This document shows positions 1 to 64,000 of a stretch of 64,000 nt of DNA, in pieces (position 1 is the first letter of the stretch; each line of letters opens with the position of its first letter). The DNA comes from an uncultured bacterium (GTDB taxonomy: Bacteria > Patescibacteriota > Minisyncoccia > Phycocordibacterales > UBA918). The translations under genes were made by a program, and so were the position numbers. The stretch covers positions 4,881 through 68,880 of the forward strand of contig CBFGXL010000002.1 in assembly GCA_965652925.1 (NCBI GenBank), given 5' to 3'. Below the pieces are notes generated by a model that was given only the letters and a program-made list of their open reading frames with translations, searched no databases and had not been told where the DNA came from.

Positions 1-782
1 GGGTCCTGAGGATTCTGCCAAGTCAAAACAACGTCGTTCTCTGTCACTGATGCTTGCAGTCCAAAAACATTCGATGGCGGGATTGTGTCTGGAGCAGACA
101 GAGTTTTGAACGTACCGGAAGAAAGCACATGTCGTTTCCCCTGTCTGTCATACCCGAGAAGCTGATACTCATACACTGTTGCTGGCTCAAGATCAGTGAT
201 GACGGTCTTGTGCTCGCGTTTGAATGGTCCATTTGCAACAAAACCAAGTTCGTAGGAAGTGGTCCTCCCCCAGTGGAGTTCAAACTGAGCATACAGACTC
301 GTCTCCCATGAGACCTCTGCGCTGTATATCTCGGGGACAATATTAAAATCAACAAGATACAAATGAGTTCCACCCCCATCTGAAGATGGGGGTGGCGCAG
401 AAACGCCGGGCGTTGTAGTAGCAACAGCGGTTGAAGAAGATGAGTAATTATAAGATGAGTCGAACGCTGCTACAAAATAGGAATACGTGGTGCTTGCAAT
501 AAGCCCTGTGTCAGAATATGAGGTCAGAGAAGTTGTCGCGATCTGAACTGAATCACGGAATACTTGATACCCCCCAAGAGCCACGTCGTCAGTTGATGCA
601 TTCCATGAAAGATCTATCTGTGAAGAAGCCACAGGCGTTGCAGATAATCCTGTTGGCGTACTTGGAGCATTGATGTCCCCAATAACTTGCTGACCAACAC
701 GGAACTCATCGGTCTGCGCCTGTACAGGACCAGCGATGGTGAGAAAAAATGCAGCAGCAAAAACGAGAGCTTTCATTTTCAT
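1..782 (-). CDS. Partial CDS (5' end inside window, 3' end beyond position 1) for a secreted protein with a signal peptide and at least 2-3 fibronectin type III-like repeats.
   Basis: Reverse-strand translation from the ATG at 782 reads MKMKALVFAAAFFLTIAGPVQAQ... followed by LSATPVASSQIDLSWNASTDDVALGGYQVFRD...TTYSYFVAAFD, a classic FN3 pattern. There is no stop before the window edge, which explains why it is absent from the ORF track. Its start overlaps the upstream gene's stop by 4 bp (ATGA). Confidence 0.6.
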   Translation of the reverse strand, partial: MKMKALVFAAAFFLTIAGPVQAQTDEFRVGQQVIGDINAPSTPTGLSATPVASSQIDLSWNASTDDVALGGYQVFRDSVQIATTSLTSYSDTGLIASTTYSYFVAAFDSSYNYSSSSTAVATTTPGVSAPPPSSDGGGTHLYLVDFNIVPEIYSAEVSWETSLYAQFELHWGRTTSYELGFVANGPFKREHKTVITDLEPATVYEYQLLGYDRQGKRHVLSSGTFKTLSAPDTIPPSNVFGLQASVTENDVVLTWQNPQD

Positions 783-1540
783 AATGAGAGAGCGGTCAGT
801 GTTGTGGTCGCCACATACAGCCCAGGGGCCTGAATGACTGAGCCGCCTACCTCTACGCGGAAGCGAACAGTTGTGGTTGCTCCGGTTGGATGATTGGCAC
901 CAGTATTCGAAGCGATGATCACCGGTGACGTAGAAAGCCCGTCCCAGCATGCAAGTTCTGTGTCTTGCGAACCAGTGTTACACGCTCCTCCGTTATCTCT
1001 AAACCGTGATGTAATATCTATGCCTTCAGGTGTATAACCGAAGTGTGCATCGGCAGACCCAGAGGTGAATGTAAAATCTGGGTCTCCTGCAGGTGTGTAG
1101 TCTGCAATACTATCTGCTCCTTTTTGCATGGCAGGACTGTCTGAAGCAGCTATGGACAAAGAATACCCAGACGGACTGTCCGTTGTTACATTTACCGTAG
1201 CTGAACCATTGGAAGTTCCTCCAGAAATGCCGGGGATAGAGGGTGAAAGGCCTATATCAGATGATGCGCTTATAGCAATATAGACTTCCTGCATCTGCTG
1301 ATAACCGGCTTTGAGACTATAATTTGTGCTCGTGGATACACCGCTTGCTAATTCTCCTGCAGTAGATTCAAGTACATAGTTCGACGATGTTGAGAGACCG
1401 CCTCCGAAGTTGATGCTGTCACTCTGGATCTGATAGTTACTGCTTTGCATCACTTGCGCAATAGAAATGGACAAACTGCTGAATAACAGAACTGTTCCTA
1501 TGCCGGCGTACAGGGCTGATAAAAGAATACCCTTCCCCAT
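779..1540 (-). CDS. Secreted Ser/Thr/Gly-rich protein, paralog of 2620..3312, with a divergent WxL-like C-terminal domain.
   Basis: It has an N-terminal signal/TM segment (MGKGILLSALYAGIGTVLLFSSLSISIAQ). It shares collinear motifs with 2620..3312, including SPSIPGISGGTSNGS, DYTPAGDPDFTFTS, a C-x5-C-W pair, and the C-terminal YVATTTLTALSL, which resembles the WxL-domain end motif (tAtLTWTL). Confidence 0.55.
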   Translation of the reverse strand: MGKGILLSALYAGIGTVLLFSSLSISIAQVMQSSNYQIQSDSINFGGGLSTSSNYVLESTAGELASGVSTSTNYSLKAGYQQMQEVYIAISASSDIGLSPSIPGISGGTSNGSATVNVTTDSPSGYSLSIAASDSPAMQKGADSIADYTPAGDPDFTFTSGSADAHFGYTPEGIDITSRFRDNGGACNTGSQDTELACWDGLSTSPVIIASNTGANHPTGATTTVRFRVEVGGSVIQAPGLYVATTTLTALSL

Positions 1541-1545
1541 AGTAC

Positions 1546-2601
1546 TTACTGAGACTTACGTTTAAATTCAAAATTCTTTGCGAAGAAACGGACCAGGAAG
1601 AAGAGGACAAAGAGGACAACAAATACCGGGACAATAACCATCCATGGGAAGACCCAAAATGTTATCGTTTTCGTGTCGATCACATCATCGTACCCTCTAT
1701 TGATATGTGCTGTTGCGGTATATTTGCCGACGAGCAATTCCCTGCTCCATGAGACTTCTCGGGCACGCAGTGACTGAGGCAAAGAAAACCATGGATCAAG
1801 CTCTATAACCCCCACTTCCTCCCCAAGGAGATTGGTGATGCGGATTTCTCCGTATGGGTTAAGGTGTATATCACCCTTATTCTCATAGAGCACCTGGAAG
1901 TTGATTGGCCCTTCTGTAAAAAAAGATCTGTTTGGGATTGTCGCAAAGTCCTGCAGGATTCCTTCTGTTGCGATATCACCCGGCACCGTTACAAAGAAGA
2001 GTGTCCCCACTCTCGAGACAACCGCAGAGGCGGCTGAAGCACCAGACTGGTCCGCCACACCTGCTTCTTTTGAGACCGTAGTCACAAGAAGACTTCCGTA
2101 TCGTCCTCCCGCCTCCGCATCAGCAGGTATCGAGACAGTAACAGGAATACGTGCACGCTCATTATGCTCAAGATCAATGCTTGTATGCGGATATGAGATG
2201 TAGTCTCGGAGTGTATACGGACCACGATCATCCCCAAGAAGTACTACTGGCGTATTGGTGTTATATGAACCTTCAGCATCCTCAACTTCAAAATTGAATT
2301 GGCGCAGCTCACCCGTGCGGTTGGTCACCATGAGCTCTACAGTTTTTGACTGACCAGGTTCGATCACGAGTTCTGCTTTTCCTGGACCGACAACAAAATC
2401 TCCAGGAACAGAATCCGATGGAGAATCGAGAACTTCAGTTGTGTAGCCCAAAGGGGCACTTGAAGTTTGGTTGGCTGTTCCGCTTTCTGCACCTTCTTGA
2501 GAAAAAACGTTTTGGGGCAAAAGCATCACTCCAAGAAAGAGAAAGACTACCGCACAAACACGAGCGGTAGTCCTCTTCAGAAGTGTAGCTGAGTCATTCA
2601 T
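1546..2601 (-). CDS. Cell-surface protein with an N-terminal signal peptide and a C-terminal TM anchor plus a basic tail (DUF916/DUF3324-like architecture).
   Basis: The N-terminus is a hydrophobic signal (AVVFLFLGVMLLPQNVFSQ). The C-terminus is VFPWMVIVPVFVVLFVLFFLVRFFAKNFEFKRKSQ. It sits between two WxL-like genes, matching the arrangement of Gram-positive csc/WxL loci. Confidence 0.55.
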   Translation of the reverse strand: MNDSATLLKRTTARVCAVVFLFLGVMLLPQNVFSQEGAESGTANQTSSAPLGYTTEVLDSPSDSVPGDFVVGPGKAELVIEPGQSKTVELMVTNRTGELRQFNFEVEDAEGSYNTNTPVVLLGDDRGPYTLRDYISYPHTSIDLEHNERARIPVTVSIPADAEAGGRYGSLLVTTVSKEAGVADQSGASAASAVVSRVGTLFFVTVPGDIATEGILQDFATIPNRSFFTEGPINFQVLYENKGDIHLNPYGEIRITNLLGEEVGVIELDPWFSLPQSLRAREVSWSRELLVGKYTATAHINRGYDDVIDTKTITFWVFPWMVIVPVFVVLFVLFFLVRFFAKNFEFKRKSQ

Positions 2602-2619
2602 TATTTGAATGATTTTAAG

Positions 2620-3312
2620 CTAGTTGGTGGTAGCGGTCAACGTAGCAGTTGCAGTGTACGTGCCTGTCTGTATAGCTGGGCTTGGATTACTTGGTATGTT
2701 GACGCGGAACTGGATAGTGGTCGTTGCCCCCGATGCGGCGGTCGAAGTTGTCCTGTTTATGATAGTTTCTGCTGCATCATCAGGGTCCATCCAACACGTT
2801 CCAGAACCATCCGTTGCACCTGTCGCACAGGTATTTGACCCGTTATCAAGAAACGACGCATCGAGGTCAGCCGATGAGGAGGCAGTTACGGTGTATCCAA
2901 ACTGTGCGAATGTATCGCTGGTGAAGGTATAGTCTGGCGTACCATCAGCTGCTGGTGCGTAGTTGCTTATATAACCACCACCGCCATCGCGGATCATTGC
3001 AGTTGTGCTTGAGAAGGCAATGGTCATGTTATAGCCCGCCGCATTGTTGGTACGGACCCGTACAGCATACGAACCATTTGAAGTACCTCCTGTGATACCT
3101 GCAAGTGAAGGACTCATCGTCACATCACTTGAAGTTGCCACAAATGAGATCTCCTCAGTGACTGTCTGAGTGACTTCAAACTCATCAGTGTCAACCGCCG
3201 CTCTTCCCACAACCGGTTCGAGCATGAGAAATGATCCTGCTGCAAGCAACAGCATGAGCGTTGTTGCAGTGAGCGAACTCAGCAGCGAAGTCCTAATATT
3301 TGTAATGGTCAT
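2620..3312 (-). CDS. Secreted Thr/Ser-rich protein, paralog of 779..1540, with a WxL-like C-terminal domain (W positions substituted).
   Basis: It has a signal peptide (LLSSLTATTLMLLLAAGSFLMLEP), a collinear alignment to 779..1540, and the C-terminal YTATATLTATTN. Confidence 0.55.
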   Translation of the reverse strand: MTITNIRTSLLSSLTATTLMLLLAAGSFLMLEPVVGRAAVDTDEFEVTQTVTEEISFVATSSDVTMSPSLAGITGGTSNGSYAVRVRTNNAAGYNMTIAFSSTTAMIRDGGGGYISNYAPAADGTPDYTFTSDTFAQFGYTVTASSSADLDASFLDNGSNTCATGATDGSGTCWMDPDDAAETIINRTTSTAASGATTTIQFRVNIPSNPSPAIQTGTYTATATLTATTN

Positions 3313-3426
3313 ACGTTGTAAATTATGTGTGTTTGTTAATTACTTCTACTATTATCTCTTAATTTTCCTAGACTTTTTGATCGAACGAAGGGCTTCTGTG
3401 GATTACTTTTGCTTTGTCAAATAAGG

Positions 3427-6400
3427 CTAAATCTCTCCTCCTCCACCCCCGCCGCCGCCTCCTGCCTGGGTGTAGGGCCGCACTTGGATGGCATCAACCC
3501 GGACAGTGTTCTGATCGGGTTGTCCGATAACCCGCACTACGAAGTTTGCATCACCCAGTTCAGCAGGCGTCCATCCTCTTCCCCATGTGTCGGACGGTCC
3601 GCCGAGCGTGTAGACCGCGTCAGATCCCGTTAAGACTGAGGTTGCTTTGGTTGCAGTAACAGAACTGTCTCCATTCCATGAAAGCGCAACCTGGATAGTA
3701 CCCGCGCCAGTAGAACCAGATGCCTCGAGTTTTACTTCTATACCCTGTACGGTATTGCCGCCCGGCACATTGAATCCAAAGAGGCTATAGGATTGGCGCA
3801 GGTTTGTAGATGCTGCTGTTGCATAGACTCCGTCGGAAGAAAGAGCATTGCTTCCTCCTGTCCACTCGCTATAGAGCTCTCCAGTTGCGCTTGGAGCCTC
3901 AAAGCCTGGTTCGTTGCCAATCTCTTCCCCATTGTCTTCCTCTCCTACCCCGCCGCCGCCTTGGCTTCCGCCGCCGCCGACGTCTCCATCGCCTTCGGGC
4001 GCCTCACCTCCCACTTCGGCCGCATGCAAAGCTCCGCTTCCATTGTTTCCTCCGCGGATATGCTGCACGCTTGAGACAGACCCGAGTGGAACGATGGCCC
4101 CAGCGGTAGTAGCTCCGGTGCCAGACAAACCGGTAGTTGGCAAACTGATAGTTACATATTCATTAGTGAGTACTCCCGACACGTCGCTTGTAAGGATGTA
4201 GTCTTTGGTTGTGGTTGCACTCCATGATGTTGAGAATGTGACCGTTCCTGATTGTTCTGTAACCGAGATCTCTCCTGCCCCACCAATCTGGTTGTCCCCT
4301 GCATCTACAGACCCGTCGCTGTTGTTGTCGCGATACAGCCTCAAGTCTGAAAGGTTGCTGCTGTCTATGCGGCGGATGCCGGAGAGCGCGAACGCCGCCG
4401 ATGAGATAGTCGCATTCTCTCCTTCAGGTGCAAGCCTGAAAGTATAGAGCGGCACATCGCTCTGGTTCTGATAGCTGAATTCATTTTCCACCTGTCCCGC
4501 TGTATGTTCAGAAAGCGTTGCTGCGCCGTGAATGGCAATTGTTTTATCGTCGGTTGCGGTTATCTGCGCGACAGAACTACCTGGCGCAGTCATGACGCGG
4601 TTGGTGCCGCTATTGGCAACTGCTACGAGTGTTCCTGTTTCATAAAGATCACTTGCGTATGTGATCGAAGACCACTGATTTGCTTCAGCGGCTGTACGCA
4701 CAGTCCAGTTATTACCATCGGGTGAGGTCATAACATAGTCACTACCGCTTCCCACAGCAACAAAGAGATCGGATGCGTATACTACTGAGGCCCATGAGTC
4801 ATTATCACCAGCCGCCGAACGTGCGGTCCAGTTAATACCATCGGGGGAGGTCATGACGCGATCGCTACCGCTTCCCACAGCGACAAAGAGACCGTTGCCG
4901 TAAGTGACGCTCGTCCACCAGTCATTATCACCAGCAGCAGAACGTGGGGTCCACGTTGTACCGTCAGGAGAAGTAATAACACGGGTGTTTCCACTACCGA
5001 CTGCGACAAAGAGACCGTTGCCGTAAGTGACCGACTGCCAGTTACCTGAGACGGCTTGTGCGCTCCAAGTGATGCCATCATCTGAGCTCATGACCGACGC
5101 ATTAGTTCCACAACCATTATCGTATCCGCCGCAGCCAACTGCCACGAATTTGCCTGAACCATAAGTAACCTCTGACCATATTTGATCAGTGGCAACTGAA
5201 CGTGCAGTCCACGTGATGCCATCCGGAGAGGTCATGATCGGATCATCGCTACCTCCTGTACTCACCGCCACAAAGATACCTTCTCCATACGTTATGGAGG
5301 ACCAGGAATCATTATCACCAGCAGCCGAACGTGCGGTCCAGTTAGAACCGTCAGAGCTTGTCATGACGCGGTTGGTTCCGTTTTCGGCAACAGCAACGAG
5401 TAGTTCACTTTCGTAAGCGACTGAACTCCACGAGTTTGCTTGTGCAGCGGAGTGGGCAGTCCAGGCAGAACCTCCATCTTCTCCAGCACTCTCTGTAATT
5501 AGGACAAGTGTACTCGTTGCGGTGTTGACCGTTCCAAACTGCACGAATGAAAGTCCTGAGATAGTGAGAGTATCACTCCCAACGAAATCGTTAGAGACCG
5601 GAACAACAAGCGTCGCCCCACCATTCTCATACGAGACCGGATTTGCAACCTTGCCTGAAGCAGTGCCTCCGAAGGTAGCAGTGGTATCTGTAGTGTCCCA
5701 CAACATATCGGTTGCAGAAGTATCGATCTTAATGCGGAGGTCATTTGCTGCAGTAATTGCTGGGGTCTCCCCGTCCGTGATGGTTATGGTCGCTATTGTT
5801 GTAGTAGCTTGACCGTACCCAAAGACCTGGTTTGAAGCTGAGGAGATGGTTCCCGGCACGGGCTCACCCCCAGTAATATCCCAGCAGGTGTTATTGCCGC
5901 TGTCGGTAGAATCAGTTGCGGTTATGTTCGGGTTCCCTGAGCAGGCGTTTGAATCCTGTACGTCAACATAGGTCACCGAGATCGGGGTGGTGACATCAAG
6001 TCCCCACTGTGTCCCTTCTTTTGATGAGCGGAGTATCGCCTCACCCCCTTCTTCCCCATCAATTCTCAGAGAAGCAAAGGTTGAAGTAGCATATGCTGGA
6101 AACTCAAACGTCACCCCAGGGGTCTGTGAAATAAATTTTGATGCTTCCACGGGAGTTGAGAACCGGATGGTCCCATCCACACGAGATCCGCTGTTCGAAA
6201 TCATGACCCTGTTGCTCCCTGCTTCGATGTCGCCGACCGCCACAAACGTGCCATTGCCATAGGTGACCGAGAACCAATCATTAGCCTCCGCAGCGGCCCG
6301 CGCAGTCCACGTGATGCCGTCAGGCGAGGTCATGACGCGATTGGTGCCTGTGTCCGCAACCGCAACAAACAGACCATCGCCATAAGTAATCGCGAACCAG

Positions 6401-9400
6401 CCGCTTGCCTCCGCAGCTGCGCGGGCGGTCCACGTGATGCCGTCGGGTGAGGTCATGACGCGATTGGTGCCTGTGTGTGCTACCGCCACAAACGTGCTAT
6501 TACCATAGGCGACCGAGAACCAATCATTAGCCTCCGCAGCTGCGCGGGCGGTCCACGTGATGCCGTCGGGTGAGGTCATGACGCGATTGGTGCCGTCAGA
6601 GGCGACCGCTACAAACAGACCTTCACCATACGTGACTGATACCCACGAGTTAGCTTCCGCGGCAGAACGGGCGGTCCACGTGATGCCGTCGGGTGAAGTC
6701 ATGACACGGTTGGTCCCGTCAAAGGCGACCGCTACAAACAGACCTTCACCATACGTGACTGATATCCACGAGTTAGCTTCCGCGGCAGAACGGGCGGTCC
6801 ACGTGATGCCGTCGGGTGAGGTCATGACGCGATTGGTGCCATCTTGAGAAACGGCAACAAAGGTTCCATTGCCATAGGTAACACCGAGCCACGTCTGATT
6901 ATTGCCTGGAGTACTTCGTGCGGTCCACGTGATGCCGTCGGGTGAGGTGATGATTTGGTCATCTCCATCATACGCAACTGCAACAAAGAGACCTTCCCCG
7001 TAGGTGACTGAATACCAGCCTTGTGTTGACACGTTACTGCTTGTCCATGTTGTTCCTCCTTCAGCATTTGATCCGGAGGAAACCTTGACCACAAGATTGT
7101 TAAATGCCGAATCAGAGCTTAAAGCGCCGGTGAGCGTCTGGTCATTACCTGTAAGAGTAGTTGTCCCTGTTCCCCAGTCAATTGTTCCGTCATTGGTGTA
7201 ATCCCCTGCAATCGACATCAGCGCCGGCGCGTCGACCGTGGTCGATGCAGTGATGGTGAGGTCGCTTGTTGAAGCGTTGTTCTCAAAGACAACACCTCCT
7301 GCAAGACTGCCGCTGTTGGAGGTCATGACACGGTTGGTGCCAGTATCGGATACAGCTACAAGCATTCCATTCCCATATACCACCTCCATCCATCGATTTG
7401 CTTCTGTAGCAGGCGTACCTGTCCACGTGATGCCGTCGGGTGAGGTCATGACTCGGTTCCCTCCTGCTGTAGTGTTGCAGCTAGCGTTGCCGATTCCGCA
7501 TGCAACCGCGACAAACGTATGGCCCGTATGAGTGACCGACTCCCAGTTGTCGGCAGGCGCCGTTCGCTCGGTCCAGGTGATGCCATCGGGTGAGGTCATC
7601 GCAAGCGCAGTTCCATTTCCTACTGCAACAAAGAGTCCTTCGGCGTAGACAATACCGTGCCAAGACGACTGCGTCACAAGGGGCGTCCTTGTGGTCCACG
7701 TGATGCCATCGGGTGAGGTCATGATCGTACCATCCCATGATAAAGCCACAAAGAGGCTGTTGCCGTAGGTGACTACACTCCACTGGCTTGCCTGGGCTGC
7801 AGTTCTATTGGTCCACGTGATGCCGTCAGGAGAGGTCATGACGCGGTTGGTGCCGTCAACTGAAACGGCTACGAACATATCATTTCCAAATGCTACGCTA
7901 TACCACGAGTTAGCCTGTGAGGCGGTTCGTGCGGTCCAGGTGATTCCATCAGGCGAGGTCATCACGCGGTTGGTACCGCTTTCTGCTACTGCAACAAAGA
8001 TGCCATTGCCATATGTGACGGAGTTCCACCCAGCGGACTCGTCCGCAGACGTCCGAGCGGTCCATGTGATGCCGTCGGGAGAGGTCATTACATTATTTGT
8101 GCCTCCATTAGATACCGCAACAAAGAGTCCCTCGCCGTAGACAAGACCCTGCCACGAATTATTGGTAGCTGCACTGCGCGCGGTCCACGTGATGCCGTCC
8201 AGAGCAAGAGTCTGCGGACTATCAAGCGTCAGATCGTTGAACGCCGAAGTGCCGGTCATGTTGCCAGAGAGCGTGGTGGTACCTGTGTATACCGTTGATT
8301 CATCGTAATCAAGAGAATACGGAAACACTGTGTCTGCAGCCGCACCATATATGTATACTTTCGAGCCATCCGCATTGAACTCGATGCTGCATACGGAACT
8401 CTCCTGTGCAGATACCGATTCACCTGCTCCGTCGTATGTTGCAGTAGTTATGTCCCATGGCGTTCCGAGCGTGTACGGGAAAATGGTGTTTGAACCTGTT
8501 CCCACAACATACATCTTGGTACCATCGTCCTTAAGATGCACATCCTGCACAGCACTTTCCTGTCCGCTTATCAGGAAGGACTTGCTGTCATAGGTCGCGC
8601 TGCTGATGACCCATGGAGTTCCGAGCGTATATGAGTATATGCGATTGTTGCTGTCCCCGGATATATACATGCGAGTTCCATCCTCTGTAATGTGCATTCC
8701 GAATGGACTGACATCCTGAGCAATAGAGAAGGACGAGCTGTCATAGCTGGCTGTGGTGACATCCCATGGAGTTCCGAGCGTATAGGAGAATACAGCGTCA
8801 TTCTCTGAACCGAGCATGTACATCTTGGTGCCATCGGTCTTGAATGACACCTTCTCAACCCACTGGTCTTGAGCCAGGATACTGAAGGATTTGTTGTCAT
8901 ACACAGCTGTTGTGACGTCCCACGGGGTTGAAAGAGTGTACGAATACACCGTATCCATGTTGTACCCCGCTACGAACATCCGAGTGCCATCGGGACTGAA
9001 AGCAAGGCTTGTGATGTTATTCTCTTCGCTTGCAGTGGACTTCCCTGCGCCATCGTATACAGCAGTGGTGACGTCCCAGCCGCCGGTTACGGTGGTTGAA
9101 GCAGTAGTGGTTCCATTGATATACACAATGCCTGAGCCGCTGTTGAACGTGCCGCTGTTAGTGTAATCCCCCGTTATGGTCAAGGCGCTTGGGGCAGCCA
9201 CTGTAGAGCCCGAAGCGATCGAAAGATCGCTTGTGCTTGCATTGTCGCTGAAGGTCTTGGTGCTGTTGCCGGAGAAATAGACATCATTGAAAGCGCTCGT
9301 GCTTGCCATGTTCCCCTGGAGTGTTTGGGCCGTTGAGCCGGTGAAGTACACCGCTCCGCCGTTGTGTGTGAAGGTACCGTCGTTGGTATAGTCATCGGCA

Positions 9401-12400
9401 ATCGACAGCAGAGCAGGAGCAACAACCGTGGTCGAAGCGCTTCCGATAGTGAGATCGGTTGTTGAAGCATTGTCAGCAAAAGTGACCATGTTCTCGTACG
9501 AACCATCGCTTGAGACCAGAACCTGGTTTGTTCCGTCGGTACTTACGCCTACAAACTTACCTTCTCCATAGGTCAGGGACCTGAAGAAGTTCGTGTTTGG
9601 CGCGGTCTGTTCGGTCCAGGTGATGCCATCTTCTGAGGTCATGATATAGGTGCTTCCGGTTAATATATCGCCCAAAGATGCAAAGATACCTCCTCCATAG
9701 GCAAGTCCGTACCAGTCACTATTGCCAGGTGTAGTCCTTGCAGTCCACGTGATGCCGTCAGGCGAGGTCATCGCAGTATCGGTCTCACTGACCGCGACGA
9801 ATATACCTTCCCCGTAGACCACCCTCTGCCAGCCGGATGCGCTTGATGCACTACGAGAGGTCCAGGTGATGCCGTCTTGTGAGGTCATGACGCGGTTGGT
9901 TCCCGTATCGGAAACTGCAACATAGGTTCCATTACCGTACGTTATACCCATCCAATCATTTGCCTCTGCAGCTGTTCTGCCGGTCCACGTGATGCCGTCA
10001 GGCGAGGTCATAACGCGGCTGGTGCCGCTATACGCCACCGCAACGAATTGACCATTGCCGTAGGTGATTTCTCTCCATGTAGAGCTTTCGTCACCGGAGG
10101 TTCGCGCAGTCCACGTGATGCCGTCGGGCGAGGTCATGACGCGGCTGGTACCGGTGTTCGCAACAGCCACGAAGAGGCCGCCGCCGTACGTAACCGCTTG
10201 CCACGAATTTCCTACAGCTGGGGTGCGGCTGGTCCAGGTGATACCGACGGGTGAAGACATGACGTCTCCATCCCAGGAGACTGCGACGAAGGTCCCATTG
10301 CCATACGCAACGCCGCTCCACTGCGAGGACGCTGACGCACTTTCCTCTTCCCAGACAGCTGCTGTGTTAGCTAATTCTCCCGTTGAAGTGGCAGTAAGGT
10401 TCCCAAGCGCAGAGTTTCCGGTGAGATTACCCGAAAGGCTGCTGTTCCCTTCGATTACCATTGTGCCATCGTTGTGGTCGAACTCGCCGTTGTTCGTATA
10501 GTTGCCTTCAACCGTGATCGTCCCCGAAGGCGCAGTGACCGTCGCTGTTGCACCAATGGTCAAATCCCCCATCGCAACATCATTCGTGAAAGAAACCGTG
10601 CTGTCATCGGCGGTAATAGTGAAGTCGGCAAAAGTTGTCTCTCCGCTTCCGGTAAAATCCTTATCCGTGTCTGGAGTGCCGCCTCCTTCTGTGCCGGTGG
10701 TGAACTGGAAAACGTCCTGCTCATCAAAGCCGTACATGTACATTTTCACTCCATCGTTCCCAAAGGCAACCTGCATCGGGGAGAATTCAGTGAATGATTC
10801 TGCGCCGAAATCGAATGTCTCACCGCTGACAAGGACCGCTGTAGAGATATCCCACGCAGTGCTGAGCGCATATTCATACATGGCGGACGTAGAGTGGCCT
10901 ACCATGTACATATACATTCCGTCACTGGTGAAATGAATGCCTGTGGGGGTAGTATCCTGCGATGCAACAGAGAATGTCTGGGAAAAGACACCAGTAGAGA
11001 CATCCCATGCGACACTGAGGTTATATTGATGGACCGCATCACTGTTGCCTCCCACCACATACATCTTGGTTCCGTCAGAACTGAATTCCACTCCGTATGG
11101 GTTCGTTTCTTTTCCGCTTACGTCCAAGTAGTCAGTATATGAGGCTGAAGAGACATCCCACGGTGTGGACACAGCATATTCACCCACAGCCGCAGCGCCA
11201 TCTGCAGTTATGTAGAACTTCGTACCGGTATCATTGAAATAGAGGTCTCCAGCAAAGTCTTCCTGCGCCGCCACGCTAAAGGTATTGACCTGCGAAGCTG
11301 TTGAGAGGTCCCAGGCGCTACTGAGCGTGAACTCGCGAACGATGTCTGTTGACCAGCCGAAGGTGTACATCTTCAGTCCGTCTGAACGGAAATGGAGTCC
11401 TGCAGGTCCTGTGTCGGCAATACTTTCCAAGACACTGTCATAAGTTGCTCCGGCCACATCATAACCGACGGTATTGTTCTCAAGATCAATGGTCGTTGCT
11501 CCTGAGGCCTGCGTGAAAGTGCCGTTGTTAGTAAAGTCAGAATTGAGTGTAAGCGCGTCTGGAGCAGCCACTGTTGAGCTCGCAGTGATCGTGAATGCTC
11601 CATTCACTACTGCATCAGCAGTGAAGGTCTGTGTGGTATCTGCATAGGACCCGCTCTCTGAGGTCATGACGCGGTTAGTGCCTCCGTACGAAACTGCTAC
11701 AAAAGTATCTTTTCCGAAGGTAACAGAATTCCAGAATGTAGACTCAGCTGCGCTTCGTGCAGTCCAGGTGATGCCGTCGGGCGAGGTCATCACGCGATTG
11801 GTACCGCTCTCCGCAACGGCAACAAAGAGGCCATTGCCGTAGGTAACTGAAGTCCACGCATTTGCTTCAGCTGCTGTGCGCGCGGTCCAGGTGATGCCAT
11901 CAGGGGAGGTCATCACTTGATCCGTACCGCTTGTTGCAACAACCACAAATGTTCCCTCTCCGTGGGTAATTGAATACCACTGATGATCCCCCGCATCTGT
12001 TCGCGCGGTCCAGGTGATGCCGTCAGGACTTGTCATGACACGGTTCGTTCCATTATTTGAAACGGCTACGAAAAGGTCTTCAGCATATATAACTGAAGTC
12101 CAAGCGTTCGCTTCTGCAGCGCTTCGCGCGGTCCAGGTGATGCCGTCAGGACTTGTCATGACACGGTCAGTTCCACTTCCCACAGCAACAAAGAGGCCAT
12201 TGCCGTAAGTGACGCTGTACCACGTATCATCATTGCCTGCAGCCGAACGAGGAGTCCAATTGACCCCGTCAGACGAGGTCATAACACGATTCGTTCCCGT
12301 TTGAGCAACGGCTACGAAAAGACCATTGCCGTAAGTGACGCTGTACCAGTTATTTGCTTCAGCCTCAGCTCGAGCTGTCCACGTGATGCCGTCAGACGAG

Positions 12401-14928
12401 GTCATAACGCGGTTGGTTCCTGTTTCAGCAACAGCCACAAAGAGACCGTTGCCGTAGGTAACAGACAGCCAATTGTTTGCCGCAGATGCAGATCGCCCAG
12501 TCCATGTCACGCCATTATTTTCAAAATTGCTCACCGAGACTAAGAAACTTCCATCTGCTACCCCAGCTCTATTGACCCCATCAGAGTTGATCGCAACCAC
12601 CTTGCCGTCTCCATAGGTTATGTCTTCCCACTGCGCACTTTCTGCTTCATCGACAGGAGTCCAATTGATGCCATCAGTGGAGATCATGACCTGCTCAGCA
12701 AGATCGCCGTACCCGATCGCCACGAAATACTCGCCTGTAAAAGTAACTCCTATCCAGGACCCGTCATAGGTCGCGTCCCGCGCAGTCCAGGTTATGGCGT
12801 CAGGAGATGTCATGACATTCATGGTCCCGGCATTAAGGGATGAGACAGCTACATAGGTGCCGTTGCCATACGCGATACCATTCCACCAATTGTTTTCAGC
12901 TGCAGTGCGGTTCGTCCACGTGATACCGTCTGGAGAGGTTGCTACGCGGTTATCTCCCACAGCAACAAACTGGCTGTGTTCTTCGTTGAACATAACATTG
13001 TAAATGCCGTTGCCTGATGCGGTACCGGAAGACCACGTAAGACCATCGTCTGAATACATTGCGGTACCGTCGTACGAGAGCGCAACAAACCTCCCTTCGC
13101 CATACGCAACAGCAGACCACATATCTGCAGAAGCAGCAGTTCGGTTCGTCCACGTAATGCCGTCCTCTGAGGTCATGACGCGGTTAGTGCCATTAGGTGC
13201 CACAGCGACGAATCGGCCTTCGCCATACGCGACCTTTCTCCATTCGTTCGCCTGTGAAGCAGAGCGTCCTGTCCAGGTGATGCCGTCAGGAGAGGTCATG
13301 ACGCGAGAACCTCCCGCCGTTGCGTTACATGCGCCATCAACAGAGATGCCGCAGGCAACCGCCACAAAGAGACCTTCACCGTAGGTGACTCCTTGCCATG
13401 GGTGAGCAAGGCTCGGCGTGGAAGCGGGGATCCAGTGCGTTCCGGTGACCAGCACTCTTTGTGTCGAAGAACCAGTTACTATAGGACCATAGGAAATTTC
13501 GTTTCCGCTTATAGTCGCATCCACCGGAAACGAGGTTGTACCCGCAGTCAGGTCAAGCGTACCGTTATTTTCTAGGTCTCCTCCAAGTACTGTTGAAGTG
13601 GCACCAGTGAAAGTATCCCCGCTCCATATATAGAGCTTCTGCCCATCGTCGATTAAGAGCTCTCCATCTCCTTCCCTGACGACATAGGAAATATCCTGAT
13701 CATGCCTTCCGTCATAGGTTCCCATTTCATCAAGCGACGTAGCTCCATCATCCTCATTCCGGATGATGACGTGGTCTTGATAAAGATCCATACCACTGAG
13801 TGCCCCAGAGCCGGCAGTCAAAACAAGAGCACCCCTCGTGCTTTGGTCACCGTCCACCCAAACAACCGCAGTTTCGCCCTCAGCTGGAGCAGCAGAAATG
13901 CTCCAGTCACCGTTACTGTCGGTGGTTGCGGTGGATACTGTGCCGTCAACGTAAGCCTTTATAGTCTTGCCTGTGGTGATCGCTGTAGAGCCCTCATCAG
14001 CATATAGAGTCCCTGACAACGAGGGAGCAACTTCAAACTCTCCAGTGGAGATTGCTACCCAATCATAATTTCGCGATGCGCAGTTCGCATCCGCATCGTC
14101 CTCAAATTGAAGTGACACTCCAGTTGTTGTCTTTGTTCCAACCTCAGGAGAACACAGAGCAGCATTCACCCCTTGAGCCATGGCCACTACGATATAGCTC
14201 GTATCTGGGAATGCTGTTGAGAATGTGACCGAACCGACACCGCTGCCATTTGTAGTTGCACTGCCTGCTTTTATATTTGCCCCGTCAACCGTGTACTCCC
14301 CATGAGAAAATGCACAGTAATTGGTATCTGTCACCGCCTCTGTAGCTCCACCATCATCCTCGATGCGTATCACCGCCTGAGATGTGGTCTTGGAACCTGA
14401 ATTGAAGTTTACAACTGGAGAATCGGTGTCGGTGATAGCATTCGCAATAATTGAATAATTTGTATCCGGGAAAGCACTTGAGAATGTAACAGTGTTGTCG
14501 CCCGCGGTACCTCCGCTCACAGCACACTTCACATACTTGCTACTGCCGAGATTCCAATCTCCATATGTAAGTGCCATCCAGTTATTGCTATTGGCATTCT
14601 CTGCCGAACCCGTGTCATCTTCAGCAACAATGGTGAAGCCTCCGGCTGCTTTGTTGCTGTACGTCATGGAGTACATAACATCAGTTCCGGTCGACCCTCC
14701 ATTGAGAAGGATTGAGTAACTACTGTTGGCCATCGCTGAGCTAAAAGTGACGCCGACAGTACCTCCACTGGTGATATTTATAGCTCCTGTTTTGAATTCA
14801 AAAGATTGTGCATGTGCATGCCCAACAACGCCGAAGAAAAAGAGAGCGGCCAAAACACACCCCATCATTAACATATATATATATGAGGTGATTGATCTTG
14901 TATGAAGTTGTAAAGTGATTTTTTTCAT
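3427..14928 (-). CDS. Giant (3833 aa) secreted surface protein with three N-terminal H-type-lectin-like domains, more than 40 BNR/Asp-box-like 41-aa repeats in five blocks, two blocks of PD40/TolB-like ~55-aa repeats, beta-helix-like Thr/Asn-rich linkers, and a Gly-rich C-terminus.
   Basis: It is a single 11.5-kb ORF with an N-terminal signal (MLMMGCVLAALFFFGVVGHAHAQ). The repeated unit is NRVMTSPDGITWTARSAAEANSW.SVTYGNGLFVAVA, matching S-x-D-G-x-T-W. A second repeat class is FSSDGTKMYVVG..D.V..Y.L.TPWDVSTA. The N-terminus carries three ~90-aa VTFSSAFPDT.YSII...IRIEDD units. Confidence 0.85.
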   Translation of the reverse strand: MKKITLQLHTRSITSYIYMLMMGCVLAALFFFGVVGHAHAQSFEFKTGAINITSGGTVGVTFSSAMANSSYSILLNGGSTGTDVMYSMTYSNKAAGGFTIVAEDDTGSAENANSNNWMALTYGDWNLGSSKYVKCAVSGGTAGDNTVTFSSAFPDTNYSIIANAITDTDSPVVNFNSGSKTTSQAVIRIEDDGGATEAVTDTNYCAFSHGEYTVDGANIKAGSATTNGSGVGSVTFSTAFPDTSYIVVAMAQGVNAALCSPEVGTKTTTGVSLQFEDDADANCASRNYDWVAISTGEFEVAPSLSGTLYADEGSTAITTGKTIKAYVDGTVSTATTDSNGDWSISAAPAEGETAVVWVDGDQSTRGALVLTAGSGALSGMDLYQDHVIIRNEDDGATSLDEMGTYDGRHDQDISYVVREGDGELLIDDGQKLYIWSGDTFTGATSTVLGGDLENNGTLDLTAGTTSFPVDATISGNEISYGPIVTGSSTQRVLVTGTHWIPASTPSLAHPWQGVTYGEGLFVAVACGISVDGACNATAGGSRVMTSPDGITWTGRSASQANEWRKVAYGEGRFVAVAPNGTNRVMTSEDGITWTNRTAASADMWSAVAYGEGRFVALSYDGTAMYSDDGLTWSSGTASGNGIYNVMFNEEHSQFVAVGDNRVATSPDGITWTNRTAAENNWWNGIAYGNGTYVAVSSLNAGTMNVMTSPDAITWTARDATYDGSWIGVTFTGEYFVAIGYGDLAEQVMISTDGINWTPVDEAESAQWEDITYGDGKVVAINSDGVNRAGVADGSFLVSVSNFENNGVTWTGRSASAANNWLSVTYGNGLFVAVAETGTNRVMTSSDGITWTARAEAEANNWYSVTYGNGLFVAVAQTGTNRVMTSSDGVNWTPRSAAGNDDTWYSVTYGNGLFVAVGSGTDRVMTSPDGITWTARSAAEANAWTSVIYAEDLFVAVSNNGTNRVMTSPDGITWTARTDAGDHQWYSITHGEGTFVVVATSGTDQVMTSPDGITWTARTAAEANAWTSVTYGNGLFVAVAESGTNRVMTSPDGITWTARSAAESTFWNSVTFGKDTFVAVSYGGTNRVMTSESGSYADTTQTFTADAVVNGAFTITASSTVAAPDALTLNSDFTNNGTFTQASGATTIDLENNTVGYDVAGATYDSVLESIADTGPAGLHFRSDGLKMYTFGWSTDIVREFTLSSAWDLSTASQVNTFSVAAQEDFAGDLYFNDTGTKFYITADGAAAVGEYAVSTPWDVSSASYTDYLDVSGKETNPYGVEFSSDGTKMYVVGGNSDAVHQYNLSVAWDVSTGVFSQTFSVASQDTTPTGIHFTSDGMYMYMVGHSTSAMYEYALSTAWDISTAVLVSGETFDFGAESFTEFSPMQVAFGNDGVKMYMYGFDEQDVFQFTTGTEGGGTPDTDKDFTGSGETTFADFTITADDSTVSFTNDVAMGDLTIGATATVTAPSGTITVEGNYTNNGEFDHNDGTMVIEGNSSLSGNLTGNSALGNLTATSTGELANTAAVWEEESASASSQWSGVAYGNGTFVAVSWDGDVMSSPVGITWTSRTPAVGNSWQAVTYGGGLFVAVANTGTSRVMTSPDGITWTARTSGDESSTWREITYGNGQFVAVAYSGTSRVMTSPDGITWTGRTAAEANDWMGITYGNGTYVAVSDTGTNRVMTSQDGITWTSRSASSASGWQRVVYGEGIFVAVSETDTAMTSPDGITWTARTTPGNSDWYGLAYGGGIFASLGDILTGSTYIMTSEDGITWTEQTAPNTNFFRSLTYGEGKFVGVSTDGTNQVLVSSDGSYENMVTFADNASTTDLTIGSASTTVVAPALLSIADDYTNDGTFTHNGGAVYFTGSTAQTLQGNMASTSAFNDVYFSGNSTKTFSDNASTSDLSIASGSTVAAPSALTITGDYTNSGTFNSGSGIVYINGTTTASTTVTGGWDVTTAVYDGAGKSTASEENNITSLAFSPDGTRMFVAGYNMDTVYSYTLSTPWDVTTAVYDNKSFSILAQDQWVEKVSFKTDGTKMYMLGSENDAVFSYTLGTPWDVTTASYDSSSFSIAQDVSPFGMHITEDGTRMYISGDSNNRIYSYTLGTPWVISSATYDSKSFLISGQESAVQDVHLKDDGTKMYVVGTGSNTIFPYTLGTPWDITTATYDGAGESVSAQESSVCSIEFNADGSKVYIYGAAADTVFPYSLDYDESTVYTGTTTLSGNMTGTSAFNDLTLDSPQTLALDGITWTARSAATNNSWQGLVYGEGLFVAVSNGGTNNVMTSPDGITWTARTSADESAGWNSVTYGNGIFVAVAESGTNRVMTSPDGITWTARTASQANSWYSVAFGNDMFVAVSVDGTNRVMTSPDGITWTNRTAAQASQWSVVTYGNSLFVALSWDGTIMTSPDGITWTTRTPLVTQSSWHGIVYAEGLFVAVGNGTALAMTSPDGITWTERTAPADNWESVTHTGHTFVAVACGIGNASCNTTAGGNRVMTSPDGITWTGTPATEANRWMEVVYGNGMLVAVSDTGTNRVMTSNSGSLAGGVVFENNASTSDLTITASTTVDAPALMSIAGDYTNDGTIDWGTGTTTLTGNDQTLTGALSSDSAFNNLVVKVSSGSNAEGGTTWTSSNVSTQGWYSVTYGEGLFVAVAYDGDDQIITSPDGITWTARSTPGNNQTWLGVTYGNGTFVAVSQDGTNRVMTSPDGITWTARSAAEANSWISVTYGEGLFVAVAFDGTNRVMTSPDGITWTARSAAEANSWVSVTYGEGLFVAVASDGTNRVMTSPDGITWTARAAAEANDWFSVAYGNSTFVAVAHTGTNRVMTSPDGITWTARAAAEASGWFAITYGDGLFVAVADTGTNRVMTSPDGITWTARAAAEANDWFSVTYGNGTFVAVGDIEAGSNRVMISNSGSRVDGTIRFSTPVEASKFISQTPGVTFEFPAYATSTFASLRIDGEEGGEAILRSSKEGTQWGLDVTTPISVTYVDVQDSNACSGNPNITATDSTDSGNNTCWDITGGEPVPGTISSASNQVFGYGQATTTIATITITDGETPAITAANDLRIKIDTSATDMLWDTTDTTATFGGTASGKVANPVSYENGGATLVVPVSNDFVGSDTLTISGLSFVQFGTVNTATSTLVLITESAGEDGGSAWTAHSAAQANSWSSVAYESELLVAVAENGTNRVMTSSDGSNWTARSAAGDNDSWSSITYGEGIFVAVSTGGSDDPIMTSPDGITWTARSVATDQIWSEVTYGSGKFVAVGCGGYDNGCGTNASVMSSDDGITWSAQAVSGNWQSVTYGNGLFVAVGSGNTRVITSPDGTTWTPRSAAGDNDWWTSVTYGNGLFVAVGSGSDRVMTSPDGINWTARSAAGDNDSWASVVYASDLFVAVGSGSDYVMTSPDGNNWTVRTAAEANQWSSITYASDLYETGTLVAVANSGTNRVMTAPGSSVAQITATDDKTIAIHGAATLSEHTAGQVENEFSYQNQSDVPLYTFRLAPEGENATISSAAFALSGIRRIDSSNLSDLRLYRDNNSDGSVDAGDNQIGGAGEISVTEQSGTVTFSTSWSATTTKDYILTSDVSGVLTNEYVTISLPTTGLSGTGATTAGAIVPLGSVSSVQHIRGGNNGSGALHAAEVGGEAPEGDGDVGGGGSQGGGGVGEEDNGEEIGNEPGFEAPSATGELYSEWTGGSNALSSDGVYATAASTNLRQSYSLFGFNVPGGNTVQGIEVKLEASGSTGAGTIQVALSWNGDSSVTATKATSVLTGSDAVYTLGGPSDTWGRGWTPAELGDANFVVRVIGQPDQNTVRVDAIQVRPYTQAGGGGGGGGGEI
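6299..6913. repeat. Five or more tandem copies of a 123-bp (41-codon) unit with very high nucleotide identity inside the 3833-aa gene, encoding BNR/Asp-box repeats.
   Basis: The core cgggcggtccacgtgatgccgtcgggtgaggtcatgacgcgattggtgcc recurs starting at 6299, 6422, 6545, 6668 and 6791, an exact 123-bp period. Confidence 0.85.
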
Positions 14929-14931
14929 ACG

Positions 14932-17900
14932 CTATGGTGTTACTTCTATGCTTTGTTCTTCTGCTGTCTCGACCTGCGGTTCTTCTGCAACTTCTTCTTG
15001 TGTCCCCTCTTCTACAACTGGTTCTTCTGCTGTCTCCTCTGTTTGTGGTTCTTCTGTAGGTTCATTCTGTGGCTGTAATTCTGTTTCCTGTGGAGGTTGT
15101 TCTGTCTGCGGCTCTTCAACTGGCGGTTCTTCCTGCATGGCGTCCTCCGGAGGAGGCGGGGTTGCTTCGGTATCGCCCGTGCCACCCTCAGTCTCCCCGC
15201 CTCCTTGCGTTTCAGAAGGCGCAGGTTCCTGCGGTTCTTCCTGCGGCGGAGGTGTCTGTTCCCCGCTTCCTGAGCCATTACTTGGTCGATTGACTTCCAG
15301 CAAGAGTGCACGTAGGTCGTCTGCTGTGAGGCATACACCGTCCACACAAAGCTCGTTTTCAACATATACATTTTCTGCACGCAAGCCCGCAACATTGAGC
15401 ACACCGTCAACAAAGCCCTGCGCGAGCGTCTTGACTCGATCCCAGAGCGTTTCTTCTCCATCACTGCCAAGGACGACATCCGTTGAAGTTGACGTCAGTT
15501 CAGCAAGGAGCGACTCTGCATTAGCCGGATGCCAGCCCAAGTTTACAAACATGAGCGCCTGGCCGACTTTCACTGCCTGCCCGTCTGCGATCTCCTCTTC
15601 CCGCGCATCTTCGCGCGCCAGATCACGCAACGCATCTTGCATTTCCTCGTGTTCGTCAGCAATTGCTGTCTCAACAGACTCGAACCGCTGTGTATCGCGC
15701 GGTGTACACTCCTCCTCTTCCTCGCCGAGTGCGACGCCGCCACCGAAGTAACATCCATCGTGGATGCGCTCATCATCCTCTTGCGAAAGCGGATCGGTCT
15801 TCGGTTCTGCGATATCGTCACCGAACTGATCAATGAATCCTTCCGAATATGCATACTCGCCGTCATAGTCTTCAAGTGCCACACCTACAACCGTGCCGCT
15901 TTCTGTTGCCTTCATACCAACTCCCGGAATCGACGAGAGCATGATCTTGTCCCCTGCCTTGATCGGTCCATTCTCTGTTGAAAGCTTCACCGGCACGCGT
16001 CCTGAAAGTGCAACTGGGTAACCTTCTTGTCCAGAAGTTAAGGAGGTGTCGTCAAATCCGAGTGTGAGTCCCGGCTTGGTTGAGACCACGCCGATGATGT
16101 TCGCACTGTTCTCTTCGTCGGCGCGTTCAATACTGAGGATTCCAGCGGTAGCAATGATCTCTCCTGGCTCAAGGTCCTCTGAGGAGAAATACATTTCGGC
16201 CAAGTCAGAGTTGCCAACTGCCGATGAAACAGACGTGATCTTTCCTGTTGTTGACGCATTACAGCTACCGTCGTTGTCGACACACAAACCCCCGTAACCG
16301 ATCTGCAATCCCGCCATGTTGTTGGTAGTACCGTCTCCGATGGTCGTTGTACCGTGTGCAGTGACCGTGAACTTCGATGTCCCTGCGTTTTGGAAGTCGA
16401 CAAATTTTGAGGTAGTTGATGAGAACGATCCTCCCGAGTTGCCGAAGTTCATTACCAAGCCAGTGCCAGCAAATGCAGACGTATCTTGGAAGAGGCTTAC
16501 GAGGTCTTCGGTAGTGATCGAAGCCGAGTATGCCCGAATGGCATTTCCTTGCGTTGTGCCACGTGTCTGAGCGAAGACTCCAGCAGGCTGGAAGGTACCT
16601 CCTGCGTCACCCTCAGTAGTACCGCGCACACCGAAGGTTCGTCCGAATGCAGAGATACCGGTATTCTCTCCTTGTGTATTGGTGCCACGATGTGCCTGTA
16701 CTTCCAAGCCACGCACAGTGTTCCCAAGCGCAGTATCGTCCTCAATACGAAGCATCTTTCCTACGAGTGTTGAGGTCGCTGTTGGCGCGTTCACTATATA
16801 TGAATTGTCACCGTAGTAGACCGCGCTTGCCGATGAGTTTGTGAAGTTGAAATACTGATGAATGCCCGCAGTCCTCGAACCACTAACGCTCGTTGTCCCC
16901 ATCGCGAGCAGTGATGAAGGCGTGGTGGTACCGATGCCAACAAACCCAGTATCAAGAATACGCATCACGTCAGTTCCACTGCCCGCCTGGATCGTAACGT
17001 CAGCACCGGTGTTATGTGCACCAATTGTGAAGAGATCCGAAGTGTGATTCCAGTTTATCTGTGCACCAACACCGTCAGAAGGAGTTCCGAAGTAGATCAT
17101 CGAGTTAGACGCATCGGGTGTCATGAGGGTAAGGCCAGCATTGCCTGAACCTTCAAGGACAAGTTCATCAGCAGCACTATTCACTGCAGCCCCGCTTGCT
17201 CCACTATACACATGGAGTTTTCCATTCGGAGAGGCAGTTCCTATACCAATATTTCCCGCCCCATTGATCACAAGTCGATCATTAGTACCTAAGGCTGATG
17301 ATGATGAGATCTTGAACTTCGCTCCGTCAGAGTCATCGATACCGATACTCCACTTTTCGTTTGCACCGGAGACCGTTGAGAATTCAATTGCAGCGTCTGC
17401 GGCATTATTGAAGATAGAAAGTTTTTGGTTTGGTGTTGAGGTACCGATACCCATTCGACCATTGGTCAAAGTCGCAACACCATTCCAACCAGCAACATTG
17501 AAAGTGAGGTAGTTTGAGCCGCTCGTAATTGCATTTGCATTACTTGTTGCGTCTAACTCAATATAATCGCTCACACTAGATGGATTGGTTGAACGTATAG
17601 CGCCGTACACATCAAGTTTTGACTGAGGACTTGTAGTACCAATACCCACATTACTCGCAGGAAGAAGTGCGAGATTGCCAGCAGAGTTTCCAAACACAGT
17701 TGCACCATTGTTCTCTACCTCGAGATATGCAGAGCGGTCGTTACCAGAGTCAAAAATATTCATGCTGAAACCATTGAGAATTTCTGCATGTGATTCAATA
17801 CTTACAACATCTCCACTACCAAAGAGTGTTGGATAACCAGATGCTTCGTTCAAGCTCACAAAAAGATAATCACCGCTTGCTCCTGTCATGGTGAAGTCTC

Positions 17901-20900
17901 CATTTGAAGCAATGGATACACCCTCATCGCCTCCATCTCCTGAGAGGAAGTTGGAACCGAGCGCGATGTTGGCGGCGTTACCTGAGAGCGTGAGTGTTGA
18001 CGTAGCGCTCAATGCTGAGAATGTTGCAGTACCTGAGAATGCAGGCGAACTTGAGAACACTGCGCGTTCAGTACCTGTTTCGTCGGTGAGTATTGCCGCA
18101 AGCTCTGCTGAAGTATCGATATCAGATGAGGAAAGCCCACCCCCACCAAGACCAAGCGTCGAGGTGGCGACCCAGTTGAACCCTGAGCCGGTTGATTGCA
18201 AGATCATGCCGTTGCTTCCTGCGCTGTTACTGTTGTCGTATAAGGCTCCGGTGATACGAGCACTCCCAGCGACAGTGAGCATCTGCGACGGTGTTGAGGT
18301 ACCGATGCCAAAGCGGCTTGAGGACATGTTCACTGATGAAAGTGTATTTGCAGACGTGGTTGCCGGTATGTTTGCAAAGAGGAAGTTCCCGATGTTGAGG
18401 AAGTTTGAGGTGTTAGTAGACGTACCCAAGGTATTGTTACCGATCATGATGTTGTTGAATCCGGTAGTTATATTGCCGCCAGTTGTAGTGGTGTTGTCTT
18501 TCGATCCAAGGTAGATGTTGCCGTAGCCAGTGGTGTTGGCATAACCAGCCCGATAGCCTAAAGAGACATTATTAGATCCGGTGGTGTTATTTTGAAGACC
18601 ACTCATGCCTACTGCCGCATTGTTCCTACCCGTAGTGTTGAGGAGTAGAGCATTCCTACCAAGGCCGGTGTTTCCTATACCAGTGAGATTGCCTGAGAGG
18701 GCGTAATTGCCGAGGGCGGTGTTGTTCGAGCCGGTAGTATTGACATCAAGTGTGTCAACACCTATTGCCACATTGCTATTACCCGTGGTGTTTGAGAGAA
18801 GCGAACCACTACCGAAAGCAGTGTTAGCAATTCCTGTGGTATTGGCGAAAAGTGAAGAATAGCCAACGGCAGTGTTTTGATTTCCTGTAGTGTTAGAGTA
18901 GAGCGTATTGATACCGACAGCAGTGTTCGAACCTCCCCCAGTAATAGAAGATGGCAGTGCGTTAAAGCCGCTTGCATAGTTGGTTCCGCTCTCACCCAAA
19001 TTCATAAGCCGTGTGCCATTACGAGCAAAGAGATTGATTGATGGGGTGTAGGTAATTTCCCGAACAGAAACGTTATCGATAGTATATAAGGTGCCCTCAC
19101 TATAGTATGAGCTATCTACGAATAGCGTGTCAGTTCCCGTGTAATCAGCAGTGAAAATAACTTGATTCTGTGCAAAGTAGCTATTATTTCCTTGAAGGCT
19201 ATTATTGGTGAAATAAACAGAGGCAGAGGAGCTTGCGGCGCCGCTAAAATCATATTGGATCAGATAGGTGTGCCCTGCCACGGTAGAAATGTTTTGTGAG
19301 ACAGTCGCATCGTTACATGCAGAAACACACGATACGCGGACATTGTTGCTGTTGTATGAAGCATCAGAACCAAGCGTCCAACCAGTGGCACTACCGGTGA
19401 AGGAACCGTTCGTAATGAGCTCGCTGCCGATGATAGTGCTTGAGGCTTGAGCGGTGAGTGAGGCGTACGAGGTAGAAGTTCCTATAGTAACCGTCTTGCT
19501 GTGAAGATCATCGGTAATACGAGCACTTCCTGCAACAGTGAGGAGCTGAGATGGGGTTGTGGTGCCGATACCGACGTTGCCAGTGCCTGTAACGGTGAAG
19601 TCAACGCCTGCATCACCTCCTGTCTCGACACTTAAATTACCAGATGCATTCATATACAGAAGTGCGTAGGTTGAAGGATTATAAAGTCCGATACCAGCAT
19701 TCGAAGTGCCAGATGTCTCTGTGATCTGTAAAAATGGGTAGGTAGATGCGACCAACTCGATATCATCAGCAGGCGAGGTCGTACCAATACCTATACGTCC
19801 CGCGCTCGTAACGAAGATACCCTCATCCCCTCCATCTCCCGAGAGCCAATTAGAACCAAGTGCAATATTTGCGGAAGATCCTGAGAGCGTGAGACGTCCT
19901 GACTGTGTGGTAGTTGCAAAAGAACCTGTACCGGTAGCAGTAAGGCTCGAGAAGGTTGCCGTACCGGAGAACGCAGGAGCGTTCGAGAAGACGAGGCGGC
20001 CGGAGCCGGTTTCATCGCCAACAATGGCAAGCAGTTCGCTTGAAGTATCAAGAAGACCGTTGTGAGTGAGGGTTGCGTCTGCAACGATCGCGTCGAGTTC
20101 TGCGTAGGTGTCGATATCTGCTGAGGTGAGACCGCCCGTGATGCCGAGTGTTGAAGTCGCAACCCAGTTGAACCCTGAGCCGGTAGACTGCAAGACCATA
20201 CCGTTTGAACCTGCGCTGTTGCTGTTGTCGTAGAGAGCTCCGGTGATGCGGGCTCCTCCGGCGACCGTCAAAAGTTGAGACGGGGTTGAGGTTCCAATAC
20301 CCACATACCCCGCCCCATTGATCACTAGGCGATCATTGGTACCAAGTGCTGAAGAAGAAGAGATCTTGAACTTAGACCCGTCGCTGTCATCAATGCCGAT
20401 CGTCCACTTCTCATTTGCTCCTGAGATAGTTGAGAACTCGATCGCAGCGTCTGCGCCGTTGTTGAAGATAGAAAGCTTCTGGTTAGGAGTAGTGGTGCCG
20501 ATACCGAGGCGGCCAGTTGAGAGGATGAGTCCTGCCCTATTGTTTGATGAGAGAAGTGACGAAGAAGCAGTGCCCTCGATGGTGAGTGCGCCATTAATGA
20601 GAGCATTCTGACCGACGTTGAGTCCACCGCGCACATTCACCCCTTGGTCGAAGGTTGCAGTTTGCTTGGTGCGGAAGATGTCGAAGAGTCCAGAGCCCGC
20701 GAACATGTTGGAGACGGTGAGGCCGGAGATATCGATTATGGCGAGGTTGTTGGAGGCAGACCCTGTCACGTACACATAGTTGCCGGAGACACTGACAGAT
20801 CGGGGACCATCCATCACATTTGCGTCATTTGGATCCCAATTACCGACGGTGACCGGTGCGGCCGGATCAGAAATATTGACGATAGCGAGGTTCTGTGAGA

Positions 20901-23802
20901 GACCTCCGCTTACATACGCATAATTACCGGAAATTGCGACCCCTTGCCCGTAGTTCATCACATTTGCGTCATTTGGATCCCAATTACCGACGGTGACCGG
21001 TGCGGCCGGATCAGAAATATTGACGATAGCGAGGTTGTCCGAAACTGCACCTGATATGTATGCATAGTTGCCAGAGATGGCAGCGAACTGAGGACTATCC
21101 ATCACATTTGCGTCATTTGGATCCCAATTACCGACGGTGACGGGATTTGCGGGATTTGAGATGTCGATTATGACGAGGTTATCTGAGACGCTACCTGCTA
21201 CATACGCATAGTTGCCAGAGACCATAACGAAACCAGCATTATTCATCACGTTCGTATCATTTGGATCCCAATTACCGACGGTGACGGGGTTCGTTGGGTT
21301 GCTGATGTCGATTATAGCGAGGTTGTTAGAGACTCTTCCAGGTACATACGCATAGTTGCCTGAGACCTCAACAGAAGAAGGATAATCCATCACATTTGCG
21401 TCATTTGGATCCCAATTACCGACGGTGACCGGTGCAGTTGGGTCTGAGACATCAACGATGACGAGATTGTCAGAGTTAGCTCCCGATACATACGCATAAT
21501 TTCCAAAAACGCTAACACGAGGTCCGCCATCCATCACATTTGCGTCATTTGGATCCCAATTACCGACGGTGACCGGTGCGGCCGGGTCGCTGATATCGAC
21601 GATTGCAATATTATTAGAATTATTCCCTCCAACGTATGCATAGTTCCCTGAGATAGTGCCGTAGGTTGTCCCACTCATCACATTTACGTCATTTGGATCC
21701 CAGTTGCCAATTGTTGTTGGGGTGGAGACGTTTCCGAGAATATGCGCACTTCCCCATACGTCGAGCTTCGCAGAAGGTGTGGTCGTTCCAATACCCACAT
21801 TCCCGGCACTCGTCACATACACACCCTCATCTCCTCCATCTCCCGAAAGCCAGTTGGAGCCAAGCGCGATGTTTGCAGCTGTGCCTGAGAGCGTGAGGGT
21901 TGAGGTTGCGGTCAAGGCAGAGAATGTTGCGGTGCCCGAGAATGCAGGTGAACCTGAGAAGACAAGACGGCCTGAGCCGGTCTCATCATCCATGAGCGCA
22001 AGCAGCTCAGAAGAAGCGTCGATCTCGTCAGCATTGAGTACCGCGATGCCTGATTCCTGAAGCGCAATGCTTGAGAAGTTAACAGTACTGACGCCTGTGT
22101 TGGAAGTGATATCCACGAAGTTGGCACCACCTGTAGCATCGTCGAAATTGAATCGAAGATCCTCGTCGTTTCCATTCCCCTGTCCTTGAATGATGAGCAT
22201 ACCATCTGCATCAGTATCAAGAAGAACGCCTGTTGACGATGAATCGATACGGATCGAGGTGGCCTCGAATTGATTGTTCACCGTGAGAACTTCAGAGGAA
22301 GTTACCGACAATGTCACGTCGGTGCCTGCAGGAGAAGCCTCCCATGCAATCGATTCAGCATTCCCGAGCCGCAATACACCAGTGTCTGCAACATCAGCGT
22401 TGGTTGAGGCGAAGATGGGGCTAAGAGCGCTCGTTGTGAATGTCGGACTGGTACCAAAGACCAAGGCTCCTGAGCCGGTCTCCCCCGTCACTGCAGTAGC
22501 TAGGTTGGCGCTTGAGGGGGTCGCGAGGAACGTAGCCACGCCGGTACCAAGGCCTGAAACTCCCGTACTGATCGGAAGACCTGTTGCGTTGGTTAAGGTA
22601 CCGCTTGACGGCGTCCCGAGTGCACCGCCATTGACGACGAACGATCCAGCAGTACCGACGTTTACGCCAAGTGCTGTGAGGACTCCCGTACCTGCTCCGG
22701 TGAGTCCGGTAGAGATCGGCAACCCAGTTGCGTTGGTGAGCGTTACTGCAGACGGCGTGCCGAGGTTCGGGGTGGTGAGTGTTGGTGAAGTTGCAAAAAC
22801 AAGGGCGCCGGAGCCAGTTTCGTCAGTGAGTGCGTTCGCAAGTGCCGCCGAAGCAGCGGTTGTGGTAGCACGGCTTGAAGAATCGAGGAAAAGCGCCCGT
22901 GAAGCGGTCAGTGAGGAGAACGTGACTGCGCCAGAAAGTGATGGGGTTGCGAGGGTGGGACTCGTCCCGAAGACTGCCGCTCCTGAGCCGGTCTCGTCTC
23001 CTAGGATTGCTGCGAGTTCTGCGGAGGTATCGATGAGTCCATTGTGTGTCAGGGTGACGTCAGCAACAATAGCATCGAGTTCTGCGTAGGTGTCGAAGGC
23101 GCTTGTTGAAGCATAGAGCGTATTGAGGTAGGTGGTGTTGATGGCAAGGGTGTTTCCTGAGTTCTGGAGGCCTGTACCGGTAAGATCAGTGAACCGCTCC
23201 CCATTGACCACGAGGTTCGTGGTCGTCGCTGTTATCGCCGTAAGCTGCGTGATCGTAGACGATGCGTTGCTTATAAGTCCGCCGGTGAATGTGAGCAATC
23301 CTGAAGCAGTATCAGCTTGATCGCTGCGAAGGAGCGAGGTTGAGGCAACGCCGCCCACCGTATCGGAATCAGCGGCATGTTCTGCTTCAAAAGCGGCAGG
23401 GACTGCGCCAATGACCTTTCGTGGAGTCATTTCAGCATCACCTTCGATCGAAACCCCGAGGTACAGTGGCTGATTAAAGTCCACACTTGTTAAAGGAGTA
23501 GTGCTACCAAGCATAATGGAGAACAAACCACTGGTAACCTGCACCTCATTGGTCAGTGTCTCTGTCCAGATGGGTGAACCACCCGTTGCTTGGGTATAGA
23601 GCGAAAATTCCATGTCATAGAGACCGTCAGCAACAGCTATGCTCGTTGAGGCCGTTAATTTTCCCTGGTAGTTGATCGTGGGTGTAAATGCCGCCAAAGC
23701 GTGTACTCCAAACAAGACATACAGTGCCACCACTCCGCAGAGTATGAGCGGCAGCAGAAGAATATGCGGTTGTATATACCGGTTATTCATTTCTGTTTTC
23801 AA
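14932..23802 (-). CDS. Giant (2956 aa) membrane-anchored surface protein containing an N-terminal tail-fibre-like domain, eight LVIVD repeats, G-I-G-T-T-x-P tail-fibre-like modules, a CBM4/9-like jelly-roll domain, Hep_Hag-like N-T-T-G repeats, and an acidic Pro/Glu-rich C-terminal tail.
   Basis: It is an 8.9-kb ORF with an N-terminal TM segment (ILLLPLILCGVVALYVLFGVHALAAF). It has eight 48-aa NWDPNDANVM...GNYAYV.G..S.NLVIVDVSDPTAPVTVG repeats (the LVIVD motif). The modules ELDAIV.DETGSG and G-IGTTTPS.KL recur several times. It carries ITNGSFTGSATGWT (CBM4/9-like) and a C-terminal tail PEEPQTEQPPQE.... Confidence 0.85.
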   Translation of the reverse strand: MKTEMNNRYIQPHILLLPLILCGVVALYVLFGVHALAAFTPTINYQGKLTASTSIAVADGLYDMEFSLYTQATGGSPIWTETLTNEVQVTSGLFSIMLGSTTPLTSVDFNQPLYLGVSIEGDAEMTPRKVIGAVPAAFEAEHAADSDTVGGVASTSLLRSDQADTASGLLTFTGGLISNASSTITQLTAITATTTNLVVNGERFTDLTGTGLQNSGNTLAINTTYLNTLYASTSAFDTYAELDAIVADVTLTHNGLIDTSAELAAILGDETGSGAAVFGTSPTLATPSLSGAVTFSSLTASRALFLDSSSRATTTAASAALANALTDETGSGALVFATSPTLTTPNLGTPSAVTLTNATGLPISTGLTGAGTGVLTALGVNVGTAGSFVVNGGALGTPSSGTLTNATGLPISTGVSGLGTGVATFLATPSSANLATAVTGETGSGALVFGTSPTFTTSALSPIFASTNADVADTGVLRLGNAESIAWEASPAGTDVTLSVTSSEVLTVNNQFEATSIRIDSSSTGVLLDTDADGMLIIQGQGNGNDEDLRFNFDDATGGANFVDITSNTGVSTVNFSSIALQESGIAVLNADEIDASSELLALMDDETGSGRLVFSGSPAFSGTATFSALTATSTLTLSGTAANIALGSNWLSGDGGDEGVYVTSAGNVGIGTTTPSAKLDVWGSAHILGNVSTPTTIGNWDPNDVNVMSGTTYGTISGNYAYVGGNNSNNIAIVDISDPAAPVTVGNWDPNDANVMDGGPRVSVFGNYAYVSGANSDNLVIVDVSDPTAPVTVGNWDPNDANVMDYPSSVEVSGNYAYVPGRVSNNLAIIDISNPTNPVTVGNWDPNDTNVMNNAGFVMVSGNYAYVAGSVSDNLVIIDISNPANPVTVGNWDPNDANVMDSPQFAAISGNYAYISGAVSDNLAIVNISDPAAPVTVGNWDPNDANVMNYGQGVAISGNYAYVSGGLSQNLAIVNISDPAAPVTVGNWDPNDANVMDGPRSVSVSGNYVYVTGSASNNLAIIDISGLTVSNMFAGSGLFDIFRTKQTATFDQGVNVRGGLNVGQNALINGALTIEGTASSSLLSSNNRAGLILSTGRLGIGTTTPNQKLSIFNNGADAAIEFSTISGANEKWTIGIDDSDGSKFKISSSSALGTNDRLVINGAGYVGIGTSTPSQLLTVAGGARITGALYDNSNSAGSNGMVLQSTGSGFNWVATSTLGITGGLTSADIDTYAELDAIVADATLTHNGLLDTSSELLAIVGDETGSGRLVFSNAPAFSGTATFSSLTATGTGSFATTTQSGRLTLSGSSANIALGSNWLSGDGGDEGIFVTSAGRIGIGTTSPADDIELVASTYPFLQITETSGTSNAGIGLYNPSTYALLYMNASGNLSVETGGDAGVDFTVTGTGNVGIGTTTPSQLLTVAGSARITDDLHSKTVTIGTSTSYASLTAQASSTIIGSELITNGSFTGSATGWTLGSDASYNSNNVRVSCVSACNDATVSQNISTVAGHTYLIQYDFSGAASSSASVYFTNNSLQGNNSYFAQNQVIFTADYTGTDTLFVDSSYYSEGTLYTIDNVSVREITYTPSINLFARNGTRLMNLGESGTNYASGFNALPSSITGGGSNTAVGINTLYSNTTGNQNTAVGYSSLFANTTGIANTAFGSGSLLSNTTGNSNVAIGVDTLDVNTTGSNNTALGNYALSGNLTGIGNTGLGRNALLLNTTGRNNAAVGMSGLQNNTTGSNNVSLGYRAGYANTTGYGNIYLGSKDNTTTTGGNITTGFNNIMIGNNTLGTSTNTSNFLNIGNFLFANIPATTSANTLSSVNMSSSRFGIGTSTPSQMLTVAGSARITGALYDNSNSAGSNGMILQSTGSGFNWVATSTLGLGGGGLSSSDIDTSAELAAILTDETGTERAVFSSSPAFSGTATFSALSATSTLTLSGNAANIALGSNFLSGDGGDEGVSIASNGDFTMTGASGDYLFVSLNEASGYPTLFGSGDVVSIESHAEILNGFSMNIFDSGNDRSAYLEVENNGATVFGNSAGNLALLPASNVGIGTTSPQSKLDVYGAIRSTNPSSVSDYIELDATSNANAITSGSNYLTFNVAGWNGVATLTNGRMGIGTSTPNQKLSIFNNAADAAIEFSTVSGANEKWSIGIDDSDGAKFKISSSSALGTNDRLVINGAGNIGIGTASPNGKLHVYSGASGAAVNSAADELVLEGSGNAGLTLMTPDASNSMIYFGTPSDGVGAQINWNHTSDLFTIGAHNTGADVTIQAGSGTDVMRILDTGFVGIGTTTPSSLLAMGTTSVSGSRTAGIHQYFNFTNSSASAVYYGDNSYIVNAPTATSTLVGKMLRIEDDTALGNTVRGLEVQAHRGTNTQGENTGISAFGRTFGVRGTTEGDAGGTFQPAGVFAQTRGTTQGNAIRAYSASITTEDLVSLFQDTSAFAGTGLVMNFGNSGGSFSSTTSKFVDFQNAGTSKFTVTAHGTTTIGDGTTNNMAGLQIGYGGLCVDNDGSCNASTTGKITSVSSAVGNSDLAEMYFSSEDLEPGEIIATAGILSIERADEENSANIIGVVSTKPGLTLGFDDTSLTSGQEGYPVALSGRVPVKLSTENGPIKAGDKIMLSSIPGVGMKATESGTVVGVALEDYDGEYAYSEGFIDQFGDDIAEPKTDPLSQEDDERIHDGCYFGGGVALGEEEEECTPRDTQRFESVETAIADEHEEMQDALRDLAREDAREEEIADGQAVKVGQALMFVNLGWHPANAESLLAELTSTSTDVVLGSDGEETLWDRVKTLAQGFVDGVLNVAGLRAENVYVENELCVDGVCLTADDLRALLLEVNRPSNGSGSGEQTPPPQEEPQEPAPSETQGGGETEGGTGDTEATPPPPEDAMQEEPPVEEPQTEQPPQETELQPQNEPTEEPQTEETAEEPVVEEGTQEEVAEEPQVETAEEQSIEVTP
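20680..21830. repeat. Eight or so tandem copies of a 144-bp (48-codon) unit with high nucleotide identity inside the 2956-aa gene, encoding LVIVD repeats.
   Basis: The core catttgcgtcatttggatcccaattaccgacggtgac recurs at 20821, 20965, 21109, 21253, 21397 and 21541, with diverged copies at ~20677 and ~21685, an exact 144-bp period. Confidence 0.85.
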
Positions 23803-24511
23803 CCGGTACTAATAAAAAAGTTGTAGACCCAGAACCATTCTTGAATATTGGGCGTATCAGCGGACCACCCTCCTCATCGAAGATGATCTCCACATCATCA
23901 GAAAACTCTGCTGCCACACTTTCAACCAGAGCAGTATCCTCCTGTTCACTCCGCGGTGGAAATTGCGGCAATGTCGTAAAGATCTCGACGTCTTCGCGAA
24001 CCGTGGTGCTTCCCTCAAGCGCTGCAGAGATATGCTTTTCATCTCGAGAGAATTCCAATACGAAACTGGGGAGTGTGGCTTTAGCAACAAGCGCAACGTT
24101 CTCTGATGCGGCAGAGCTCAACTCTGTAAGTCCAACCTGTTCATGTGACACAACCCACCCAAGCATTCCCACAATCCCTCCGCATGTCAGCAATACAGCA
24201 GCCTGAGCCAATGCAAGAAATTCATGGTCCTTTGAAGCACCGCCCACATCTGTTTTTCTCTGATGAGACTCGTGTTCGATCTTGCGTACTCGTCTGAGTT
24301 CCTCCTTTCTGATCTTTTTCTCAATCTCAACTTGTGCGAGATATGTGTTGAGTGATCCGGGTTCGATGAACCACTGTCTGCCCACCTGAGTTCCAAGAAT
24401 TTTTTCCTCCCGGGCAAGCTTGCCGATGTAGTCATGACTGTACCCGCACTGCGAAGCAAGTACGTTGCTTGGAACGTACTCTTTTCCGTTTATGACAAGG
24501 CTCTGCGTCAT
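23783..24511 (-). CDS. Membrane-tethered DNA-binding protein with an N-terminal HTH_17/excisionase-family HTH, one TM helix and a ~115-aa C-terminal extracytoplasmic domain.
   Basis: The N-terminal ~55 aa (INGKEYVPSNVLASQCGYSHDYIGKLAREEKILGTQVGRQWFI) fits the excisionase-type HTH pattern (..G.S..yIgkLaR.G.i....vGrrwrI). The TM segment is LALAQAAVLLTCGGIVGMLGWVV. It is a paralog of 24555..25586. Confidence 0.6.
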   Translation of the reverse strand: MTQSLVINGKEYVPSNVLASQCGYSHDYIGKLAREEKILGTQVGRQWFIEPGSLNTYLAQVEIEKKIRKEELRRVRKIEHESHQRKTDVGGASKDHEFLALAQAAVLLTCGGIVGMLGWVVSHEQVGLTELSSAASENVALVAKATLPSFVLEFSRDEKHISAALEGSTTVREDVEIFTTLPQFPPRSEQEDTALVESVAAEFSDDVEIIFDEEGGPLIRPIFKNGSGSTTFLLVPVENRNE

Positions 24512-24554
24512 ACGATTTACCTATATATTTTATAAGTAAATCGCTAATTTTATT

Positions 24555-25586
24555 CTAAAAAATAAAGAAATTTGTGGAGAACTTTAAAAGGTCAAAAAGT
24601 GCATCAAATTCTTCCACCGAAGTATGCACAGATGCAGTCAGATGCTCGATTGCAAACTGATACGAAGTAGTGACCGTCTGCCCTTCCACTAAGTAGTTGC
24701 TCTCGAGTCCAAGCAGACCGACTACAAGCAGAATAGAAAAAGCAAAAGATGCCAGAACAAGCACTTTCGAACCTAACGAAGAATTTCCCTCCTCAGCAAC
24801 AAGAACTTTCGCACCCTCTGAAAGTCCAGCCGGTGTTTGTGCGGATTCATGTCTGACCGGAGTATGCACAGGCAAATCATGAGAATGAATATTTTTTGTT
24901 GTTGCTGTAGTGGCACCGTTTCTGTGTGCGGCATTCTGAGGAATCAATGCAGTTGTTTTTCGCATTCCATGAAATGGTTTTGACGAAATAACTATATTTT
25001 TAGTCTTTTTATGATCTTTTACTTCTTTTGGGTGGATTATCTTCTGACCTTCCATCTCCTGTATCCTCCCCTCATCAACCTCTGAAACGTGCAGTGCCCC
25101 ACGAAAGCGAATCTCGGGCAGCTTTGGGGCATCCATACGATAGCTAGGCACACTCGACGCTATGGGAAGTTGGACAGCGTCAGCCAGCTCAACTTCAAGT
25201 GAGCCATTTCTTTTCCCTTCTTTTTGAACCAGAGGTATCAACTCGGATTCATCCTCTAAATAGGCAACTTTTGAAGTTTTCTGACTGTGGTAAAAATGGG
25301 GTGATGCTACTTGCTTGTTCGTGCTCTCATTAACACGTACTTTCACTTCTTCTCGTAGAGATTCCTTTGCCTTTGTAGTAGTGCTTCTGTAACGACTCGT
25401 CTTATGCATTGAGATGGAATCACGGTCTACATACCAACTTCTCCCCACCAATTTGGCATGCACACGATGGGATCGGCAGAGCTGCCCCACATAATCAGCA
25501 GTGTACCCGAGATCTCGGGCGATAACACTAGCTTTTACATATTCTTTTCCCCCAACGTTAAGAACGTCCATACCAGAATTATACAC
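24555..25586 (-). CDS. Membrane-tethered DNA-binding protein with an N-terminal HTH_17/excisionase-family HTH, a long basic linker and a C-terminal TM helix (paralog of 23783..24511).
   Basis: The N-terminus (VGGKEYVKASVIARDLGYTADYVGQLCRSHRVHAKLVGRSWYV) matches the same HTH signature. The TM segment is VLVLASFAFSILLVVGLLGL near the C-terminus. Confidence 0.6.
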   Translation of the reverse strand: MYNSGMDVLNVGGKEYVKASVIARDLGYTADYVGQLCRSHRVHAKLVGRSWYVDRDSISMHKTSRYRSTTTKAKESLREEVKVRVNESTNKQVASPHFYHSQKTSKVAYLEDESELIPLVQKEGKRNGSLEVELADAVQLPIASSVPSYRMDAPKLPEIRFRGALHVSEVDEGRIQEMEGQKIIHPKEVKDHKKTKNIVISSKPFHGMRKTTALIPQNAAHRNGATTATTKNIHSHDLPVHTPVRHESAQTPAGLSEGAKVLVAEEGNSSLGSKVLVLASFAFSILLVVGLLGLESNYLVEGQTVTTSYQFAIEHLTASVHTSVEEFDALFDLLKFSTNFFIF

Positions 25587-25655
25587 TACATTTCACAATA
25601 TCTCGCCTAAACCAGCGTAAGCTGTGAACACGAAGATCCCTCAACTACAGATTTT

Positions 25656-27068
25656 CTACTCCTTCATCTTCTTCTCCAGTAGCTCTCTTAGAAGCGTAGG
25701 GTTTGCACTGCCCTTTGTGGCCTTCATCCCTTGTCCAACTAGATACTGGATGGATGTATCCTTCCCAGATTTGTACTCAGCAACAACGGATTCATTTTCA
25801 GCAATAATCTTTGAAACTATCTCATCAAGTGCTTCCTCAGAATTCTGTTGTGTAAGACCGCGCTCAGTTGCCAAATTTTCCGGATTTTCACCATCAAATA
25901 CCACTTCCTTCAAAAGATCTTTAGCTACTCTTGAAGTAATCTTACCTTCAGATACAAGCTGCATAAGCTTTATAAACATTTTCGGATGTGCATTCTCAAT
26001 GGTGCATCCCCCATCCGAAAGTAGACTCAATACATCTGTTATAAAATAGTTTGCTGCAAGCTTGACATCAGTTCCTTCAGGAAGCTCAGAAATCGCCTCT
26101 TCGAAGAAGGTGTTATTTGCTACATCTGAAATTATAACTTCAATTTGTTTCTCGGCTAGACCAAGTTCAGTATACTTTGAGCGCTTAGAATTTGGAGTTT
26201 CTGGCAATATCTCGGATATTCGAGAATCACTAAATTCTTCAATCTCGGAACGTTTAAACTTTGGAATGTCAGGATCAGGGAAATAACGGTAGTCTTGCGC
26301 AGTCTCTTTTGAGCGTTGCAAAAATGTTTTTCCTTTAGATTCGTCCCATCCGCGTGTTTCCTGCTTAAGCTGTCGTCCTGATTCGAGTTCTTCTATGTGC
26401 CGTTTTGTCTCATACTCTATAGCAGCCTCGACCGACTTAAAGGAATTCAGATTCTTCACCTCTACTTTTGTGCCTAGCTGATCTGTCTTGCTCACCGAGA
26501 TGTTTGCCTCAACACGCATTTCCCCACGCTCCATGTTTGCGTCAGAGACTCCGAGCGTACGGAGTAAAAGCTGTAGTTCTTTTGCAAACTCACCTGCTTT
26601 TTGTGCATCGTGTATAACCGGTTCAGTAACGAGCTCCATAAGAGGAACTCCCGCCCTGTTAAAATCAACCAAACTCTCATCTCCTTGATCGTGTGCGCTC
26701 CGAGCTGTATCCTCCTCAAGATGCACACGAGTGATAGCCACCCCCGCTATCTCACCACCTTTCACAAATGGGAATTGATACTGGCTGATCTGGTACGCCT
26801 TCGGAATATCTGGATAAAAATAATTTTTACGGTCGAACTCACTGTAGTCAGCAAGCTCACCTCCAATAGCCTTCCCAACCATCATAAGGAAGCGGACAGC
26901 CTCTTTGTTTACAACTGGTAGTGTGCCTGGATGTGCCATACACACAGGACACACATTGGCATTGGGTTCAGCAGCATGTGGATTGTTGATACAACCGCAA
27001 AACATTTTGCTTTTTGTCTTCAACTCAGCATGTACTTCGATGCCGACAGTAGTGGTGTAAGTGGACAT
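25656..27068 (-). CDS. gatB: Asp-tRNA(Asn)/Glu-tRNA(Gln) amidotransferase subunit B.
   Basis: Full-length match to the GatB family, with an N-terminal VGIEVHAEL...CGC...CPVC zinc-binding region and a C-terminal GatB/YqeY domain. Confidence 0.92.
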   Translation of the reverse strand: MSTYTTTVGIEVHAELKTKSKMFCGCINNPHAAEPNANVCPVCMAHPGTLPVVNKEAVRFLMMVGKAIGGELADYSEFDRKNYFYPDIPKAYQISQYQFPFVKGGEIAGVAITRVHLEEDTARSAHDQGDESLVDFNRAGVPLMELVTEPVIHDAQKAGEFAKELQLLLRTLGVSDANMERGEMRVEANISVSKTDQLGTKVEVKNLNSFKSVEAAIEYETKRHIEELESGRQLKQETRGWDESKGKTFLQRSKETAQDYRYFPDPDIPKFKRSEIEEFSDSRISEILPETPNSKRSKYTELGLAEKQIEVIISDVANNTFFEEAISELPEGTDVKLAANYFITDVLSLLSDGGCTIENAHPKMFIKLMQLVSEGKITSRVAKDLLKEVVFDGENPENLATERGLTQQNSEEALDEIVSKIIAENESVVAEYKSGKDTSIQYLVGQGMKATKGSANPTLLRELLEKKMKE

Positions 27069-27078
27069 GGGCGTAATA

Positions 27079-28047
27079 TTACCCTTCAGACAGTTTCTTC
27101 ACAAGCGTATCGCGCAGTTCTTTTACTCCTTCTTGAGTCAAAACTGATATTACAAACACACGATTCTTATTAATGTCAATATCAGTAAGCAGAGCGTCAA
27201 TTTTATGTTGCTCTGTAAGGTCCTTTTTAGTGAAAATAATCCACTCTTCCTTCTTCAAAAGGAGTGGGTCAAATTTAGCTAGCTCATTTCTGACGGTCAA
27301 ATATGCCTCTTTTGGGTCGTCATTTTCGAGAGATACCAGGTGGAGCAGCATTTTTGTGCGCTGGACATGCCTCAAAAATTTGTGTCCGAGCCCCTTCCCC
27401 CCCGCTGCCCCTTCGATGAGCCCTGGAATGTCAGCGATGACGTACTGATAAAGTGCACCAAGATGAGGTTCAATGGTGGTAAAAGCATACGCGCCTACAG
27501 GAGAACTTGCATTTGTAAACGCGTTAAGCAATGTAGACTTGCCTGCGTTCGGCAAGCCGATGAGTCCCACATCCACAACTAGAGATAGTTCGATCTTGAA
27601 ACTCCCCTCCTCTCCTTTTTTGCCCTCGGTTGATTCAATAGGCGATCGGTTTGTTGAGGATTTAAAGTGTTCATTCCCCAATCCACCAGCTCCGCCCTGA
27701 AGAATTTTTTCTAACTGGCCTTCCTCAAACAGTTCGTACGTTCTCTCACGCTCCAGGTCTTTGATAATCGAACCCACGGGGACATCAATAACGAGGTCCT
27801 CACTTCTCTTGCCAAACTGACTGTTACTTCTTCCGTCTCCTCCATTCTCAGCAACAAAGGTTTTAGCTCCTGTGTACTTGGCTAGGATATTGAGATCACG
27901 AACAGCACGCACGTATACATCGCCGCCTTTTCCTCCATTCCCGCCTGCGGGTCCGCCCTTCGGCACAAATTTTGCACGGAGCCAGCGTACGACGCCTTTT
28001 CCTCCATCTCCCGCTTTTGCATAAATTTCAAGTTCGTCAACAAACAT
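27079..28047 (-). CDS. obg: GTPase Obg/CgtA.
   Basis: It has the Obg N-terminal Gly-rich fold (FVDELEIYAKAGDGGKGVVRW...GGPAGGNGGKGGDVYV) and the G-domain motifs GLIGLPNAGKSTL and DIPGLIEGA. Confidence 0.92.
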   Translation of the reverse strand: MFVDELEIYAKAGDGGKGVVRWLRAKFVPKGGPAGGNGGKGGDVYVRAVRDLNILAKYTGAKTFVAENGGDGRSNSQFGKRSEDLVIDVPVGSIIKDLERERTYELFEEGQLEKILQGGAGGLGNEHFKSSTNRSPIESTEGKKGEEGSFKIELSLVVDVGLIGLPNAGKSTLLNAFTNASSPVGAYAFTTIEPHLGALYQYVIADIPGLIEGAAGGKGLGHKFLRHVQRTKMLLHLVSLENDDPKEAYLTVRNELAKFDPLLLKKEEWIIFTKKDLTEQHKIDALLTDIDINKNRVFVISVLTQEGVKELRDTLVKKLSEG

Positions 28048-28589
28048 AATATGTTACTTAATCTGAGTTTTTTGGTGCTTTAACAAATACCATTCAATGA
28101 GAAAAATAACAAGCAATAGTAAGCTCGGGACAGAGATGTCCTCTTAGTCTTACTTCTTACATGAGTAAGGCTCACTGAACAAATAAAAATAAGCTGCAAA
28201 AAAATGCTTAACTATTTTAGATAAAAGCCTTTAAAAAATAGTGATTTCGTCAACCCGAGAAGACTGATTAGCGACTAGCAGATAAGATTCTTGCGTAGTT
28301 ATGTTTGAGAAAACCTCCTATCTGCATTTTATTAACTGAAATTAGTTATTTATATATGTGAACAAAGTGGCAGACAACTAGGGATGATCCTTGGTTCTAC
28401 CTCGGTGGTCTCAGCTTAAGGTACGACATTGCCATGTATCTGTTGATACTCCCATTTTGGAGTGCAGTTTTATTCAATAACATTCTCTACACATAAATCA
28501 GATAGCGCATGTTTCCCAGTAGACGTATCTAACGAAAATCAAAATTAGCTTAGGTGGGAGATGCCAGGAGAATCAAGTAAAAGAGGCTG

Positions 28590-28958
28590 TCAATCCAGAA
28601 GTTTACTGGCAAAAGTACTTATGATGGTCACAATCAGTGAACCAAAAAAAGCGGGCCAAAAACCGGAGACTGCAAACCCATCAATAAATGATGCTGCGAA
28701 CCAGAAGAGTACCGCATTGATCACAAATAGGAATAACCCGAGTGTAAGTATGGTTATGGGGAGTGTAAGAATCACGAGCAGTGGCTTAACAAAAATATTA
28801 AGAAGCCCGAGTACGAGCGATGCGATGATTGCTATATATAAGTTTTCTACTTCAATACCCGGCACAACTTCCGCTACCAGAAGAAGTGCCAGAGCAGTTA
28901 CGATTAGTCGAGCAATAAGTTTAATCATAGTGAGCATGATACTCAATTTCCTAATCAT
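28590..28958 (-). CDS. Small four-TM membrane protein, DUF360/phage-holin-4-like (YvlD-type).
   Basis: It is 122 aa and highly hydrophobic, with PGIEVENLY...LGLLNIFVKPLLVILTLPITILTLGLF..NA typical of the family. Confidence 0.55.
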   Translation of the reverse strand: MIRKLSIMLTMIKLIARLIVTALALLLVAEVVPGIEVENLYIAIIASLVLGLLNIFVKPLLVILTLPITILTLGLFLFVINAVLFWFAASFIDGFAVSGFWPAFFGSLIVTIISTFASKLLD

Positions 28959-28969
28959 TCGCTAGTTAC

Positions 28970-29001
28970 AAAAAACCGCTCTAATGTGGGGGCGGTTTTT
29001 T
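28970..29001. terminator. Intrinsic terminator-like hairpin (stem ~6 bp, CCGCTC/GGGCGG with one G-U) flanked by an A6 tract on one side and a T6 tract on the other; it would terminate secA transcription on the minus strand.
   Basis: aaaaaaCCGCTCtaatgtggGGGCGGtttttt lies directly 3' of the secA stop (29017). It is symmetric, so it reads as hairpin + U-tract in both orientations. Confidence 0.4.
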
Positions 29002-29016
29002 GTAAACATCGTCGTG

Positions 29017-31527
29017 CTATTTTTTGATATACCACTCTCCTGTCTGGAGCAGAGACTCCGCTTTTTTATATTTTAATTCTTGTGTTTGAGTTCCATTGGT
29101 AATGACCACCGTATCATTTCTTCCATACTCTTGCTCACTCACGCGTGGAGTATTCCCTGCCTTTGGTTCACTCCCCCCTGCTCTTTGTGCCTGTACACGA
29201 GCTTTAGTGAGCTCCTCTTCTTCCCTTCTGAGTGCTTCCGGCTGCAACTGTGGAATGATTTCTGCGATCCTGTGAAGAAGTGCTTCCTGCATTTCCTTAT
29301 AGAGGCGCATGGCTTCCTTTCGGTATTCGATCAGCGGATCACGCTGACCGTATGCACGCAGATTCACACTTGAACGCGTAGCCTGCATGACTTCCAAGTG
29401 TTCCACCCATAAGATATCAATCATCTGGAGGCAGAGTCTTCGTATAAGTTCATCCCATTGGTCAGCAAACTCAGATTTCTTTTTTTCAATAGACTCTGCT
29501 GCTTCAGGAATAAGTTCTGTAAGTTCAGCCAAAATCGACTCTACTTCTTCTTTTGCTCCGAGCAACAGCTTGTGTCTACGTGCATAGACGACCTGACGCT
29601 GCTGATTAAGCACATTGTCATACGCAAGGACCTGTTTACGTGAGTCAAAGTGGAAACCTTCAATCCTTGATTGCGCCCCCTCAAGTTGTTTCGAAATTAG
29701 ACTGTTCTGTATGGGCTGATCTTCTGGGATGCCAAATGTTCCCATAAGACCACGTATACGATCGCCTCCGAATACTCGCATCAGTTGGTCCTCCATTGAG
29801 ACAAAAAATTGTGTCTCTCCTGGGTCACCCTGGCGCCCTGAACGGCCACGCAGCTGATTGTCGATACGTCGTGCCTCATGCCGTTCTGTACCCAATACAA
29901 ACAAGCCACCAAGCTCACGTATCTCCTCAGCCTCTTCTTCTGTTGCATGTGTTCCGCCAAGCTTGATGTCCACTCCACGCCCCGCCATGTTGGTTGCAAG
30001 CGTCACCCTTCCCTTCTTTCCAGCCTCAGCAATGATCTCTCCTTCACGCTCGTGATTTTTTGCGTTGAGCATCTCATGTTTCACCCCGGCTGAGGTAAGT
30101 GCTGAGGAAAGCATTTCATTTGTCTCAATGGAGGCCGTACCAATCAATACGGGTTGTCCACTCGCACTCACTTCCTTGACCTTGCGTATTACCGCCTCAT
30201 ACTTCCCTTTTGTGGTTTGGAAAATAAGATCATTCTGGTCGATACGGAGGCTTTTTTTGTTGGTTGGAACAGGGACAACCTCAAGTTTATAAACTGAGTA
30301 AAATTCCTCTTCAGAGGTAAGGGCTGTTCCTGTCATACCTGAGAGCTTCTCATACATACGGAAATAATTCTGGTATGTAATAGATGCATAGGTACGGGAT
30401 TCACGCTGGATAGCAACACCCTCCTTCGCTTCCATCGCTTGGTGGAGCCCATCGGACCATCGCCTGCCTGGCTGTAGTCGTCCTGTAAATTCATCGACAA
30501 TAACAACTTCGCCATCGCGAACCACATATTCTTTGTCTTTATGATAGAGCCCTTTTGCACGCACCGCTGTCTCAAGATGGTGCACGTATTTGATACCTCG
30601 GTCTGTGTAGATATTGTCTATCCCTAACATTTTCTCCGCCTCTTCGATTCCCGCATCAGTAAGCGTGGCACTTTTCAGTTTCTCATCAAGAGTAAAGTGT
30701 TCCCCTTCGTGGAGTTTGGTCGCTATACGCGCAAACACCTCATACAGATTTTCAGAATCCTGTGCCGGAGCAGAAATAATAAGCGGTGTACGAGCCTCAT
30801 CGATAAGGATAGAGTCGATCTCATCAACGATCGCATACGCATGACCTCGCTGTCGCAGACGAGGTGCTTCAAACTCAATATTGTCCCGGAGATAATCGAA
30901 GCCAAATTCACTGTTCGTACCATAGGTGATATCGGCAGCATAGGCTTCTTTGCGCGTACAGGGACGCAGGAACTCATAAAAGACCTTATACGAGCCTTCC
31001 GCATCACGCTCTGCATCAACCTCCTTATGTCCGGCATCATAGATATAGGAAGCATCATGGTTAATGACTCCAAGTGTGAGTCCCAGTCCGGCATAGATCT
31101 GCCCCATCCATACTGCATCGCGACGTGCAAGATAATCATTTACTGTCACTACATGTACACCCTTCCCTGTAAGCGCGTTGAGTGAAGCTGGAAGTGTACC
31201 AACAAGAGTCTTTCCTTCTCCGGTACGCATCTCTGTTATTTTTCCTTGATGCAGGAGAACGCCACCAATTAGCTGTACATCGTAATGGCGCAAACCAAGA
31301 GTACGCCGCGCAACTTCACGCGTGAGTGCGAACATGTTTGGCAAAATCTCTTCAAGAGAAGTTCCTCCGGAAACTTTCTGCCGCAGCTCCTCTACCGCAG
31401 CAACAATCTGTGACTCGGTGTATGGCTGATATGTGGCTTCCATTGCATTGATACGGTCTATCAACGGCTGCACTTCCTTAAGAGCCTTCTCATAGGTGGG
31501 CCCAAAAAAACGGTCTAAAAATGACAT
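29017..31527 (-). CDS. secA: Preprotein translocase ATPase SecA.
   Basis: It is 836 aa with DEAD motor motifs (MRTGEGKTLV, DEIDSILIDEARTPLIIS) and the SecA preprotein cross-linking and wing/scaffold regions. Confidence 0.95.
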   Translation of the reverse strand: MSFLDRFFGPTYEKALKEVQPLIDRINAMEATYQPYTESQIVAAVEELRQKVSGGTSLEEILPNMFALTREVARRTLGLRHYDVQLIGGVLLHQGKITEMRTGEGKTLVGTLPASLNALTGKGVHVVTVNDYLARRDAVWMGQIYAGLGLTLGVINHDASYIYDAGHKEVDAERDAEGSYKVFYEFLRPCTRKEAYAADITYGTNSEFGFDYLRDNIEFEAPRLRQRGHAYAIVDEIDSILIDEARTPLIISAPAQDSENLYEVFARIATKLHEGEHFTLDEKLKSATLTDAGIEEAEKMLGIDNIYTDRGIKYVHHLETAVRAKGLYHKDKEYVVRDGEVVIVDEFTGRLQPGRRWSDGLHQAMEAKEGVAIQRESRTYASITYQNYFRMYEKLSGMTGTALTSEEEFYSVYKLEVVPVPTNKKSLRIDQNDLIFQTTKGKYEAVIRKVKEVSASGQPVLIGTASIETNEMLSSALTSAGVKHEMLNAKNHEREGEIIAEAGKKGRVTLATNMAGRGVDIKLGGTHATEEEAEEIRELGGLFVLGTERHEARRIDNQLRGRSGRQGDPGETQFFVSMEDQLMRVFGGDRIRGLMGTFGIPEDQPIQNSLISKQLEGAQSRIEGFHFDSRKQVLAYDNVLNQQRQVVYARRHKLLLGAKEEVESILAELTELIPEAAESIEKKKSEFADQWDELIRRLCLQMIDILWVEHLEVMQATRSSVNLRAYGQRDPLIEYRKEAMRLYKEMQEALLHRIAEIIPQLQPEALRREEEELTKARVQAQRAGGSEPKAGNTPRVSEQEYGRNDTVVITNGTQTQELKYKKAESLLQTGEWYIKK

Positions 31528-31538
31528 AATGGCCTAGC

Positions 31539-31567
31539 ATATCACGAAACATCTCGCTTTAACACAA
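31539..31567 (-). promoter_or_regulatory. Candidate sigma70-like promoter for secA: -35 TTGTGT (31567..31562), 17-nt spacer, -10 TGATAT (31544..31539), giving a near-leaderless transcript.
   Basis: This is a sequence-only reading. secA is preceded by a terminator-like hairpin, so it needs its own promoter. No SD is present. Confidence 0.2.
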
Positions 31568-31570
31568 CGA

Positions 31571-31597
31571 AAAAACCGCCGTGGAGGGCGATTTTTT
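31571..31597 (-). terminator. Weak intrinsic terminator-like element (A5, CCGC/GGCG-type 4-bp stem, T6) downstream of the small histone-like gene.
   Basis: aaaaaCCGCCgtggagGGCGattttt has the same A-tract/hairpin/T-tract layout as the element at 28970..29001. Confidence 0.25.
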
Positions 31598-31619
31598 CCT
31601 ATCATTACGAGTGCAATGA

Positions 31620-31781
31620 TTATTTGCGTCGCTTTGCTGTTTTCTTCGCAGCCTTGCGAACAGTCTTCTTTGCAGTCTTCTTAGCAGCCTTCTTTGCTGT
31701 CTTCTTTGCAGGTCGCTTTGCGGTCTTCTTAGCAGCCTTCTTTGGTGCTGCCTTACGCACTGCTTTCTTTTTTGCTGGCAT
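31620..31781 (-). CDS. Small (53 aa) Lys/Ala-repeat basic protein of the histone H1-like / HU-C-tail-like nucleoid-protein type.
   Basis: The reverse-strand ORF translates to MPAKKKAVRKAAPKKAAKKTAKRPAKKTAKKAAKKTAKKTVRKAAKKTAKRRK*, a regular AKK/PAKK periodicity. It was missed by the ORF track, probably on length. The listed 92-aa ORF 31559..31837 is the wrong frame of the same DNA. Confidence 0.55.
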   Translation of the reverse strand: MPAKKKAVRKAAPKKAAKKTAKRPAKKTAKKAAKKTAKKTVRKAAKKTAKRRK

Positions 31782-31980
31782 GTTTTGTGATGAGAGTTAG
31801 TGAATAAAAATATTCGACCGCTGACTTCTCTTTTCAAAGAACAATTCGGGAAGAGAATGTCTGCTTACAAATATTATCGCGCTCTCTAATGTTAATGACA
31901 AGAAAAAAGAGTGCATGCATTTGTGGATAAGAAAAACAAAAAAATTTTCAAAAAAAATTTGTAAAAATTTTTTTGCAGGT

Positions 31981-33024
31981 TTATTTTAATTTCCTTACCT
32001 CCCATTCAACTGCAATGCCTGTTTCTGTTTTTATTTTTTCTGTGATTGAGTTCGCAAAGTTTTCTATCTCGTCTGCAGTTGCAGATTCATCTGCAACAAG
32101 AACAAGAGCCTGTTCTTTGTAAAGTGCAACATTTCCTGATGCATATCCCTTGAGCTTAAGCACCTTATCGAGAATCCACCCCAACGAAACTTTTGATTGC
32201 TGGTCGTTCACAGTAAATACAGGCAGTTCCGGATAACGCTGTTGCAGCAGTGCTGCAACATCTGAAGAAATGATTGGGTTCTTGAAGAATGAACCGGCTG
32301 TTCCCACCGTGTTCCAATCTGGGAATTTTCCTGCACGTATCTTCATGACTGCTTCACGAATTTCTTGTTGTGAAGGTTCTGGCACGTCTTCAAACCAAGT
32401 CGCAAGGTCTCGGTATGAAAGATGACGTCGCGGCGAAAGTGAGAGTGCGTAGATAACTTCAGTAATAATATACTTACTACCTTCGTGATGTTTAAATAGT
32501 GAGTCTCGATAAGCAAAAGAGCATGCGGCACCATCGAGTACCTGGAGTTCCTCATTCTCAATATTAAATACGCGCACACTATGCACTACGTCCTTTGCCT
32601 CAACGCCATATGCGCCAACATTCTGCACAGGTGTAGCCCCTACCGTACCAGGTATGTGCGACAGATTTTCAAGGCCCCACCACCCTTGCCCAACGGTATG
32701 GGCAATCACGGAGTCAAAGTCTTCTCCTGCAGCCACAGCGAGAAAAACCGTATCTCCCTCAATGCGTGACCTATAACCTTTCAACGCTATATGGATCACA
32801 AGACCACGCACCCCCTGTTCAGAGACTAAAACGTTTGAACCACCACCAAGGACGGTGACAGGCAGCATGTGCTCCTTAGCAAAAGCAACAGCTTCCATGA
32901 GTTCTGCGTCTTCACTCACCGATACAAAATACTCGGCTGCACCTCCAACCTTCAATGTGGTATAGGAAGAAAGCAGCGTATTCTTTTGAATATCAAGACT
33001 CATTGTGCTACTGGCATCCTTCAT
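31981..33024 (-). CDS. murB: UDP-N-acetylenolpyruvoylglucosamine reductase.
   Basis: It has an FAD-binding PCMH domain (LKVGGAAEYFV, VLGGGSNVLV) and a MurB C-terminal domain. Confidence 0.9.
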   Translation of the reverse strand: MKDASSTMSLDIQKNTLLSSYTTLKVGGAAEYFVSVSEDAELMEAVAFAKEHMLPVTVLGGGSNVLVSEQGVRGLVIHIALKGYRSRIEGDTVFLAVAAGEDFDSVIAHTVGQGWWGLENLSHIPGTVGATPVQNVGAYGVEAKDVVHSVRVFNIENEELQVLDGAACSFAYRDSLFKHHEGSKYIITEVIYALSLSPRRHLSYRDLATWFEDVPEPSQQEIREAVMKIRAGKFPDWNTVGTAGSFFKNPIISSDVAALLQQRYPELPVFTVNDQQSKVSLGWILDKVLKLKGYASGNVALYKEQALVLVADESATADEIENFANSITEKIKTETGIAVEWEVRKLK

Positions 33025-35245
33025 CAGGACGCACTCCTTTCTTCAGATTTTCTATAAAGCACTGTGAACTCTCAGCGAATGTCGGTATCTCAGTCCCGCC
33101 CTTTTCAAGCACTTTAATCGCTTTTTGTGTCTCCCCAAGCTCATAGTAAATAAAAGCGAGGCTTGCACGGTGCTGTGCAACTTCCGGCTGAACCTTTATG
33201 CGTGTCTCAAACATCTCGGAGAGCAGCTGCCTATCTCCACTTTGATCTGTCATAGCCAATGCAAAGTCATTGAAAGCAAACCGTTCAAAATATTCTTCTC
33301 CGACAAGCGCACGTGCTTCTTCTACTCTATCTGCACGTACGAGGACGCCAGCATACAAAAGACGTGCCTGTACATTTGACTCATCGAGCTCAAATGCGGT
33401 CTTCAGAAATTCAAGAGCACCTTCGATGTTATTAAGTTGTAATTCAATGATTCCCTGTTCAGTGATGATCGCCTGCTTGTTGGGAGAAAGCTCGCGTGCT
33501 TTCGCTGCCTGTTCTTTCGCCTGCGGTATGGCACCGATTGATCTATAGAAGCTCGTGAGGAACGCGTGAAGCCGGGCATCATTTGGTTTCTCCTCTATTA
33601 ACCGCAACAGTTCAAGCTCTGCACGCTGCATAATAGCTTTCTTTTCTTCTTCTGTTGCATTTTGGCTGCGAACTACACCCATCGCCTGCTGCGCAAGCTG
33701 TTCGACGATCTCCTGATCTGCAAAAGAATGGCGTTCTATTGCGTTATGGAATGCTCGCAGACGTCCCTCTACATTCTGAGACCGCATCGCATCAATGATG
33801 TCGCCCGCTGCCGCGATACCCGGGTAGTTAACGAAATATACGACTGCACCGGAAGTTAGGATCAGGATCGGCGCAACGAACTGTCCGATCATTTGCCGAT
33901 TAAGTGTGAAGGATTGTATGGCCTTGATCGGAGTTGCTATGTGCGAGTGTATAAGCGCAAGGATACTGCCATAGAATATGTAGCTGATGATGTTATCAAA
34001 CACTACAAGGTTGTGGACCAGGTACCCAGCAAGAAGGCCAAGCAGCACGCCGCGCTCAAGCACATTGAATGTCGGGTCTTCATTCTTCTTCAGTATTGGT
34101 TGCAAGAAGAGGTAATGCAAAGCTGCGAAGAAGATCGAGAAGTATGCAAGAAGTCCGAGTACACCCCCGGCAATAAGCCAATCAAGGAATATGTTGTGCG
34201 TACGGTCAAACCACGCTTCTGCAGCATACAGTGACGGATCATACTGTTTGTTAAATACGTAATTGAAATTACTCTGTCCCCAGCCAAGCAGCGGACGCTC
34301 CTTCACCCCTTCAAGCGCCATGCCCCAGATAGTACCGCGGACTGTAAGGTCGCGGGAAAGTGATATGTCTGCGATACGCTTCAAAGCCGGCTGGCTTTGT
34401 ACAAATGAACTATCGCGGAGCAACCAGAAGCTTCCTGCAGCAAGCAGAATAATTGCGCATGCTCCGATGGCGATCTTCCTGAACTCAGGATACTTGCGTC
34501 CAAAGATCGCAACGTAAATAACAGTCACTGCTGAACCGCCAATAAGCGCGAGAAATGTACCGCGGGTACCGGTAAGAAGAAGCGTGTACGCAAGGATAAC
34601 AGCAACAAGTGCATACCCGATGCGATAGCTCAGAACTTTCGTCCGAACAAACAGCCAGAAGATAATGAAGATATTGAAGAGCATGTACACCGCCATGTAT
34701 GCTGCGTTCCCCAAGAGACTATCCACGCGAGTAGTACTGCCATTGCCCGCTGCGATGAAACCGTTGTACTGAGCGAGTCCGTACAGCGCTACACACAAAG
34801 CGACAACTGCAGATGTATGAAAGAAGTATGACCAAAGCTTTGTGGTAGTGAGTACGCTGCCGGCAACCAATACATAGAGGAACAAGTGAACGAGAGTCAC
34901 GTAACCGTCCATGCGTTCGAAATTGCTCCAGAAGCTTTGCATCGGACTTTCGCCGAGTGCATTAGCAACTGCCATTACACCCAGAAGCGCGGCGAAGCCA
35001 GCAATGATCCATGAAAACTTAGGTCGATACTTTGGCTCGTAGAGTGCAAGGAGTATCCAGGAGGCAAACACAACCTCAACGATAATACGGAATGCAAAGT
35101 TTTTTCCCGTGATGTACGGGAAGAAAAAATCGTTCTCTACATACAGCGGCAAAAACGGGACAAGAAAAAGGCCTACGAAGACCAGCCCCTGAAGAATATC
35201 TTTCATATGGCAAGCATAGTACCATAACGCTTCACTCGGCCGCAC
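33008..35245 (-). CDS. Polytopic membrane protein with an O-antigen ligase/polymerase (Wzy_C-like) domain fused to C-terminal TPR repeats.
   Basis: The first ~420 aa have 10 or more TM helices including a large loop (Wzy_C-like). The C-terminal ~300 aa are helical TPR-like repeats (LEFLKTAFELDESNVQARLLYAGVL...). It overlaps the murB 5' end by 17 bp. Confidence 0.6.
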   Translation of the reverse strand: MRPSEALWYYACHMKDILQGLVFVGLFLVPFLPLYVENDFFFPYITGKNFAFRIIVEVVFASWILLALYEPKYRPKFSWIIAGFAALLGVMAVANALGESPMQSFWSNFERMDGYVTLVHLFLYVLVAGSVLTTTKLWSYFFHTSAVVALCVALYGLAQYNGFIAAGNGSTTRVDSLLGNAAYMAVYMLFNIFIIFWLFVRTKVLSYRIGYALVAVILAYTLLLTGTRGTFLALIGGSAVTVIYVAIFGRKYPEFRKIAIGACAIILLAAGSFWLLRDSSFVQSQPALKRIADISLSRDLTVRGTIWGMALEGVKERPLLGWGQSNFNYVFNKQYDPSLYAAEAWFDRTHNIFLDWLIAGGVLGLLAYFSIFFAALHYLFLQPILKKNEDPTFNVLERGVLLGLLAGYLVHNLVVFDNIISYIFYGSILALIHSHIATPIKAIQSFTLNRQMIGQFVAPILILTSGAVVYFVNYPGIAAAGDIIDAMRSQNVEGRLRAFHNAIERHSFADQEIVEQLAQQAMGVVRSQNATEEEKKAIMQRAELELLRLIEEKPNDARLHAFLTSFYRSIGAIPQAKEQAAKARELSPNKQAIITEQGIIELQLNNIEGALEFLKTAFELDESNVQARLLYAGVLVRADRVEEARALVGEEYFERFAFNDFALAMTDQSGDRQLLSEMFETRIKVQPEVAQHRASLAFIYYELGETQKAIKVLEKGGTEIPTFAESSQCFIENLKKGVRPDEGCQ

Positions 35246-35283
35246 CCATGCTTTTCAGATTACGCACAGCAGGTTGGCCTGTG

Positions 35284-36012
35284 TCAATACCTCCCCTTCG
35301 ACAGCGATTCGAGCGAAACTGGTGCCGACACGCTTATAGAGACCGTACGAGTACAGGGACATTGGTCGTCACCAATCATTTCCGGCGATCCAAGTGGGTA
35401 CGTGATACCCCGATATTCACCGAGCTTCAAAAAGCGGATCGCATTCTGACCGTGTACCGGTTGCGTATAGATGGTATCTACAGCACCCGGACCACCAGCA
35501 TGATTGAGGAGTACGTGCGCCGATAGTCCTGTACTGCTGCTTGTGAGGTACTGTGCCGGTTCATTATTCCAATTACCGACTTCAATTGCCTGCTCAACTT
35601 TTTTATCCAACTCGAAAGACTGGCCCAATGTGGTACTGCTGACGTCTGTAAGGACGTAACTCACCGTATATTGGCAGGGTGTAACATCCTGTGCCGGCAC
35701 ATCCTCCCTAAAGACCGATGCAAATGGAAAGTTAGCAGACGAGGTACCTGTACTTACGTTCAGGTGCCACGGCAATGTCTCATTTCGCAAAGCGTCCCCA
35801 AACATACGCTCTGCCATGGCTTTCTCAACACTCCAATCCCTTGCATCGCATGGAGTTGCTGATGGGCTGTCATCAGTGGTGCGCTGCGATACGGGGACCT
35901 GGATTTGCGCCACTGGAGCATTCTCTGACCGCAGACTGGTAACTACTCCATATGAACCGAGCACCACGAGGCCGGCGACGATCACAGAACCGATTAGAAT
36001 TTTTTTGTTCAC
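35284..36012 (-). CDS. Hypothetical membrane-anchored extracytoplasmic protein (N-terminal TM/signal anchor).
   Basis: MNKKILIGSVIVAGLVVLGSYGVVTSL is followed by a 215-aa hydrophilic domain containing Cys residues. I do not recognise a family. Confidence 0.45.
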   Translation of the reverse strand: MNKKILIGSVIVAGLVVLGSYGVVTSLRSENAPVAQIQVPVSQRTTDDSPSATPCDARDWSVEKAMAERMFGDALRNETLPWHLNVSTGTSSANFPFASVFREDVPAQDVTPCQYTVSYVLTDVSSTTLGQSFELDKKVEQAIEVGNWNNEPAQYLTSSSTGLSAHVLLNHAGGPGAVDTIYTQPVHGQNAIRFLKLGEYRGITYPLGSPEMIGDDQCPCTRTVSISVSAPVSLESLSKGRY

Positions 36013-36036
36013 GGTTGATGATTATATTACTGACCA

Positions 36037-38019
36037 CTACTCACGGAGGACCGCTGCTATCGCTGCACTCGTGGTGGCAAGATTATGAGTCTCAATCTTA
36101 TCTGCAATTTCATTTAATCGGGCTGCGACTTCAGGCTGGGACGTTTCTTTCTCTTGAGCAAGTGTTTGCAGACGCTCAACTGCACGGGAAGCAGAAGTAC
36201 GCTCCGGAACGCGAATAACGTACGTATCGATAGCACCATCTGTTGTATCTCCGGTCGTGTATTCTATCTGACTATCAGCAGACCCTCCTCCAGTATCAAC
36301 CGAAAGATGATACGGTCCATCACCCGTTCCTATGACCGAAAGCGTATACAGATCATCATCGGGAGCAGTGATGGTAAGTACCTTGGGTGACCCGTCAGCA
36401 TCTGTTGTTTGGCTTGTTGCTATCCCTGTTGCTTGAGCATAGCTGCTGCCGGGAATCTCCTCTACTATTGTCCCTGTCAATGGATCGTAACCTGTTTTTC
36501 TTCCCTGACTATCAGTCAGCAACAGCTCAGCCGGAGAACCGAGCTGTATCTCAACCCATCGCGGAAACGGACGCAGATTACTTGTATGGCTATACAGATT
36601 TGCCTGATCAATATCTCCACCGTAGTTTTGCACATGATTAGCAGTATCCATCAGATCGTTGGTAGTTTTGGTAAGGTACCAAAAAGGGTCATTGATAAAA
36701 TAATTTCCGCCATCAGCAAGTCCCGTGAGTAAGAAATAATGTCCCTTATCTTTCTCAAACGCGACTACGGGATTACCTTCAGAAACATACTTATCGGTAA
36801 GTGTCTTATCTGTGGTATTGAGCGCATCCAACTGTATAGTACTAAAACCCAGTTTCGAACTTAGGTACTGCAGACTGTAGAACCAGCGGACTGTATTCAA
36901 TTCTGTGTAGCCGTTGTTTGCTTTAAGCCATGCATTCATGTTCCCTGGATTGACCGCAGAACCATCAAAACCGGTATCAACGCCATATGCGAGACCCAGC
37001 ATACTCATAGAAGCAATCGCACACCCGCACCCGCCGATAGTATTTCCACACCAATCGGGAGTCCCGTCACCGTAGATATCATCAGCCCACTGCGAAGACT
37101 CAGGAGGATACGGCGATGCAATCTGAGTCATCAGAGGAACCGTGCCTTGTGAGGACGATGTCTCGATCTTTTCCTGCAAATCATTGCCGAGCTCTTGCAG
37201 TTCTTCCGCAGTTTCAGGAGAGACATCGCCCTGCTGTGCATCTTTAGTAACCTTCTTTAGAAATGCACCAATCTGATTGAGTGCAGCTTCCACTTTTTCC
37301 CCGTTGAAGAATTCCAAAAACTTCTTAATGTGCGCAAAATAAGAATTCTGCACGGCTTTCTTCTCTACCTCCCCCTCCACAATTCCTTCAATATCTTCTA
37401 CTAACTCTTCGGGTGTTGGATCAGGCACTTCATAGGTAACTACCAATTTTGGCCGAAGAGATGGATTGCCGAAATGGTCTGATGTCAAAAATCTTCTGAC
37501 GTGATTATTATTTGTATATCTTCCATCAATTTTTATTCCATAATTAGAATATCCTCCTGTAAACCAGTCTGATGTAATATCTGTTATATCGACACTCCAC
37601 CACCCAACTTCCGAAGGAGCAGGAATCCAACCCAATCCAGGATCAGAAGAATTAGGATTATTATTTTTAGTTATTCCCAATTCGGTCCATTCTTCTGTAA
37701 CTAAAAGTATTTTTGCCTCATTGTAATTCCCTCCCTGTTCCAAATCTTGAAATAAAAATAAATCAGCATCAGTTATTTCGGCATCAGTAGGAATTGTAGA
37801 TAAATCAAATTCAATGTAAGAGAAATATTCATCACTCCATCCTCCTATATGCATAAATTCAGAATCGGGACGTCCATCTTTATAATAAAAAGTACCATAG
37901 CTCGTATCCTTCCCATCTTCTGGCCCAGGTTGTATAACAACAGTTTCCGTTGCTGCCTCCACTATATTTAAACTAATACCAAAAAAGAACACTAGAAAAA
38001 GAACAAAAATATTTTTCAT
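36037..38019 (-). CDS. Secreted protein with an N-terminal DNRLRE-like beta-sandwich domain and a C39-like (papain-fold) cysteine peptidase domain.
   Basis: It has a signal peptide (MKNIFVLFLVFFFGISLNIVEAAT). KILLVTEEWTE resembles the DNRLRE-domain end. GNTIGGCGCAIASMSMLGLAYG resembles the C39_2 catalytic Cys motif, with a downstream His/Asp region (KDKGHYFLLTG...NDPFW). Confidence 0.5.
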   Translation of the reverse strand: MKNIFVLFLVFFFGISLNIVEAATETVVIQPGPEDGKDTSYGTFYYKDGRPDSEFMHIGGWSDEYFSYIEFDLSTIPTDAEITDADLFLFQDLEQGGNYNEAKILLVTEEWTELGITKNNNPNSSDPGLGWIPAPSEVGWWSVDITDITSDWFTGGYSNYGIKIDGRYTNNNHVRRFLTSDHFGNPSLRPKLVVTYEVPDPTPEELVEDIEGIVEGEVEKKAVQNSYFAHIKKFLEFFNGEKVEAALNQIGAFLKKVTKDAQQGDVSPETAEELQELGNDLQEKIETSSSQGTVPLMTQIASPYPPESSQWADDIYGDGTPDWCGNTIGGCGCAIASMSMLGLAYGVDTGFDGSAVNPGNMNAWLKANNGYTELNTVRWFYSLQYLSSKLGFSTIQLDALNTTDKTLTDKYVSEGNPVVAFEKDKGHYFLLTGLADGGNYFINDPFWYLTKTTNDLMDTANHVQNYGGDIDQANLYSHTSNLRPFPRWVEIQLGSPAELLLTDSQGRKTGYDPLTGTIVEEIPGSSYAQATGIATSQTTDADGSPKVLTITAPDDDLYTLSVIGTGDGPYHLSVDTGGGSADSQIEYTTGDTTDGAIDTYVIRVPERTSASRAVERLQTLAQEKETSQPEVAARLNEIADKIETHNLATTSAAIAAVLRE

Positions 38020-38083
38020 ATTTAGTATGTGATTGTTGACAAAGAATATATCTATAGCATAGCAAGCTCAGCTATATCTGTAA

Positions 38084-40078
38084 TTAAAGGTCTGTGATTT
38101 TCTTCTGAGAAGTAGTGGCAAACTCAAATTCTTCCACGAACCATTCATCAAAGTGGCGTGAGAGGTATTCTGAACCCTCGACACTCAAATGATCGTCATC
38201 TCTGTAGAGTAACAGTCCTTCTTCCTGCAGATAATTGATACACTTATCGTTTGGACAGATCGCTTCATAGGGATCATACACATGCACATTTTCATACTTC
38301 TTCTCTACGTTTACCAGTAGATTGCGCACCTTCTCGGAGCGCTTCATATCTTCAGATTTTTTTACCGTGCAATACTTCCCCAAGATTACACATGATTCAG
38401 GACCCGAGGTGAAAACCGGCGTGGGCGCTATGAATATAATATTGATGTCATTGTCTACTTCCTGGATATATGCATTTAAATTTTCATGGATAAGCTCCTC
38501 ATTGTACTGCTTCTGATCTAAGTAGAGAGAGACAACGTAGTAAACTTCGGCAAAAGTTTTTTTAATATTGTCCAACTCTGCAGATCTCTCCGAGAGTATG
38601 GCTTTCTCAATATCATCTTCTCTACTGTCTGTGAAAATTTCGCGGGGAAATGTCCTGAAGTACAAATTTTCTACCGCATCAGTATTGTTGAACATGGGTA
38701 CAAAATGCATTGCATGACTATCGCCCGTGAGAAAAAAGATACTACCCTCGTTTGTCTGCTCCAAACACTCTTTTTTTAGCCCGGCTTGCTCAGTTGAGCT
38801 CCCTTTTGCGGCGCATACCTCCTCAACCCTGGTCCCATTGATCTCGAAGTTCGGCTGAATCCTTTCACCCAGACTGAAATTCTTTTCGATATAGTTAAAA
38901 GAAGCTAGCCTGCTATCCAATGAGTTCAAACTTTCGTTGACCACTTTTTTTGAATTATTAAATCCGTATACCCCCACACCAATCGAGAACACGAGCAATA
39001 TCAATACGCCCAGAGCTCCAAGGTACTTCAACTTCTGATCCAGGAAAACAGAATATCTGAGTGGCTTTTCAACTACATAATAGGAAAGTAAGGCAAAAAC
39101 AATGACGGCAGTAACTGATACAAGATAAAATACAGTATCAGTGAGGTACAGATTAGCAAAGTAAATCACCGGCAAATGCCATAAGTACAGTGAGTAAGAA
39201 ATTTTGCCGGCGAAAACCAAAACCTTAGTTTCAAGCCACGCGACTACACCACTCACCCGGTTAATACCAGCATATATAATTCCCGCAGTACCAAGCGTGA
39301 TACCCAGAGTTTCAATATATAGGTTGTTTGTGTATGGTTGCAAAACAAGTACAGCAAGAACAAGGAGAAGCGACAACAACGCCAGCACATTAGTTTTTTG
39401 AGGCAGCGATCTACCTTGAGTTAAGAAGAACAGAGCACACCCTATTCCCAGTTCCCAAAAACGTGCGGTGGGGAAATAAAAATTAGAAAAGATCTCGTGT
39501 GCATGTGAGGCAAAAATTAAATAGAGAATGAGCGATAAACCACCTATAGCCCAGAACAACCACACCAGATTGAGCTTGCGACTACGCATATAGTAAAGAC
39601 CAAGTGCCAACAACATGGGATACGCAAAATAAAATTGTTCTTCCACGCCCAATGACCACGTATGCAGCAAAGGATTGATTAGGTCTTGCGCAAAGTAATC
39701 ATCCCCGTGATGCAAAAAATAAAGATTTGATACAGCGAATATTGACGAAATACTACTCTTTATAAAAAGATTCGTGTCCCAAAGAAAACCGACCAAGATA
39801 TACCCGACGGTTGTGGCACTTACCATCGTCAACAGGGCCGGATAAAGCCGCTTAAAACGCTTCTGGTAGAACTTGCCAATGTTGATCTTCCCTGTTCTTA
39901 AGTAGTCCTGATACAGAGATTGGGAAATTACGAAGCCGGAAATAACAAAAAATACATCTACTCCCAAGTATCCAGATGGAAAGAAAGTTGGTTGCAGGTG
40001 GAAGAGTATAACGAGAATAACGGCGACCGCCCGCAATCCATCAATATAAGGCTTGTATTTAAGGTCAGTTTCAAGCAT
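38084..40078 (-). CDS. OatA-like O-acyltransferase: acyltransferase-3 membrane domain fused to a C-terminal SGNH hydrolase domain.
   Basis: The N-terminal ~370 aa are polytopic with the Acyl_transf_3 start (YIDGLRAVAVILVILFHL, GVDVFFVISGF). The C-terminal domain carries GDSH (FFLTGDSHAMHF). Confidence 0.75.
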   Translation of the reverse strand: MLETDLKYKPYIDGLRAVAVILVILFHLQPTFFPSGYLGVDVFFVISGFVISQSLYQDYLRTGKINIGKFYQKRFKRLYPALLTMVSATTVGYILVGFLWDTNLFIKSSISSIFAVSNLYFLHHGDDYFAQDLINPLLHTWSLGVEEQFYFAYPMLLALGLYYMRSRKLNLVWLFWAIGGLSLILYLIFASHAHEIFSNFYFPTARFWELGIGCALFFLTQGRSLPQKTNVLALLSLLLVLAVLVLQPYTNNLYIETLGITLGTAGIIYAGINRVSGVVAWLETKVLVFAGKISYSLYLWHLPVIYFANLYLTDTVFYLVSVTAVIVFALLSYYVVEKPLRYSVFLDQKLKYLGALGVLILLVFSIGVGVYGFNNSKKVVNESLNSLDSRLASFNYIEKNFSLGERIQPNFEINGTRVEEVCAAKGSSTEQAGLKKECLEQTNEGSIFFLTGDSHAMHFVPMFNNTDAVENLYFRTFPREIFTDSREDDIEKAILSERSAELDNIKKTFAEVYYVVSLYLDQKQYNEELIHENLNAYIQEVDNDINIIFIAPTPVFTSGPESCVILGKYCTVKKSEDMKRSEKVRNLLVNVEKKYENVHVYDPYEAICPNDKCINYLQEEGLLLYRDDDHLSVEGSEYLSRHFDEWFVEEFEFATTSQKKITDL

Positions 40079-40124
40079 GGGGGATGTGATGACCCCAACA
40101 CTATAGCACGGAAGGCTCAGTAGA

Positions 40125-41783
40125 TTATCGAATCGAAATCTTCCCTTGTTCTTTCAGGTAGTCGATCACTGCCTGCGCATGTTTTTCAGGAGTACCATCT
40201 GAAGTGTCGATGGTAAGTTCCGGTTGCACAGGTACTTCGTACGGATCGCTGATACCAGTGAATTGCTTGAGAATACCTTTTCGAGCTTTTTCATAGAGCC
40301 CTTTTACATCACGCGCCTCACATACCTCAAGTGGAGTTGAAACATGCACCTCGACAAAGGTTCCATACTGTTCAACCAGTTCTCGTGCTTTTTCTCGCGC
40401 TTGAGCATATGGCGCAATGAGGGCACAGACAGCAATACCGCCATGCTTCGTAATCTCACTTGCCACATACCCTACACGCTGCACGTTAAGGTCACGGTGC
40501 TCTTTAGAGAACCCAAGCTCTGACGTGAGGTGGTTACGGATCACGTCACCATCAAGCAACGTCACCTCTCTGTCCTGAATTTCGAGGAGTTTCGTTGCAA
40601 GGATTTTTGCAAGTGTTGACTTTCCTGATCCAGAGAGGCCCGTGAAGAAAACCGTCACACCCCTCCGTTTTTGTTTTGCAACACCTATCTGCAACTCTGC
40701 GATACTCTCAGGGAATGAGAACCACGAAGGGATCTCCTCTCCTGCAAGGAGCATACGACGAAACTCTGTACCAGAAATGTTTGCAAACTCCTCCCCTTCT
40801 GTAAGTTCATCAGTACTTGCGTATGCATCACGGCTGGGTACATAGGCAAGCTCGTCACTTGAAACCACCTCGATGCCGATCTCTTGCGCATACTTGAGAG
40901 CATTCTCTCGAGCTTCATATGGTCCGTAGAACGGTTCACCTTTGCTATTCTTCCCCGGACCTGCGTGATCGCGTCCCACGATGAAGTGTGTTGCGCCATA
41001 ATTCTTCCTCACAATCATGTGCCAGAGTACTTCACGCGGACCTGCCATACGCATTGCGAGTGGCAGAAGTGAGAGAAAGGTGAAGTCCTTTCCGTATTTT
41101 TCACACACGACGCGATACGTATGCACACGGGTGATATAGTCAATATCACCCTCTTTGGTCATACCAACCACAGGATGCACCAAAACTGGAAGACCTGTCT
41201 TTTCGTGTGCGCGCTTCACAAGCTCGAAGTGTGCACGGTGCATTGGATTGCGCGTCTGAAATGCGACAACCTTATCCCAACCTTTTTCTTTAAAAACGGC
41301 TTTGAGCTCTACTGGTGTATAGCGATACTCTTTGAAGTCATGGCGTGCTTCAAGTTGTAGCTTATGAATGGTTCCGCCGATATAGAGGTCGTGCATCTGG
41401 TTCATCACATACCGCACCCCTGGATGCATAAGGTCATCAGTACCGTAGACTCCTTCCACTTCAGTCTCTTTATTGGGCGCATACCGAGACTCGATATCCA
41501 TAACGGCAAGCGGATTGCCATACTGGTCGCACAATACAATCGACTCTCCCACTTCGAATTCAGCACTATTAGGAACATCAAGCACAATTGGTATCGGAAA
41601 GAGCGTACCATCGGAGAGACGCATTTCTTTGACAACTCGATGGTAGTCAGCTTCATTCATAAAACCGGTAAGCGGAGCGAATCCACCCACCATGAGCATC
41701 TCGAGGTCAAAAAGCTGTCGATCTTTGAGGTTATATCGTTTTAGACTAAGTGTAGTTTGAATTGAATAGGCGGCCTCTGACAT
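40125..41783 (-). CDS. Bifunctional sulfate adenylyltransferase (ATP sulfurylase) / adenylylsulfate kinase, i.e. PAPS synthase.
   Basis: The N-terminal part has the ATP-sulfurylase motifs QTRNPMHRAH and VGRDHAGPG. The C-terminal ~180 aa have APS kinase motifs (FFTGLSGSGKST, LDGDVIRNHL..LGFS.EHR). Confidence 0.85.
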   Translation of the reverse strand: MSEAAYSIQTTLSLKRYNLKDRQLFDLEMLMVGGFAPLTGFMNEADYHRVVKEMRLSDGTLFPIPIVLDVPNSAEFEVGESIVLCDQYGNPLAVMDIESRYAPNKETEVEGVYGTDDLMHPGVRYVMNQMHDLYIGGTIHKLQLEARHDFKEYRYTPVELKAVFKEKGWDKVVAFQTRNPMHRAHFELVKRAHEKTGLPVLVHPVVGMTKEGDIDYITRVHTYRVVCEKYGKDFTFLSLLPLAMRMAGPREVLWHMIVRKNYGATHFIVGRDHAGPGKNSKGEPFYGPYEARENALKYAQEIGIEVVSSDELAYVPSRDAYASTDELTEGEEFANISGTEFRRMLLAGEEIPSWFSFPESIAELQIGVAKQKRRGVTVFFTGLSGSGKSTLAKILATKLLEIQDREVTLLDGDVIRNHLTSELGFSKEHRDLNVQRVGYVASEITKHGGIAVCALIAPYAQAREKARELVEQYGTFVEVHVSTPLEVCEARDVKGLYEKARKGILKQFTGISDPYEVPVQPELTIDTSDGTPEKHAQAVIDYLKEQGKISIR

Positions 41784-41902
41784 GGAACTTAAGTTTCTTA
41801 TTGATTACGTGTAGTACAACTATACCGAAAGCGAAAAGTTGCGCGAAATCATTCCAACATGAACCATTTGGCAACTTTCGTAGGTTATAGTATACGAATA
41901 TT

Positions 41903-43153
41903 ATGCCTATTGACCACCTTTTAACCTCTTTAAGCAGGAAGCTGAAACTGGATTTGCATTACTTTGCAAAAGGAGGTTTTTGGCTTCTAGTTGCACAGGG
42001 TGGAACTATTATTGGTTCACTGCTAGGAACTATTGTCTTTGCCAATATCCTTACCGAAGAAAGTTATGGAATCTACCGCTATTTGGTTGCTCTTGCTGTT
42101 TTGTTTAGCACTTTTTCTCTGACGGGAATTACTCAGTCAGTGTTGCAAACAGCAGCAAAAGGCCATACAGAATTTTTTCCTTATGCAATACGAATAAGTC
42201 TTATATACAATCTTGGCACAACTATCACAGGGCTCGGCGGATCGATCTATTATTATATAAACGAAAATTTTCTTCTCTCGACTGGGTGTATCTTAATTGC
42301 AATCTTCCAACCTCTAATAGCATCATTTCAAAACACTACTCCTCTACTCCAAGGACTGAAGATGTTCAAACAATCTGCGTTATTGCAGATTGTTAAGACA
42401 ATGGTAATTACAATAGCTGGAATTATCACGGTCTATTTTACAAAGGATGTGGTAATACTTTTTCTTGTTTTTCTTTTTTCACAAACTTTTGCAAACGTAG
42501 TTGGCTCCCTTTTTTTTATTATCAAAAATGTCTCGAGTGCTGAACTTAGAGAAGATATAAAGAATCGTTATTTAAATTATGCTCGACATTTAAGTATTCA
42601 AAACATAATTATTGGCATCTCCACTAGGATTGACAATGTCATTGTATTTCAACACTTAGGAGCTGCAAATCTTGCACTCTTTAGCATTGCAACAGTAATT
42701 CCAGATCAGATAAAAGGTGCGAGCAAAAATCTTGTTACACTTTTGATTCCAAAATTTGCTAAACATTCATCACTCGAAGAGGTGAAGTTAAAAATACCAA
42801 AGAGAAGCATACAACTATTTATTGTGCTGTTTTTGTGCAGCGCCCTTTTGATATGTATCATTCCATTTATCTATGAAGTGTTTTTCCCAAAGTACATAAA
42901 AGCTATCCCATACTCTCAGCTTTTATTGCTTTCCCTACCTGCTTCTATATACTTTGTTCCACTAACTGCTCTACAGTCACATCTCAAAGACAAGGAACTA
43001 TATTTGCTTAATGTTTATTCAGCAATGTTTCAAATATTAGTAACCTTGGTGTTGATTTATGCACTGGGCTTACTCGGAGCAATAGCATCGAGAATCATAT
43101 CTAGATACTTTCAGACTGTATTGACTTTTGTCATTATTCAGAGAACAGATTAA
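41903..43153 (+). CDS. Wzx-like polysaccharide/oligosaccharide flippase (MOP superfamily).
   Basis: It is 416 aa with ~12 predicted TM helices and the typical polysaccharide-biosynthesis-protein organisation. It is one of only two plus-strand genes. Confidence 0.65.
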   Translation: MPIDHLLTSLSRKLKLDLHYFAKGGFWLLVAQGGTIIGSLLGTIVFANILTEESYGIYRYLVALAVLFSTFSLTGITQSVLQTAAKGHTEFFPYAIRISLIYNLGTTITGLGGSIYYYINENFLLSTGCILIAIFQPLIASFQNTTPLLQGLKMFKQSALLQIVKTMVITIAGIITVYFTKDVVILFLVFLFSQTFANVVGSLFFIIKNVSSAELREDIKNRYLNYARHLSIQNIIIGISTRIDNVIVFQHLGAANLALFSIATVIPDQIKGASKNLVTLLIPKFAKHSSLEEVKLKIPKRSIQLFIVLFLCSALLICIIPFIYEVFFPKYIKAIPYSQLLLLSLPASIYFVPLTALQSHLKDKELYLLNVYSAMFQILVTLVLIYALGLLGAIASRIISRYFQTVLTFVIIQRTD

Positions 43154-43779
43154 ATTTTTGTCTTTGAATATACGACCAAATATCCAAGGGGAATTTTTTC
43201 AGTTAAGCTTCTATACTTCCTTGAAATTTTATTAAGGGATCTATCCAATGAAACTACAATTTTTTGTAAGGAATTACGCAAAAAGTTAGTCGGTACAGCG
43301 TTGCGAATAAGCTGAAAAAAAAGTGAGAGTGGCCCAAAACCTAAGGGGTATATATTTTCAACACTCAAAGCATATTTCTCTGCCAATCGTCTATAAGCTG
43401 AAACGGTATACCTTAAATAGTCATCAGGTGACCCATGTATGTGGTACATAAATGGTGCCGCAATTACAATTTTGCCTCCATTTTTCACACAACGAACCTG
43501 CTCACTGAATACATTTTCAAATTCAAATACGTGTTCCATAACATTCAAACAAATTGCATGGTCGTATGAAGCATCTTCGAAGGGAAACCTCTTTTCTATA
43601 TCTACAAAGAAATCTGGTTCGCACGCATTATCAATATTAATTACGGTAAAACTATGTTCACCTTTAATGAGTTTATGATATCCGGACCTTTTGCTTCCCC
43701 CAACGTCAAGAATGCTACCCTCTAACTGCAATTCTCCTATTAGTCGATATTCTTCATTGCGAATGATTGAGTAATTCAT
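43150..43779 (-). CDS. Class I SAM-dependent methyltransferase (Methyltransf_11-like).
   Basis: It has motif I ILDVGGSKRSGY, a post-I acidic residue, and motif II/III. Confidence 0.65.
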   Translation of the reverse strand: MNYSIIRNEEYRLIGELQLEGSILDVGGSKRSGYHKLIKGEHSFTVINIDNACEPDFFVDIEKRFPFEDASYDHAICLNVMEHVFEFENVFSEQVRCVKNGGKIVIAAPFMYHIHGSPDDYLRYTVSAYRRLAEKYALSVENIYPLGFGPLSLFFQLIRNAVPTNFLRNSLQKIVVSLDRSLNKISRKYRSLTEKIPLGYLVVYSKTKI

Positions 43780-44567
43780 TGAGTTTTCTTAACAGCTTTT
43801 ATAATAAATCGATGAGGGTTTGAGAGGTTTACTTTTTCAATGGTATGATCGCTAAACTTAGATATGAATTCCTCTGCATCTTTAATCAGATCAGCATGCA
43901 CCTCCCCAATGTAAGCATCTGCAAATTCAAGCGGGTTACTGTCACCGAAAAGAGCCTCTTCCGCTCCCTCAATGTCAAACTTAATGATATTTGCTCGATC
44001 AGTATTACATATACGTAGAAGTGATTGAAGTGTGTGGACAGGTACAGAAACGATATTCTTGACATCCGAACGGGATTTGAAAGAATTGCCAAGACTACTT
44101 GCAACGATATTCAGATCGGCAAAACCATCTTTTTCAGCAACACCCGCTTGGATTGGAGTTATTTTTGAGATGCCTGAGGTATTTTTCAGGAGTCTTTTAA
44201 AAGTTTCCGGTGCTGGCTCAACTGCGTAAATGTGCGCATCAGGGTACTTTAAATGATAGTACAAAGTTGTATCACCAAAGTGGGCCCCTAGATCCAGAAT
44301 AACCTTGGGTTCTGCTCCAAAATCCCAGTTGTACTCACCTAAAAGAAAAACCTCACTGAGTGCTGCTAAGTCAACAATTGACTCAATATAAACATTAAAA
44401 GGTTTATTCAAATAGATTAAATTAAAGCGCATTTCTTTACCACGCAAAAAAGTTTTACGAGTAAGAGCGAAGTACCACAGCTGTAAAATGAGAATCACCG
44501 TACGCAAGTACGAGCCTCCTGAAAAGGCGCTGGCAAGCCTTGGTATTAAATTAAAAAGTATGTACAT
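43776..44567 (-). CDS. FkbM-family methyltransferase.
   Basis: ILDLGAHFGDTTLYY, IYAVEPAPETFKRL and IIKFDIEGAEEAL are characteristic of Methyltransf_21/FkbM. It overlaps the upstream gene by 4 bp. Confidence 0.75.
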   Translation of the reverse strand: MYILFNLIPRLASAFSGGSYLRTVILILQLWYFALTRKTFLRGKEMRFNLIYLNKPFNVYIESIVDLAALSEVFLLGEYNWDFGAEPKVILDLGAHFGDTTLYYHLKYPDAHIYAVEPAPETFKRLLKNTSGISKITPIQAGVAEKDGFADLNIVASSLGNSFKSRSDVKNIVSVPVHTLQSLLRICNTDRANIIKFDIEGAEEALFGDSNPLEFADAYIGEVHADLIKDAEEFISKFSDHTIEKVNLSNPHRFIIKAVKKTQ

Positions 44568-44582
44568 AATTAAAATTACATC

Positions 44583-45059
44583 TTAATCGATATTCTTTAT
44601 CACACGTGCTGGAACACCCACTGCTACAACATTTGCAGGAATATCTTTTGTTACGACGGCACCAGCACCAATAACGCTATTTGCCCCAATCACTACCCCG
44701 GGATTAATGATCGCCCCTGAACCAATCCAAACCCCGTCATTGATAAGTACTCCTTTCTCAAAGTGTGCACGATCTTCCATCTTTTTTGTGTAATCTAATC
44801 CAGTGGTATTTATAACAACAAATGGTGAGATATGAACATGACTACCAATAATTATTTCAACACGTCCATTTAAAAAACAACCAGCATTTATTGATGTGTC
44901 TTCACCAATGCTAATTTTTTCGGGTGAAATAACTGTAATGGCTCCTAAAATTCTACTTCTCTTTCCAAACGAACCAAATACTATTGAGTACCCAAACGTA
45001 CGAAGCCATTTCATCCTCCCTAAATACTTTAAACGCAAGAATCTTACAATGGAATTCAT
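44583..45059 (-). CDS. Hexapeptide-repeat (LbH) sugar O-acetyltransferase.
   Basis: The C-terminal hexapeptide repeats GSGAIINPGVVIGANSVIGAGAVVTKDIPANVVAVGVPARVI mark a WbbJ/NeuD-like acetyltransferase. Confidence 0.75.
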   Translation of the reverse strand: MNSIVRFLRLKYLGRMKWLRTFGYSIVFGSFGKRSRILGAITVISPEKISIGEDTSINAGCFLNGRVEIIIGSHVHISPFVVINTTGLDYTKKMEDRAHFEKGVLINDGVWIGSGAIINPGVVIGANSVIGAGAVVTKDIPANVVAVGVPARVIKNID

Positions 45060-45065
45060 TTAAAT

Positions 45066-45881
45066 TTATTGCTTAGAGATTAAAAATAACTTAAAGAGAT
45101 CATACCCCCCATCGACCCACTTTTTGACGGAACGGGTGCTTTGGTTCTTTTCGATAAGGGTTCGAAAAAGTATATCTAAACTTGGTCTATAAAAGCCAGT
45201 AATTGCAGAATACTGCTTTGTGTACCCTGCCCGGGCAACCTCGTTCATTGTTTCTTGAGTGAAATATCGAGCCGTACCGAACGGATACGCAAAATCTGTA
45301 ATTTCAATGCCGAGCTCTGATTCGAGCTTGCTCTTATCGCCCAATACCTCTCCGTATACTTCTTTTGCGGTAAGGAGGGCGAGATTTGGATGGGTAACTG
45401 TATGCCCCCCAACACTATGTCCTTCTACAACCAGTTGATGCGCCCCATTCCACGTAAGCGGCTTTTTGGGAGAAATAAGCAACCTGTCGCGCATGTACAC
45501 CTCAATTTTTTGTTCGTCATGTGCAATATCAAGTAGGGTTGAGTTTATAAAAAATAACCCTTTGAGGTTGAATGATTCCAAAATCGGTAAACAAGTATCT
45601 ATCCATGATTGATACCCATCATCGAATGTGAGGAGGATATTGATCCTGTTCTGATTGAATTCTTGATTATGAAATTGTGTTGGAGTAATTACCGTGTAGT
45701 TTTTAACGAGCATTCCGACAACTTCTTCAAACCACTTTTTGTCAGAAACGTCATGGAAACACAGCACACGCACGAGTGGACCTTTTCTCCTTTTAATTTT
45801 CTGATACACAAAAGTAACTCCTGATATGGAGATAACAGATACAAGAAAATCTCTTATTATATGTTTCATGATATTCCCCAC
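45066..45881 (-). CDS. Polysaccharide deacetylase (NodB-homology / CE4 domain) with an N-terminal TM anchor.
   Basis: It has the TFDDGY motif, a downstream H..H metal-binding region, and an N-terminal hydrophobic segment. Confidence 0.7.
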   Translation of the reverse strand: MGNIMKHIIRDFLVSVISISGVTFVYQKIKRRKGPLVRVLCFHDVSDKKWFEEVVGMLVKNYTVITPTQFHNQEFNQNRINILLTFDDGYQSWIDTCLPILESFNLKGLFFINSTLLDIAHDEQKIEVYMRDRLLISPKKPLTWNGAHQLVVEGHSVGGHTVTHPNLALLTAKEVYGEVLGDKSKLESELGIEITDFAYPFGTARYFTQETMNEVARAGYTKQYSAITGFYRPSLDILFRTLIEKNQSTRSVKKWVDGGYDLFKLFLISKQ

Positions 45882-46696
45882 TCTGTATTAAGATCACGAT
45901 CCAGAAGTCCTGATAGTTTTTTTGTGTCTTCAACAAAATACTTTGCGAGCTCTTTGGTATCAATTTCTTTTCCAAGATCTGTATTTTTTGTATTAAGAGA
46001 ATGTATGAAATCTGGAAAACCAGTCTTACGTATTGTATGTACAAATTTGTCTAAGCCAATCCCTCTTAAGTATTCTGCACTGTAGTGCATGACTCTACCA
46101 AGAAATATACTTTTGGGGACTCGGGCAATGTTTACTTGCGAATAGAGCATAGAAGCTTCAAACTTGTCATCAACACCAAGAAATTGGTATATTCTTTTCA
46201 TAAACGTTTTTGGGTCTTTCTGTATATCTTCATAGATAAGTACCAGAAGCTGCCCTTTTGGAAAGAACGTGAAATATCGTTGCAGTTGTTCAGAATAACG
46301 ACCTTGTTCTACGACACTTTTTTCTTGCGCCATAAACGCTTCAAACGAAACAGTCTCTGTGATCTCACCGGACTTGATAGAATTTTTATATTGAGAAATT
46401 GCGCGATCCACTGGGTTGCGAAGAATGGCAATAAGTTTTACCTCTGGATACATCTCTTTAATACGAGGAGGTGCCTCTTTGCTAAACAAGTACGAGGTTG
46501 AGAACTCACCTTTTTTTAAGCCCACTTTGCAATTTTTAAAATGTGCTTCATACCACTCCCGTCCTTCCTTAAACCGCGGCCTGCTGAAGAAATGAATCTC
46601 TTTTATAGGGGCGCATATTTCTGGATGCTCATATAAACATGCGTATACCCACGAGGTCCCCGACTTCTGTGCACCTAAACCGATAAAATTGATCAT
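45866..46696 (-). CDS. PAPS-dependent sulfotransferase.
   Basis: It has the 5'-PSB motif GAQKSGTSW and the 3'-PB motif RNPVDRAISQ. It is 276 aa, the typical size for this family. Confidence 0.8.
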   Translation of the reverse strand: MINFIGLGAQKSGTSWVYACLYEHPEICAPIKEIHFFSRPRFKEGREWYEAHFKNCKVGLKKGEFSTSYLFSKEAPPRIKEMYPEVKLIAILRNPVDRAISQYKNSIKSGEITETVSFEAFMAQEKSVVEQGRYSEQLQRYFTFFPKGQLLVLIYEDIQKDPKTFMKRIYQFLGVDDKFEASMLYSQVNIARVPKSIFLGRVMHYSAEYLRGIGLDKFVHTIRKTGFPDFIHSLNTKNTDLGKEIDTKELAKYFVEDTKKLSGLLDRDLNTEWGIS

Positions 46697-47724
46697 ATGT
46701 TGAATATACGGTGTGTAAACGTATCAAGACTGTGCGCAGCAATTACTTTTTCTCTAAGCTTCAACCGAAGATATGAGACATCTTCATTTAAAAGCTTGTG
46801 TATCACACCAGCATAACGTTCGGGGGTTGGATTTTCCAGATATAATCCATCACTCAGCAAAAGATCAACAAACGCCTTGTTACCGGTCACCGGCACGCAG
46901 CCGCACAAAGATGACTCAAGAACAGTCTTGTCCATACTGTGAGTCATTGAAGTGTTCAAAAAGACTGAAGCATTTTGATATATATGTACTAACTCTTCCT
47001 GCGTTTTCGGTCCAGTAAATTTTATGTGGTCACTAACATTTTCGGAAATACATTTTTCCTTTAATTGCGAGTAGTAGATGTCATCATCCCTATAAGGGCC
47101 AATAACAGTAAATTTAAGATCACTATTTTCAGATAAAAGTATTTTTGCCGTATCTATAAAATCTTCAAGGTGCTTCACTGGCATTATTCTTCCCACAAAA
47201 ACAACCTCCTTTTTTCTATTACTTTGACTCCCAAAACTGAACAGTTCAGTATCAATAGCCTGTCCAACAATTCTTTTCTTTTTTGTTTTCACAGCAAAAC
47301 CAGTCTCAGTAGAAGTTAGGACAGTATCCACAAACAACAATCCGAGTCTCGCAGTTATGCTTATATATCCATGAGCTTTCCACCAATAAAATCTTGTCCC
47401 AAACAACGTGCGAACAAAATAAAAAGGCGCGCCGATGATGTTATAAATTGCGCCCATGTGGTAGAAAACATATTCAACTTTTGACACAAAAAATACACGT
47501 GCAAAATACTTGTAAAATCTAAATAGATATTTGATCTTGCTCTCTCCTCCCTCTTTCCCGAGCGAATACACATACACATGAGGAGGGAAAGAAAAAACTC
47601 CTTTCTGTAGGCAGATGATGTGGACCTCATCAAAATGTTTTGCAAACTCTTCTATCCACCGATGAAAAAAGCCCAATATGGGATGGTTTTTATCTACCGC
47701 CTGCGTACAGATAAGAAGCTTCAT
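46693..47724 (-). CDS. GT4-family glycosyltransferase.
   Basis: It has a Glycos_transf_1 C-terminal domain (VFVGRIMPVKHL...LNTSMTHSMDKTVLESSLCGCVPV) and a 4-bp overlap with the sulfotransferase gene. Confidence 0.75.
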   Translation of the reverse strand: MKLLICTQAVDKNHPILGFFHRWIEEFAKHFDEVHIICLQKGVFSFPPHVYVYSLGKEGGESKIKYLFRFYKYFARVFFVSKVEYVFYHMGAIYNIIGAPFYFVRTLFGTRFYWWKAHGYISITARLGLLFVDTVLTSTETGFAVKTKKKRIVGQAIDTELFSFGSQSNRKKEVVFVGRIMPVKHLEDFIDTAKILLSENSDLKFTVIGPYRDDDIYYSQLKEKCISENVSDHIKFTGPKTQEELVHIYQNASVFLNTSMTHSMDKTVLESSLCGCVPVTGNKAFVDLLLSDGLYLENPTPERYAGVIHKLLNEDVSYLRLKLREKVIAAHSLDTFTHRIFNI

Positions 47725-47779
47725 GGATTTTGAATATCCTTTATAACACGCGGGAACGCGCGACTGTTACCTTGACAGA

Positions 47780-49150
47780 CTACGCTTGTTGGGGTGCGCT
47801 CAAGGGAGCTGCAGTTGCTGGCTCGCTATCTTCCGAAAAAACGACCTCGATGGAGTCCCTGTAGGCCAGCTTATAGGCGTTGGGATCTTCGTGGAGGCGG
47901 GTTTTGATGACATCCCGTGCGTTACGGGAGAGCTGTATGCGCAAAGAATTTGCATTGAGAATATCTACCAATTTCTGACTGAAGCTCACGACATCCTCAG
48001 CATGGCACAGTAAGGCCGACTCCCCATCAGTAAAAAGGTCTTTCCTGAGCTCGGTCTGTGCAGCGAGAATCGGTAGTCCTGCCGCTGCAGCTTTTATAAC
48101 CAGCTCGTCGCTTGCCTCAGTAGTGTCTGTGCAGATGAGCACGTCTGCGGATTTCATATAGGAAATCAAAAACGACATATCCTTCTGAAAGAGCACCTGC
48201 TGCTGAATGCCAAGTATCTCAGCACGCTTCTCAAATTCCTTTTTATTTGGACCATCACCCAAAACAACCAAACCAATACGATGTGAGTTGAGAATGGTCC
48301 GGCATGCATCCATCGCACGAAACAGCGTACTCTCATGGTCAAGCTTTCCCGCAAAAAGTGCCACAAAAGAGAACTGGGGAAATGCATCCGCATCTGAGCT
48401 CTCTTCGGACGCTTTTAAGATCGCATGAATATCAAAATGTCGAGGAAGCAATGAGAGATCCTTTATGCGCGGGTATCGTTTAATGATCTGCGCTTTTATT
48501 GCTTCAGTTGCCACACGCACACTGCCAGTACGCTTCAGTACATGTCTAGCGATGCGGAGCCGCCAGGCAGTGCCTTGTGATTTTGCTCTAAATTCCGGCG
48601 TGGTAAAATCCTCAGTGATGTGGAGCTGAAACTCACGGTCATACTTTTCGGCGATCAGCAAGCCACAAAGGCCTGATTCAAAAGGATCAAGCGCTACGAC
48701 AATATCCGGCCGAAACCCGCCTGAGAATTGTAGCTGGGAATCTGCGAGCGCAAGCGACGCATACGTCTGCAGTGGCCAGAATCGGACACTCGTGGTGTAT
48801 GCCCAGACATTGATGTGCAAACGCTCAATGCGTGGCTTTCCCTGCCAAGCCTCACACAGGATGATGATATGAATCTCGTTAAATACCTCACTGATATTAA
48901 AAAAATGAAGCTGTGAAGTAGAACCCTTTTCTAGTATGGAAGCGTCTTTTGTGACAAACAAAACACGGGACTCTGAACGGTCAGACTCGAGTATCACAAT
49001 AGGGTCCTTTTGAAGCTCAGCTTCAACCGAAGACTCCATCAGTTTTTCTTTGAGGGATTCTTCAGTAGTTGATTCAAGCACCTCATCAAGAACATGCTCC
49101 GCTCTTTTGGAGGGATCGATCCATGAGGACTTCGGGGAAGGAACAGCCAT
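47780..49150 (-). CDS. GT4-like glycosyltransferase with an extended N-terminal region.
   Basis: The C-terminal half has a Glycos_transf_1 pattern (FVALFAGKLDHESTL..., GLPILAAQT). The N-terminal ~230 aa are not assignable. Confidence 0.6.
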   Translation of the reverse strand: MAVPSPKSSWIDPSKRAEHVLDEVLESTTEESLKEKLMESSVEAELQKDPIVILESDRSESRVLFVTKDASILEKGSTSQLHFFNISEVFNEIHIIILCEAWQGKPRIERLHINVWAYTTSVRFWPLQTYASLALADSQLQFSGGFRPDIVVALDPFESGLCGLLIAEKYDREFQLHITEDFTTPEFRAKSQGTAWRLRIARHVLKRTGSVRVATEAIKAQIIKRYPRIKDLSLLPRHFDIHAILKASEESSDADAFPQFSFVALFAGKLDHESTLFRAMDACRTILNSHRIGLVVLGDGPNKKEFEKRAEILGIQQQVLFQKDMSFLISYMKSADVLICTDTTEASDELVIKAAAAGLPILAAQTELRKDLFTDGESALLCHAEDVVSFSQKLVDILNANSLRIQLSRNARDVIKTRLHEDPNAYKLAYRDSIEVVFSEDSEPATAAPLSAPQQA

Positions 49151-49189
49151 ATGTGCCTATTGTATCGCACATAATGACTCGCACGGAAG

Positions 49190-50125
49190 CTATTTATCCA
49201 AAGGCTGCTGTTTCGCCCATGCTATGTAGCGGTCGATACCTTCCCATATGCCAACCTTGGGTTCAAAACCAATACTTCGCGCAAGAGAGATGTCAGCCGG
49301 GAAACGGGAGACTTCGCCCGGTCGAGCTGGCCCATGCTCAATGTTTGCCCCAAATGCTTTTGCAATATATTGTGCAATATCTTTTATGGAAGTATTTGTT
49401 CCGCTGGCAAAATTGATCGCCTTCCCTGCTAGCTCTGGATGATGAAGCACCAAAACATATGCATCGACCAGATCATCGATATTAAGATAATCCCGGGTTG
49501 CTGTCCCCTCACCAAAAACAGTGAGAGTTTCTCCAGCAAGCGCCCTGCGGACAAGAATAGGTATGAGTGCTCCGCCTTTGCCGCTTTTCTGCCGTTCTCC
49601 ATAAATATTGAATGGGCGGACGATCGTTACGTTCACGCCGAACGATTTATAATATGCATTGCACCAACGATCTGCAGCTGCTTTAGAAGCGGCATAGGGA
49701 CTGTTAGGCGAAAGTTCTGCAGTCTCATCAAGGAGTTCTCCCTCCTTCAATGTGTGTCCGTCACCGTACACTTCGCAGGTTGAGGCATATATCATTCTGC
49801 AATGATTTTCGCGCACCGCTTCAAGGATATTATGCGTACCCATCACATTTACCTCAAGAAAGCTCAGAGGGTCTTTAAGTGACTCATCAACATTGATGTT
49901 GGCAGCGAGGTGAAAGACAACATCCTGTCCACGGACAACCTTGTCCACAACGGTTCTGTCGGTAATTGAACCATAGACCATCCGCGCACCACTAAGGGCC
50001 TCAACATTGGGTTCGATCTCCTTGGAATACGTATTGAGCACGGTCACATCATGTCCATCTGCCAAAAGGCGTTCCGAAAGATGGCTTCCCTGAAATCCTG
50101 CCCCACCGGTTATAAGTATTTTCAT
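49190..50125 (-). CDS. NAD-dependent sugar epimerase/dehydratase (extended SDR).
   Basis: MKILITGGAGFQGSHL is a GxxGxxG Rossmann motif, and there are YxxxK catalytic residues (YAASKAAAD). The ORF-track start at 50179 adds 18 non-conserved residues, so 50125 is the likelier start. Confidence 0.8.
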   Translation of the reverse strand: MKILITGGAGFQGSHLSERLLADGHDVTVLNTYSKEIEPNVEALSGARMVYGSITDRTVVDKVVRGQDVVFHLAANINVDESLKDPLSFLEVNVMGTHNILEAVRENHCRMIYASTCEVYGDGHTLKEGELLDETAELSPNSPYAASKAAADRWCNAYYKSFGVNVTIVRPFNIYGERQKSGKGGALIPILVRRALAGETLTVFGEGTATRDYLNIDDLVDAYVLVLHHPELAGKAINFASGTNTSIKDIAQYIAKAFGANIEHGPARPGEVSRFPADISLARSIGFEPKVGIWEGIDRYIAWAKQQPLDK

Positions 50126-50141
50126 GTGCTGTACTGAATGA

Positions 50142-51281
50142 TTAATGTTTGTTCCGCAATGCCTGCTCCCACGAGGCACGGTACTTGTCTAAAACCATAT
50201 CAAAAGTCGGCAGTTCTGCAATGGAACGCTGGGCGTTCTGCCCGAGACGAGTGCGAAGTTCCTCATCCTCTATTACATGCAGAAGAACTTGCGTGAATGC
50301 TTCTTCGTCTTTTGGCTCCACAATAAGCGCACTCACCCGATCTTCCACTACCTCACCTGCACAACCAACATTGGTCATCACAATGGGAGTGCCTGCTGTT
50401 GCCGCTTCAACAACCACCATGCCGAAGCCCTCAAAGTCCGAGGTAAGGACGAAACAGTCACTTTGTGTGAAGAATGCACTCAGCTCTGAACCGAATTTTG
50501 CCCCGTGGAGTATGACATGTGATGAAAGTCCGTGCTCTTTGATCTCTTTTTCCAAACTTTCCTTCTCCGGCCCATCACCGACTATGTGAAGCAATACCTC
50601 AGGATGCTTCTGCGCGATCTCCTTGATCGCACACAGCTGCATAGGAATGTTCTTAATAGGAACCAACCGATTGACGCTCACAATATTGAAGCGCGATCCA
50701 TACTGCTGATCAAAGTGTGATGTGTAATGAACAAGCTCTGCCTTCTGTTCCTCACTTTTAATTCCGGACAATCCAAGCGAAGAGACATCAACATAGATTG
50801 GTACAAGCACCATACGGTCTTCTGATATGCCGAACTCGGTTACCAGACGCTTCCAGAGTCCTTTGCTCAGTACGCGTATGGAACCAGCTCTCTTGAGAGT
50901 GAATTGGGATAGCGCTTTGCGGAAAAAGTTGAGCTTCTCAATACCCAAGACCTGCACCTCAAGCCCGCAGTGGAAGTATCGGGAAAGCAACACTCCTAAT
51001 AGACCCAGGAAGTACGTATCCTGTGCAGTGATCACGTCACACTTCTCTTCGTGCACGCGCTGCCACGCCAGCACAGCCATGCGCACAAACTGAGCAATCT
51101 TAGTGCGACCGCCGGTACCGTACACTGTAGTATTCGAAGAAAGCTGCACATGCTTCTTCTCAGGCGACGGAACAATAATCGAAAGAGATTCAAGCACTTC
51201 TCCGTACCGCACATTACGTGCAGCGACAACACTGTCTTTATTGAGTATCTGCGGGTCTAGACTGAAGCTGAGTATTTTCAT
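50142..51281 (-). CDS. GT4-family glycosyltransferase.
   Basis: It shows a Glycos_transf_1 pattern (SVNRLVPIKNIP..., EGFGMVVVEAATAGTPIV). Confidence 0.72.
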   Translation of the reverse strand: MKILSFSLDPQILNKDSVVAARNVRYGEVLESLSIIVPSPEKKHVQLSSNTTVYGTGGRTKIAQFVRMAVLAWQRVHEEKCDVITAQDTYFLGLLGVLLSRYFHCGLEVQVLGIEKLNFFRKALSQFTLKRAGSIRVLSKGLWKRLVTEFGISEDRMVLVPIYVDVSSLGLSGIKSEEQKAELVHYTSHFDQQYGSRFNIVSVNRLVPIKNIPMQLCAIKEIAQKHPEVLLHIVGDGPEKESLEKEIKEHGLSSHVILHGAKFGSELSAFFTQSDCFVLTSDFEGFGMVVVEAATAGTPIVMTNVGCAGEVVEDRVSALIVEPKDEEAFTQVLLHVIEDEELRTRLGQNAQRSIAELPTFDMVLDKYRASWEQALRNKH

Positions 51282-51286
51282 ATATG

Positions 51287-52426
51287 CTAGTGAGTAACTA
51301 TACGCGAAAGCAGCTCTACAAAATGAGCAGCTTCCCGTTCCTGTGTAAAGTCCTGAAGACGCACGCGGGCATTCTGCACCATCCGTTGGCGGAGCTGCTC
51401 ATTATCAAGAAGTCGGGCTATTACTTTAGAGAGCACTTCAGTGTCGCATGGTTCAACAAGAATACCTGAAATTTCGTCTCGTATGAGTTCAGGATTGCCT
51501 CCCACACGTGTAGACACAATAGGAACCCCCAGTTCCATGACCTCAAGCAGCTGATGTGAAAGACCTTCGTATGATGTATTGAGCACAAAGAGGTCTGACG
51601 CCTTGATGGACTCACCAAGCGCTTTTTTATCTAATCTTCCCAAGAAACGCACCTTACCCTCCAGATGCAAATTGCGTACCTTCTTTTCAAGCGCTTCGCG
51701 CTCTGGACCGTCGCCAATAATGAGAAGTGTAGTTTGAGGTCGCTCCCGCAACAAGAATGAAAACGCATCCATAAGCTCAGCAAAACCTTTCCACGGCACA
51801 AGCCTGCCTGCTGAGGTGATAACAGCACCTTCATACCCCAATGACTCTCTCAGAGCTGTTTTTGACTCAGGGATAGCAAGAGGCGAAAGTGCACTGTATA
51901 CCACATGTACATAAGAGGGTTCTACTCCCCACGTTACAATGATGTTCTTGAGGTACTCGCTTGGCGCAATCACCAGACGTGCTCTTTTAACCACAAAGCT
52001 CTGTATGGCTGCAAGCAGCCTCACCTGCAGCGGCGCTTCTTTGCGTACGTGCGTATACTCGTCGAGTGTCTGTGTGAGTCCAAAACGCTGCTGCCCTTGC
52101 TCCCATGCGTAATCGCCCCCCAGACGGATAATGAATTTCTTGCCCAGGAGCACACTTACAAGGTAGGTAGGCACACCGACACTCACTGGATCAAGTGCAT
52201 ACAGTACATCGGCTTCCCTACCTGCTCTCAGTACAGACCAGAAAAATGTAGCATGGCGCACGATCTTCGGCAGGTGACGCACCGAACTGAACGCAATAAC
52301 TTCCACAGTGCAACCGAGCCCAGGAAGCTTTTCTTCAAGCATACGTGTGTACGTAGCGGGACCGCCGATCTCAGGCGGGTAGAGTCCGGTAGCTATCAGT
52401 ACTCGTATGTTTGTAGTGTCTTTCAT
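51287..52426 (-). CDS. GT4-family glycosyltransferase.
   Basis: It has the classic E-x7-E (SYEGLSHQLLEVMELGVPIVSTRVGG) and the N-terminal Glyco_trans_4 domain. Confidence 0.8.
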   Translation of the reverse strand: MKDTTNIRVLIATGLYPPEIGGPATYTRMLEEKLPGLGCTVEVIAFSSVRHLPKIVRHATFFWSVLRAGREADVLYALDPVSVGVPTYLVSVLLGKKFIIRLGGDYAWEQGQQRFGLTQTLDEYTHVRKEAPLQVRLLAAIQSFVVKRARLVIAPSEYLKNIIVTWGVEPSYVHVVYSALSPLAIPESKTALRESLGYEGAVITSAGRLVPWKGFAELMDAFSFLLRERPQTTLLIIGDGPEREALEKKVRNLHLEGKVRFLGRLDKKALGESIKASDLFVLNTSYEGLSHQLLEVMELGVPIVSTRVGGNPELIRDEISGILVEPCDTEVLSKVIARLLDNEQLRQRMVQNARVRLQDFTQEREAAHFVELLSRIVTH

Positions 52427-52977
52427 ATGTGTAGCTGTTCGACATCATCAAAAGAACGGACGCGCACAAAGGAATCGTCAGCCTCATCCATCTGCGTATA
52501 TCGATCCATAAGCACAGCCTTGATCCCCAATTGCAGTGCTTCTTCCACATAGACCTTCCGATCATCGATAAACAGACATGCCTCTTGACGTTCTGTACAA
52601 GCATCTTTAAGCATCTGCAACGCCTGTGACTTAGAAGCACCCACTATATGCACCCGATCATCACCCACAATATCCATAACTCCTGAGATTTCTATCTTTC
52701 GTCGCTGATATAATTCCTGTACATCTTCTGCCTGATTATTAAGCGGATTGCTGCTTATATACGAGGAAACGATATCGCATGCAGTTCGATGACGTAGAAG
52801 AAAGGCATACGCGTCAGGATACACAAGCAAAGTCGCATCAAAGTGCGGGTCATGTGCAGTGAGCTCATCAAAAAGCGACGCTGAACGTTCTGCTTCTTCC
52901 AAATGAAGCGCACTCATTCGCCCCTTGAGCGCTTCTGTATTAAATATGACTCCGTCAAAATCAAGAAGGTATCTCAT
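52423..52977 (-). CDS. HAD-superfamily hydrolase/phosphatase.
   Basis: It has motif I LLDFDGVIF and motif IV FIDDR, and is small at 184 aa. Confidence 0.65.
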   Translation of the reverse strand: MRYLLDFDGVIFNTEALKGRMSALHLEEAERSASLFDELTAHDPHFDATLLVYPDAYAFLLRHRTACDIVSSYISSNPLNNQAEDVQELYQRRKIEISGVMDIVGDDRVHIVGASKSQALQMLKDACTERQEACLFIDDRKVYVEEALQLGIKAVLMDRYTQMDEADDSFVRVRSFDDVEQLHI

Positions 52978-52980
52978 AGC

Positions 52981-53991
52981 TTATACAAGAAGCTGCAGAA
53001 GAAGTGCCGCGAATTTGTCTCCATCTCCTCGCACGAGACTTCGTTGTAACACATCTCCTTTCCGCTTTATGACCTCCTCGGAACTCAGAAGATCAGCGCG
53101 GACCACTGTATACTCGCACTCATCGCAGTCATCAACAACCGGGTACTGAAATGCCTGTGCATACTTCTCAAGAAGGTGCTTCGGCACGTTGCCGGTGTTC
53201 ACGATCACACAGTCAGGTGTGCGTCCGACATACCGCGCAACTTCCTTCACATGGTCGCACGCGGACATGTTATACGTCTGTCCGGGACGCGTCATCAAGT
53301 TGGACGCAAAAACGAATTTTGCTTGTGAGGCCTGTATTGCTTCCGGCACACCTTCGACCACACAATTTGCGAGCAAGCTTGAATACAGATCTCCAGGACC
53401 AAGCAATATAAGGTCCGCATGGATGAGTGCTTCTTTTACATCATTAGTGATGTGGCCTTTTGGATTCGTTGTAAGCGAAACGATCCTCCGTTCGTAGCGA
53501 TCTTCTGGCGGTTCATCGATCTCATGCTCTCCTGCAATTACCAGACCATCGTCGTACGTTGCGACAATATGGATATCATCTTCAGTAACGGGCAGGACCC
53601 GTCCTTTAATGCGGAGCAAACGCGAAGCAGCTTTCACCGCCTCCGCTTCGCTGCCAAGTATTTGAGTGAGCGCCACCATGAAGAGATTGCCGAAGTTGTG
53701 ACCATTAAGCCCTTCCCCTTTATCAAAGCGATGCAAGAACAGCTCACGCAACAAAAGGTCGTCTTCATTGACCTCGCTTGCAAGTGCAGTAAGCGCCATC
53801 CGGACGTCCCCCACGGGCAACTGTCCAAACTCGTCCCGCAAGCGTCCCGTTGAACCTCCAGAGTCTGCCATGGTGATCACTGCCGTGATATCGACCGTGT
53901 CAGCGTATTTCTTGAGGCCCCGGAGGATAGGGTGCGTCCCCGTGCCACCCCCAATGACGACAATTGATTTCTTCCCACCCGATTTTTGCAT
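52981..53991 (-). CDS. YvcK/CofD-family protein (gluconeogenesis factor, UDP-sugar-binding).
   Basis: It has IVVIGGGTGT and ADSGGSTGRLR, the hallmark UPF0052 motifs. Confidence 0.8.
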   Translation of the reverse strand: MQKSGGKKSIVVIGGGTGTHPILRGLKKYADTVDITAVITMADSGGSTGRLRDEFGQLPVGDVRMALTALASEVNEDDLLLRELFLHRFDKGEGLNGHNFGNLFMVALTQILGSEAEAVKAASRLLRIKGRVLPVTEDDIHIVATYDDGLVIAGEHEIDEPPEDRYERRIVSLTTNPKGHITNDVKEALIHADLILLGPGDLYSSLLANCVVEGVPEAIQASQAKFVFASNLMTRPGQTYNMSACDHVKEVARYVGRTPDCVIVNTGNVPKHLLEKYAQAFQYPVVDDCDECEYTVVRADLLSSEEVIKRKGDVLQRSLVRGDGDKFAALLLQLLV

Positions 53992-54072
53992 ACCATAAAT
54001 CTAACCATATCTTTGAGATAAAAGGTACGCAGACCGTATACAGAATGGTCTATTCACTGTATATTTCTCTGT

Positions 54073-55086
54073 ATGTCAAATAGGCCGCTTTTTGTGGTTT
54101 CCCTTGATTTTGAACTGTATTGGGGCATGTTCGACAAGGTGACACTCGATACGTACGGAGAGAACATCAAGGGAGTCCACGAAGCTATCCCTGAGCTTCT
54201 CTCGCTCTTCGAAAAATACGGTGTGCACGCCACCTGGGCAGTGGTTGGCATGCTCATGTGTAGAAGCAAAGACGAACTGATGAGCCTTTTGCCCGAACCC
54301 TCTTTGCGTCCGCAGTACGACGATATGCGGTTATCGGCGTATGAACATATTCTTCATACAAACATCGGCGAAAACGAACAGAACGACCCATATCACTACG
54401 GACACTCATTGGTTGAGATGATCCTCCGTACGCAACACCAAGAACTCGGCAGTCACACCTTTTCGCACTACTATGCGCAAGATGGCAGCAATAATGGCGA
54501 AGCCATTTTTGCTGCCGACTGCGCAGCATTCAGAAACGTTTCGGAACGCTTCGGCGCGAAGATCACCTCGATTGTCTTCCCTCGCAATCAGACAAGTCCT
54601 GAGGCGCTTCGTGTCTGTAAACAATTCGGTTATCAGGTCTACCGAGGCACACCTGATCATTTCCTCTACACCGGCAAAAAGGAAAAAGAACAAACAAATA
54701 TTTTCCTGCGGATCCTGCGCTTGATCGACGCTTACATCAATATCAGCGGTCACCACAGCTATCCCATTAACAGCGTCAGTGAACCAATTCTCAGTAACGT
54801 GCCCGGCAGCAGATTCCTGCGGCCGTATTCACATTCGCTGCGTCTTATAGAGCGCCTGCGCATTGCGCGCATCAAGAAAAGCATGACTTATGCTGCAACA
54901 CATGGTGAGGTATTTCATCTCTGGTGGCACCCGCACAACTTTGGAACCAACCGCAAAGAGAATCTCGCAAATCTCATTGAGATCCTGGAACACTTTAAAG
55001 ACCTACAAACTTTGTACGGTATGGAGAGCGCAACTATGCAGGAGGTTGCTACACGCGCGAACGAATCAGCTGCTTCAGTTTCTTAG
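54073..55086 (+). CDS. Polysaccharide deacetylase-family protein (CE4-like, WalW/PEP-CTERM-locus type).
   Basis: FVVSLDFELYWGMFD plus His-rich downstream motifs. Its 3' end overlaps the convergent PHP gene by 38 bp. Confidence 0.55.
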   Translation: MSNRPLFVVSLDFELYWGMFDKVTLDTYGENIKGVHEAIPELLSLFEKYGVHATWAVVGMLMCRSKDELMSLLPEPSLRPQYDDMRLSAYEHILHTNIGENEQNDPYHYGHSLVEMILRTQHQELGSHTFSHYYAQDGSNNGEAIFAADCAAFRNVSERFGAKITSIVFPRNQTSPEALRVCKQFGYQVYRGTPDHFLYTGKKEKEQTNIFLRILRLIDAYINISGHHSYPINSVSEPILSNVPGSRFLRPYSHSLRLIERLRIARIKKSMTYAATHGEVFHLWWHPHNFGTNRKENLANLIEILEHFKDLQTLYGMESATMQEVATRANESAASVS

Positions 55087-55846
55087 GAAGCCGCAGTCCG
55101 AATAGAGCCAAGAAGGCATTGGTTCGTTTACCCAGCCCAATAACAGTGAGCGAAATAAAACTGAGCAGATTATGTTGAATGCTACCACTACCTCTCCACA
55201 GCCCTGTTGGCGAGACCGCTATTTTGGATGTTCCAAAGACATATTGCCCCTCTTTAAGCGCCCTGATGATAGCATCCGAGGTCACGTGTTCTACATCTAT
55301 GGAAATAAGCGGGGCACCGAAATGTTCTCTGCGATGGAAATCTAAACCTCCCGTTGCGAAAAGCCCTTCGTTCTTTTCCTGCAAGGATCGTAAAAGCTGA
55401 GCAGCTCGTGGACGAGGGACGAGCTTGCCATCGTACTGCTGATTCCAGATCTCAACTCCATCAATCACATCTTTGAGTACCTGATCCACTACAAAGCGAT
55501 TACGAACCGGGTGTGCCAAGACGGTCAGTGCCGCGCGCTCTGCCCATTGAGCAAGAGTGTACTCATCAGCAACTTGTCCCAGAAATGTCTCCGTACCCAA
55601 AAACAGAACATGCGCATCCTTGTACGGTACCTCAAATCCAGGAATAAAAACAAACTGGCTTCCCGAAAGCGACTTACATTCCTGCACAAACAGCTGAGCT
55701 TCCTCTATGGTCAGTTTGTCTGTGTGTTCTGTTAAAAAACAGAATGTTATACCTTCTTTCTGCAGAAAGGATTTCAGAGCAGAAAGGTTCTCTTTCCCAT
55801 CATATGAGTAGGTTGAATGCACATGCGCTACGCCTTTGATTTCCAT
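55049..55846 (-). CDS. PHP-domain metal-dependent phosphoesterase.
   Basis: The N-terminal GVAHVHSTYSYDG (HxH...D) and the later TEHTD/H motifs are typical of the PHP family. Confidence 0.55.
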   Translation of the reverse strand: MEIKGVAHVHSTYSYDGKENLSALKSFLQKEGITFCFLTEHTDKLTIEEAQLFVQECKSLSGSQFVFIPGFEVPYKDAHVLFLGTETFLGQVADEYTLAQWAERAALTVLAHPVRNRFVVDQVLKDVIDGVEIWNQQYDGKLVPRPRAAQLLRSLQEKNEGLFATGGLDFHRREHFGAPLISIDVEHVTSDAIIRALKEGQYVFGTSKIAVSPTGLWRGSGSIQHNLLSFISLTVIGLGKRTNAFLALFGLRLPKKLKQLIRSRV

Positions 55847-57021
55847 TTGTTCAGTATATCAAGATATTCAAAAAGAGCGGGCACCGGGTCAGACCACGAG
55901 AAAATATCATCTTTTGAAATGAAAAATTCTTTTTTAAAATCATAGAGTGCCCGCAGGCGTGATGGATAGAGTATTTTTCGCAACGGATCGCGAGCAAAAA
56001 GAACGGCAATAAGCCATTTACAGTCGCCAAGAAAATGACGGGTACGAACGCGGCGCGGCAACGAAGTCTGCAGCTTACTTACCGCACCGCGTGCAAGCGC
56101 GTAGGTGATCAAAGGAAAATCGACGCCTGCTCTAACAGCAAGCGGCAAAGAGCCCCAAAACCGTCCATTGATCTCCATCAAGAGTACTTGCCCTGTTTCC
56201 GTATCGATCTTAAACTCGACCATTGCTGGCCCAGTCCATGCTAAACGACGCATAAGCGCATATGCATATTCGTGCATCATGCGCACTTCATCAGTTTCAG
56301 ACGCCGTTTCCTTCACCACTGCTGCGCCCCCGCGTGGTGAGAGACTTCGAATACGTTTATGTGCGAACGAAGCGAGCACTTCCCCACGATCGCACACCAC
56401 CTCAATACCATACTCATCACCCTCCACAAATTTCATTACCAAAGGTGCTTCTCCGGTTGCTTTGTAGACCGTATTGTATGTTGATTCAAGTTCATTACGA
56501 GAAAACACGAATGCAGCAGAACCAGAAACCGGCTTCTCTTCTTTCCAAACAAGACTGTGCCGATTTTTCACAACCGCTGGATACAAAATTGTGTCCCATG
56601 CCTCCTTATTGTAGATATTGATAGTGGGTATAGAAAGTTCTGAAGCAAGTGCGTAAGTTCTTTCTTTATCTGCAGCGATCTCTACTGATTCGAGGCTTGG
56701 CATGGGCATAACCGCGTACGGAGTTATACGGTCATACTCCCTTGCAAGTAAAAGAGATGTAGCATCGCTAAAAGCAAATATAACTGGCTTTTCTCCAGAC
56801 TCATCATATAGCTTCTTGGACTGGGCGATGATGTCTTCTACAAAGCCTACTGGGTCAGTCTTTGCTGATGAATATATGAAATGACGACGAACGAATCGGC
56901 TGTGACAAGCCATGGCTGTACTACGCTCAGCTGCGCACACAACACTAACGCCCTGTGCCCCCAACGAACGAACAGCACAGAGCGCGCTTTTGAGTTGACC
57001 ATCGAGAACAATCGCCGTCAT
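55828..57021 (-). CDS. ATP-grasp domain protein (likely a glycan-modifying ligase).
   Basis: It has a central ATP-grasp fold (YPAVVKNRHS..., PAMVEFKIDTETGQVLLMEINGRFWGS). The ORF-track start at 57078 adds 19 residues that would overlap the upstream gene by 55 bp; the ATG at 57021 gives a 4-bp overlap instead. Confidence 0.65.
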   Translation of the reverse strand: MTAIVLDGQLKSALCAVRSLGAQGVSVVCAAERSTAMACHSRFVRRHFIYSSAKTDPVGFVEDIIAQSKKLYDESGEKPVIFAFSDATSLLLAREYDRITPYAVMPMPSLESVEIAADKERTYALASELSIPTINIYNKEAWDTILYPAVVKNRHSLVWKEEKPVSGSAAFVFSRNELESTYNTVYKATGEAPLVMKFVEGDEYGIEVVCDRGEVLASFAHKRIRSLSPRGGAAVVKETASETDEVRMMHEYAYALMRRLAWTGPAMVEFKIDTETGQVLLMEINGRFWGSLPLAVRAGVDFPLITYALARGAVSKLQTSLPRRVRTRHFLGDCKWLIAVLFARDPLRKILYPSRLRALYDFKKEFFISKDDIFSWSDPVPALFEYLDILNKWKSKA

Positions 57022-57023
57022 AT

Positions 57024-58172
57024 CTATTGCGTTAGAGCATTGAACATGTCTTCCATGTCCCTTGAAACAATATCCCAATTGTACTTTGCAATTACCATTT
57101 CTTGTGCCTGACTCAACATACTCTCTCTATGCTGTGCATCAAGAGTCTGTATCTTTCGCACTGCGCTAGCAATACTCTCTGGATTTTCAATCTCGACCAT
57201 GAATCCAGTCTTGCCATCCGTGAGGAAATCTGGGATTCCACCTGCATTGGTTCCGATAACTATCATACGAGCAGCCATGGCTTCCAAGAACGCGTTGCCG
57301 AGCCCTTCTGACAAAGATGGGCGAATAAAAATATCAGATGCCTTCATTAGAAGTGGCAGTTCTTTCGGGTCGACAAAGCCCATGAACTTGACCCGACGAG
57401 TAAGACCCATGCGTTCCACCTGCGCTTTGATCTCCCCATCAAGTGATCCACTTCCGCACACCACAAAACATACATTTTCAGGCAACAGAGCCAGAGCAGA
57501 GACGACATCACCTATGCCATTTTTCTTCTCAAGCCGAGAACTTGTGAAGAGAATAAGCGCATCATCTGGAAAACCAAAAGACGAGCGCTTTGCCTGGATA
57601 TCTTCAGGGGAAAATGACCGTGTGAACGCATCAACAGCAACGCCATTGGGTATCACCTTTCCTGCTTTACCCTTAAAACCCATCTGTGTACCCCAGTTCA
57701 AGAGGTAGTTCGATATCGCCTGAATGCCATCTGCTGAAGCAAAGATATTGTTGAACGATTTCCGTACAAACCGAACTCGATTGTAAATATAATCAAAGGA
57801 GTCACCCTCTTGAAGCGTAAGTAAAAGCGGGACGCCGGTCTTTTTCTTGACACGAACTGCAGCGAATGCTCCATAGCTCGCCATGATAGACCACAAGAGA
57901 TCGTATCTCTGTTTTCGCATAAGCTTGTAAGCACAGAAGTGTCCGAACAACGCGAGAATAAAACCATCAACTTTAGGGATACCAAATCCCATACGGTAGA
58001 TGTTTACGTTGCCTACTTTTTCAAAATCCTTCACGTTCTTGCGGAGCTTTGCACAGATAAGATCGAATTCGATATGCGGCAGGCGTTGTGTGATATTGCC
58101 AAACGCCTGTTCTGCCCCGCCTGCTGGGACCAAATGGTCGTCAGTAGAGAAAATAAGTATCCGTTTTGCCAT
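57024..58172 (-). CDS. GT4-family glycosyltransferase.
   Basis: It has a Glycos_transf_1 domain (SSRLEKKNGIGDVV...SLSEGLGNAFLEAMAARMIVIGTNAGGIPD). Confidence 0.8.
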   Translation of the reverse strand: MAKRILIFSTDDHLVPAGGAEQAFGNITQRLPHIEFDLICAKLRKNVKDFEKVGNVNIYRMGFGIPKVDGFILALFGHFCAYKLMRKQRYDLLWSIMASYGAFAAVRVKKKTGVPLLLTLQEGDSFDYIYNRVRFVRKSFNNIFASADGIQAISNYLLNWGTQMGFKGKAGKVIPNGVAVDAFTRSFSPEDIQAKRSSFGFPDDALILFTSSRLEKKNGIGDVVSALALLPENVCFVVCGSGSLDGEIKAQVERMGLTRRVKFMGFVDPKELPLLMKASDIFIRPSLSEGLGNAFLEAMAARMIVIGTNAGGIPDFLTDGKTGFMVEIENPESIASAVRKIQTLDAQHRESMLSQAQEMVIAKYNWDIVSRDMEDMFNALTQ

Positions 58173-58184
58173 AGAGAAACTCTA

Positions 58185-58227
58185 GCATAAAAAGAAAAAC
58201 ACCACGATACGGACGTATCGCGGTGTT
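58185..58227 (-). terminator. Rho-independent terminator on the minus strand with a 12-13 bp stem (AACACCGCGATAC...GTATCGTGGTGTT) followed by a T-rich run, 3' of the Nudix gene. A second perfect 9-bp hairpin (58230..58253, GATGCGGGC-tcttaa-GCCCGCATC) lies immediately upstream.
   Basis: Inverted repeats read directly from the sequence. The U-tract (rc of aaaaagaaaaa at 58189..58199) follows the stem in the minus orientation. Confidence 0.5.
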
Positions 58228-58268
58228 GGGATGCGGGCTCTTAAGCCCGCATCAGGTTTGGCAGAAGG

Positions 58269-58919
58269 TCAGAAATCGCTGGAGAAGAGGCGGTAGGCCG
58301 AAAGCGTGGCGATAAGCACCATGCTTCTGGTTGATGCATCCTCGAATGATCCGGCCTTGATCATCTCCTCGATCTCTTCGGGGAAGAAGAACTTGGCCTT
58401 GTAGATCTTCTCCCCGCGCTCAGGCGCGATCGCCTGGAGCTTGGACAGGTCTGCCTCGAGAGCGACAAACGGGCTCCACGAAGCTGTGGTCGTCTCGTTC
58501 GTGATGAACTTGCCGAGATCGTGGGTCTCTTTGATGACCCCTGCACCGGCTTCTTCGCCCGCCTCGCGGAGTGCGCCCTCCACCACCGACTCGCCTTCAT
58601 TGACGAACCCCCGCGGAGGTCCCCAGAACGCAAGCGAAGTCTCCCCGTCTGCCGGCGCCGCCGTGTCCCTGGCTTCCTTCACCAAGCCGATCTTCATGCC
58701 GAAGTCGACGGGGTCATGGCCATAGAGGACGGTGATGACGTGGGGCCCTTCAACCGTGATCAGACGGTCGAAGATGGCTGTGCCGTCGGGTTTGCACACC
58801 ACTGCGTGCTCGATGCGGCCATAACGGCCGCCGTCGTAGCCTTCTGGGGTCGGGACCCATTTGGGAGCCACTCCCTCCGGCCACTTCACGAGTGGGTCAG
58901 TTATCAGTCGTTTAGGCAC
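58269..58919 (-). CDS. Nudix hydrolase (NDP-sugar / ADP-ribose pyrophosphatase-like), high-GC and probably horizontally acquired.
   Basis: It carries the Nudix box GFVNEGESVVEGALREAGEEAGAGV. It has an apparent GTG start at 58919 preceded by AAAGGAGGT (rc of 58923..58931). It is about 60% GC against roughly 40-48% elsewhere. Confidence 0.75.
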   Translation of the reverse strand: MPKRLITDPLVKWPEGVAPKWVPTPEGYDGGRYGRIEHAVVCKPDGTAIFDRLITVEGPHVITVLYGHDPVDFGMKIGLVKEARDTAAPADGETSLAFWGPPRGFVNEGESVVEGALREAGEEAGAGVIKETHDLGKFITNETTTASWSPFVALEADLSKLQAIAPERGEKIYKAKFFFPEEIEEMIKAGSFEDASTRSMVLIATLSAYRLFSSDF

Positions 58920-58967
58920 TGCTACCTCCTTTGAACAGATTCAACTAATATGATACTACAAAAATGC

Positions 58968-60425
58968 TTATTTGTCAATACTCTGTGTTCGCTTCCGAAG
59001 CATGTTCGAATAGGCAAAACGGACTTGGTTTGCGAACGCGTCCCCTTGTCCGATCGAACGGATCAGCGTTGTGCGCTTGCTGATAGAGATGGCAGCATGC
59101 GCTTCGTGCGTATCGTCGGCGTACACCTGATCCGCCCGGCCGAGAATGTGCTTCAGTACCAAGCGTACATGCCAAGGTATATTGCCGAGCTTCTGGTCGG
59201 CAAGCGTAATGAGGAGAGGAGCTCTCTCTCTTCCCCGCGCAAAGAGTGCAGCAAGTGCTCCGTAACTTGCAAACAGCGCCCACTTGAACATATAGCTGTG
59301 CTCTTTCTGCAGCTGTCGAGCTATGCGCGCACCCGCAAAAGGCAGTAGGAACTTATCAGAAACATGGCCGCGCCCCACTCTGTAAAGCTTCACATTAGGA
59401 AGCGCGCATTCATCAGCCATTGCGCCTTTGGAGAATTTTGTCGTAATGACATCGAAATGGATGTTGGGCATTGCGGACATGAGGTCGCACAGTGCATACT
59501 CGGCCCCTCCTGCATCCGGGAAAAAAGTGGTTGAAAAGACGAGTACTCTTTTTTCGGTCTGTTGCACAGAACCAACTTCGGCCTTGATCTCCTGTATATA
59601 TGTCGGAAGATCGCGCTTTGCCTCCCACCCAAGCGCTTTTGTCTGCGCGTTATCGACTCCGCCATGTATGCGGTTCCCTTTGCGCTCAGGCATCATGATC
59701 ACTTCCCCGCCGAACATGGAAGCCACCTGAAGTACGCTGTATGCAGTATCAGCACCGATCCCATAACCATCACCCTGCCCTTTTTCGGACACGAGGAGCA
59801 ATCCGTCGACGATATCGGAAACATGCGTGAAGTTTCGCTCCTGCGTACCTGGACTCGTGACCGTCAGCGGCTGTCCGTTGCGGTAAAGCTCGGTGAAAAT
59901 GCGTATGAGCGTACCGTATGGGCCCGACATCTCACGCGGACCGTACACGTTGTAGAAATAAGCTATGGCATACTCAAGGCCGAACCATTGTGCGTAGTTG
60001 CACACGAGCTCTGTGTTCGTTGCCTTCATCCATGCGTAGGGACTTTGGTTGCGCCCGTCGCCTCCATCGGCAAACTTCGTTGACGACCCTGCGTATACAA
60101 GCTTGCATCCCTTGCGGCGGCAGAACTCCAGCACTGCAAATGTCCCTGGTTTGTTGAGGTCCCATACCAGTTCTATGTCTTCAAAGCTTTTTTCAGTGCG
60201 TGCATATTCTCCAAGATGAAATACGAGGTCAGGCGTCTCAGGGATAAGTGCTGCTATATCCTTCGTATGTCCAGTTCGATACTCTACTCCCTCAACATGG
60301 TTATTGGGTGTACCGGTGAAATAATTATCGAGTGAGATGACTGTATGACCATCACCAACAAGCCGCTCGCATAAATGCGATCCAATAAATCCAGCTCCTC
60401 CTGTGACCAAAATAGTTTTTGCCAT
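58968..60425 (-). CDS. Fusion ORF: extended-SDR NDP-sugar epimerase/dehydratase (UDP-glucuronate decarboxylase/dTDP-glucose dehydratase-like, ~300 aa) joined in-frame to a ~185-aa GT4 N-terminal (Glyco_trans_4-like) domain that lacks the catalytic C-terminal half.
   Basis: The N-terminal part reads MAKTILVTGGAGFIGSHLCERL...YAGSS...Y..YG. From ~aa 300 it reads KRVLVFSTTFFPDAGGAEYA, a GT4 N-domain signature, then terminates after ~185 aa. Confidence 0.65.
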   Translation of the reverse strand: MAKTILVTGGAGFIGSHLCERLVGDGHTVISLDNYFTGTPNNHVEGVEYRTGHTKDIAALIPETPDLVFHLGEYARTEKSFEDIELVWDLNKPGTFAVLEFCRRKGCKLVYAGSSTKFADGGDGRNQSPYAWMKATNTELVCNYAQWFGLEYAIAYFYNVYGPREMSGPYGTLIRIFTELYRNGQPLTVTSPGTQERNFTHVSDIVDGLLLVSEKGQGDGYGIGADTAYSVLQVASMFGGEVIMMPERKGNRIHGGVDNAQTKALGWEAKRDLPTYIQEIKAEVGSVQQTEKRVLVFSTTFFPDAGGAEYALCDLMSAMPNIHFDVITTKFSKGAMADECALPNVKLYRVGRGHVSDKFLLPFAGARIARQLQKEHSYMFKWALFASYGALAALFARGRERAPLLITLADQKLGNIPWHVRLVLKHILGRADQVYADDTHEAHAAISISKRTTLIRSIGQGDAFANQVRFAYSNMLRKRTQSIDK

Positions 60426-60433
60426 ACAATCAT

Positions 60434-61819
60434 CTATTCCGCTTTCTTTTTACCCAGCAACACAGCAATAATCCCTAATGTAACAATTCCAAAGAGACCA
60501 AGCAACGGCAGGGATTCTTTGGGGAAAGACGCAGCTTGCTCAACTGAAGCCAAGGCCAGAGCTGTTGATGAGGGTGTCTTCCTCACCACCTCATCCTTCA
60601 CCCGTGTCACCTCCTCTGTGAATGAAAAGTTGCTTGACATAAGCTCTTGTGTCACATCTTCTGTATTGCGTGCAACCGATTCTTCTTTTCTCACACTCGT
60701 TTGCGTATCCTGCGCAACGGCGGGCATTGGCTCATTCTGATCGAGGGTTGCCACAAGCTCACCCTCCTGGTCATACAGGAATACCGAAGCGAAGCTGCCT
60801 CCGAGTCGCTTGCGTTCAATGGTGATCGTACTATTGGGCAAAATGATACTGCGCAATGGAAATTGCAGTCGTTCCCTTCCTTTGAGCGTGTAACCCGATA
60901 CATTAACCTCATACTTGGCGTTATTTTTCAGAAGTACATCACCTTCGGCATTACGCGACAAAGAAAAAGTCACCGGAAGTATTGTGATCGTCGTGCGTTC
61001 AACAGCCTCATGCCGTGTATAAGTGCCGTGGAGTGTGACCACATACTCTCCAGGGTGTGTAAACACATGTGTTACCTTTTTGCCGGCATGTGTGGTGAAG
61101 TCACCGAAATTCCACGTGTACTCAAGCGAGTCAAGGAATGTCTTCCCGAGCCCAGACGGTTCTACATCAAACACAACCGGCTGGTTGACATACGCGATAT
61201 CAGGAGCACGAAGCGAGAGATCGAGTGAATTGTTCGGCAACTGCAGCTCAATGATCTTTTCATCCTCTTTGGCATCATGCTCCGCACCTTCCTCCTCCTC
61301 TTCTTCTGTATGCACCACAAAAGCATCGGGGCCAGAACCGGGAGTTGCCACAGCAGTACGCCATCCAGCATCGGTCTTCTGCGCAGTTTCTTTTGTCGTA
61401 TTATCGCCACCAATATTTTCCCAAGCATCACCACCGGCGACCTGATCCTCAAGTGTCTGATCTGCCGTGCGCAAAGACAGCGTTGCACCGTCATTGGAAA
61501 GCGAACCAGTGTAGATAAGAAAGGCTTTCCCTTCTACAGTCGCATCGTCAGTGCGTTCAAGCACCACATACTCCTTCTGATCAATCGTTCCCATCAGCTC
61601 AATGGAAAAATCTGCATGATCAGTGAGCGTCCAGCCATCAAGCGATACTGGGGCATCGCCGGTGTTATACAGTTCAATCCACTCATCGTTGGGTGAAACC
61701 GCACTTCCCATCCAGGCAATTTCACTGATGATAACTGCGCCATGCGCAATACACGGGAAAACCAGGAAGATAGACGCGGCAAGGAATCTCATGTTTCTAT
61801 GCAAGTGGCGATCTGTCAC
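60434..61819 (-). CDS. Membrane-anchored extracytoplasmic protein with a lamin-tail domain (LTD), a PKD-like domain and a C-terminal TM helix plus basic tail.
   Basis: It has a signal peptide. The LTD signature is VIISEIAWMGSAVSPNDEWIELYNTGDAPVSLDGWTL. The PKD-like signature is YTWNFGDFTTHAGKKVTHVFTHPGEYVVTLHGTY. The C-terminus is LPLLGLFGIVTLGIIAVLLGKKKAE. Confidence 0.65.
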   Translation of the reverse strand: MTDRHLHRNMRFLAASIFLVFPCIAHGAVIISEIAWMGSAVSPNDEWIELYNTGDAPVSLDGWTLTDHADFSIELMGTIDQKEYVVLERTDDATVEGKAFLIYTGSLSNDGATLSLRTADQTLEDQVAGGDAWENIGGDNTTKETAQKTDAGWRTAVATPGSGPDAFVVHTEEEEEEGAEHDAKEDEKIIELQLPNNSLDLSLRAPDIAYVNQPVVFDVEPSGLGKTFLDSLEYTWNFGDFTTHAGKKVTHVFTHPGEYVVTLHGTYTRHEAVERTTITILPVTFSLSRNAEGDVLLKNNAKYEVNVSGYTLKGRERLQFPLRSIILPNSTITIERKRLGGSFASVFLYDQEGELVATLDQNEPMPAVAQDTQTSVRKEESVARNTEDVTQELMSSNFSFTEEVTRVKDEVVRKTPSSTALALASVEQAASFPKESLPLLGLFGIVTLGIIAVLLGKKKAE

Positions 61820-63761
61820 TCGTGTTGATGCGCATCATCCTTTCAAGACGCTTCGGTGATAACGGATCGTCAATGTTCTTTTTTTCAGCGTATTCCTGGG
61901 CACCTTCCGGTACCGCTGCCTTTTCAGGCTTTTCTGCTATTGGATGCTTCGGCTGTTGGGGAGTTGCTGCTGGTTGTGAACTGTGTTCGGGTTGCACAAT
62001 CGAAGCGAGTGCCTCGCGCAAGGAAGGACTAGGCACTTCTTTAGATATATCTTTTTTATGCTCAGAGGTTTCTACGTTTTTTGTTTTCTTGTCGCTCTCA
62101 TGTGACTTATCTCTCGGTTCATGTGCAGATATAGATCGAAGCACTTCCCGCAACTCATCAAGACTTCGTGTAGATCTGCTTTGTTCCACATTACGACGGT
62201 CGGAGTTACTTGTCCCATGATTGTTTGCGTGTTCACGGGGGCGTTTTTGTCCGTCTTTATTGCCCGGGTTTTCTTTGCGCGGAGGTCTCTCATAATGCTG
62301 CTCCTTTTGCGGTTTGCTATCTGTGCTGTCTATTTTTTTCTCTGTGTCAATTTTTGCAGGAATAGAACCAGCAGTCGCGGGTGAATCAGGCATTCGTACG
62401 TCAGTTTTTTCAGCAGCGGTAGTCTGCGATTCTTTCTTAACTTCATTTCCAGGAAGAAACTCCTGCATGCCGTGCCATTGATAGATCATACGTTCTACTT
62501 CCGACCGAGGATGAGCAAATTGCTTGCGGCTTTGATGGATGATGACATTCTTGTAGGAGATCTGCGCCGGCTTGATGGGCGGTAGCGTCGTTGCCGAAAA
62601 AGGTTGCGACCCAATCCCGTCGATCATAAGCGTGAGGTAGACTTGGGCAAAACCGAGATTGACGATGTCAGGCGCCAAGAATTTTGGGGTAAAAATAGTC
62701 TCAAGCACCTCAGCATCAAAAGGCCCGACGCGGAATGACACAATTGTACCGACGTTTCCGAAAACCGCGTTGCGCACCTCTTCCTCCATCTGTTCAATGT
62801 ACTGGTGTGCGATCGTGAGGTTGAGTTTGTACTTGCGCGCTTCAGAAAGGATATTAGCAAATGTGGCGTTGGCAAATGATTGGAACTCGTCCACATAGAA
62901 ATAAAAGTTCGGCGCAGCCTGCAGTGCCTCCTGTCCCATATCTGCCCGGCTCATTGCCGCAAGATAAATGCGAGTGGTGAGCATTGATCCCAAAAGATTC
63001 GCGTTTGATTCGCCCACCAAGCCTTTGGAAAGGTTCATGATGAGAATCTTCTTCTCGTCCATTATCTTGCGGATATCGAAGCTCGACTTCGGCTGGCCGA
63101 CAATATTGCGGATAAGCGGATTTGCTGTGAACTGTCCGATCTTGTTCTTAATCGCGTCTCCCGCCTCCTGCATGTATCGCTCGTTGTACTTTGCAAATTC
63201 ATCTACCCAGAAGGACCGCACCGAGGGGTCTTTGATGTTATCCACCACCTTCTTGCGGTAGTTTTTATCAGAAAGCATGCGGTTAACTCCAAGGAGGGTT
63301 GAGTCAGGATATTCCAACAGCGCCATGAGCGTATTCTGAAGAATGTACGCCATACGCGCGCTCCATGCGTCCACCCAGATCTTCTCAAACACCGACATCA
63401 AACCCGACACCACCAAGTGGCGTTTATCGGGCCCAACGTCCTCCATGACGTTGAATGACACAGGATACTCCATATCAAACGGTGCAAAGTAGAGCACATC
63501 GTCTTTCCGTTCTTCTGGGATGTAGTCGAGGAGCGTTTCGGCTGTCTGGCCGTGCGGGTCGATGAAAGCAAGTCCGTTGCCATTCTTTATGTCCTGGATG
63601 GCCATATTCTCAAGGAGGGTCGACTTACCCATTCCTGTTTTTCCAATCACGTAAACGTGCCGGGTACGGTCTTTCGCCTTAATGCCAAAAGGCACGCTTT
63701 GCCCACGCGCATCGGTCTGTGCAAAAAAAGTGATCTGTTCAGGATCAAAACTCATTACCAA
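61797..63761 (-). CDS. P-loop ATPase of the VirD4/TraG/TraD (type IV coupling protein) or HerA/FtsK-like family, with a ~230-aa disordered charged C-terminal tail.
   Basis: It has Walker A VIGKTGMGKSTL, then FIDPHGQ, Walker B FYFYVDEFQSF, and TIAHQYIEQM (a TraG-D_C-like motif). The C-terminal tail is low-complexity K/E/R/S/P-rich. Confidence 0.55.
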   Translation of the reverse strand: MVMSFDPEQITFFAQTDARGQSVPFGIKAKDRTRHVYVIGKTGMGKSTLLENMAIQDIKNGNGLAFIDPHGQTAETLLDYIPEERKDDVLYFAPFDMEYPVSFNVMEDVGPDKRHLVVSGLMSVFEKIWVDAWSARMAYILQNTLMALLEYPDSTLLGVNRMLSDKNYRKKVVDNIKDPSVRSFWVDEFAKYNERYMQEAGDAIKNKIGQFTANPLIRNIVGQPKSSFDIRKIMDEKKILIMNLSKGLVGESNANLLGSMLTTRIYLAAMSRADMGQEALQAAPNFYFYVDEFQSFANATFANILSEARKYKLNLTIAHQYIEQMEEEVRNAVFGNVGTIVSFRVGPFDAEVLETIFTPKFLAPDIVNLGFAQVYLTLMIDGIGSQPFSATTLPPIKPAQISYKNVIIHQSRKQFAHPRSEVERMIYQWHGMQEFLPGNEVKKESQTTAAEKTDVRMPDSPATAGSIPAKIDTEKKIDSTDSKPQKEQHYERPPRKENPGNKDGQKRPREHANNHGTSNSDRRNVEQSRSTRSLDELREVLRSISAHEPRDKSHESDKKTKNVETSEHKKDISKEVPSPSLREALASIVQPEHSSQPAATPQQPKHPIAEKPEKAAVPEGAQEYAEKKNIDDPLSPKRLERMMRINTSDRSPLA

Positions 63762-63814
63762 AAGTATAACAGAATGTGCACTAAAGTAAGCGCCGTATAG
63801 TCAGCGAACATCAA

Positions 63815-64000
63815 TCACTGCCGGAAATAACTGTGGTACCAATGGACGAACTTCTGTACGCCCTCTGAAACCGACACCCTCGCTTCGAAGCCCAACAGTT
63901 CCCTTGCTTTAGCAGTGTCTGCATACGTTTCATACACATCGCCGTCCTGCATAGGCAGCATATTCTTCTTTGCTACCATGTTAAGTTCTTTTTCAAGAAT
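63815..64000 (-). CDS. Partial CDS (3' end only): C-terminus of an NAD-dependent NDP-sugar epimerase (WcaG/CapI-like).
   Basis: Reverse translation gives ...MLPMQDGDVYETYADTAKARELLGFEARVSVSEGVQKFVHWYHSYFRQ*, the conserved C-terminal epimerase signature (D..T.AD..KA...LG..P...L.EG....WY). Confidence 0.5.
   Translation of the reverse strand: MLEKELNMVAKKNMLPMQDGDVYETYADTAKARELLGFEARVSVSEGVQKFVHWYHSYFRQ

Follow-up and report, generated by a model that had tools for sequence, protein, structure and literature searches.

Chaudhuri, Soding and Lupas reportedly traced highly repetitive beta-propellers, in 2008, to amplification from single blades. Tandem repeats of another kind are found in the size-variable surface proteins of Gram-positive cocci, such as alpha C/Rib, SasG/Aap and Esp, in which each repeat is an autonomous domain of a linear rod and copy number is free. 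A propeller is classed as highly repetitive when, in a run of at least two successive blades, the median of the pairwise blade identities exceeds 60% (Pereira & Lupas, 2022; PMC9218822). In the members of this class similarity extends to the nucleotides, divergence is greater in the terminal blades or the closing strand, the proteins include extracellular bacterial ones and Asp-box is among the lineages listed; the terms gene conversion, unequal and recombination do not occur in the main text of that paper. A further point of reference is Ycf48/HCF136 (Pfam PSII_BNR; PDB 5ojr, 2xbg), a single-domain, seven-bladed lipoprotein for photosystem II assembly, which is placed in the Asp-box group here from the 'PSII-like' wording of PMC9218822.

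The locus described below shares these traits of the highly repetitive class. It lies in a window of 64,000 nucleotides from a bacterium that SecA similarity places in the Parcubacteria group (CPR), with relatives at 83-86% SecA identity, and belongs to a gene for a giant surface protein that contains six seven-bladed propellers, two 51-aa repeat blocks, beta-helix-like linkers and a C-terminal module. The features, in window coordinates, are:

3427-14928, minus strand: giant ORF of 3833 aa; signal/TM segment at the N-terminus
12544-13446, minus strand: propeller 1, seven blades, the most divergent of the set
11647-12519, minus strand: propeller 2, seven blades; Tandem Repeats Finder (TRF) array of 123 nt, 68-76% matches
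9499-10362, minus strand: propeller 3, seven blades, from the blade HMM
7306-8205, minus strand: propeller 4, seven blades, with a polymorphic core in blade b4 (7810-7854)
6184-7065, minus strand: propeller 5, aa 2622-2915, seven blades, from the blade HMM, AF2, PDB fold match and Ycf48 profile
6844-7065, minus strand: divergent blades of propeller 5, b2 at 6844-6969 and partial b1 at 6970-7065
6229-6843, minus strand: five homogenised units, b3-b7, of 123 nt each
6721-6843, minus strand: b3, homogenised 123-nt unit
6598-6720, minus strand: b4, homogenised 123-nt unit
6475-6597, minus strand: b5, homogenised 123-nt unit
6352-6474, minus strand: b6, homogenised 123-nt unit
6229-6351, minus strand: b7, homogenised 123-nt unit
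6184-6228, minus strand: C-terminal closing strand AGSNRVMISNSGS, the end of propeller 5
6600-6819, minus strand: exact repeats of 54 nt and 42 nt between b3 and b4
6530-6594 and 6407-6471, minus strand: 65-nt exact repeat pair, in the b5 and b6 cores
4576-5481, minus strand: propeller 6, seven blades; TRF array of 123 nt at 4703-5031, 78% matches

According to the blade HMM, each of the six propellers opens with a partial unit at the N-terminus, continues with six full units and ends in a closing strand, which makes seven blades. In propeller 5 the full units are 41 or 42 aa long, and TRF reports an array at 6234-6840 with a period of 123 nt, 4.9 copies and 83% matches. The period corresponds to 41 codons and keeps the reading frame of the minus-strand ORF, so a change in copy number would be frame-neutral, as the initial annotation had proposed. 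Its description of near-identical 123-bp tandem repeats holds for the five units at their cores but not over their full length. The 45-nt core GGTCCACGTGATGCCGTCGGGTGAGGTCATGACGCGATTGGTGCC recurs at 6304, 6427, 6550, 6673 and 6796 with 3, 0, 0, 4 and 0 mismatches, respectively, and the next core after the array, at 6922, has 10; whole-unit near-identity is confined to b3/b4 (94%), the remaining units being near-identical in the core alone. A 50-nt exact repeat is common to b3, b5 and b6. Nucleotide identity among b3-b7 is 72-94%, whereas other blade pairs average 50-66%, and this is the elevation over neighbouring repeats that had been set beforehand as the test of the claim. At the protein level b3-b7 are 0.76-0.95 identical to one another, b2 and the partial b1 are only 51-59% identical to them, and the median for the six full blades is 0.78 (15 pairs), which places propeller 5 in the highly repetitive class. 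The propeller is thus 'locally plus globally' repetitive, with five mosaic blades of seven, a pattern that differs from a clean single amplification and points instead to gene conversion and hybrid units. Its setting also differs from those in PMC9218822, in that six paralogues share one 3833-aa CPR protein and the core is homogenised in all six.

Each 41-aa unit is predicted to form one blade of a closed, Ycf48-like propeller with seven blades. In the AF2 model (pLDDT 88, pTM 0.87) 28 strands form seven groups of four, giving the radial, closed arrangement of four-stranded antiparallel repeats of about 40-50 aa that defines a beta-propeller. All of the best 50 matches in a PDB fold search are propellers; the best are the seven-bladed Ycf48 structures (TM 0.68-0.71), and Ycf48 is also the only PDB sequence-profile match (E = 2.8e-5). 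This coincidence of profile match and best structural match argues for homology with the Asp-box group, although Ycf48 has divergent blades, is only 13-15% identical in sequence to propeller 5 and stands alone in its protein, whereas propeller 5 is a repeated module of a giant surface protein. Given the Asp-box strand order described in PMC2716378, the closing strand AGSNRVMISNSGS and the N-terminal partial unit probably complete the last blade together (velcro closure). The label 'BNR' in the initial annotation is apt at the superfamily level, that is, as Ycf48-like, but not at that of the family: no Pfam BNR model matches the protein at E <= 0.01, and the canonical Asp-box, SxDxGxTW, is absent, all blades carrying a motif one residue shorter, S-P-D-G-I-T-W (SxDGxTW). 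Whole-protein scores do exceed the Pfam gathering thresholds for EPTP (PF03736; 62.6 vs 21 bits) and DUF6242 (PF19755; 70.9 vs 29), with no single stretch of the protein individually significant for either. The EPTP model was defined on vertebrate LGI/epitempin proteins, and the label here denotes blade-level similarity and is silent on function.

A protein homologue search returned only a widespread single-propeller module, each match covering about 45% of the query, and most homologues have a precomputed PF03736 match. Among the best 120 homologues the commonest architecture, by a wide margin, is six full units plus one partial unit (90 arrays), and two homologues with blades that are 88-92% nucleotide-identical have 6.9 copies each. 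Homologues occur in T9SS-sorted, InlB-repeat and phage tail-fibre-like proteins; these contexts, together with the N-terminal signal sequence of the giant protein, point to an extracellular binding role. No long self or partial products were among the matches of the homologue search, and exact-product look-ups with the 3833-aa protein and with the 3815-aa protein (M19 start) gave no match. The unique linker that follows propeller 5 on its downstream side served as a query: in species-representative genomes it yielded only a spurious 31-residue match, and it found one protein in JGI metagenomes (L002), which has the C-terminal modules only, without propellers. Since no orthologue of the array was found in another species, the events discussed below cannot be polarised in age or direction.

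The initial annotation held that nucleotide identity in the array goes beyond what the protein requires and reflects recent unequal crossing-over or gene conversion, and synonymous sites bear out the excess. Nei-Gojobori pS is 0.45 (range 0.16-0.65) among b3-b7 and 0.73 +/- 0.09 among 620 other blade pairs (Mann-Whitney p = 2e-7), the three lowest values of all 630 pairs being those of b3/b4 (0.16), b5/b7 (0.31) and b5/b6 (0.34). With its exact repeats of 42-65 nt, the array is repetitive at the level of DNA, a sign of recent amplification in this class. Identity is also mosaic: b5 and b6 use the same codons at 19/19 core positions and at 4/9 in the tail (p = 0.0013), and b3/b4 have the opposite pattern (15/20 vs 16/16, p = 0.05). 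These tests use few codons, and the differences that set b4 and b7 apart are singletons, with no strict four-gamete incompatibility. Where residues are identical within b3-b7, the same codon is used in a fraction of 0.80 in the core and 0.58 in the tail, against an expectation of about 0.31. The core amino-acid sequence is almost invariant across all 36 full blades of the gene, and the other five propellers carry similar 45-nt cores, with 3-7 mismatches. The codon signal extends beyond the array: between blades of different propellers the same-codon fraction is 0.50 in the core (codon-usage expectation 0.30) and 0.32 in the tail (0.31). Selection for translational accuracy, that is, for optimal codons at conserved sites, was rejected as the source of the core excess, given that equally conserved tail residues show none; nucleotide-level selection could be an alternative to conversion.

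A tract that may have been converted recently is polymorphic in the population. In an otherwise 99.9% identical assembly (L005), three synonymous SNPs lie in a 7-nt stretch (7825/7828/7831) of the core of blade b4 in propeller 4 and turn it into the adjacent b5 core at 7693, with identity over 32 nt. This cluster supports micro-conversion between adjacent blades and suggests that conversion is ongoing. Because of the synonymous-site deficit, the mosaic identity and this cluster, the likeliest source of the nucleotide identity appears to be recent duplication of units together with gene conversion. Diversity-generating retroelements (DGRs), which are common in CPR genomes, are recognised by a template/variable repeat pair that differs at adenines and by a reverse transcriptase close by. 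The array was considered as a DGR target and rejected as such, since differences between units are not adenine-specific and a Pfam scan of 22 window ORFs revealed no reverse transcriptase.

Taken together, we regard it as probable that the array comprises blades 3-7 of a closed propeller which is homogenised by recombination, held at seven blades and likely to serve as a binding module. Its lineage would be that of a velcro-type seven-bladed propeller, Asp-box/Ycf48-like, the fifth of six paralogues in a secreted giant protein. In-register homologous recombination between units would keep the blades alike at the DNA level, and may act in two layers: duplication or replacement of whole units (b3/b4, b5/b7), and short-tract gene conversion with its centre in the invariant core, RVMTSPDGITWT. 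As this core has the longest runs of nucleotide identity, conversion there would be self-reinforcing; as the toroid must close, selection would hold the number of blades at seven. The long-term outcome would be concerted evolution with constant copy number and no length variation. From its context, propeller 5 is most likely an extracellular ligand-binding module, as an adhesin or in receptor binding, with a pseudo-symmetric binding face.

Blade number was compared across short-read metagenome assemblies made independently from the population to which the window belongs, the strain variants being reached via the 230-aa neighbour downstream of the giant gene. The window and three further assemblies (L005, L007 and L013) have all seven blades in propeller 5, and these three equal the window base for base over 5900-7465. 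Two others are shorter and elsewhere about 99.9% identical to the window: L006 lacks 123 nt, or one unit, and has a b3/4 hybrid, and L004 lacks 246 nt, or two units, with b3/4 and b5/6 hybrids (a global alignment of L004 shows 11 SNPs and one net 246-nt gap). In both, the b3/4 crossover falls in the 42-nt b3/b4 identity. The b5/6 hybrid has the 65-nt pair as its substrate, as does a b5-b5 loop on a contig that is identical in three samples (L008/L012/L027). The variant junctions sit in exact repeats of 42-65 nt.

These variants can be read as a blade-number polymorphism, in line with the length-variation hotspot proposed in the initial annotation, in which unequal crossing-over at the 42-65-nt repeats yields shorter alleles that coexist with the seven-blade allele and the domain tolerates or exploits the change, for example in antigenic or specificity variation. 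We hold this reading to be possible but on the unlikely side. It accounts for the two shorter assemblies and for the recurrence of the b3/4 hybrid in two independent samples, with a crossover identity (42 nt) that is below the usual final k of 55; moreover, identical blades can build propellers of differing blade number, as reported in PMC6805158. The variants observed, however, are expected from genuine unequal crossing-over and equally from de Bruijn mis-traversal. They come from SPAdes-style NODE contigs of 3-8x coverage, and each of them follows a route through a collapsed repeat node, with a loop skipped, doubled or bypassed; the b5-b5 contig stops at the repeat, as is typical of a loop artefact. 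Seven contigs break off within the array, forming a 123-nt ladder of ends at 6331, 6461, 6584 (two) and 6707 (three), and further ends lie in the blade cores of other propellers (7465 and about 9966), one with junk sequence. The agreement on seven among the four complete assemblies, all the paralogues and the commonest homologue architecture also stands against it. That the shorter assemblies are real alleles and that blade number shifts through unequal crossing-over over ecological time seems doubtful to us. Were they real, the population would not keep strictly to seven blades; blade-number plasticity, so far shown only in designed or oligomeric propellers, would be living in a natural population of CPR episymbionts, and gene-wide micro-conversion would keep its recombination substrate intact.

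The initial annotation had taken the repeats for part of a stalk that copy-number change would lengthen or shorten; such a stalk, of the kind built in Gram-positive surface proteins, would consist of independently folding units whose number sets its reach. The in-frame period of 123 nt, the high nucleotide identity, the surface location and the differing unit number between assemblies accord with this, and as in alpha C/Rib, SasG/Aap and Esp recombination can delete or duplicate near-identical DNA repeats. The fold prediction in effect refutes it: the units are modelled as single four-stranded blades, which are unable to fold alone, and the array is not an open-ended line of autonomous repeats but a closed toroid with split terminal units and exactly seven blades in 6/6 arrays. 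Since the units would be blades of such a toroid, a change in copy number would alter or break the domain, not extend it, and we consider a stalk very improbable. Mis-assembly of the window array itself, with units wrongly expanded or collapsed, is a risk of which PMC9218822 warns for repetitive propellers, and short-read assemblies do struggle here; given the three base-for-base matches and the fit of seven blades with the other five propellers and the homologues, we find it hardly credible. Least credible of all is that purifying selection on an idealised blade, with codon bias, has produced the identity without recent recombination, for although the core residues are near-invariant and the cores of the other propellers differ by a few nucleotides, the same-codon excess within b3-b7, the lack of such an excess at tail residues of other propellers that are just as conserved, and the low pS of b3/b4 all argue against it.

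Propeller 5 adds to the known class of highly repetitive beta-propellers, and a plausible structural reading of its repeats is corrected from a stalk to a predicted closed propeller, whose blades are probably kept alike by recombination and whose number of seven is probably held by selection. It offers a clear case of concerted blade evolution, with a putative conversion tract caught as a polymorphism between co-occurring strains. It is also a locus at which short-read metagenome assemblies disagree, which matters for MAG gene models of the giant surface proteins of CPR bacteria. If the shorter alleles turn out to be genuine, natural blade-number evolution could be tested directly at this locus.

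The 123-nt tandem repeats described in the initial annotation lie in the first of the following features.

3427-14928, minus strand: giant open reading frame, 3833 aa
aa 495-795, 804-1094, 1523-1810, 2242-2541, 2622-2915 and 3150-3451 of its product: six repeat blocks found with the blade HMM
10684-11469 and 8299-9084, minus strand: two blocks, each of about five 51-aa repeats, between propellers
~14035-14805, minus strand: three N-terminal repeats of ~85 aa (aa 42-298)
14932-23802, minus strand: second giant gene directly upstream (2956 aa), with LVIVD repeats (seven stretches, E = 1.9e-54), otherwise unannotated
33008-61819: surface-polysaccharide cluster (Wzy_C-TPR protein, AT3-SGNH acyltransferase, bifunctional ATP-sulfurylase/APS kinase, Polysacc_synt-family protein, GT4 glycosyltransferases, epimerase)

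The blade HMM, trained on the protein's own units, describes a 41-aa repeat with the consensus 'GTNRVMTSPDGITWTAR..AEAN.W.SVTYG.G.FVAVA', and all six blocks share one layout: a partial unit at the N terminus, then six full units, then an additional strand, 'GTNRVMTS.SGS', at the C terminus. When block 5 was modelled with AlphaFold2 from an alignment of the six paralogous blocks, the model (pLDDT 88, pTM 0.87) showed seven four-stranded groups, 28 strands in all. Foldseek matched it best in the PDB to Ycf48, a seven-bladed propeller (TM 0.68-0.71), with Kelch and designed propellers next, and Ycf48 is also the sole PDB match of the six-block sequence profile (E = 2.8e-5). The array thus encodes blades 3-7 (b3-b7) of propeller 5 in a series of six closed propellers, each with seven blades, and the stalk proposed initially is rejected. 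The 'BNR region' assignment stands at superfamily level only, since the Pfam labels of the protein are DUF6242 and EPTP, not BNR, and the S-P-D-G-I-T-W motif of the blades falls one residue short of an Asp-box.

Tandem Repeats Finder places the array at 6234-6840 (4.9 copies, 83% matches). Its 45-nt core recurs at 6304, 6427, 6550, 6673 and 6796 with 3, 0, 0, 4 and 0 mismatches, respectively, and in a sixth unit (6922) with 10. The longest exact repeats are shared by b5 and b6 (65 nt), b3 and b4 (54 and 42 nt) and b3, b5 and b6 (50 nt). The array and its core are therefore as first described, but near-identity of whole units is confined to b3/b4 (94%), the other b3-b7 pairs being 72-87% identical overall and near-identical in the core only. 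This identity exceeds what the protein requires, as had been proposed: where two blades have the same residue, pairs within b3-b7 agree in codon at 43-86% of positions vs ~38% for other blade pairs, and mean synonymous divergence (Nei-Gojobori pS) is 0.45 (0.16-0.65) vs 0.73 +/- 0.09 in 620 other pairs (p = 2e-7). It is also elevated above that of neighbouring repeats, b3/b4, b5/b7 and b5/b6 having the three lowest pS values of all blade pairs. Codon sharing between b5 and b6 is complete in the N-terminal core half (19/19) and low in the tail (4/9; p = 0.0013), whereas b3/b4 shows the opposite (core half 15/20, tail 16/16; p = 0.05), and the tail of b5 resembles that of b7. Such mosaic identity is the product expected of hybrid units and conversion tracts rather than of a single clean amplification.

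Further signs of exchange come from L005, one of several independent short-read metagenome assemblies of the same population, which matches the window at 99.92% identity along 13.3 kb (11 SNPs). Three of these SNPs (7825, 7828 and 7831) are synonymous, cluster in a 7-nt stretch inside the b4 core of the fourth propeller, and render that core identical over 32 nt to the neighbouring b5 core at 7693; they form a short gene-conversion tract for which the population is polymorphic. Core homogenisation extends gene-wide, across propellers: when blades are compared from one propeller to another, the same-codon fraction reaches 0.50 for the core, where the gene's codon usage predicts 0.30, and 0.32 for the tail, where it predicts 0.31. 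Translational accuracy is an improbable cause of this excess, which is absent at the equally conserved tail residues V43, A44 and G33. Together, the pS deficit, the mosaic units, the L005 tract and the core codon excess support the recent recombination or gene conversion initially suspected. Separately, four synonymous SNPs distinguish the window from L004 and L005 within 13 nt (9403-9415) of the linker after propeller 3, and the 64-kb window contains no donor for this cluster (the closest stretch has 4-5 mismatches).

Strain variants were drawn from contigs encoding the downstream 230-aa neighbour; contigs that carry it unchanged in sequence are found in ~48 blocks of the public collection of assemblies, and 22 of these contigs were read. 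Across propeller 5, L005, L007 and L013 equal the window. L006 lacks 123 nt and carries a b3/4 hybrid with its crossover within the 42-nt identical stretch, and L004 lacks 246 nt, shares the b3/4 hybrid of L006, has in addition a b5/6 hybrid formed within the 65-nt repeat, and otherwise shows 11 SNPs relative to the window. Contigs from three samples (L008, L012 and L027) have identical starts, read b5-b5-b6-b7 and all stop at the repeat. The hybrid, doubled and shortened arrays are exactly the products expected of unequal crossing-over. An assembler working at 3-8x coverage would yield the same products by taking a wrong path through its de Bruijn graph, whether skipping a loop, going round it twice or bypassing it. 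Contigs end not only on the 123-nt ladder (6331, 6461, 6584 twice and 6707 three times) but also in blade cores of other propellers (L007 at 7465 in propeller 4; L013 at ~9966 in propeller 3). It is possible, though less likely than not, that at least one shorter version of propeller 5 is real, and the array remains a candidate for the length-variation hotspot proposed initially; the doubled b5 we judge to be an assembly artefact. Short-read assembly is difficult throughout the giant gene. The L013 terminus carries ~40 nt of unmatched sequence. At intergenic position 3383 the window differs from 12 other readable assemblies and agrees with L007 (L027 is unreadable owing to an indel), a difference due either to a private SNP or to an error in the consensus.

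Outside the propellers, the 51-aa repeats ('FS.DGTKMYV.G..D.V..Y.LSTPWDVSTA') have no Pfam match and may be another propeller type, and the ~85-aa repeats are weakly similar to phage tail-fibre gp53-like C-terminal and WIAG-tail domains, both under curated cut-offs. A 2241-aa surface protein encoded on another contig (Ga0066639_10000438, 2370-9095) has in common with the giant protein the C-terminal module of ~600 aa, including the glycine-rich end, and is 49% identical to it over the linker. It has no propellers, so the C-terminal module is a separable unit.

Neighbouring genes include GatB, Obg, MurB and SecA, the last of which has 74% identity to proteins from named Candidatus Kaiserbacteria and Nomurabacteria, as well as the polysaccharide cluster, after which the window ends with a Lamin-tail/PKD protein and a HerA/TrwB-like ATPase. 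The 3833-aa protein has a signal sequence and its propeller family is found in T9SS-sorted, InlB-repeat and phage tail-fibre-like proteins, so that extracellular binding is its most likely function.

Seven blades are found in 6/6 propellers of this protein, and among the best 120 of >7,700 homologues six full units plus one partial unit is by far the commonest architecture (90 arrays), with a median blade identity of 0.72 and a maximum of 0.94. Two homologues adjoining Peptidase_S74 tail-fibre-like genes (L029, 3129-3995; L030, 3009-3872) are globally repetitive and seven-bladed, with 6.9 copies of a 126-nt repeat at 88-92% nucleotide identity, so nearly identical blades, too, come in sevens. 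This constancy is consistent with a closure constraint and fits the published model in which single blades are amplified into propellers (PMC9218822). The array belongs to a known class, the highly repetitive beta-propellers, and its novelty is accordingly modest; the most informative additions are the polymorphic conversion tract and the gene-wide homogenisation of the core.

What the first reader, a model, noticed from the sequence alone, without database searches (positions are those of the whole stretch)
14932..23802. 2956-aa giant protein built from phage-tail-fibre-like and LVIVD propeller modules with a three-fold super-repeat
Five module types are visible directly in the sequence: (i) an N-terminal INYQGKLT…YDMEFSLY…W.ETLTN domain, typical of tail-fibre-like surface proteins; (ii) eight LVIVD repeats; (iii) an ~100-aa module ELDAIV.D…ETGSG..VF..SP.F.GTATFS.LTA…NIALGSN.LSGDGGDEG that recurs about every 650 aa at DNA ~21800, ~19900 and ~17950; (iv) a CBM4/9-like ITNGSFTG..TGWT jelly-roll; (v) a 15-residue NTAVG…NTTG Hep_Hag-like beta-helix repeat. 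Long near-identical segments also occur, for example ~17200-17500 versus ~20300-20560, and there are three GIGT(S/T)TP…KLSIFNN…KFKISSSSALGTNDRLVING copies. These indicate recent internal duplication or gene conversion. This resembles a tail-fibre repurposed as a cell-surface adhesin.
Basis: seen in the sequence. Interest (0 to 1): 0.7.

Follow-up and report, generated by a model that had tools for sequence, protein, structure and literature searches.

The report
Phage-fibre-like giant surface protein, Patescibacteria
This is a real 2,952-residue secreted protein of an ultrasmall Patescibacteria (CPR) bacterium, built from phage tail-fibre-type modules and ending in a phage-type self-folding domain; it sits at a conserved chromosomal locus where related species keep the two ends and swap the middle, so it is most likely a cell-surface attachment fibre.

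Summary
The ORF is real. The likely CDS is 14932..23790(-), 2,952 aa, and an identical or near-identical protein occurs in several independent assemblies.

- There are 7 LVIVD repeats, not 8.
- An about 140-230-aa "frame" module does recur about every 650 aa. The sequence between copies differs, and a fourth, diverged copy exists.
- The "near-identical" segments are only about 79-80% identical.
- KLSIFNN modules: two, not three.
- The "Hep_Hag" repeat has a 17-residue period. It has no Hep_Hag match but is clearly homologous to annotated phage tail-fibre repeats (E to 6e-23).
- CBM4/9 is not confirmed.
- The N-terminal domain is a widespread, unannotated beta-sandwich with no detectable tail-fibre link.

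New findings:
- The C-terminal 560 aa are conserved. They contain an invariant S|DLAE motif that aligns with the autocleavage start of the phi29 gp12 intramolecular chaperone (Peptidase_G2) and with the C-termini of jumbo-phage virion proteins.
- Some family members carry Peptidase_S74 at the C-terminus instead.
- All 76 genome loci retrieved are Patescibacteria, with conserved synteny.

Best reading: a Sec-exported, probably trimeric, chaperone-assisted surface fibre. Trimerisation, cleavage and binding function are inferred, not shown.

The parts
14932..23790 (-). Giant gene, likely CDS from ATG (2,952 aa plus stop). The mechanical ORF starts at the TTG at 23802.
   Evidence: P0001 is 100% identical, 2,952 aa; the ATG overlaps the stop of the upstream ORF; three full-length copies in other assemblies.
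23692..23790 (-). Sec-type signal peptide (aa 5-37, ...VHALA|AF).
   Evidence: Read directly from the sequence. 178 of 194 family members have an uncharged hydrophobic stretch of at least 12 aa and an A-x-A-like site just before the N-domain. No dedicated signal-peptide predictor was run.
23398..23691 (-). Conserved N-terminal beta-sandwich domain (INYQGKLT...), the family's N-terminal end.
   Evidence: Present in 84 of 120 hits, nearly always at aa ~30-45. 30,589 representative clusters match at E<=1e-3. AF2 pLDDT is 83-92 over residues 11-90 of the model. No significant PDB or viral fold match and no Pfam match.
23248..23355 (-). Connector 'VGGVASTSLLRSDQADTASGLLTFTGG'.
   Evidence: Only a weak, non-significant profile match to the T4 gp34 long-tail-fibre proximal subunit (E 0.087).
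22123..23250 (-). ETGSG-repeat region, including the diverged fourth copy of the frame module (aa 181-340).
   Evidence: ETGSG at aa 270, 328, 441.
21733..22152 (-). Frame module copy 1 (ETGSG 607, SGDGGDEG 653, GIGT 670).
20713..21738 (-). Seven LVIVD repeats (48-aa period), probably a 7-bladed beta-propeller.
   Evidence: Pfam PF08309 E 1.9e-54 with 7 stretches. 144-nt tandem period. Motif counts. phrog_22523 E 7.5e-27.
20251..20523 (-). GIGT...KLSIFNN...KFKISSSS module, copy 1.
   Evidence: 80% aa and 79% DNA identity to copy 2. Weak Phage_T4_gp36 match, E 0.029, sub-threshold.
19768..20310 (-). Frame module copy 2 (GIGT-YDNSNSAGSNG-ELDAIV/ETGSG-SGDGGDEG-GIGT).
   Evidence: aa ~1166-1215 are 60% identical to a Synechococcus phage S-SKS1 protein annotated baseplate wedge subunit, with weaker matches in other cyanophages including one annotated tail fiber protein (E 1e-7).
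19003..19410 (-). NGSFTG...GW beta-sandwich (putative jelly-roll) module.
   Evidence: Only sub-threshold DUF642 matches (E 0.0015; 3 of 5 homologues). No CBM4_9 match and no meaningful PDB match.
18358..18945 (-). About 8 copies of a 17-residue repeat (N-x-A-x-G-x3-L-x2-N-T-T-G), a phage tail-fibre-type repeat domain.
   Evidence: Period from NTTG positions. tblastn matches in 98 phage records, annotated among those listed as tail fibre, tail spike, tail structural protein or endo-N-acetylneuraminidase, best E 6e-23. Pairwise E 6e-33 to pelagiphage HTVC112P gp48, which ends in Peptidase_S74. No Hep_Hag match.
17878..18318 (-). Frame module copy 3.
17197..17469 (-). GIGT...KLSIFNN...KFKISSSS module, copy 2.
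16207..16995 (-). Conserved pre-cleavage domain (aa 2270-2532) with an invariant CVDxDGxC.
   Evidence: 52-71% identical in 47 hits, always near the C-terminus. AF2 monomer confidence is low. No phage match.
15823..16206 (-). DLAE domain (aa 2533-2660), a Peptidase_G2-like intramolecular-chaperone / beta-tulip module with a putative autocleavage site at S2532|D2533.
   Evidence: D-L-A-E is invariant in alignment A1. The only PDB sequence hit is 3gqh (phi29 gp12 C-terminal fragment), aligned from its residue 1 (E 0.13). Pfam Peptidase_G2 scores 15.3 bits here (E 0.014) and matches 6 of 17 homologues (best 1.2e-6). C-termini of jumbo-phage proteins match at E 4e-8 to 3e-5, including an MS-verified virion structural protein of PA5oct. 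The AF2-confident region starts just after the motif (pLDDT rises around residue 265-271 of A1) and Foldseek matches phage cement / decoration proteins.
15313..15822 (-). C-terminal extension with a long helix, a beta-hairpin and the conserved ELCVDGVCxTADDL motif.
   Evidence: A related C-x-C motif also follows the S74 domain in other family members.
14935..15312 (-). Glu/Pro/Gln/Thr-rich low-complexity tail (126 aa).
   Evidence: Homologues have comparable tails of 80-173 aa.

Best explanation
The gene encodes a Sec-exported, modular fibre of the cell envelope of a Patescibacteria (Paceibacteria/Parcubacteria-type) bacterium, assembled from phage tail-fibre/tailspike-type parts.

Proposed mechanism:
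1. The signal peptide directs export and is removed.
2. The conserved C-terminal block acts as an intramolecular chaperone and trimerisation module, as in phi29 gp12. This block is the pre-cleavage domain plus the DLAE/Peptidase_G2-like beta-tulip domain.
3. The block nucleates folding of the long beta-rich shaft from the C-terminal end. It is then probably released by autocleavage between S2532 and D2533.
4. The conserved N-terminal beta-sandwich is the constant end. It docks the fibre to a conserved partner on the cell.
5. The variable interior carries the ligand-binding specificity for the host or partner cell surface. It holds a 7-bladed LVIVD propeller, a jelly-roll-like module and 17-residue tail-fibre repeats, spaced by a recurring frame module.
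6. At the same chromosomal locus, related species keep both ends and exchange the interior, in the way phage receptor-binding proteins diversify.

Shown here: the ORF, its module map, the homologies, the Patescibacteria-restricted family and the synteny.
Inferred: export, trimerisation, autocleavage, which end is cell-proximal, and the attachment function.
For: - ORF and recurrence: the ORF is real and recurs in independent assemblies without length change.
- Signal peptide: a hydrophobic stretch and an A-x-A-like site precede the N-domain in 178 of 194 family members.
- Phage tail-fibre homology in three separate modules:
  - the 17-residue repeats (E 6e-33 to a pelagiphage tail fibre that ends in Peptidase_S74);
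  - aa ~1166-1215 against cyanophage proteins annotated baseplate wedge subunit or tail fiber protein;
  - the DLAE domain against the C-termini of proteins from the jumbo phages PA5oct, Phosso and Atu_ph07. In PA5oct the protein is an MS-verified virion structural protein encoded next to a tail-fibre gene.
- DLAE motif: it is invariant in 17 sequences down to 40% identity. It aligns with residue 1 of the crystallised, cleaved-off phi29 gp12 C-terminal fragment 3gqh.
- Peptidase_G2: 6 of 17 homologues match at E<=0.1 (best 1.2e-6), and precomputed PF11962 annotations exist on P0008, P0088 and P0107.
- Literature: the phi29 gp12 C-terminal domain is an intramolecular chaperone needed for trimer folding and is cleaved off afterwards. 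K1F tailspike carries a beta-propeller inside a trimeric spike (PMC3357383).
- Alternative C-terminal end: about 17 of the 84 N-domain-bearing hits lack the G2-like end, and several of them end in Peptidase_S74 chaperone sequences.
- Structure model: the AF2-confident domain begins just after the DLAE motif and resembles trimeric phage cement proteins.
- Distribution: all 76 GTDB loci are Patescibacteria.
- Synteny: obg-gatB-2 membrane proteins-giant-(second giant)-small protein-WxLIP-small protein is conserved. The distance between the N- and C-terminal domains varies from 4.2 to 10.6 kb.
- Module content varies among homologues: LVIVD in 24, the jelly-roll in 6 and the 17-mer repeats in 67 of 120 hits.
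Against: - This protein itself is below the Pfam Peptidase_G2 threshold (15.3 vs 25 bits). The 3gqh hit has E 0.13.
- Foldseek did not list 3gqh among the 50 best matches. It returned gpD-like cement proteins with modest TM-scores of 0.37-0.59.
- The 264 residues upstream of the motif were modelled with low confidence, so no triple-beta-helix could be seen.
- No multimer prediction was possible, so trimerisation is untested.
- phi29 gp12 folds in the cytoplasm, whereas this protein would fold outside the membrane.
- The N-domain has no identified partner and no similarity to the neighbouring small proteins.
- 423 residues follow the putative cleavage site, far more than the 163-residue gp12 fragment. 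They may have a role, such as wall anchoring, that argues against release.
- No binding specificity, expression or localisation data exist.
Confidence: 0.6

Rival explanations
1. It is a monomeric 'beads-on-a-string' giant adhesin or S-layer-associated protein. The C-terminal DLAE/beta-tulip domain and the Pro/Glu-rich tail stay attached and serve as a wall-associated anchor or spacer. There is no trimerisation and no autocleavage.
For: - A long Pro/Glu-rich tail and 423 residues lie after the motif.
- The tail and the CxxxxC motif are conserved regardless of chaperone type.
- The Peptidase_G2 score is sub-threshold.
- Large repeat-rich putative adhesins are already reported for Parcubacteria (PMC4508563).
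Against: - The D-L-A-E motif is invariant and aligns with the gp12 cleavage start.
- The same C-terminal position is occupied in other family members by Peptidase_S74, a domain known from trimeric fibres.
- The tail-fibre-type repeats are homologous to phage tail-fibre and tailspike proteins. Such fibres are known to be trimeric (PMC3357383).
- No sortase signal, SLH domain or C-terminal TM segment is visible.
Confidence: 0.2
2. It is a surface-displayed tailspike-like depolymerase. The propeller and/or jelly-roll modules are catalytic or substrate-binding units that degrade host-cell envelope polymers at the contact site, and are not purely adhesive.
For: - Phage tailspikes with intramolecular chaperones are often enzymes. 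The K1F endosialidase has a beta-propeller in a trimeric spike (PMC3357383).
- Several phage hits to the 17-mer repeat region are annotated endo-N-acetylneuraminidase.
- Paceibacteria deform the host surface at attachment sites (PMC10936435).
Against: - No glycosidase, lyase or peptidase family other than LVIVD and the weak G2 hit was detected.
- The LVIVD repeat has no known catalytic function.
- The endo-N-acetylneuraminidase label on the phage hits cannot be taken as evidence of catalysis, because the matched region is the repeat domain.
Confidence: 0.12
3. It is a phage or prophage tail-fibre gene (or a tailocin fibre) that happens to lie in this contig, not a cellular gene.
For: Three modules have phage structural-protein homologues.
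Against: - The neighbours are obg, gatB, secA, murB and envelope polysaccharide genes.
- No capsid, portal, terminase or baseplate genes were found among the neighbouring ORFs scanned.
- The same synteny holds across many Patescibacteria lineages.
- A Sec signal peptide is present.
- The N-domain is absent from 50,697 phage records.
Confidence: 0.03
4. It is an assembly artefact: repeats were collapsed or joined into a chimeric giant ORF.
For: The gene is repeat-rich, and two assemblies carry it split into two ORFs.
Against: - Three independent full-length copies of identical length differ by 1-3 substitutions and have no indels.
- Intragenic repeats are only 64-83% identical, so they are easy to assemble.
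- Homologues with the same ends exist in hundreds of genomes.
Confidence: 0.01

Closest known systems
Bacillus phage phi29 gp12 pre-neck appendage (tailspike) and its C-terminal auto-chaperone, MEROPS/Pfam Peptidase_G2 (PF11962; PDB 3gqh, 3gq7)
   Same: - Both have a C-terminal domain following a beta-rich fibre or spike.
- The D-x-A-E motif lies at the point where the gp12 fragment begins.
- Homologues of this protein pass Peptidase_G2.
- The inferred role is trimer folding followed by release.
   Different: - This protein is cellular, Sec-exported and about 3.5 times longer.
- Its own Pfam score is sub-threshold.
- Its post-motif region is 423 aa, with an extra helical/Cys region and a Pro/Glu tail.
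- The predicted fold of the confident part resembles gpD-like cement proteins, not the listed gp12 chain.
- No pectin-lyase-like beta-helix was detected.
Phage tail fibres and tailspikes with a Peptidase_S74 intramolecular chaperone (K1F endosialidase, T5 pb1, pelagiphage HTVC112P gp48)
   Same: - The 17-residue repeat domain is 41-51% identical to that of HTVC112P gp48.
- Some members of the Patescibacteria family end in S74.
- K1F provides a precedent for a propeller inside a trimeric spike.
   Different: - This protein has no S74 domain.
- It is chromosomal and has a signal peptide.
- It is many times longer and has a different N-terminal attachment domain.
Jumbo-phage virion structural proteins (Pseudomonas phage PA5oct gp359, Sinorhizobium phage Phosso XYS97449, Agrobacterium phage Atu_ph07)
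   Same: They share the C-terminal xDLAExY...GV(V/I)ST.PG...VALxGRVPVK domain at ~35% identity. In PA5oct and Phosso the genes lie next to tail-fibre or giant virion-protein genes.
   Different: The phage proteins are 478-626 aa and end soon after the domain. Nothing else is shared.
Trimeric autotransporter adhesins (YadA/Hia; Hep_Hag, YadA_anchor)
   Same: Both are long, repeat-rich, probably trimeric surface fibres with Asn/Thr/Gly-rich short repeats. One homologue is labelled 'trimeric autotransporter adhesin' by JGI.
   Different: - There is no Hep_Hag, YadA_stalk or YadA_anchor match.
- There is no outer-membrane beta-barrel anchor.
- The repeat period is 17 residues.
WxL surface-protein clusters of Firmicutes (large WxL protein + small WxL protein + WxLIP; PMC10599100)
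   Same: The gene order resembles a WxL cluster: giant protein(s), then two small secreted proteins flanking a WxLIP_PGBD protein with a C-terminal TM helix. This trio is conserved downstream of the giant gene in many Patescibacteria.
   Different: - No WxL domain was detected in the giant protein or in the small proteins.
- The N-domain is unrelated to the small proteins by hhalign.
- Any link between the fibre and this trio is conjecture.
Large (>1500 aa) repeat-containing putative adhesins noted in Parcubacteria genomes (Nelson & Stegen 2015, PMC4508563)
   Same: Same lineage, same size class and same inferred role.
   Different: That report gives no domain architecture, no chaperone domain, no phage relationship and no synteny.

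Membership tests
LVIVD repeat (Pfam PF08309) | Match to the family HMM above the gathering score, in tandem copies. | tested here: met
   181.2 bits against a 20.2-bit cutoff, E 1.9e-54, 7 stretches with a 48-aa period.
Peptidase_G2 / phi29 gp12-type intramolecular chaperone (PF11962) | Match to the family HMM above the gathering score (25 bits). | tested here: inconclusive
   This protein scores 15.3 bits, E 0.014. 6 of 17 aligned homologues (40-71% identical) match at E<=0.1, best 1.2e-6. PF11962 is precomputed on P0008, P0088 and P0107.
Peptidase_G2 / phi29 gp12-type intramolecular chaperone (PF11962) | C-terminal position with a conserved acidic cleavage motif (Ser|Asp-x-Ala-Glu) at the start of the released fragment. 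| tested here: met
   S2532|D2533-L-A-E is present, and D, L, A, E are invariant in A1. The motif aligns to residues 1-4 (DFAE) of chain 3gqh_A. The catalytic role of Asp/Glu is recalled from memory and was not checked.
Peptidase_G2 / phi29 gp12-type intramolecular chaperone (PF11962) | Autocatalytic release and chaperone-dependent trimerisation. | not testable with these tools
   Needs biochemistry or at least a multimer prediction.
Peptidase_S74 (PF13884, endosialidase chaperone) | Match to the family HMM at the C-terminus. | tested here: not met
   No hit in this protein. The domain is present in other family members and in the phage fibre HTVC112P gp48.
Hep_Hag / YadA-type trimeric autotransporter adhesin | Hep_Hag (PF05658) head repeats and a C-terminal YadA_anchor beta-barrel. 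| tested here: not met
   No Pfam hit at E<=5 for the repeat segment or at E<=1 for 12 homologous segments. No PDB hit. The period is 17 residues. The C-terminus is a chaperone-like domain plus a PE-rich tail.
CBM4_9 carbohydrate-binding module | Match to PF02018 or to a solved CBM4/9 structure. | tested here: not met
   Only DUF642, 18.7 bits against a 27-bit cutoff. The profile search against PDB gave only chance-level antibody and filamin hits. No structure model was made.
Phage tail-fibre repeat domain (no curated family; defined here by homology to annotated fibres) | Significant sequence similarity over most of the module to annotated phage tail-fibre or tailspike proteins. | tested here: met
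   98 phage records, 72-77% of the query covered, 40-54% identity, E down to 6e-23. Pairwise E 6e-33.
Tail-fibre N-terminal (virion-attachment) domain | Sequence or fold similarity of the N-terminal domain to a known fibre N-terminus. | tested here: not met
   No Pfam hit. No tblastn hit in phages. Foldseek against PDB and BFVD gave no match at E<=0.001, only generic Ig-like folds. The only hint is a weak T4 gp34 match to the connector after the domain (E 0.087).
WxL surface cluster (PMC10599100) | WxLIP (DUF916/PGBD + TM) protein together with WxL-domain proteins in one cluster. | tested here: inconclusive
   WxLIP_PGBD scores 29.2 bits against a 27.3-bit cutoff in ORF 1546..2601. No WxL domain was detected in the giant or small proteins.

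The most novel reading that the evidence does not exclude
Paceibacteria-type Patescibacteria carry, at a fixed core-genome locus, a domesticated phage receptor-binding-fibre system that serves as the episymbiont's host-recognition organelle.

The locus is obg-gatB, two membrane-tethered HTH-like proteins, one or two giant fibres, and a WxLIP-containing trio. In this reading:
- the N-domain docks on the conserved locus-encoded envelope proteins;
- the G2- or S74-type chaperone folds the trimer outside the cell;
- host range evolves by cassette exchange of the interior modules, as in phage tail fibres.
Probability: 0.3. Interest if true: 0.75.

Novelty: new variant of a known kind. Interest (0 to 1): 0.55.

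Why it matters
- Attachment problem. Patescibacteria make up a large share of bacterial diversity and many live attached to other cells. The molecules that mediate attachment outside Saccharibacteria are essentially unknown. A conserved-locus fibre with phage-type architecture and swappable interior gives a concrete, testable candidate for host recognition. It could also serve as a marker for predicting host range from genomes.
- Chaperone domains outside viruses. The finding would extend intramolecular-chaperone fibre folding, known from cytoplasmically assembled phage tailspikes, to a Sec-exported cellular protein. It also hints at a link between Peptidase_G2 chaperone domains and gpD-like cement proteins.
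- An unannotated domain. The N-terminal domain defines a very large family (about 30,000 clusters at 50% identity) with no match in Pfam-A or NCBIfam.

Tried and rejected
- Whole-protein BLAST self-comparison returned only the identity hit. It was replaced by a chunked self-BLAST.
- Scans of the whole protein gave only LVIVD in Pfam, nothing in NCBIfam, one PHROG of unknown function, and nothing in PDB.
- The AF2 model of the 561-aa C-terminal block had mean pLDDT 50. Only ~125 residues were usable, so the upstream domain fold remains unknown.
- The N-domain fold searches against PDB and BFVD gave only generic Ig-like matches.
- Hep_Hag and CBM4/9 were tested with single sequences and with family profiles and were not found.
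- The pre-cleavage domain and the N-domain have no phage tblastn hits.
- hhalign of the N-domain against the neighbouring small secreted protein found no relationship.
- A database search with the DLAE domain alone was hampered by the word index. It returned only 22 short proteins, mostly from small contigs. These include ~225-270-aa proteins from an Altiarchaeales archaeon and a Patescibacterium, and are not informative for function.
- Literature searches found no description of this architecture in Patescibacteria.
- A prophage origin and an assembly artefact were rejected on context, synteny and recurrence.
- Repeat copy-number variation was looked for among cluster members and not seen, but only five assemblies were available.
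- No rRNA, tRNA or other Rfam family lies in the window, so taxonomy rests on the names of homologous records.


Full report
**1. The observation**

The window contains one uninterrupted reading frame at 14932..23802 on the minus strand, 2,956 codons from a TTG.
- A public metagenome protein (P0001, 2,952 aa) is 100% identical from the ATG four codons further in.
- That ATG overlaps the stop codon of the upstream ORF (ATGAATAA). The likely CDS is therefore 14932..23790.
- The next gene, a second giant ORF of 3,833 aa, starts 3 nt after the stop.
- Three full-length copies from other assemblies differ by 1-3 substitutions and have no indels. Two further assemblies carry the gene split by an apparent frameshift.
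- The ORF is therefore not an assembly chimera. The few genomes available show no repeat-number variation.

**2. Internal repeats**

A chunked self-BLAST, DNA repeat finders and motif counts give the following picture.
- Seven LVIVD units of 48 aa lie at aa 689-1030.
- A 'frame' module recurs, with the order GIGT - YDNSNSAGSNG - ELDAIV/ETGSG - SGDGGDEG - GIGT.
- SGDGGDEG starts at aa 653, 1321 and 1954, a spacing of 668 and 633 aa.
  - A fourth, diverged copy lies at aa 181-340.
- There are two KLSIFNN...KFKISSSS modules (aa ~1094-1184 and ~2112-2202).
- About eight 17-residue repeats lie at aa ~1620-1815.
- The ~650-aa periodicity is real for the frame module (E 1e-30 to 1e-38), but the sequence between frames is unrelated. 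It is a propeller in one interval and a jelly-roll-like module plus 17-mer repeats in the next. It is a recurring spacer with different inserts, not a triplicated 650-aa unit.
- The 'near-identical' segments are 79% identical in DNA and 80% in protein. All intragenic DNA repeats are 64-83% identical. That is not evidence of recent duplication or gene conversion.

**3. Curated libraries**

- Pfam finds only LVIVD on the whole protein (E 1.9e-54).
- NCBIfam finds nothing. PHROGs finds one family of unknown function over the propeller. PDB sequences give nothing.
- Segment-wise Pfam scans give only sub-threshold hints: Peptidase_G2 (E 0.014), DUF642 (0.0016) and Phage_T4_gp36 (0.029).
- Hep_Hag and CBM4_9 are not found with the sequence or with profiles of homologous segments.

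**4. The family**

A database search returned 412 relatives. Nearly all are 1,600-5,100 aa. The source names that exist point to Kaiserbacteria, Parcubacteria, Nomurabacteria, Vogelbacteria and Minisyncoccia. Mapping the modules onto the 120 best hits shows two conserved ends.

N-terminal domain (aa ~38-185):
- It occurs in 84 hits, almost always starting at residue ~30-45.

C-terminal block (aa 2270-2830):
- It is about 560 aa and 52-71% identical among most hits (43% in two outliers).
- By a shorter probe (aa 2420-2830) it occurs in 74 hits, 67 of which also carry the N-domain.
- It is always followed by an 80-173-aa low-complexity tail.

Other observations:
- About 17 N-domain proteins lack this block. 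Several of them end in sequences typical of Peptidase_S74 chaperones (PF13884 is precomputed on many).
- Interior modules are variable. LVIVD is in 24 hits, the jelly-roll-like module in 6 and the 17-mer repeats in 67.
- Preceding the N-domain, 178 of 194 family members have an uncharged hydrophobic stretch and an A-x-A-like site. That is a Sec signal peptide.
- A profile of the N-domain finds 30,589 representative clusters at E<=1e-3 and 13,810 at <=1e-10 in 1.84 billion representatives. This is a very large family with no match in Pfam-A or NCBIfam.

**5. The N-terminal domain**

- AF2 gives a confident beta-sandwich for roughly the first 90-98 residues of the model.
- Foldseek finds no match at E<=0.001 in PDB or in viral predicted structures, only generic Ig-like folds.
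- tblastn finds nothing in 50,697 phage records.
- The only hint of a fibre relationship is a non-significant match of the following connector (VGGVASTSLLRSDQADTASGLLTFTGG) to T4 gp34 (E 0.087).
It is the constant N-terminal end of this cellular family.

**6. The C-terminal block**

Alignment and sequence matches:
- In a 17-sequence alignment (A1), D-L-A-E at aa 2533-2536 and two Cys pairs are invariant, even at 40% overall identity.
- The A1 profile has a single PDB hit. It is 3gqh, the cleaved-off C-terminal fragment of phi29 pre-neck appendage protein gp12, with 'DLAEmyfs' aligned to residues 1-8 'DFAEYFES' of the chain (E 0.13).
- Six of the 17 aligned homologues hit Pfam Peptidase_G2 (best 1.2e-6). 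One hits Phage_cement_2.

Structure model:
- The AF2 model is confident only from about residue 265-271 of A1 to about 390. That is just after the DLAE motif (D is residue 264).
- Foldseek matches this part to trimeric phage cement/decoration proteins: BB1, HFTV1, Pam3, TW1, T1 and lambda-like. The best E is 4e-4 and target-normalised TM is 0.37-0.59.

Phage relatives:
- tblastn finds the domain at the C-termini of proteins of jumbo phages PA5oct, Phosso and Atu_ph07. E-values run from 4e-8 to 3e-5 at ~35% identity, with alignments that begin at xDLAE.
- PA5oct gp359 is an MS-verified virion structural protein. Its gene lies next to a long-tail-fibre gene and a giant virion-protein gene.
- The Phosso protein is annotated hypothetical and lies next to a giant virion-protein gene.

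Interpretation:
- According to PMC3357383, the gp12 C-terminal domain is an intramolecular chaperone required for trimer folding and is cleaved off afterwards.
- I therefore read aa 2533-2660 as a Peptidase_G2-like chaperone/trimerisation module with a probable S2532|D2533 autocleavage site.
- This protein's own Pfam score is below threshold, and neither cleavage nor trimerisation has been tested.

**7. Other phage-related modules**

- The 17-residue repeat region hits 98 phage records. Coverage is 72-77%, identity 40-54% and E down to 6e-23.
- The listed records are annotated tail fibre, tail structural protein, tail spike, T4-like proximal tail fibre, endo-N-acetylneuraminidase, virion structural protein or, in one case, FhaB-like adhesion protein.
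- Against pelagiphage HTVC112P gp48 ('putative tail fiber') the pairwise E is 6e-33. That phage protein ends in Peptidase_S74.
- The stretch GIGTSTPSQLLTVAGGARITGALYDNSNSAGSNGMVLQSTGSGFNWV is 60% identical to a Synechococcus phage S-SKS1 protein annotated baseplate wedge subunit. It is 57% identical to a DSL-LC02 protein annotated tail fiber protein (E 1e-7 and 2e-6).
- Three independent modules therefore tie this protein to phage fibres.

**8. Context and distribution**

- The neighbours are cellular: gatB, obg, secA, murB, a Wzy-type ligase and a large envelope-polysaccharide cluster. There are no RNA genes in the window.
- A scan of one genome per GTDB species with the C-terminal profile found 308 relatives. 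All 76 loci fetched are Patescibacteria: Kaiser-, Pacei-, Parcu-, Nomura-, Giovannoni-, Taylor-, Doudna- and Zambryskiibacteria, plus bins labelled Saccharibacteria.
- tblastn of the window's neighbours against these loci shows a conserved order:
  - obg
  - gatB
  - a 343-aa membrane protein
  - a 242-aa membrane protein
  - the giant gene
  - often a second giant gene like 3427..14928
  - a 230-aa secreted protein
  - a WxLIP_PGBD protein with a C-terminal TM helix
  - a 253-aa secreted protein
- In several loci the trio follows the first giant gene directly (for example L014, L043, L054).
- The distance from the N-domain to the end of the C-domain varies from about 4.2 to 10.6 kb between loci.
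- This is therefore an orthologous, chromosomal locus with conserved ends and a replaceable interior. It is not a prophage.

**9. Mechanism (inference)**

1. The signal peptide exports the chain.
2. The C-terminal block trimerises and templates folding of the beta-rich shaft.
3. The chaperone is probably released at S|D.
4. The N-terminal beta-sandwich holds the fibre on a conserved envelope partner.
5. The propeller, the jelly-roll-like module and the tail-fibre repeats bind the surface of the partner organism.

Precedents and background:
- K1F tailspike has a propeller within a chaperone-folded trimeric spike (PMC3357383).
- Paceibacteria attach to and deform host cells (PMC10936435).
- Large repeat proteins of Parcubacteria were already suggested to be adhesins (PMC4508563).

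Weak points:
- Chaperone membership is sub-threshold for this sequence.
- No multimer model was made.
- 423 residues follow the putative cleavage site.
- The fold match is to cement proteins and not to the gp12 chain.
- The docking partner is unknown. The N-domain is unrelated to the neighbouring small protein by hhalign.

**10. Comparison with known systems and novelty**

- The protein works like a phage tail fibre or tailspike with a C-terminal intramolecular chaperone. It shares real homology with such proteins in three modules.
- It is not a trimeric autotransporter: it has no Hep_Hag repeats and no anchor.
- It is not demonstrably a CBM4/9 protein.
- It does not itself pass the Peptidase_G2 threshold.
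- Searches of the literature library found no description of this architecture or of the conserved locus in Patescibacteria.
- I rate it a new variant of a known kind, of moderate interest. Interest would be higher if the locus proves to be the host-recognition apparatus of these episymbionts.

Noticed in passing
window 3427-14928 (-): A second, unrelated giant ORF (3,833 aa) starts 3 nt after the first. It has four DUF6242 stretches, EPTP repeats, and N-terminal repeats with a sub-threshold match to the tail-fibre Gp53-like_C domain (E 9e-4) and to the WIAG-tail domain. A 59%-identical orthologue follows the closest relative of the first giant in L036. p2-like sequence occurs in 37 of 60 related loci that have enough downstream flank.
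   Followed up: partly
window 779-3312 (-): ORFs 2620-3312, 1546-2601, 779-1540: A trio of two small secreted proteins flanks a WxLIP_PGBD (DUF916) protein with a C-terminal TM helix. It resembles a Firmicutes WxL surface cluster (PMC10599100), but no WxL domain was detected. The WxLIP gene lies downstream of the giant gene in 16 of 60 Patescibacteria loci with at least 4 kb of downstream flank, and one of the small genes in 20 of them.
   Followed up: partly
window 23783-24511 (-) and 24555-25586 (-): Two paralogous bitopic membrane proteins have an N-terminal HTH_17-like segment (E 0.048, sub-threshold). They are conserved immediately upstream of the giant gene in 23-25 related loci. The stop codon of the proximal one overlaps the giant gene's ATG. 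They could be membrane-tethered regulators or fibre partners.
   Followed up: partly
window ~33000-61800: A large envelope-glycan cluster lies here. It includes a Wzy_C + TPR protein, an AT3-SGNH acyltransferase, a fused ATP-sulfurylase/APS kinase (suggesting a sulfated polymer), a flippase, several GT4 glycosyltransferases, an epimerase, a CBM96 protein and an LTD + PKD protein. A VirD4/HerA-like ATPase lies at 61797-63761.
   Followed up: no
A1 residues ~265-390 = window 15823-16206 (-): The domain after the DLAE motif is predicted to have the fold of gpD-like phage cement/decoration proteins, and one homologue hits Pfam Phage_cement_2 (E 4.3e-5). This hints at a relationship between Peptidase_G2 chaperone domains and capsid cement proteins. 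Short proteins (~225-270 aa) matching this domain also exist in an Altiarchaeales archaeon and a Patescibacterium.
   Followed up: partly
window aa 829, 837, 876 of the giant protein (DNA ~21170-21320): The only substitutions shared among otherwise identical copies from other assemblies (A829V, T837A, F876L) all fall in LVIVD blades 3-4. There are too few to test for selection.
   Followed up: no
P0002 vs window aa 1202-1937: A partial JGI homologue is 85-95% identical over the frame-2, jelly-roll and 17-mer repeat block but only ~59-77% identical over the otherwise conserved C-terminal block. This would fit recent exchange of an interior cassette between lineages.
   Followed up: partly

Follow-up and report, generated by a model that had tools for sequence, protein, structure and literature searches.

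A giant gene of an uncultured bacterium carries a tandem array in which long, identical stretches of DNA lie beside segments that vary from one repeat to the next. A sequence-only reading of this locus took the pattern for the diversification of a binding surface, with a conserved scaffold and a variable patch in each repeat, and added that the array could also be a substrate for recombination. Which process keeps the repeats alike in one place and different in another, and are the variable segments still being diversified? We address these questions using the window (the whole stretch of 64,000 nucleotides that was analysed), strain assemblies, related loci and a predicted structure.

The gene lies on the minus strand at 14932..23802, according to the list of open reading frames and their translations, and encodes 2956 amino acids counted from a TTG codon; in two strain contigs (L015 and L024), gene callers start at an ATG at 23790, yielding 2952 amino acids. 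The gene for GatB is its neighbour. The protein is probably secreted or exposed at the cell surface as a fibre-like molecule, and its translation has a hydrophobic N-terminal signal or anchor segment and a Pro/Glu-rich C-terminal tail. LVIVD is the sole family matched in a Pfam search of the protein, and searches of PHROGs and NCBIfam returned just one unannotated phage family, overlapping the propeller described below.

The exact tandem period of 144 bp that had been read from the DNA is real: Tandem Repeats Finder reports a period of 144 at 20809-21603, with 5.5 copies and 74% matches. In combination with Pfam, AlphaFold and Foldseek, the array is delimited as seven 144-bp units on the minus strand at 20701..21708, encoding seven 48-residue LVIVD blades (amino acids 699-1034). 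Blade 1 occupies 21565-21708, blade 2 21421-21564, blade 3 21277-21420, blade 4 21133-21276, blade 5 20989-21132, blade 6 20845-20988 and blade 7 20701-20844, all on the minus strand. The Pfam match (PF08309; 181.2 bits against a gathering cut-off of 20.2; E = 1.9e-54) falls into seven stretches and there are seven GNWDPND anchors, at amino acids 699, 747 and so on to 987. Eight repeats had been counted previously; the seven anchors and the 28 strands of the AlphaFold model (7 x 4) give seven blades, and of the supposed diverged flanking copies, the one at about 21685 is where blade 1 starts, and the one at about 20677 belongs to the body of blade 7. The variable peptides singled out in that reading correspond to positions 12-21 of blades 2, 3 and 4.

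The array is confidently predicted to encode one seven-bladed LVIVD β-propeller. The AlphaFold model of the array has a pLDDT of 88 and a pTM of 0.85, and its Foldseek matches are to seven-bladed propellers, with E values down to 8e-13. Each 48-residue blade is modelled with four strands (repeat positions 14-20, 23-28, 33-38 and 46-3), and the ring appears to be closed by an N-terminal 'velcro' strand at amino acids 696-701 (TTIGNW; 21700..21717, minus strand; DSSP strand E32-37 of the model), which would serve as the fourth, outer strand of blade 7, itself contributing three (E336-360).

A common set of nine positions (8, 12-15, 27, 29, 30 and 32) is hypervariable across 13 related loci, with a within-gene diversity of 0.57-0.90 compared with at most 0.32 at every other position; in the window gene, positions 16 and 18 also vary between blades. 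In the model, the hypervariable positions sit in loops 4-13 and 29-32, and the strands that these loops flank run the same way. By strand order and propeller topology, as opposed to measured distances, the long outer-to-inner loop (S4 to S1) and the second hairpin (S2 to S3) are predicted to open on one face of the propeller, around the central channel. The antiparallel four-strand topology places both loops on the same face, and the variable positions thus cluster on one predicted surface, in keeping with the earlier proposal. Propellers usually bind ligands at this channel-side face. Together, the seven blades would display their differing residues as a ring and so create an asymmetric binding surface, and we suggest that the array is a binding module whose ligand is bound on the variable-loop face.

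At the DNA level, the identity between units is a mosaic and not uniform, as the earlier reading required. Between whole units, DNA identity is 62-78% and protein identity 54-81% (median blade identity of 66.7% over 21 pairs), and the concerted-evolution-level identity first ascribed to the repeats is confined to the blade junction and to one pair of longer exact tracts. The junction core between blades 6 and 7 (20812..20853, minus strand), delimited by sequence identity and synonymous diversity, is a 42-nt stretch encoding ..VTV GNWDPNDANVM that recurs exactly at 20956-20997, 21100-21141, 21388-21429 and 21532-21573. These are the long exact cores noticed before, although they number five in all and not six, and start at 20817, 20961, 21105, 21393 and 21537 and not on a series from 20821; diverged copies lie at 21244-21285 (4 mismatches) and at 21681 (9 mismatches). 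A 37-mer of the core did not occur once in 100 shuffles. A longer exact tract, 81 nt at 20956..21036 on the minus strand, is identical to 20812-20892 and spans codons 33-48 of blades 5 and 6 together with codons 1-11 of the following blade. Blades 5 and 6 are 77% identical overall, and the tract represents a run of 28 identical polymorphic sites (Sawyer-type run test for identical tracts between blades, p<0.0005) and is conversion-like. Synonymous changes follow the same mosaic: synonymous diversity is 0.10 in the core compared with 0.57 elsewhere, pS is 0.17 in the core (pN 0) and 0.67 in the scaffold, and dS rises from 0.20 in the core to 1.7 over the remaining scaffold (Mann-Whitney p 5e-5).

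Such a core could instead be conserved as DNA or RNA sequence in its own right, for instance because it carries a GATC/GGATCC motif for methylation or restriction, a signal for translational pausing or an RNA element. GGATCC does occur once per blade, accounting for seven of its nine sites in the 64 kb, and the codons TGG GAT CCA AAT are also used in relatives L002-L004. However, GGATCC is merely the Trp-Asp-Pro codons, GATC overall is not enriched (287 observed, 248 expected) and relatives do not all retain the motif: L001 has CCC or CCT at the proline, and L004 has GAC at the aspartate in two blades. RNA structure was ruled out as the cause of core identity, as the mRNA folds no better than shuffled sequences (z +1.18) and has no Rfam match, and so was codon bias, as codon usage is near-even and the probability that one unit has the codons of the core by chance is 7.6e-6. 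Related arrays, moreover, show no core-specific fall in synonymous diversity, and we consider this explanation improbable. Nor is the junction a universal hotspot of conversion, as four relatives show no significant excess of homogeneity in the core over the remaining unit.

Variation among strains bears directly on exchange between blades. Exact look-up of the neighbouring GatB located 11 strain assemblies of 99.4-99.98% identity, all with seven collinear blades, whereas scans of GTDB genomes and JGI metagenomes for strain variants returned nothing closer than 65%. Variable sites are concentrated in the array (15 of 1008 nt, compared with 7 of 5292 nt outside; odds ratio 11, p 6e-8). In seven assemblies, a polymorphic tract in codons 35-44 of blade 3 (21289..21317, minus strand; defined by strain haplotypes) carries eight substitutions within 29 nt, each matching the base that blade 4 has in register. 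Eight of the nine changes in this haplotype fall at sites at which blades 3 and 4 differ, and all eight take the blade-4 base (Fisher p ~1.6e-5). The tract is patchy, with two internal blade-4 bases not transferred, and the one further linked change (unit nt 63) is not derived from blade 4. This haplotype is the signature of inter-blade gene conversion, and gives direct support to the idea that the array is a recombination substrate. Five core changes in one assembly (L020) were discarded, as they lie at most 23 nt from a contig end and mimic the neighbouring core.

The L020 variants, and the fact that six of the seven truncated strain contigs stop inside the array, are what might be expected were the array collapsed or chimeric and its mosaic made by the assembler. 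Six independent assemblies nevertheless span the entire array, each with the same seven gap-free, collinear units and only 1-10 sites differing from the window, and seven is both the number of blades needed by the fold and the number found in most relatives; an artefact is thus very improbable. The array-spanning assemblies also show no repeat-number polymorphism between strains. As the array breaks short-read assemblies in this way, such genes are often fragmented or mis-called in metagenome bins.

A different account would have a single blade amplified recently and then diverging in the ordinary manner, the cores being the most constrained codons and the patches unconstrained loops, with no exchange between blades. 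Gene-specific blade signatures in repetitive propellers have been interpreted as independent amplifications by Pereira and Lupas (PMC9218822). The median blade identity lies above the 60% that these authors use, and dN/dS at the variable positions is close to 1. Recent amplification, however, predicts even synonymous divergence, which is at odds with a core dS of 0.20 when scaffold codons that are just as conserved have a dS of 1.7; unbiased codon usage, the 81-nt exact tract within blades of 77% identity and the strain tract in which blade-4 sequence has been copied into blade 3 also stand against it. This account is already disfavoured and we regard it as unlikely.

We instead favour, with a probability of roughly three in four, a seven-blade propeller of old paralogous blades in which short-tract conversion re-homogenizes the junctions between fixed variable patches. 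In line with this, the best scaffold DNA match of each blade is another blade of the same gene (scaffold identity of 0.80 within the gene compared with at most 0.73 to 14 other arrays; some relatives reach scaffold identities of 0.91-0.95). The blades would be old paralogues at the DNA level (scaffold dS ~1.7), and short-tract gene conversion among adjacent or close blades would repeatedly re-homogenize the blade junction, which, at codons ~33-48 and 1-11, is the longest stretch free of variable codons. Conversion tracts that overwrite the variable patches are presumably purged by selection, and the only other conserved stretch, codons 21-26 (18 nt), would be too short to nucleate recombination. 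Together, junction conversion, selection against overwriting of the patches and the shortness of codons 21-26 would produce the mosaic of an identical core beside a variable segment.

Whether the patches are still being diversified is a separate matter. The ratio of dN at variable positions to dS in the scaffold is 0.96 in the window gene, in which synonymous sites are near saturation, and the variable positions could thus be merely unconstrained. It rises to 2-4.5 in nine related arrays, in which conversion lowers scaffold dS, and is 2.5-4.5 in four relatives with more uniform arrays (L006, L007, L008 and L011). The higher ratios in the relatives, with the appearance of a conserved scaffold and variable patch in a surface protein, are what programmed hypervariation of these patches might produce, whether it worked through a diversity-generating retroelement, recombination with silent cassettes or repeat-number phase variation. 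There is, however, no reverse transcriptase in any sizeable open reading frame of the window, tblastn and blastn against the rest of the window found no silent donor cassette or template copy outside the array, the variable codons show no adenine specificity and the 11 strain assemblies do not differ at the hypervariable positions of any of the seven blades. Programmed hypervariation is essentially refuted for the 64-kb window, and we give it hardly any credence. The scaffold-and-patch pattern itself is upheld, whereas active diversification in the window gene, as first read from the DNA, is not, given a ratio of 0.96, unchanged variable positions, a fixed number of blades and the lack of diversity-generating machinery. 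The predicted asymmetric binding surface is fixed in the present population.

The locus provides a clean bacterial case of DNA exchange that still goes on, over population time-scales, between the blades of a single propeller and is restricted to the stretch between variable patches. A small LVIVD subtype also emerges, in which nine positions on one predicted face are sharply hypervariable; these are an obvious place to seek what determines the ligand specificity of the giant surface proteins of uncultured bacteria. Public data yielded only about a dozen loci of this 'GNWDPND' subtype, and one relative is from Candidatus Moraniibacteriota. Two candidate positional orthologues for a blade-by-blade dN/dS were set aside: the sequence of L028 stops before the giant gene, and the syntenic relative L030 (GatB 76% identical) has an ordinary 42-residue LVIVD propeller at amino acid ~2620 and none at the position of the window array.

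Among known systems, the array is closest in sequence to the LVIVD family (PF08309), described as a unit of ~42 residues with four β-strands, predicted to form a β-propeller in proteins of the cell-surface type (Adindla et al. 2004, PMC2447325). The window array matches the family HMM strongly, in seven tandem stretches, and shares four strands per repeat, a predicted propeller and a host that is a large protein of predicted cell-surface type from an uncultured bacterium; its unit differs in having 48 residues and not 42, the six extra lying in the conserved WDPND.NVM outer-to-inner loop. We found no solved structure for an LVIVD protein of the GNWDPND subtype. The closest solved structure is the seven-bladed haloalkylphosphorus hydrolase Sb-PTE (PDB 5hrm), the best match by both fold and profile (Foldseek E 8e-13, profile E 1e-9). 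Sb-PTE is an enzyme to which the window propeller is only 16% identical, and nothing in the window propeller points to catalysis.

In evolutionary behaviour, a parallel is offered by the fungal NLR genes het-d, het-e and NWD, in which WD40 repeats of high internal conservation group by gene, undergo gene conversion or unequal crossing-over and vary at a few interaction-face positions per blade (Paoletti et al. 2007, PMC1805685). The window blades likewise group by gene and not by position, exchange sequence and have a few hypervariable positions per blade on a predicted interaction face. They belong to a different blade family and architecture, without NACHT or NB-ARC, are much less uniform (62-78% in DNA), lack near-identity over the whole unit and show no repeat-number polymorphism, and positive selection is not demonstrable at a ratio of 0.96 with saturated synonymous sites. 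A tentative and rather doubtful extension would make GNWDPND propellers with 48-residue LVIVD blades the bacterial counterpart of the fungal repeats: a recognition module of giant surface proteins in small-genome uncultured bacteria, in which conversion between blades would hold the scaffold uniform. Positive selection would meanwhile drive change at nine residues of every blade, set about the mouth of the channel, and so adjust how the protein attaches to the surface of a partner or host. On this view the window gene would be an older and further differentiated member, still undergoing conversion.

The nearest prokaryotic parallels are the highly repetitive β-propellers with a median pairwise blade identity above 60% (Pereira and Lupas 2022, PMC9218822, a paper with no mention of LVIVD) and the highly repetitive WD40 proteins with conserved scaffolds and diverse predicted interaction hotspots (Hu et al. 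2017, PMC5587647). The window array resembles them in its median of 66.7%, its conserved scaffold and its diverse predicted hotspots. Both studies explain the pattern by recent amplification, whereas the unequal dS and strain haplotypes of the window array point to continuing exchange between old blades. The pattern of the array is a known kind of repeat evolution and not a new mechanism, of which this propeller is a tidy, ordinary example.

The minus-strand open reading frame 14932..23802, which encodes a giant surface-protein candidate of 2,956 residues from a TTG (2,952 from the ATG four codons downstream at which gene callers start on strain contigs), encloses a genuine array of 144-bp repeats. 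Tandem Repeats Finder detects the period at 20809–21603 (5.5 copies, 74% matches), and LVIVD (PF08309) is the sole Pfam family in the protein (181 bits, E 1.9e-54, seven stretches). The eight units counted by the sequence-only reading are an overstatement: with GNWDPND as the anchor there are seven, each 48 residues long, at residues 699, 747, 795, 843, 891, 939 and 987, descending on the minus strand from blade 1 (21565–21708) to blade 7 (20701–20844). The repeated core described by that reading is present, with a 37-mer that never occurs in shuffled sequence, but is exact in five copies rather than six (20817, 20961, 21105, 21393 and 21537, sharing 42 nt), with 4 mismatches in the copy at 21249 and 9 at the start of blade 1. 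'Concerted-evolution-level identity' is too strong for whole units, which are 62–78% identical in DNA and 54–81% in protein.

Identity among the blades is nonetheless mosaic, as that reading held. Where the amino acid is conserved, a fraction of 0.10 of blade pairs differ in codon within the core at the blade junction (codons 46–48 plus 1–11), compared with 0.57 in the remaining scaffold (Mann–Whitney p 5e-5). Nei–Gojobori estimates give pS 0.17 (dS 0.20) and pN 0 for the core, and pS 0.67 (dS 1.7) and dN/dS 0.08 for scaffold codons 17–40. Codon usage in the giant gene is near even (for example, AAT 0.47, GGT 0.34), from which the probability of one unit having the twelve degenerate codons of the core is 7.6e-6. 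Identity runs are longer than expected in a Sawyer-type permutation test of polymorphic sites (p<0.0005), the longest being an 81-nt exact tract (20812–20892 = 20956–21036) in units that are 77% identical overall. Repetitive propellers have been attributed to amplification followed by divergence (PMC9218822), a pure form of which does not fit this dS heterogeneity or the strain haplotypes described below; a single amplification with uniform divergence cannot yield an eight-fold synonymous difference between equally conserved codons, whereas exchange between blades can. Nucleotide-level selection on the core is possible but unsupported. The observation relevant to it is one GGATCC (BamHI/GATC) site per blade (20831, 20975, 21119, 21263, 21407, 21551 and 21695), seven of the nine in the 64-kb window, which recurs because the Trp-Asp-Pro codons read TGG GAT CCA. 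Two-unit mRNA folds no better than shuffles (z +1.18), and no Rfam family was matched.

With the propeller as query, scans of genomes and metagenomes returned nothing closer than 65%. The exact protein encoded by the neighbouring GatB gene is found on about 20 public contigs, which led to eleven same-population assemblies extending into the giant gene at 99.4–99.98% identity. All six array-spanning assemblies carry seven collinear units with no gaps, and this agreement between independent assemblies leads us to reject an assembly artefact. The array does break assemblies: six of seven incomplete short-read contigs (L016–L018, L020, L021, L023 and L025) end within it (gene nt 2247–2965) and the seventh stops 146 nt past it.

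The strain variants, to which the sequence-only reading had looked, concentrate in the array. Leaving out L020, whose five differences lie ≤23 nt from the contig end and resemble the neighbouring core, the first 6.3 kb contain 15 variable sites in the 1,008-nt array compared with 7 in the other 5,292 nt (odds ratio 11, p 6e-8). The largest cluster of differences defines two blade 3 haplotypes, one in the window and assemblies L015, L020 and L024, the other in L014, L016–L019, L022 and L023. Against a background of about 0.1%, the second has eight substitutions in 29 nt (21289–21317), all at sites that distinguish blades 3 and 4 and all to the blade-4 base (Fisher p 1.6e-5), the hallmark of ectopic gene conversion between neighbouring blades. 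Coverage of the tract is patchy, with two blade-4 bases within it not transferred, and one change linked to the haplotype is not derived from blade 4. The suggestion that the array is a recombination substrate is supported by this haplotype. Programmed hypervariation of the variable patches is rejected: we found no reverse transcriptase in any sizeable ORF of the window and no cassette in the window outside the array, and the patches are invariant, with zero amino-acid differences at hypervariable positions among the strain assemblies, in which the array's only amino-acid changes are A829V, T837A and L876F.

The model of residues 665–1051, from an alignment of 34 homologues, is a seven-bladed propeller (mean pLDDT 88, pTM 0.85; blades proper >90). 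It has 28 strands, at repeat positions 14–20, 23–28, 33–38 and 46–3 of each unit; the first (residues 696–701) lacks a blade of its own, blade 7 having only three strands, and in the model it is the customary N-terminal closure strand. A Foldseek search of the PDB matched the seven-bladed propellers Sb-PTE 5hrm (E 8e-13), the beta-TrCP WD40 domain and Lp49, and a profile search confirmed 5hrm as the nearest solved relative (E 1e-9); sequence alone found no close solved structure.

The 48-residue GNWDPND blade type is carried by thirteen loci, one of them in a complete genome of Candidatus Moraniibacteriota. One relative, L007 (Ga0315277_10000045), has three successive GNWDPND propellers in one reading frame (7, ≥5 and ≥4 blades detected) with near-identical scaffolds, DNA identity being 0.90–0.94 both within and between propellers. 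Every array resembles itself more closely than it does any other, with similarities of 0.71–0.95 within genes; the window array, among the less homogenised, reaches 0.80 within the gene compared with 0.73 or less to other arrays. Within-gene amino-acid diversity is bimodal, at 0.57–0.90 for positions 8, 12, 13, 14, 15, 27, 29, 30 and 32 and 0.32 or less for all remaining positions. Positions 8 and 12–15 lie in the 10-residue connection from strand 4 to strand 1 of the next blade (14 and 15 at the very start of that strand), and positions 27–32 at the end of strand 2 and in the hairpin to strand 3. Both connections must, in an antiparallel meander of four strands, emerge on one and the same face, so that the variable positions share one predicted surface, as had been proposed; the opposite-face connections (positions 21–22 and 39–45) are conserved. 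The fourth strand is identified as outer by the long connection that follows it and by an N-terminal closure strand of fourth-strand type, and the variable face would therefore be the one that by convention is called 'top', surrounding the channel mouth, a last step drawn from established propeller topology rather than from coordinates. The ratio of dN at the nine positions to scaffold dS is 2–4.5 in nine related arrays and 0.96 in the window; the elevated ratios are suggestive of diversifying selection but are not proof, because conversion depresses scaffold dS.

Several long-range internal repeats, 74–83% identical (for example, 17237–17461/20291–20515 and 17918–18060/21821–21963), occur within the giant gene, along with a 32-nt motif of 'GIGTTTP' type in eight copies; duplicated modules make up the protein. 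Downstream in the gene, strain assemblies L014 and L019 have tandem duplications of 300 and 497 nt (window 16062–16362 and 16944–17440) that split the frame into calls of 2,605 and 2,332 residues plus remainder, and which could be real structural variants, frameshifts or assembly loops. Over 283 nt (16258–16540), L014 also has 38 differences from the window, nearly all of them synonymous, where the background is about 0.1%; the stretch resembles either an import by recombination or a divergent second copy beside the duplication junction. A syntenic relative (L030, 13261–21410; GatB 76% identical, same gene order) encodes a 3,773-residue giant protein with an ordinary 42-residue LVIVD propeller near residue 2620 and none at the window's position; modules are shuffled between orthologous giant genes.

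Immediately downstream of the 2,956-residue gene, a second giant gene (3427–14928, minus strand; 3,833 residues) encodes DUF6242, EPTP propeller repeats and a C-terminal match to a phage gp53-like tail fibre, placing two giant surface-protein genes in tandem. Genes in the 64-kb window are almost all on the minus strand, with no tRNA gene and no Rfam match. The gene content of a large envelope-polysaccharide cluster (40125–58172: fused ATP sulfurylase/APS kinase, sulfotransferase, six group-1 glycosyltransferases, deacetylases, methyltransferases and flippase) suggests a sulfated surface glycan, and at 60434–63761 (minus strand) a VirD4/TraG/HerA-like coupling ATPase (654 residues) adjoins a secreted Lamin-tail-domain and PKD protein (461 residues).

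We propose that the domain is a binding propeller, probably displayed on the giant surface protein, whose seven blades would present blade-specific residues on one face. Inter-blade gene conversion would recur and last only where selectively silent, in the roughly 80 nt between codon 32, the last variable one, and codon 12 of the following blade, the first to vary strongly, with selection presumably acting against the overwriting of variable patches. The other conserved stretch (codons 21–26, 18 nt) would be too short to seed recombination, and identity at the junction would therefore be self-reinforcing.

Collectively, the array is a genuine, well-behaved case of known repeat evolution rather than a new mechanism, and provides a population-level demonstration of inter-blade conversion, with variable positions that form a sharply delimited set. 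Its domain belongs to the LVIVD family (Adindla et al., PMC2447325), with a 48-residue variant unit, and falls within the definition of highly repetitive propellers (>60% median identity). Prokaryotic highly repetitive WD40s show a similar pattern of conserved repeats and diverse predicted interaction-hotspot sites (Hu et al., PMC5587647). The array lies outside the fungal het-d/het-e group, from which it differs in blade family, in lacking NLR architecture and repeat-number polymorphism, and in its much lower repeat identity; yet with those WD40 repeats (PMC1805685) it shares inter-repeat exchange, repeats that cluster by gene, and variability at a few positions of the interaction face.
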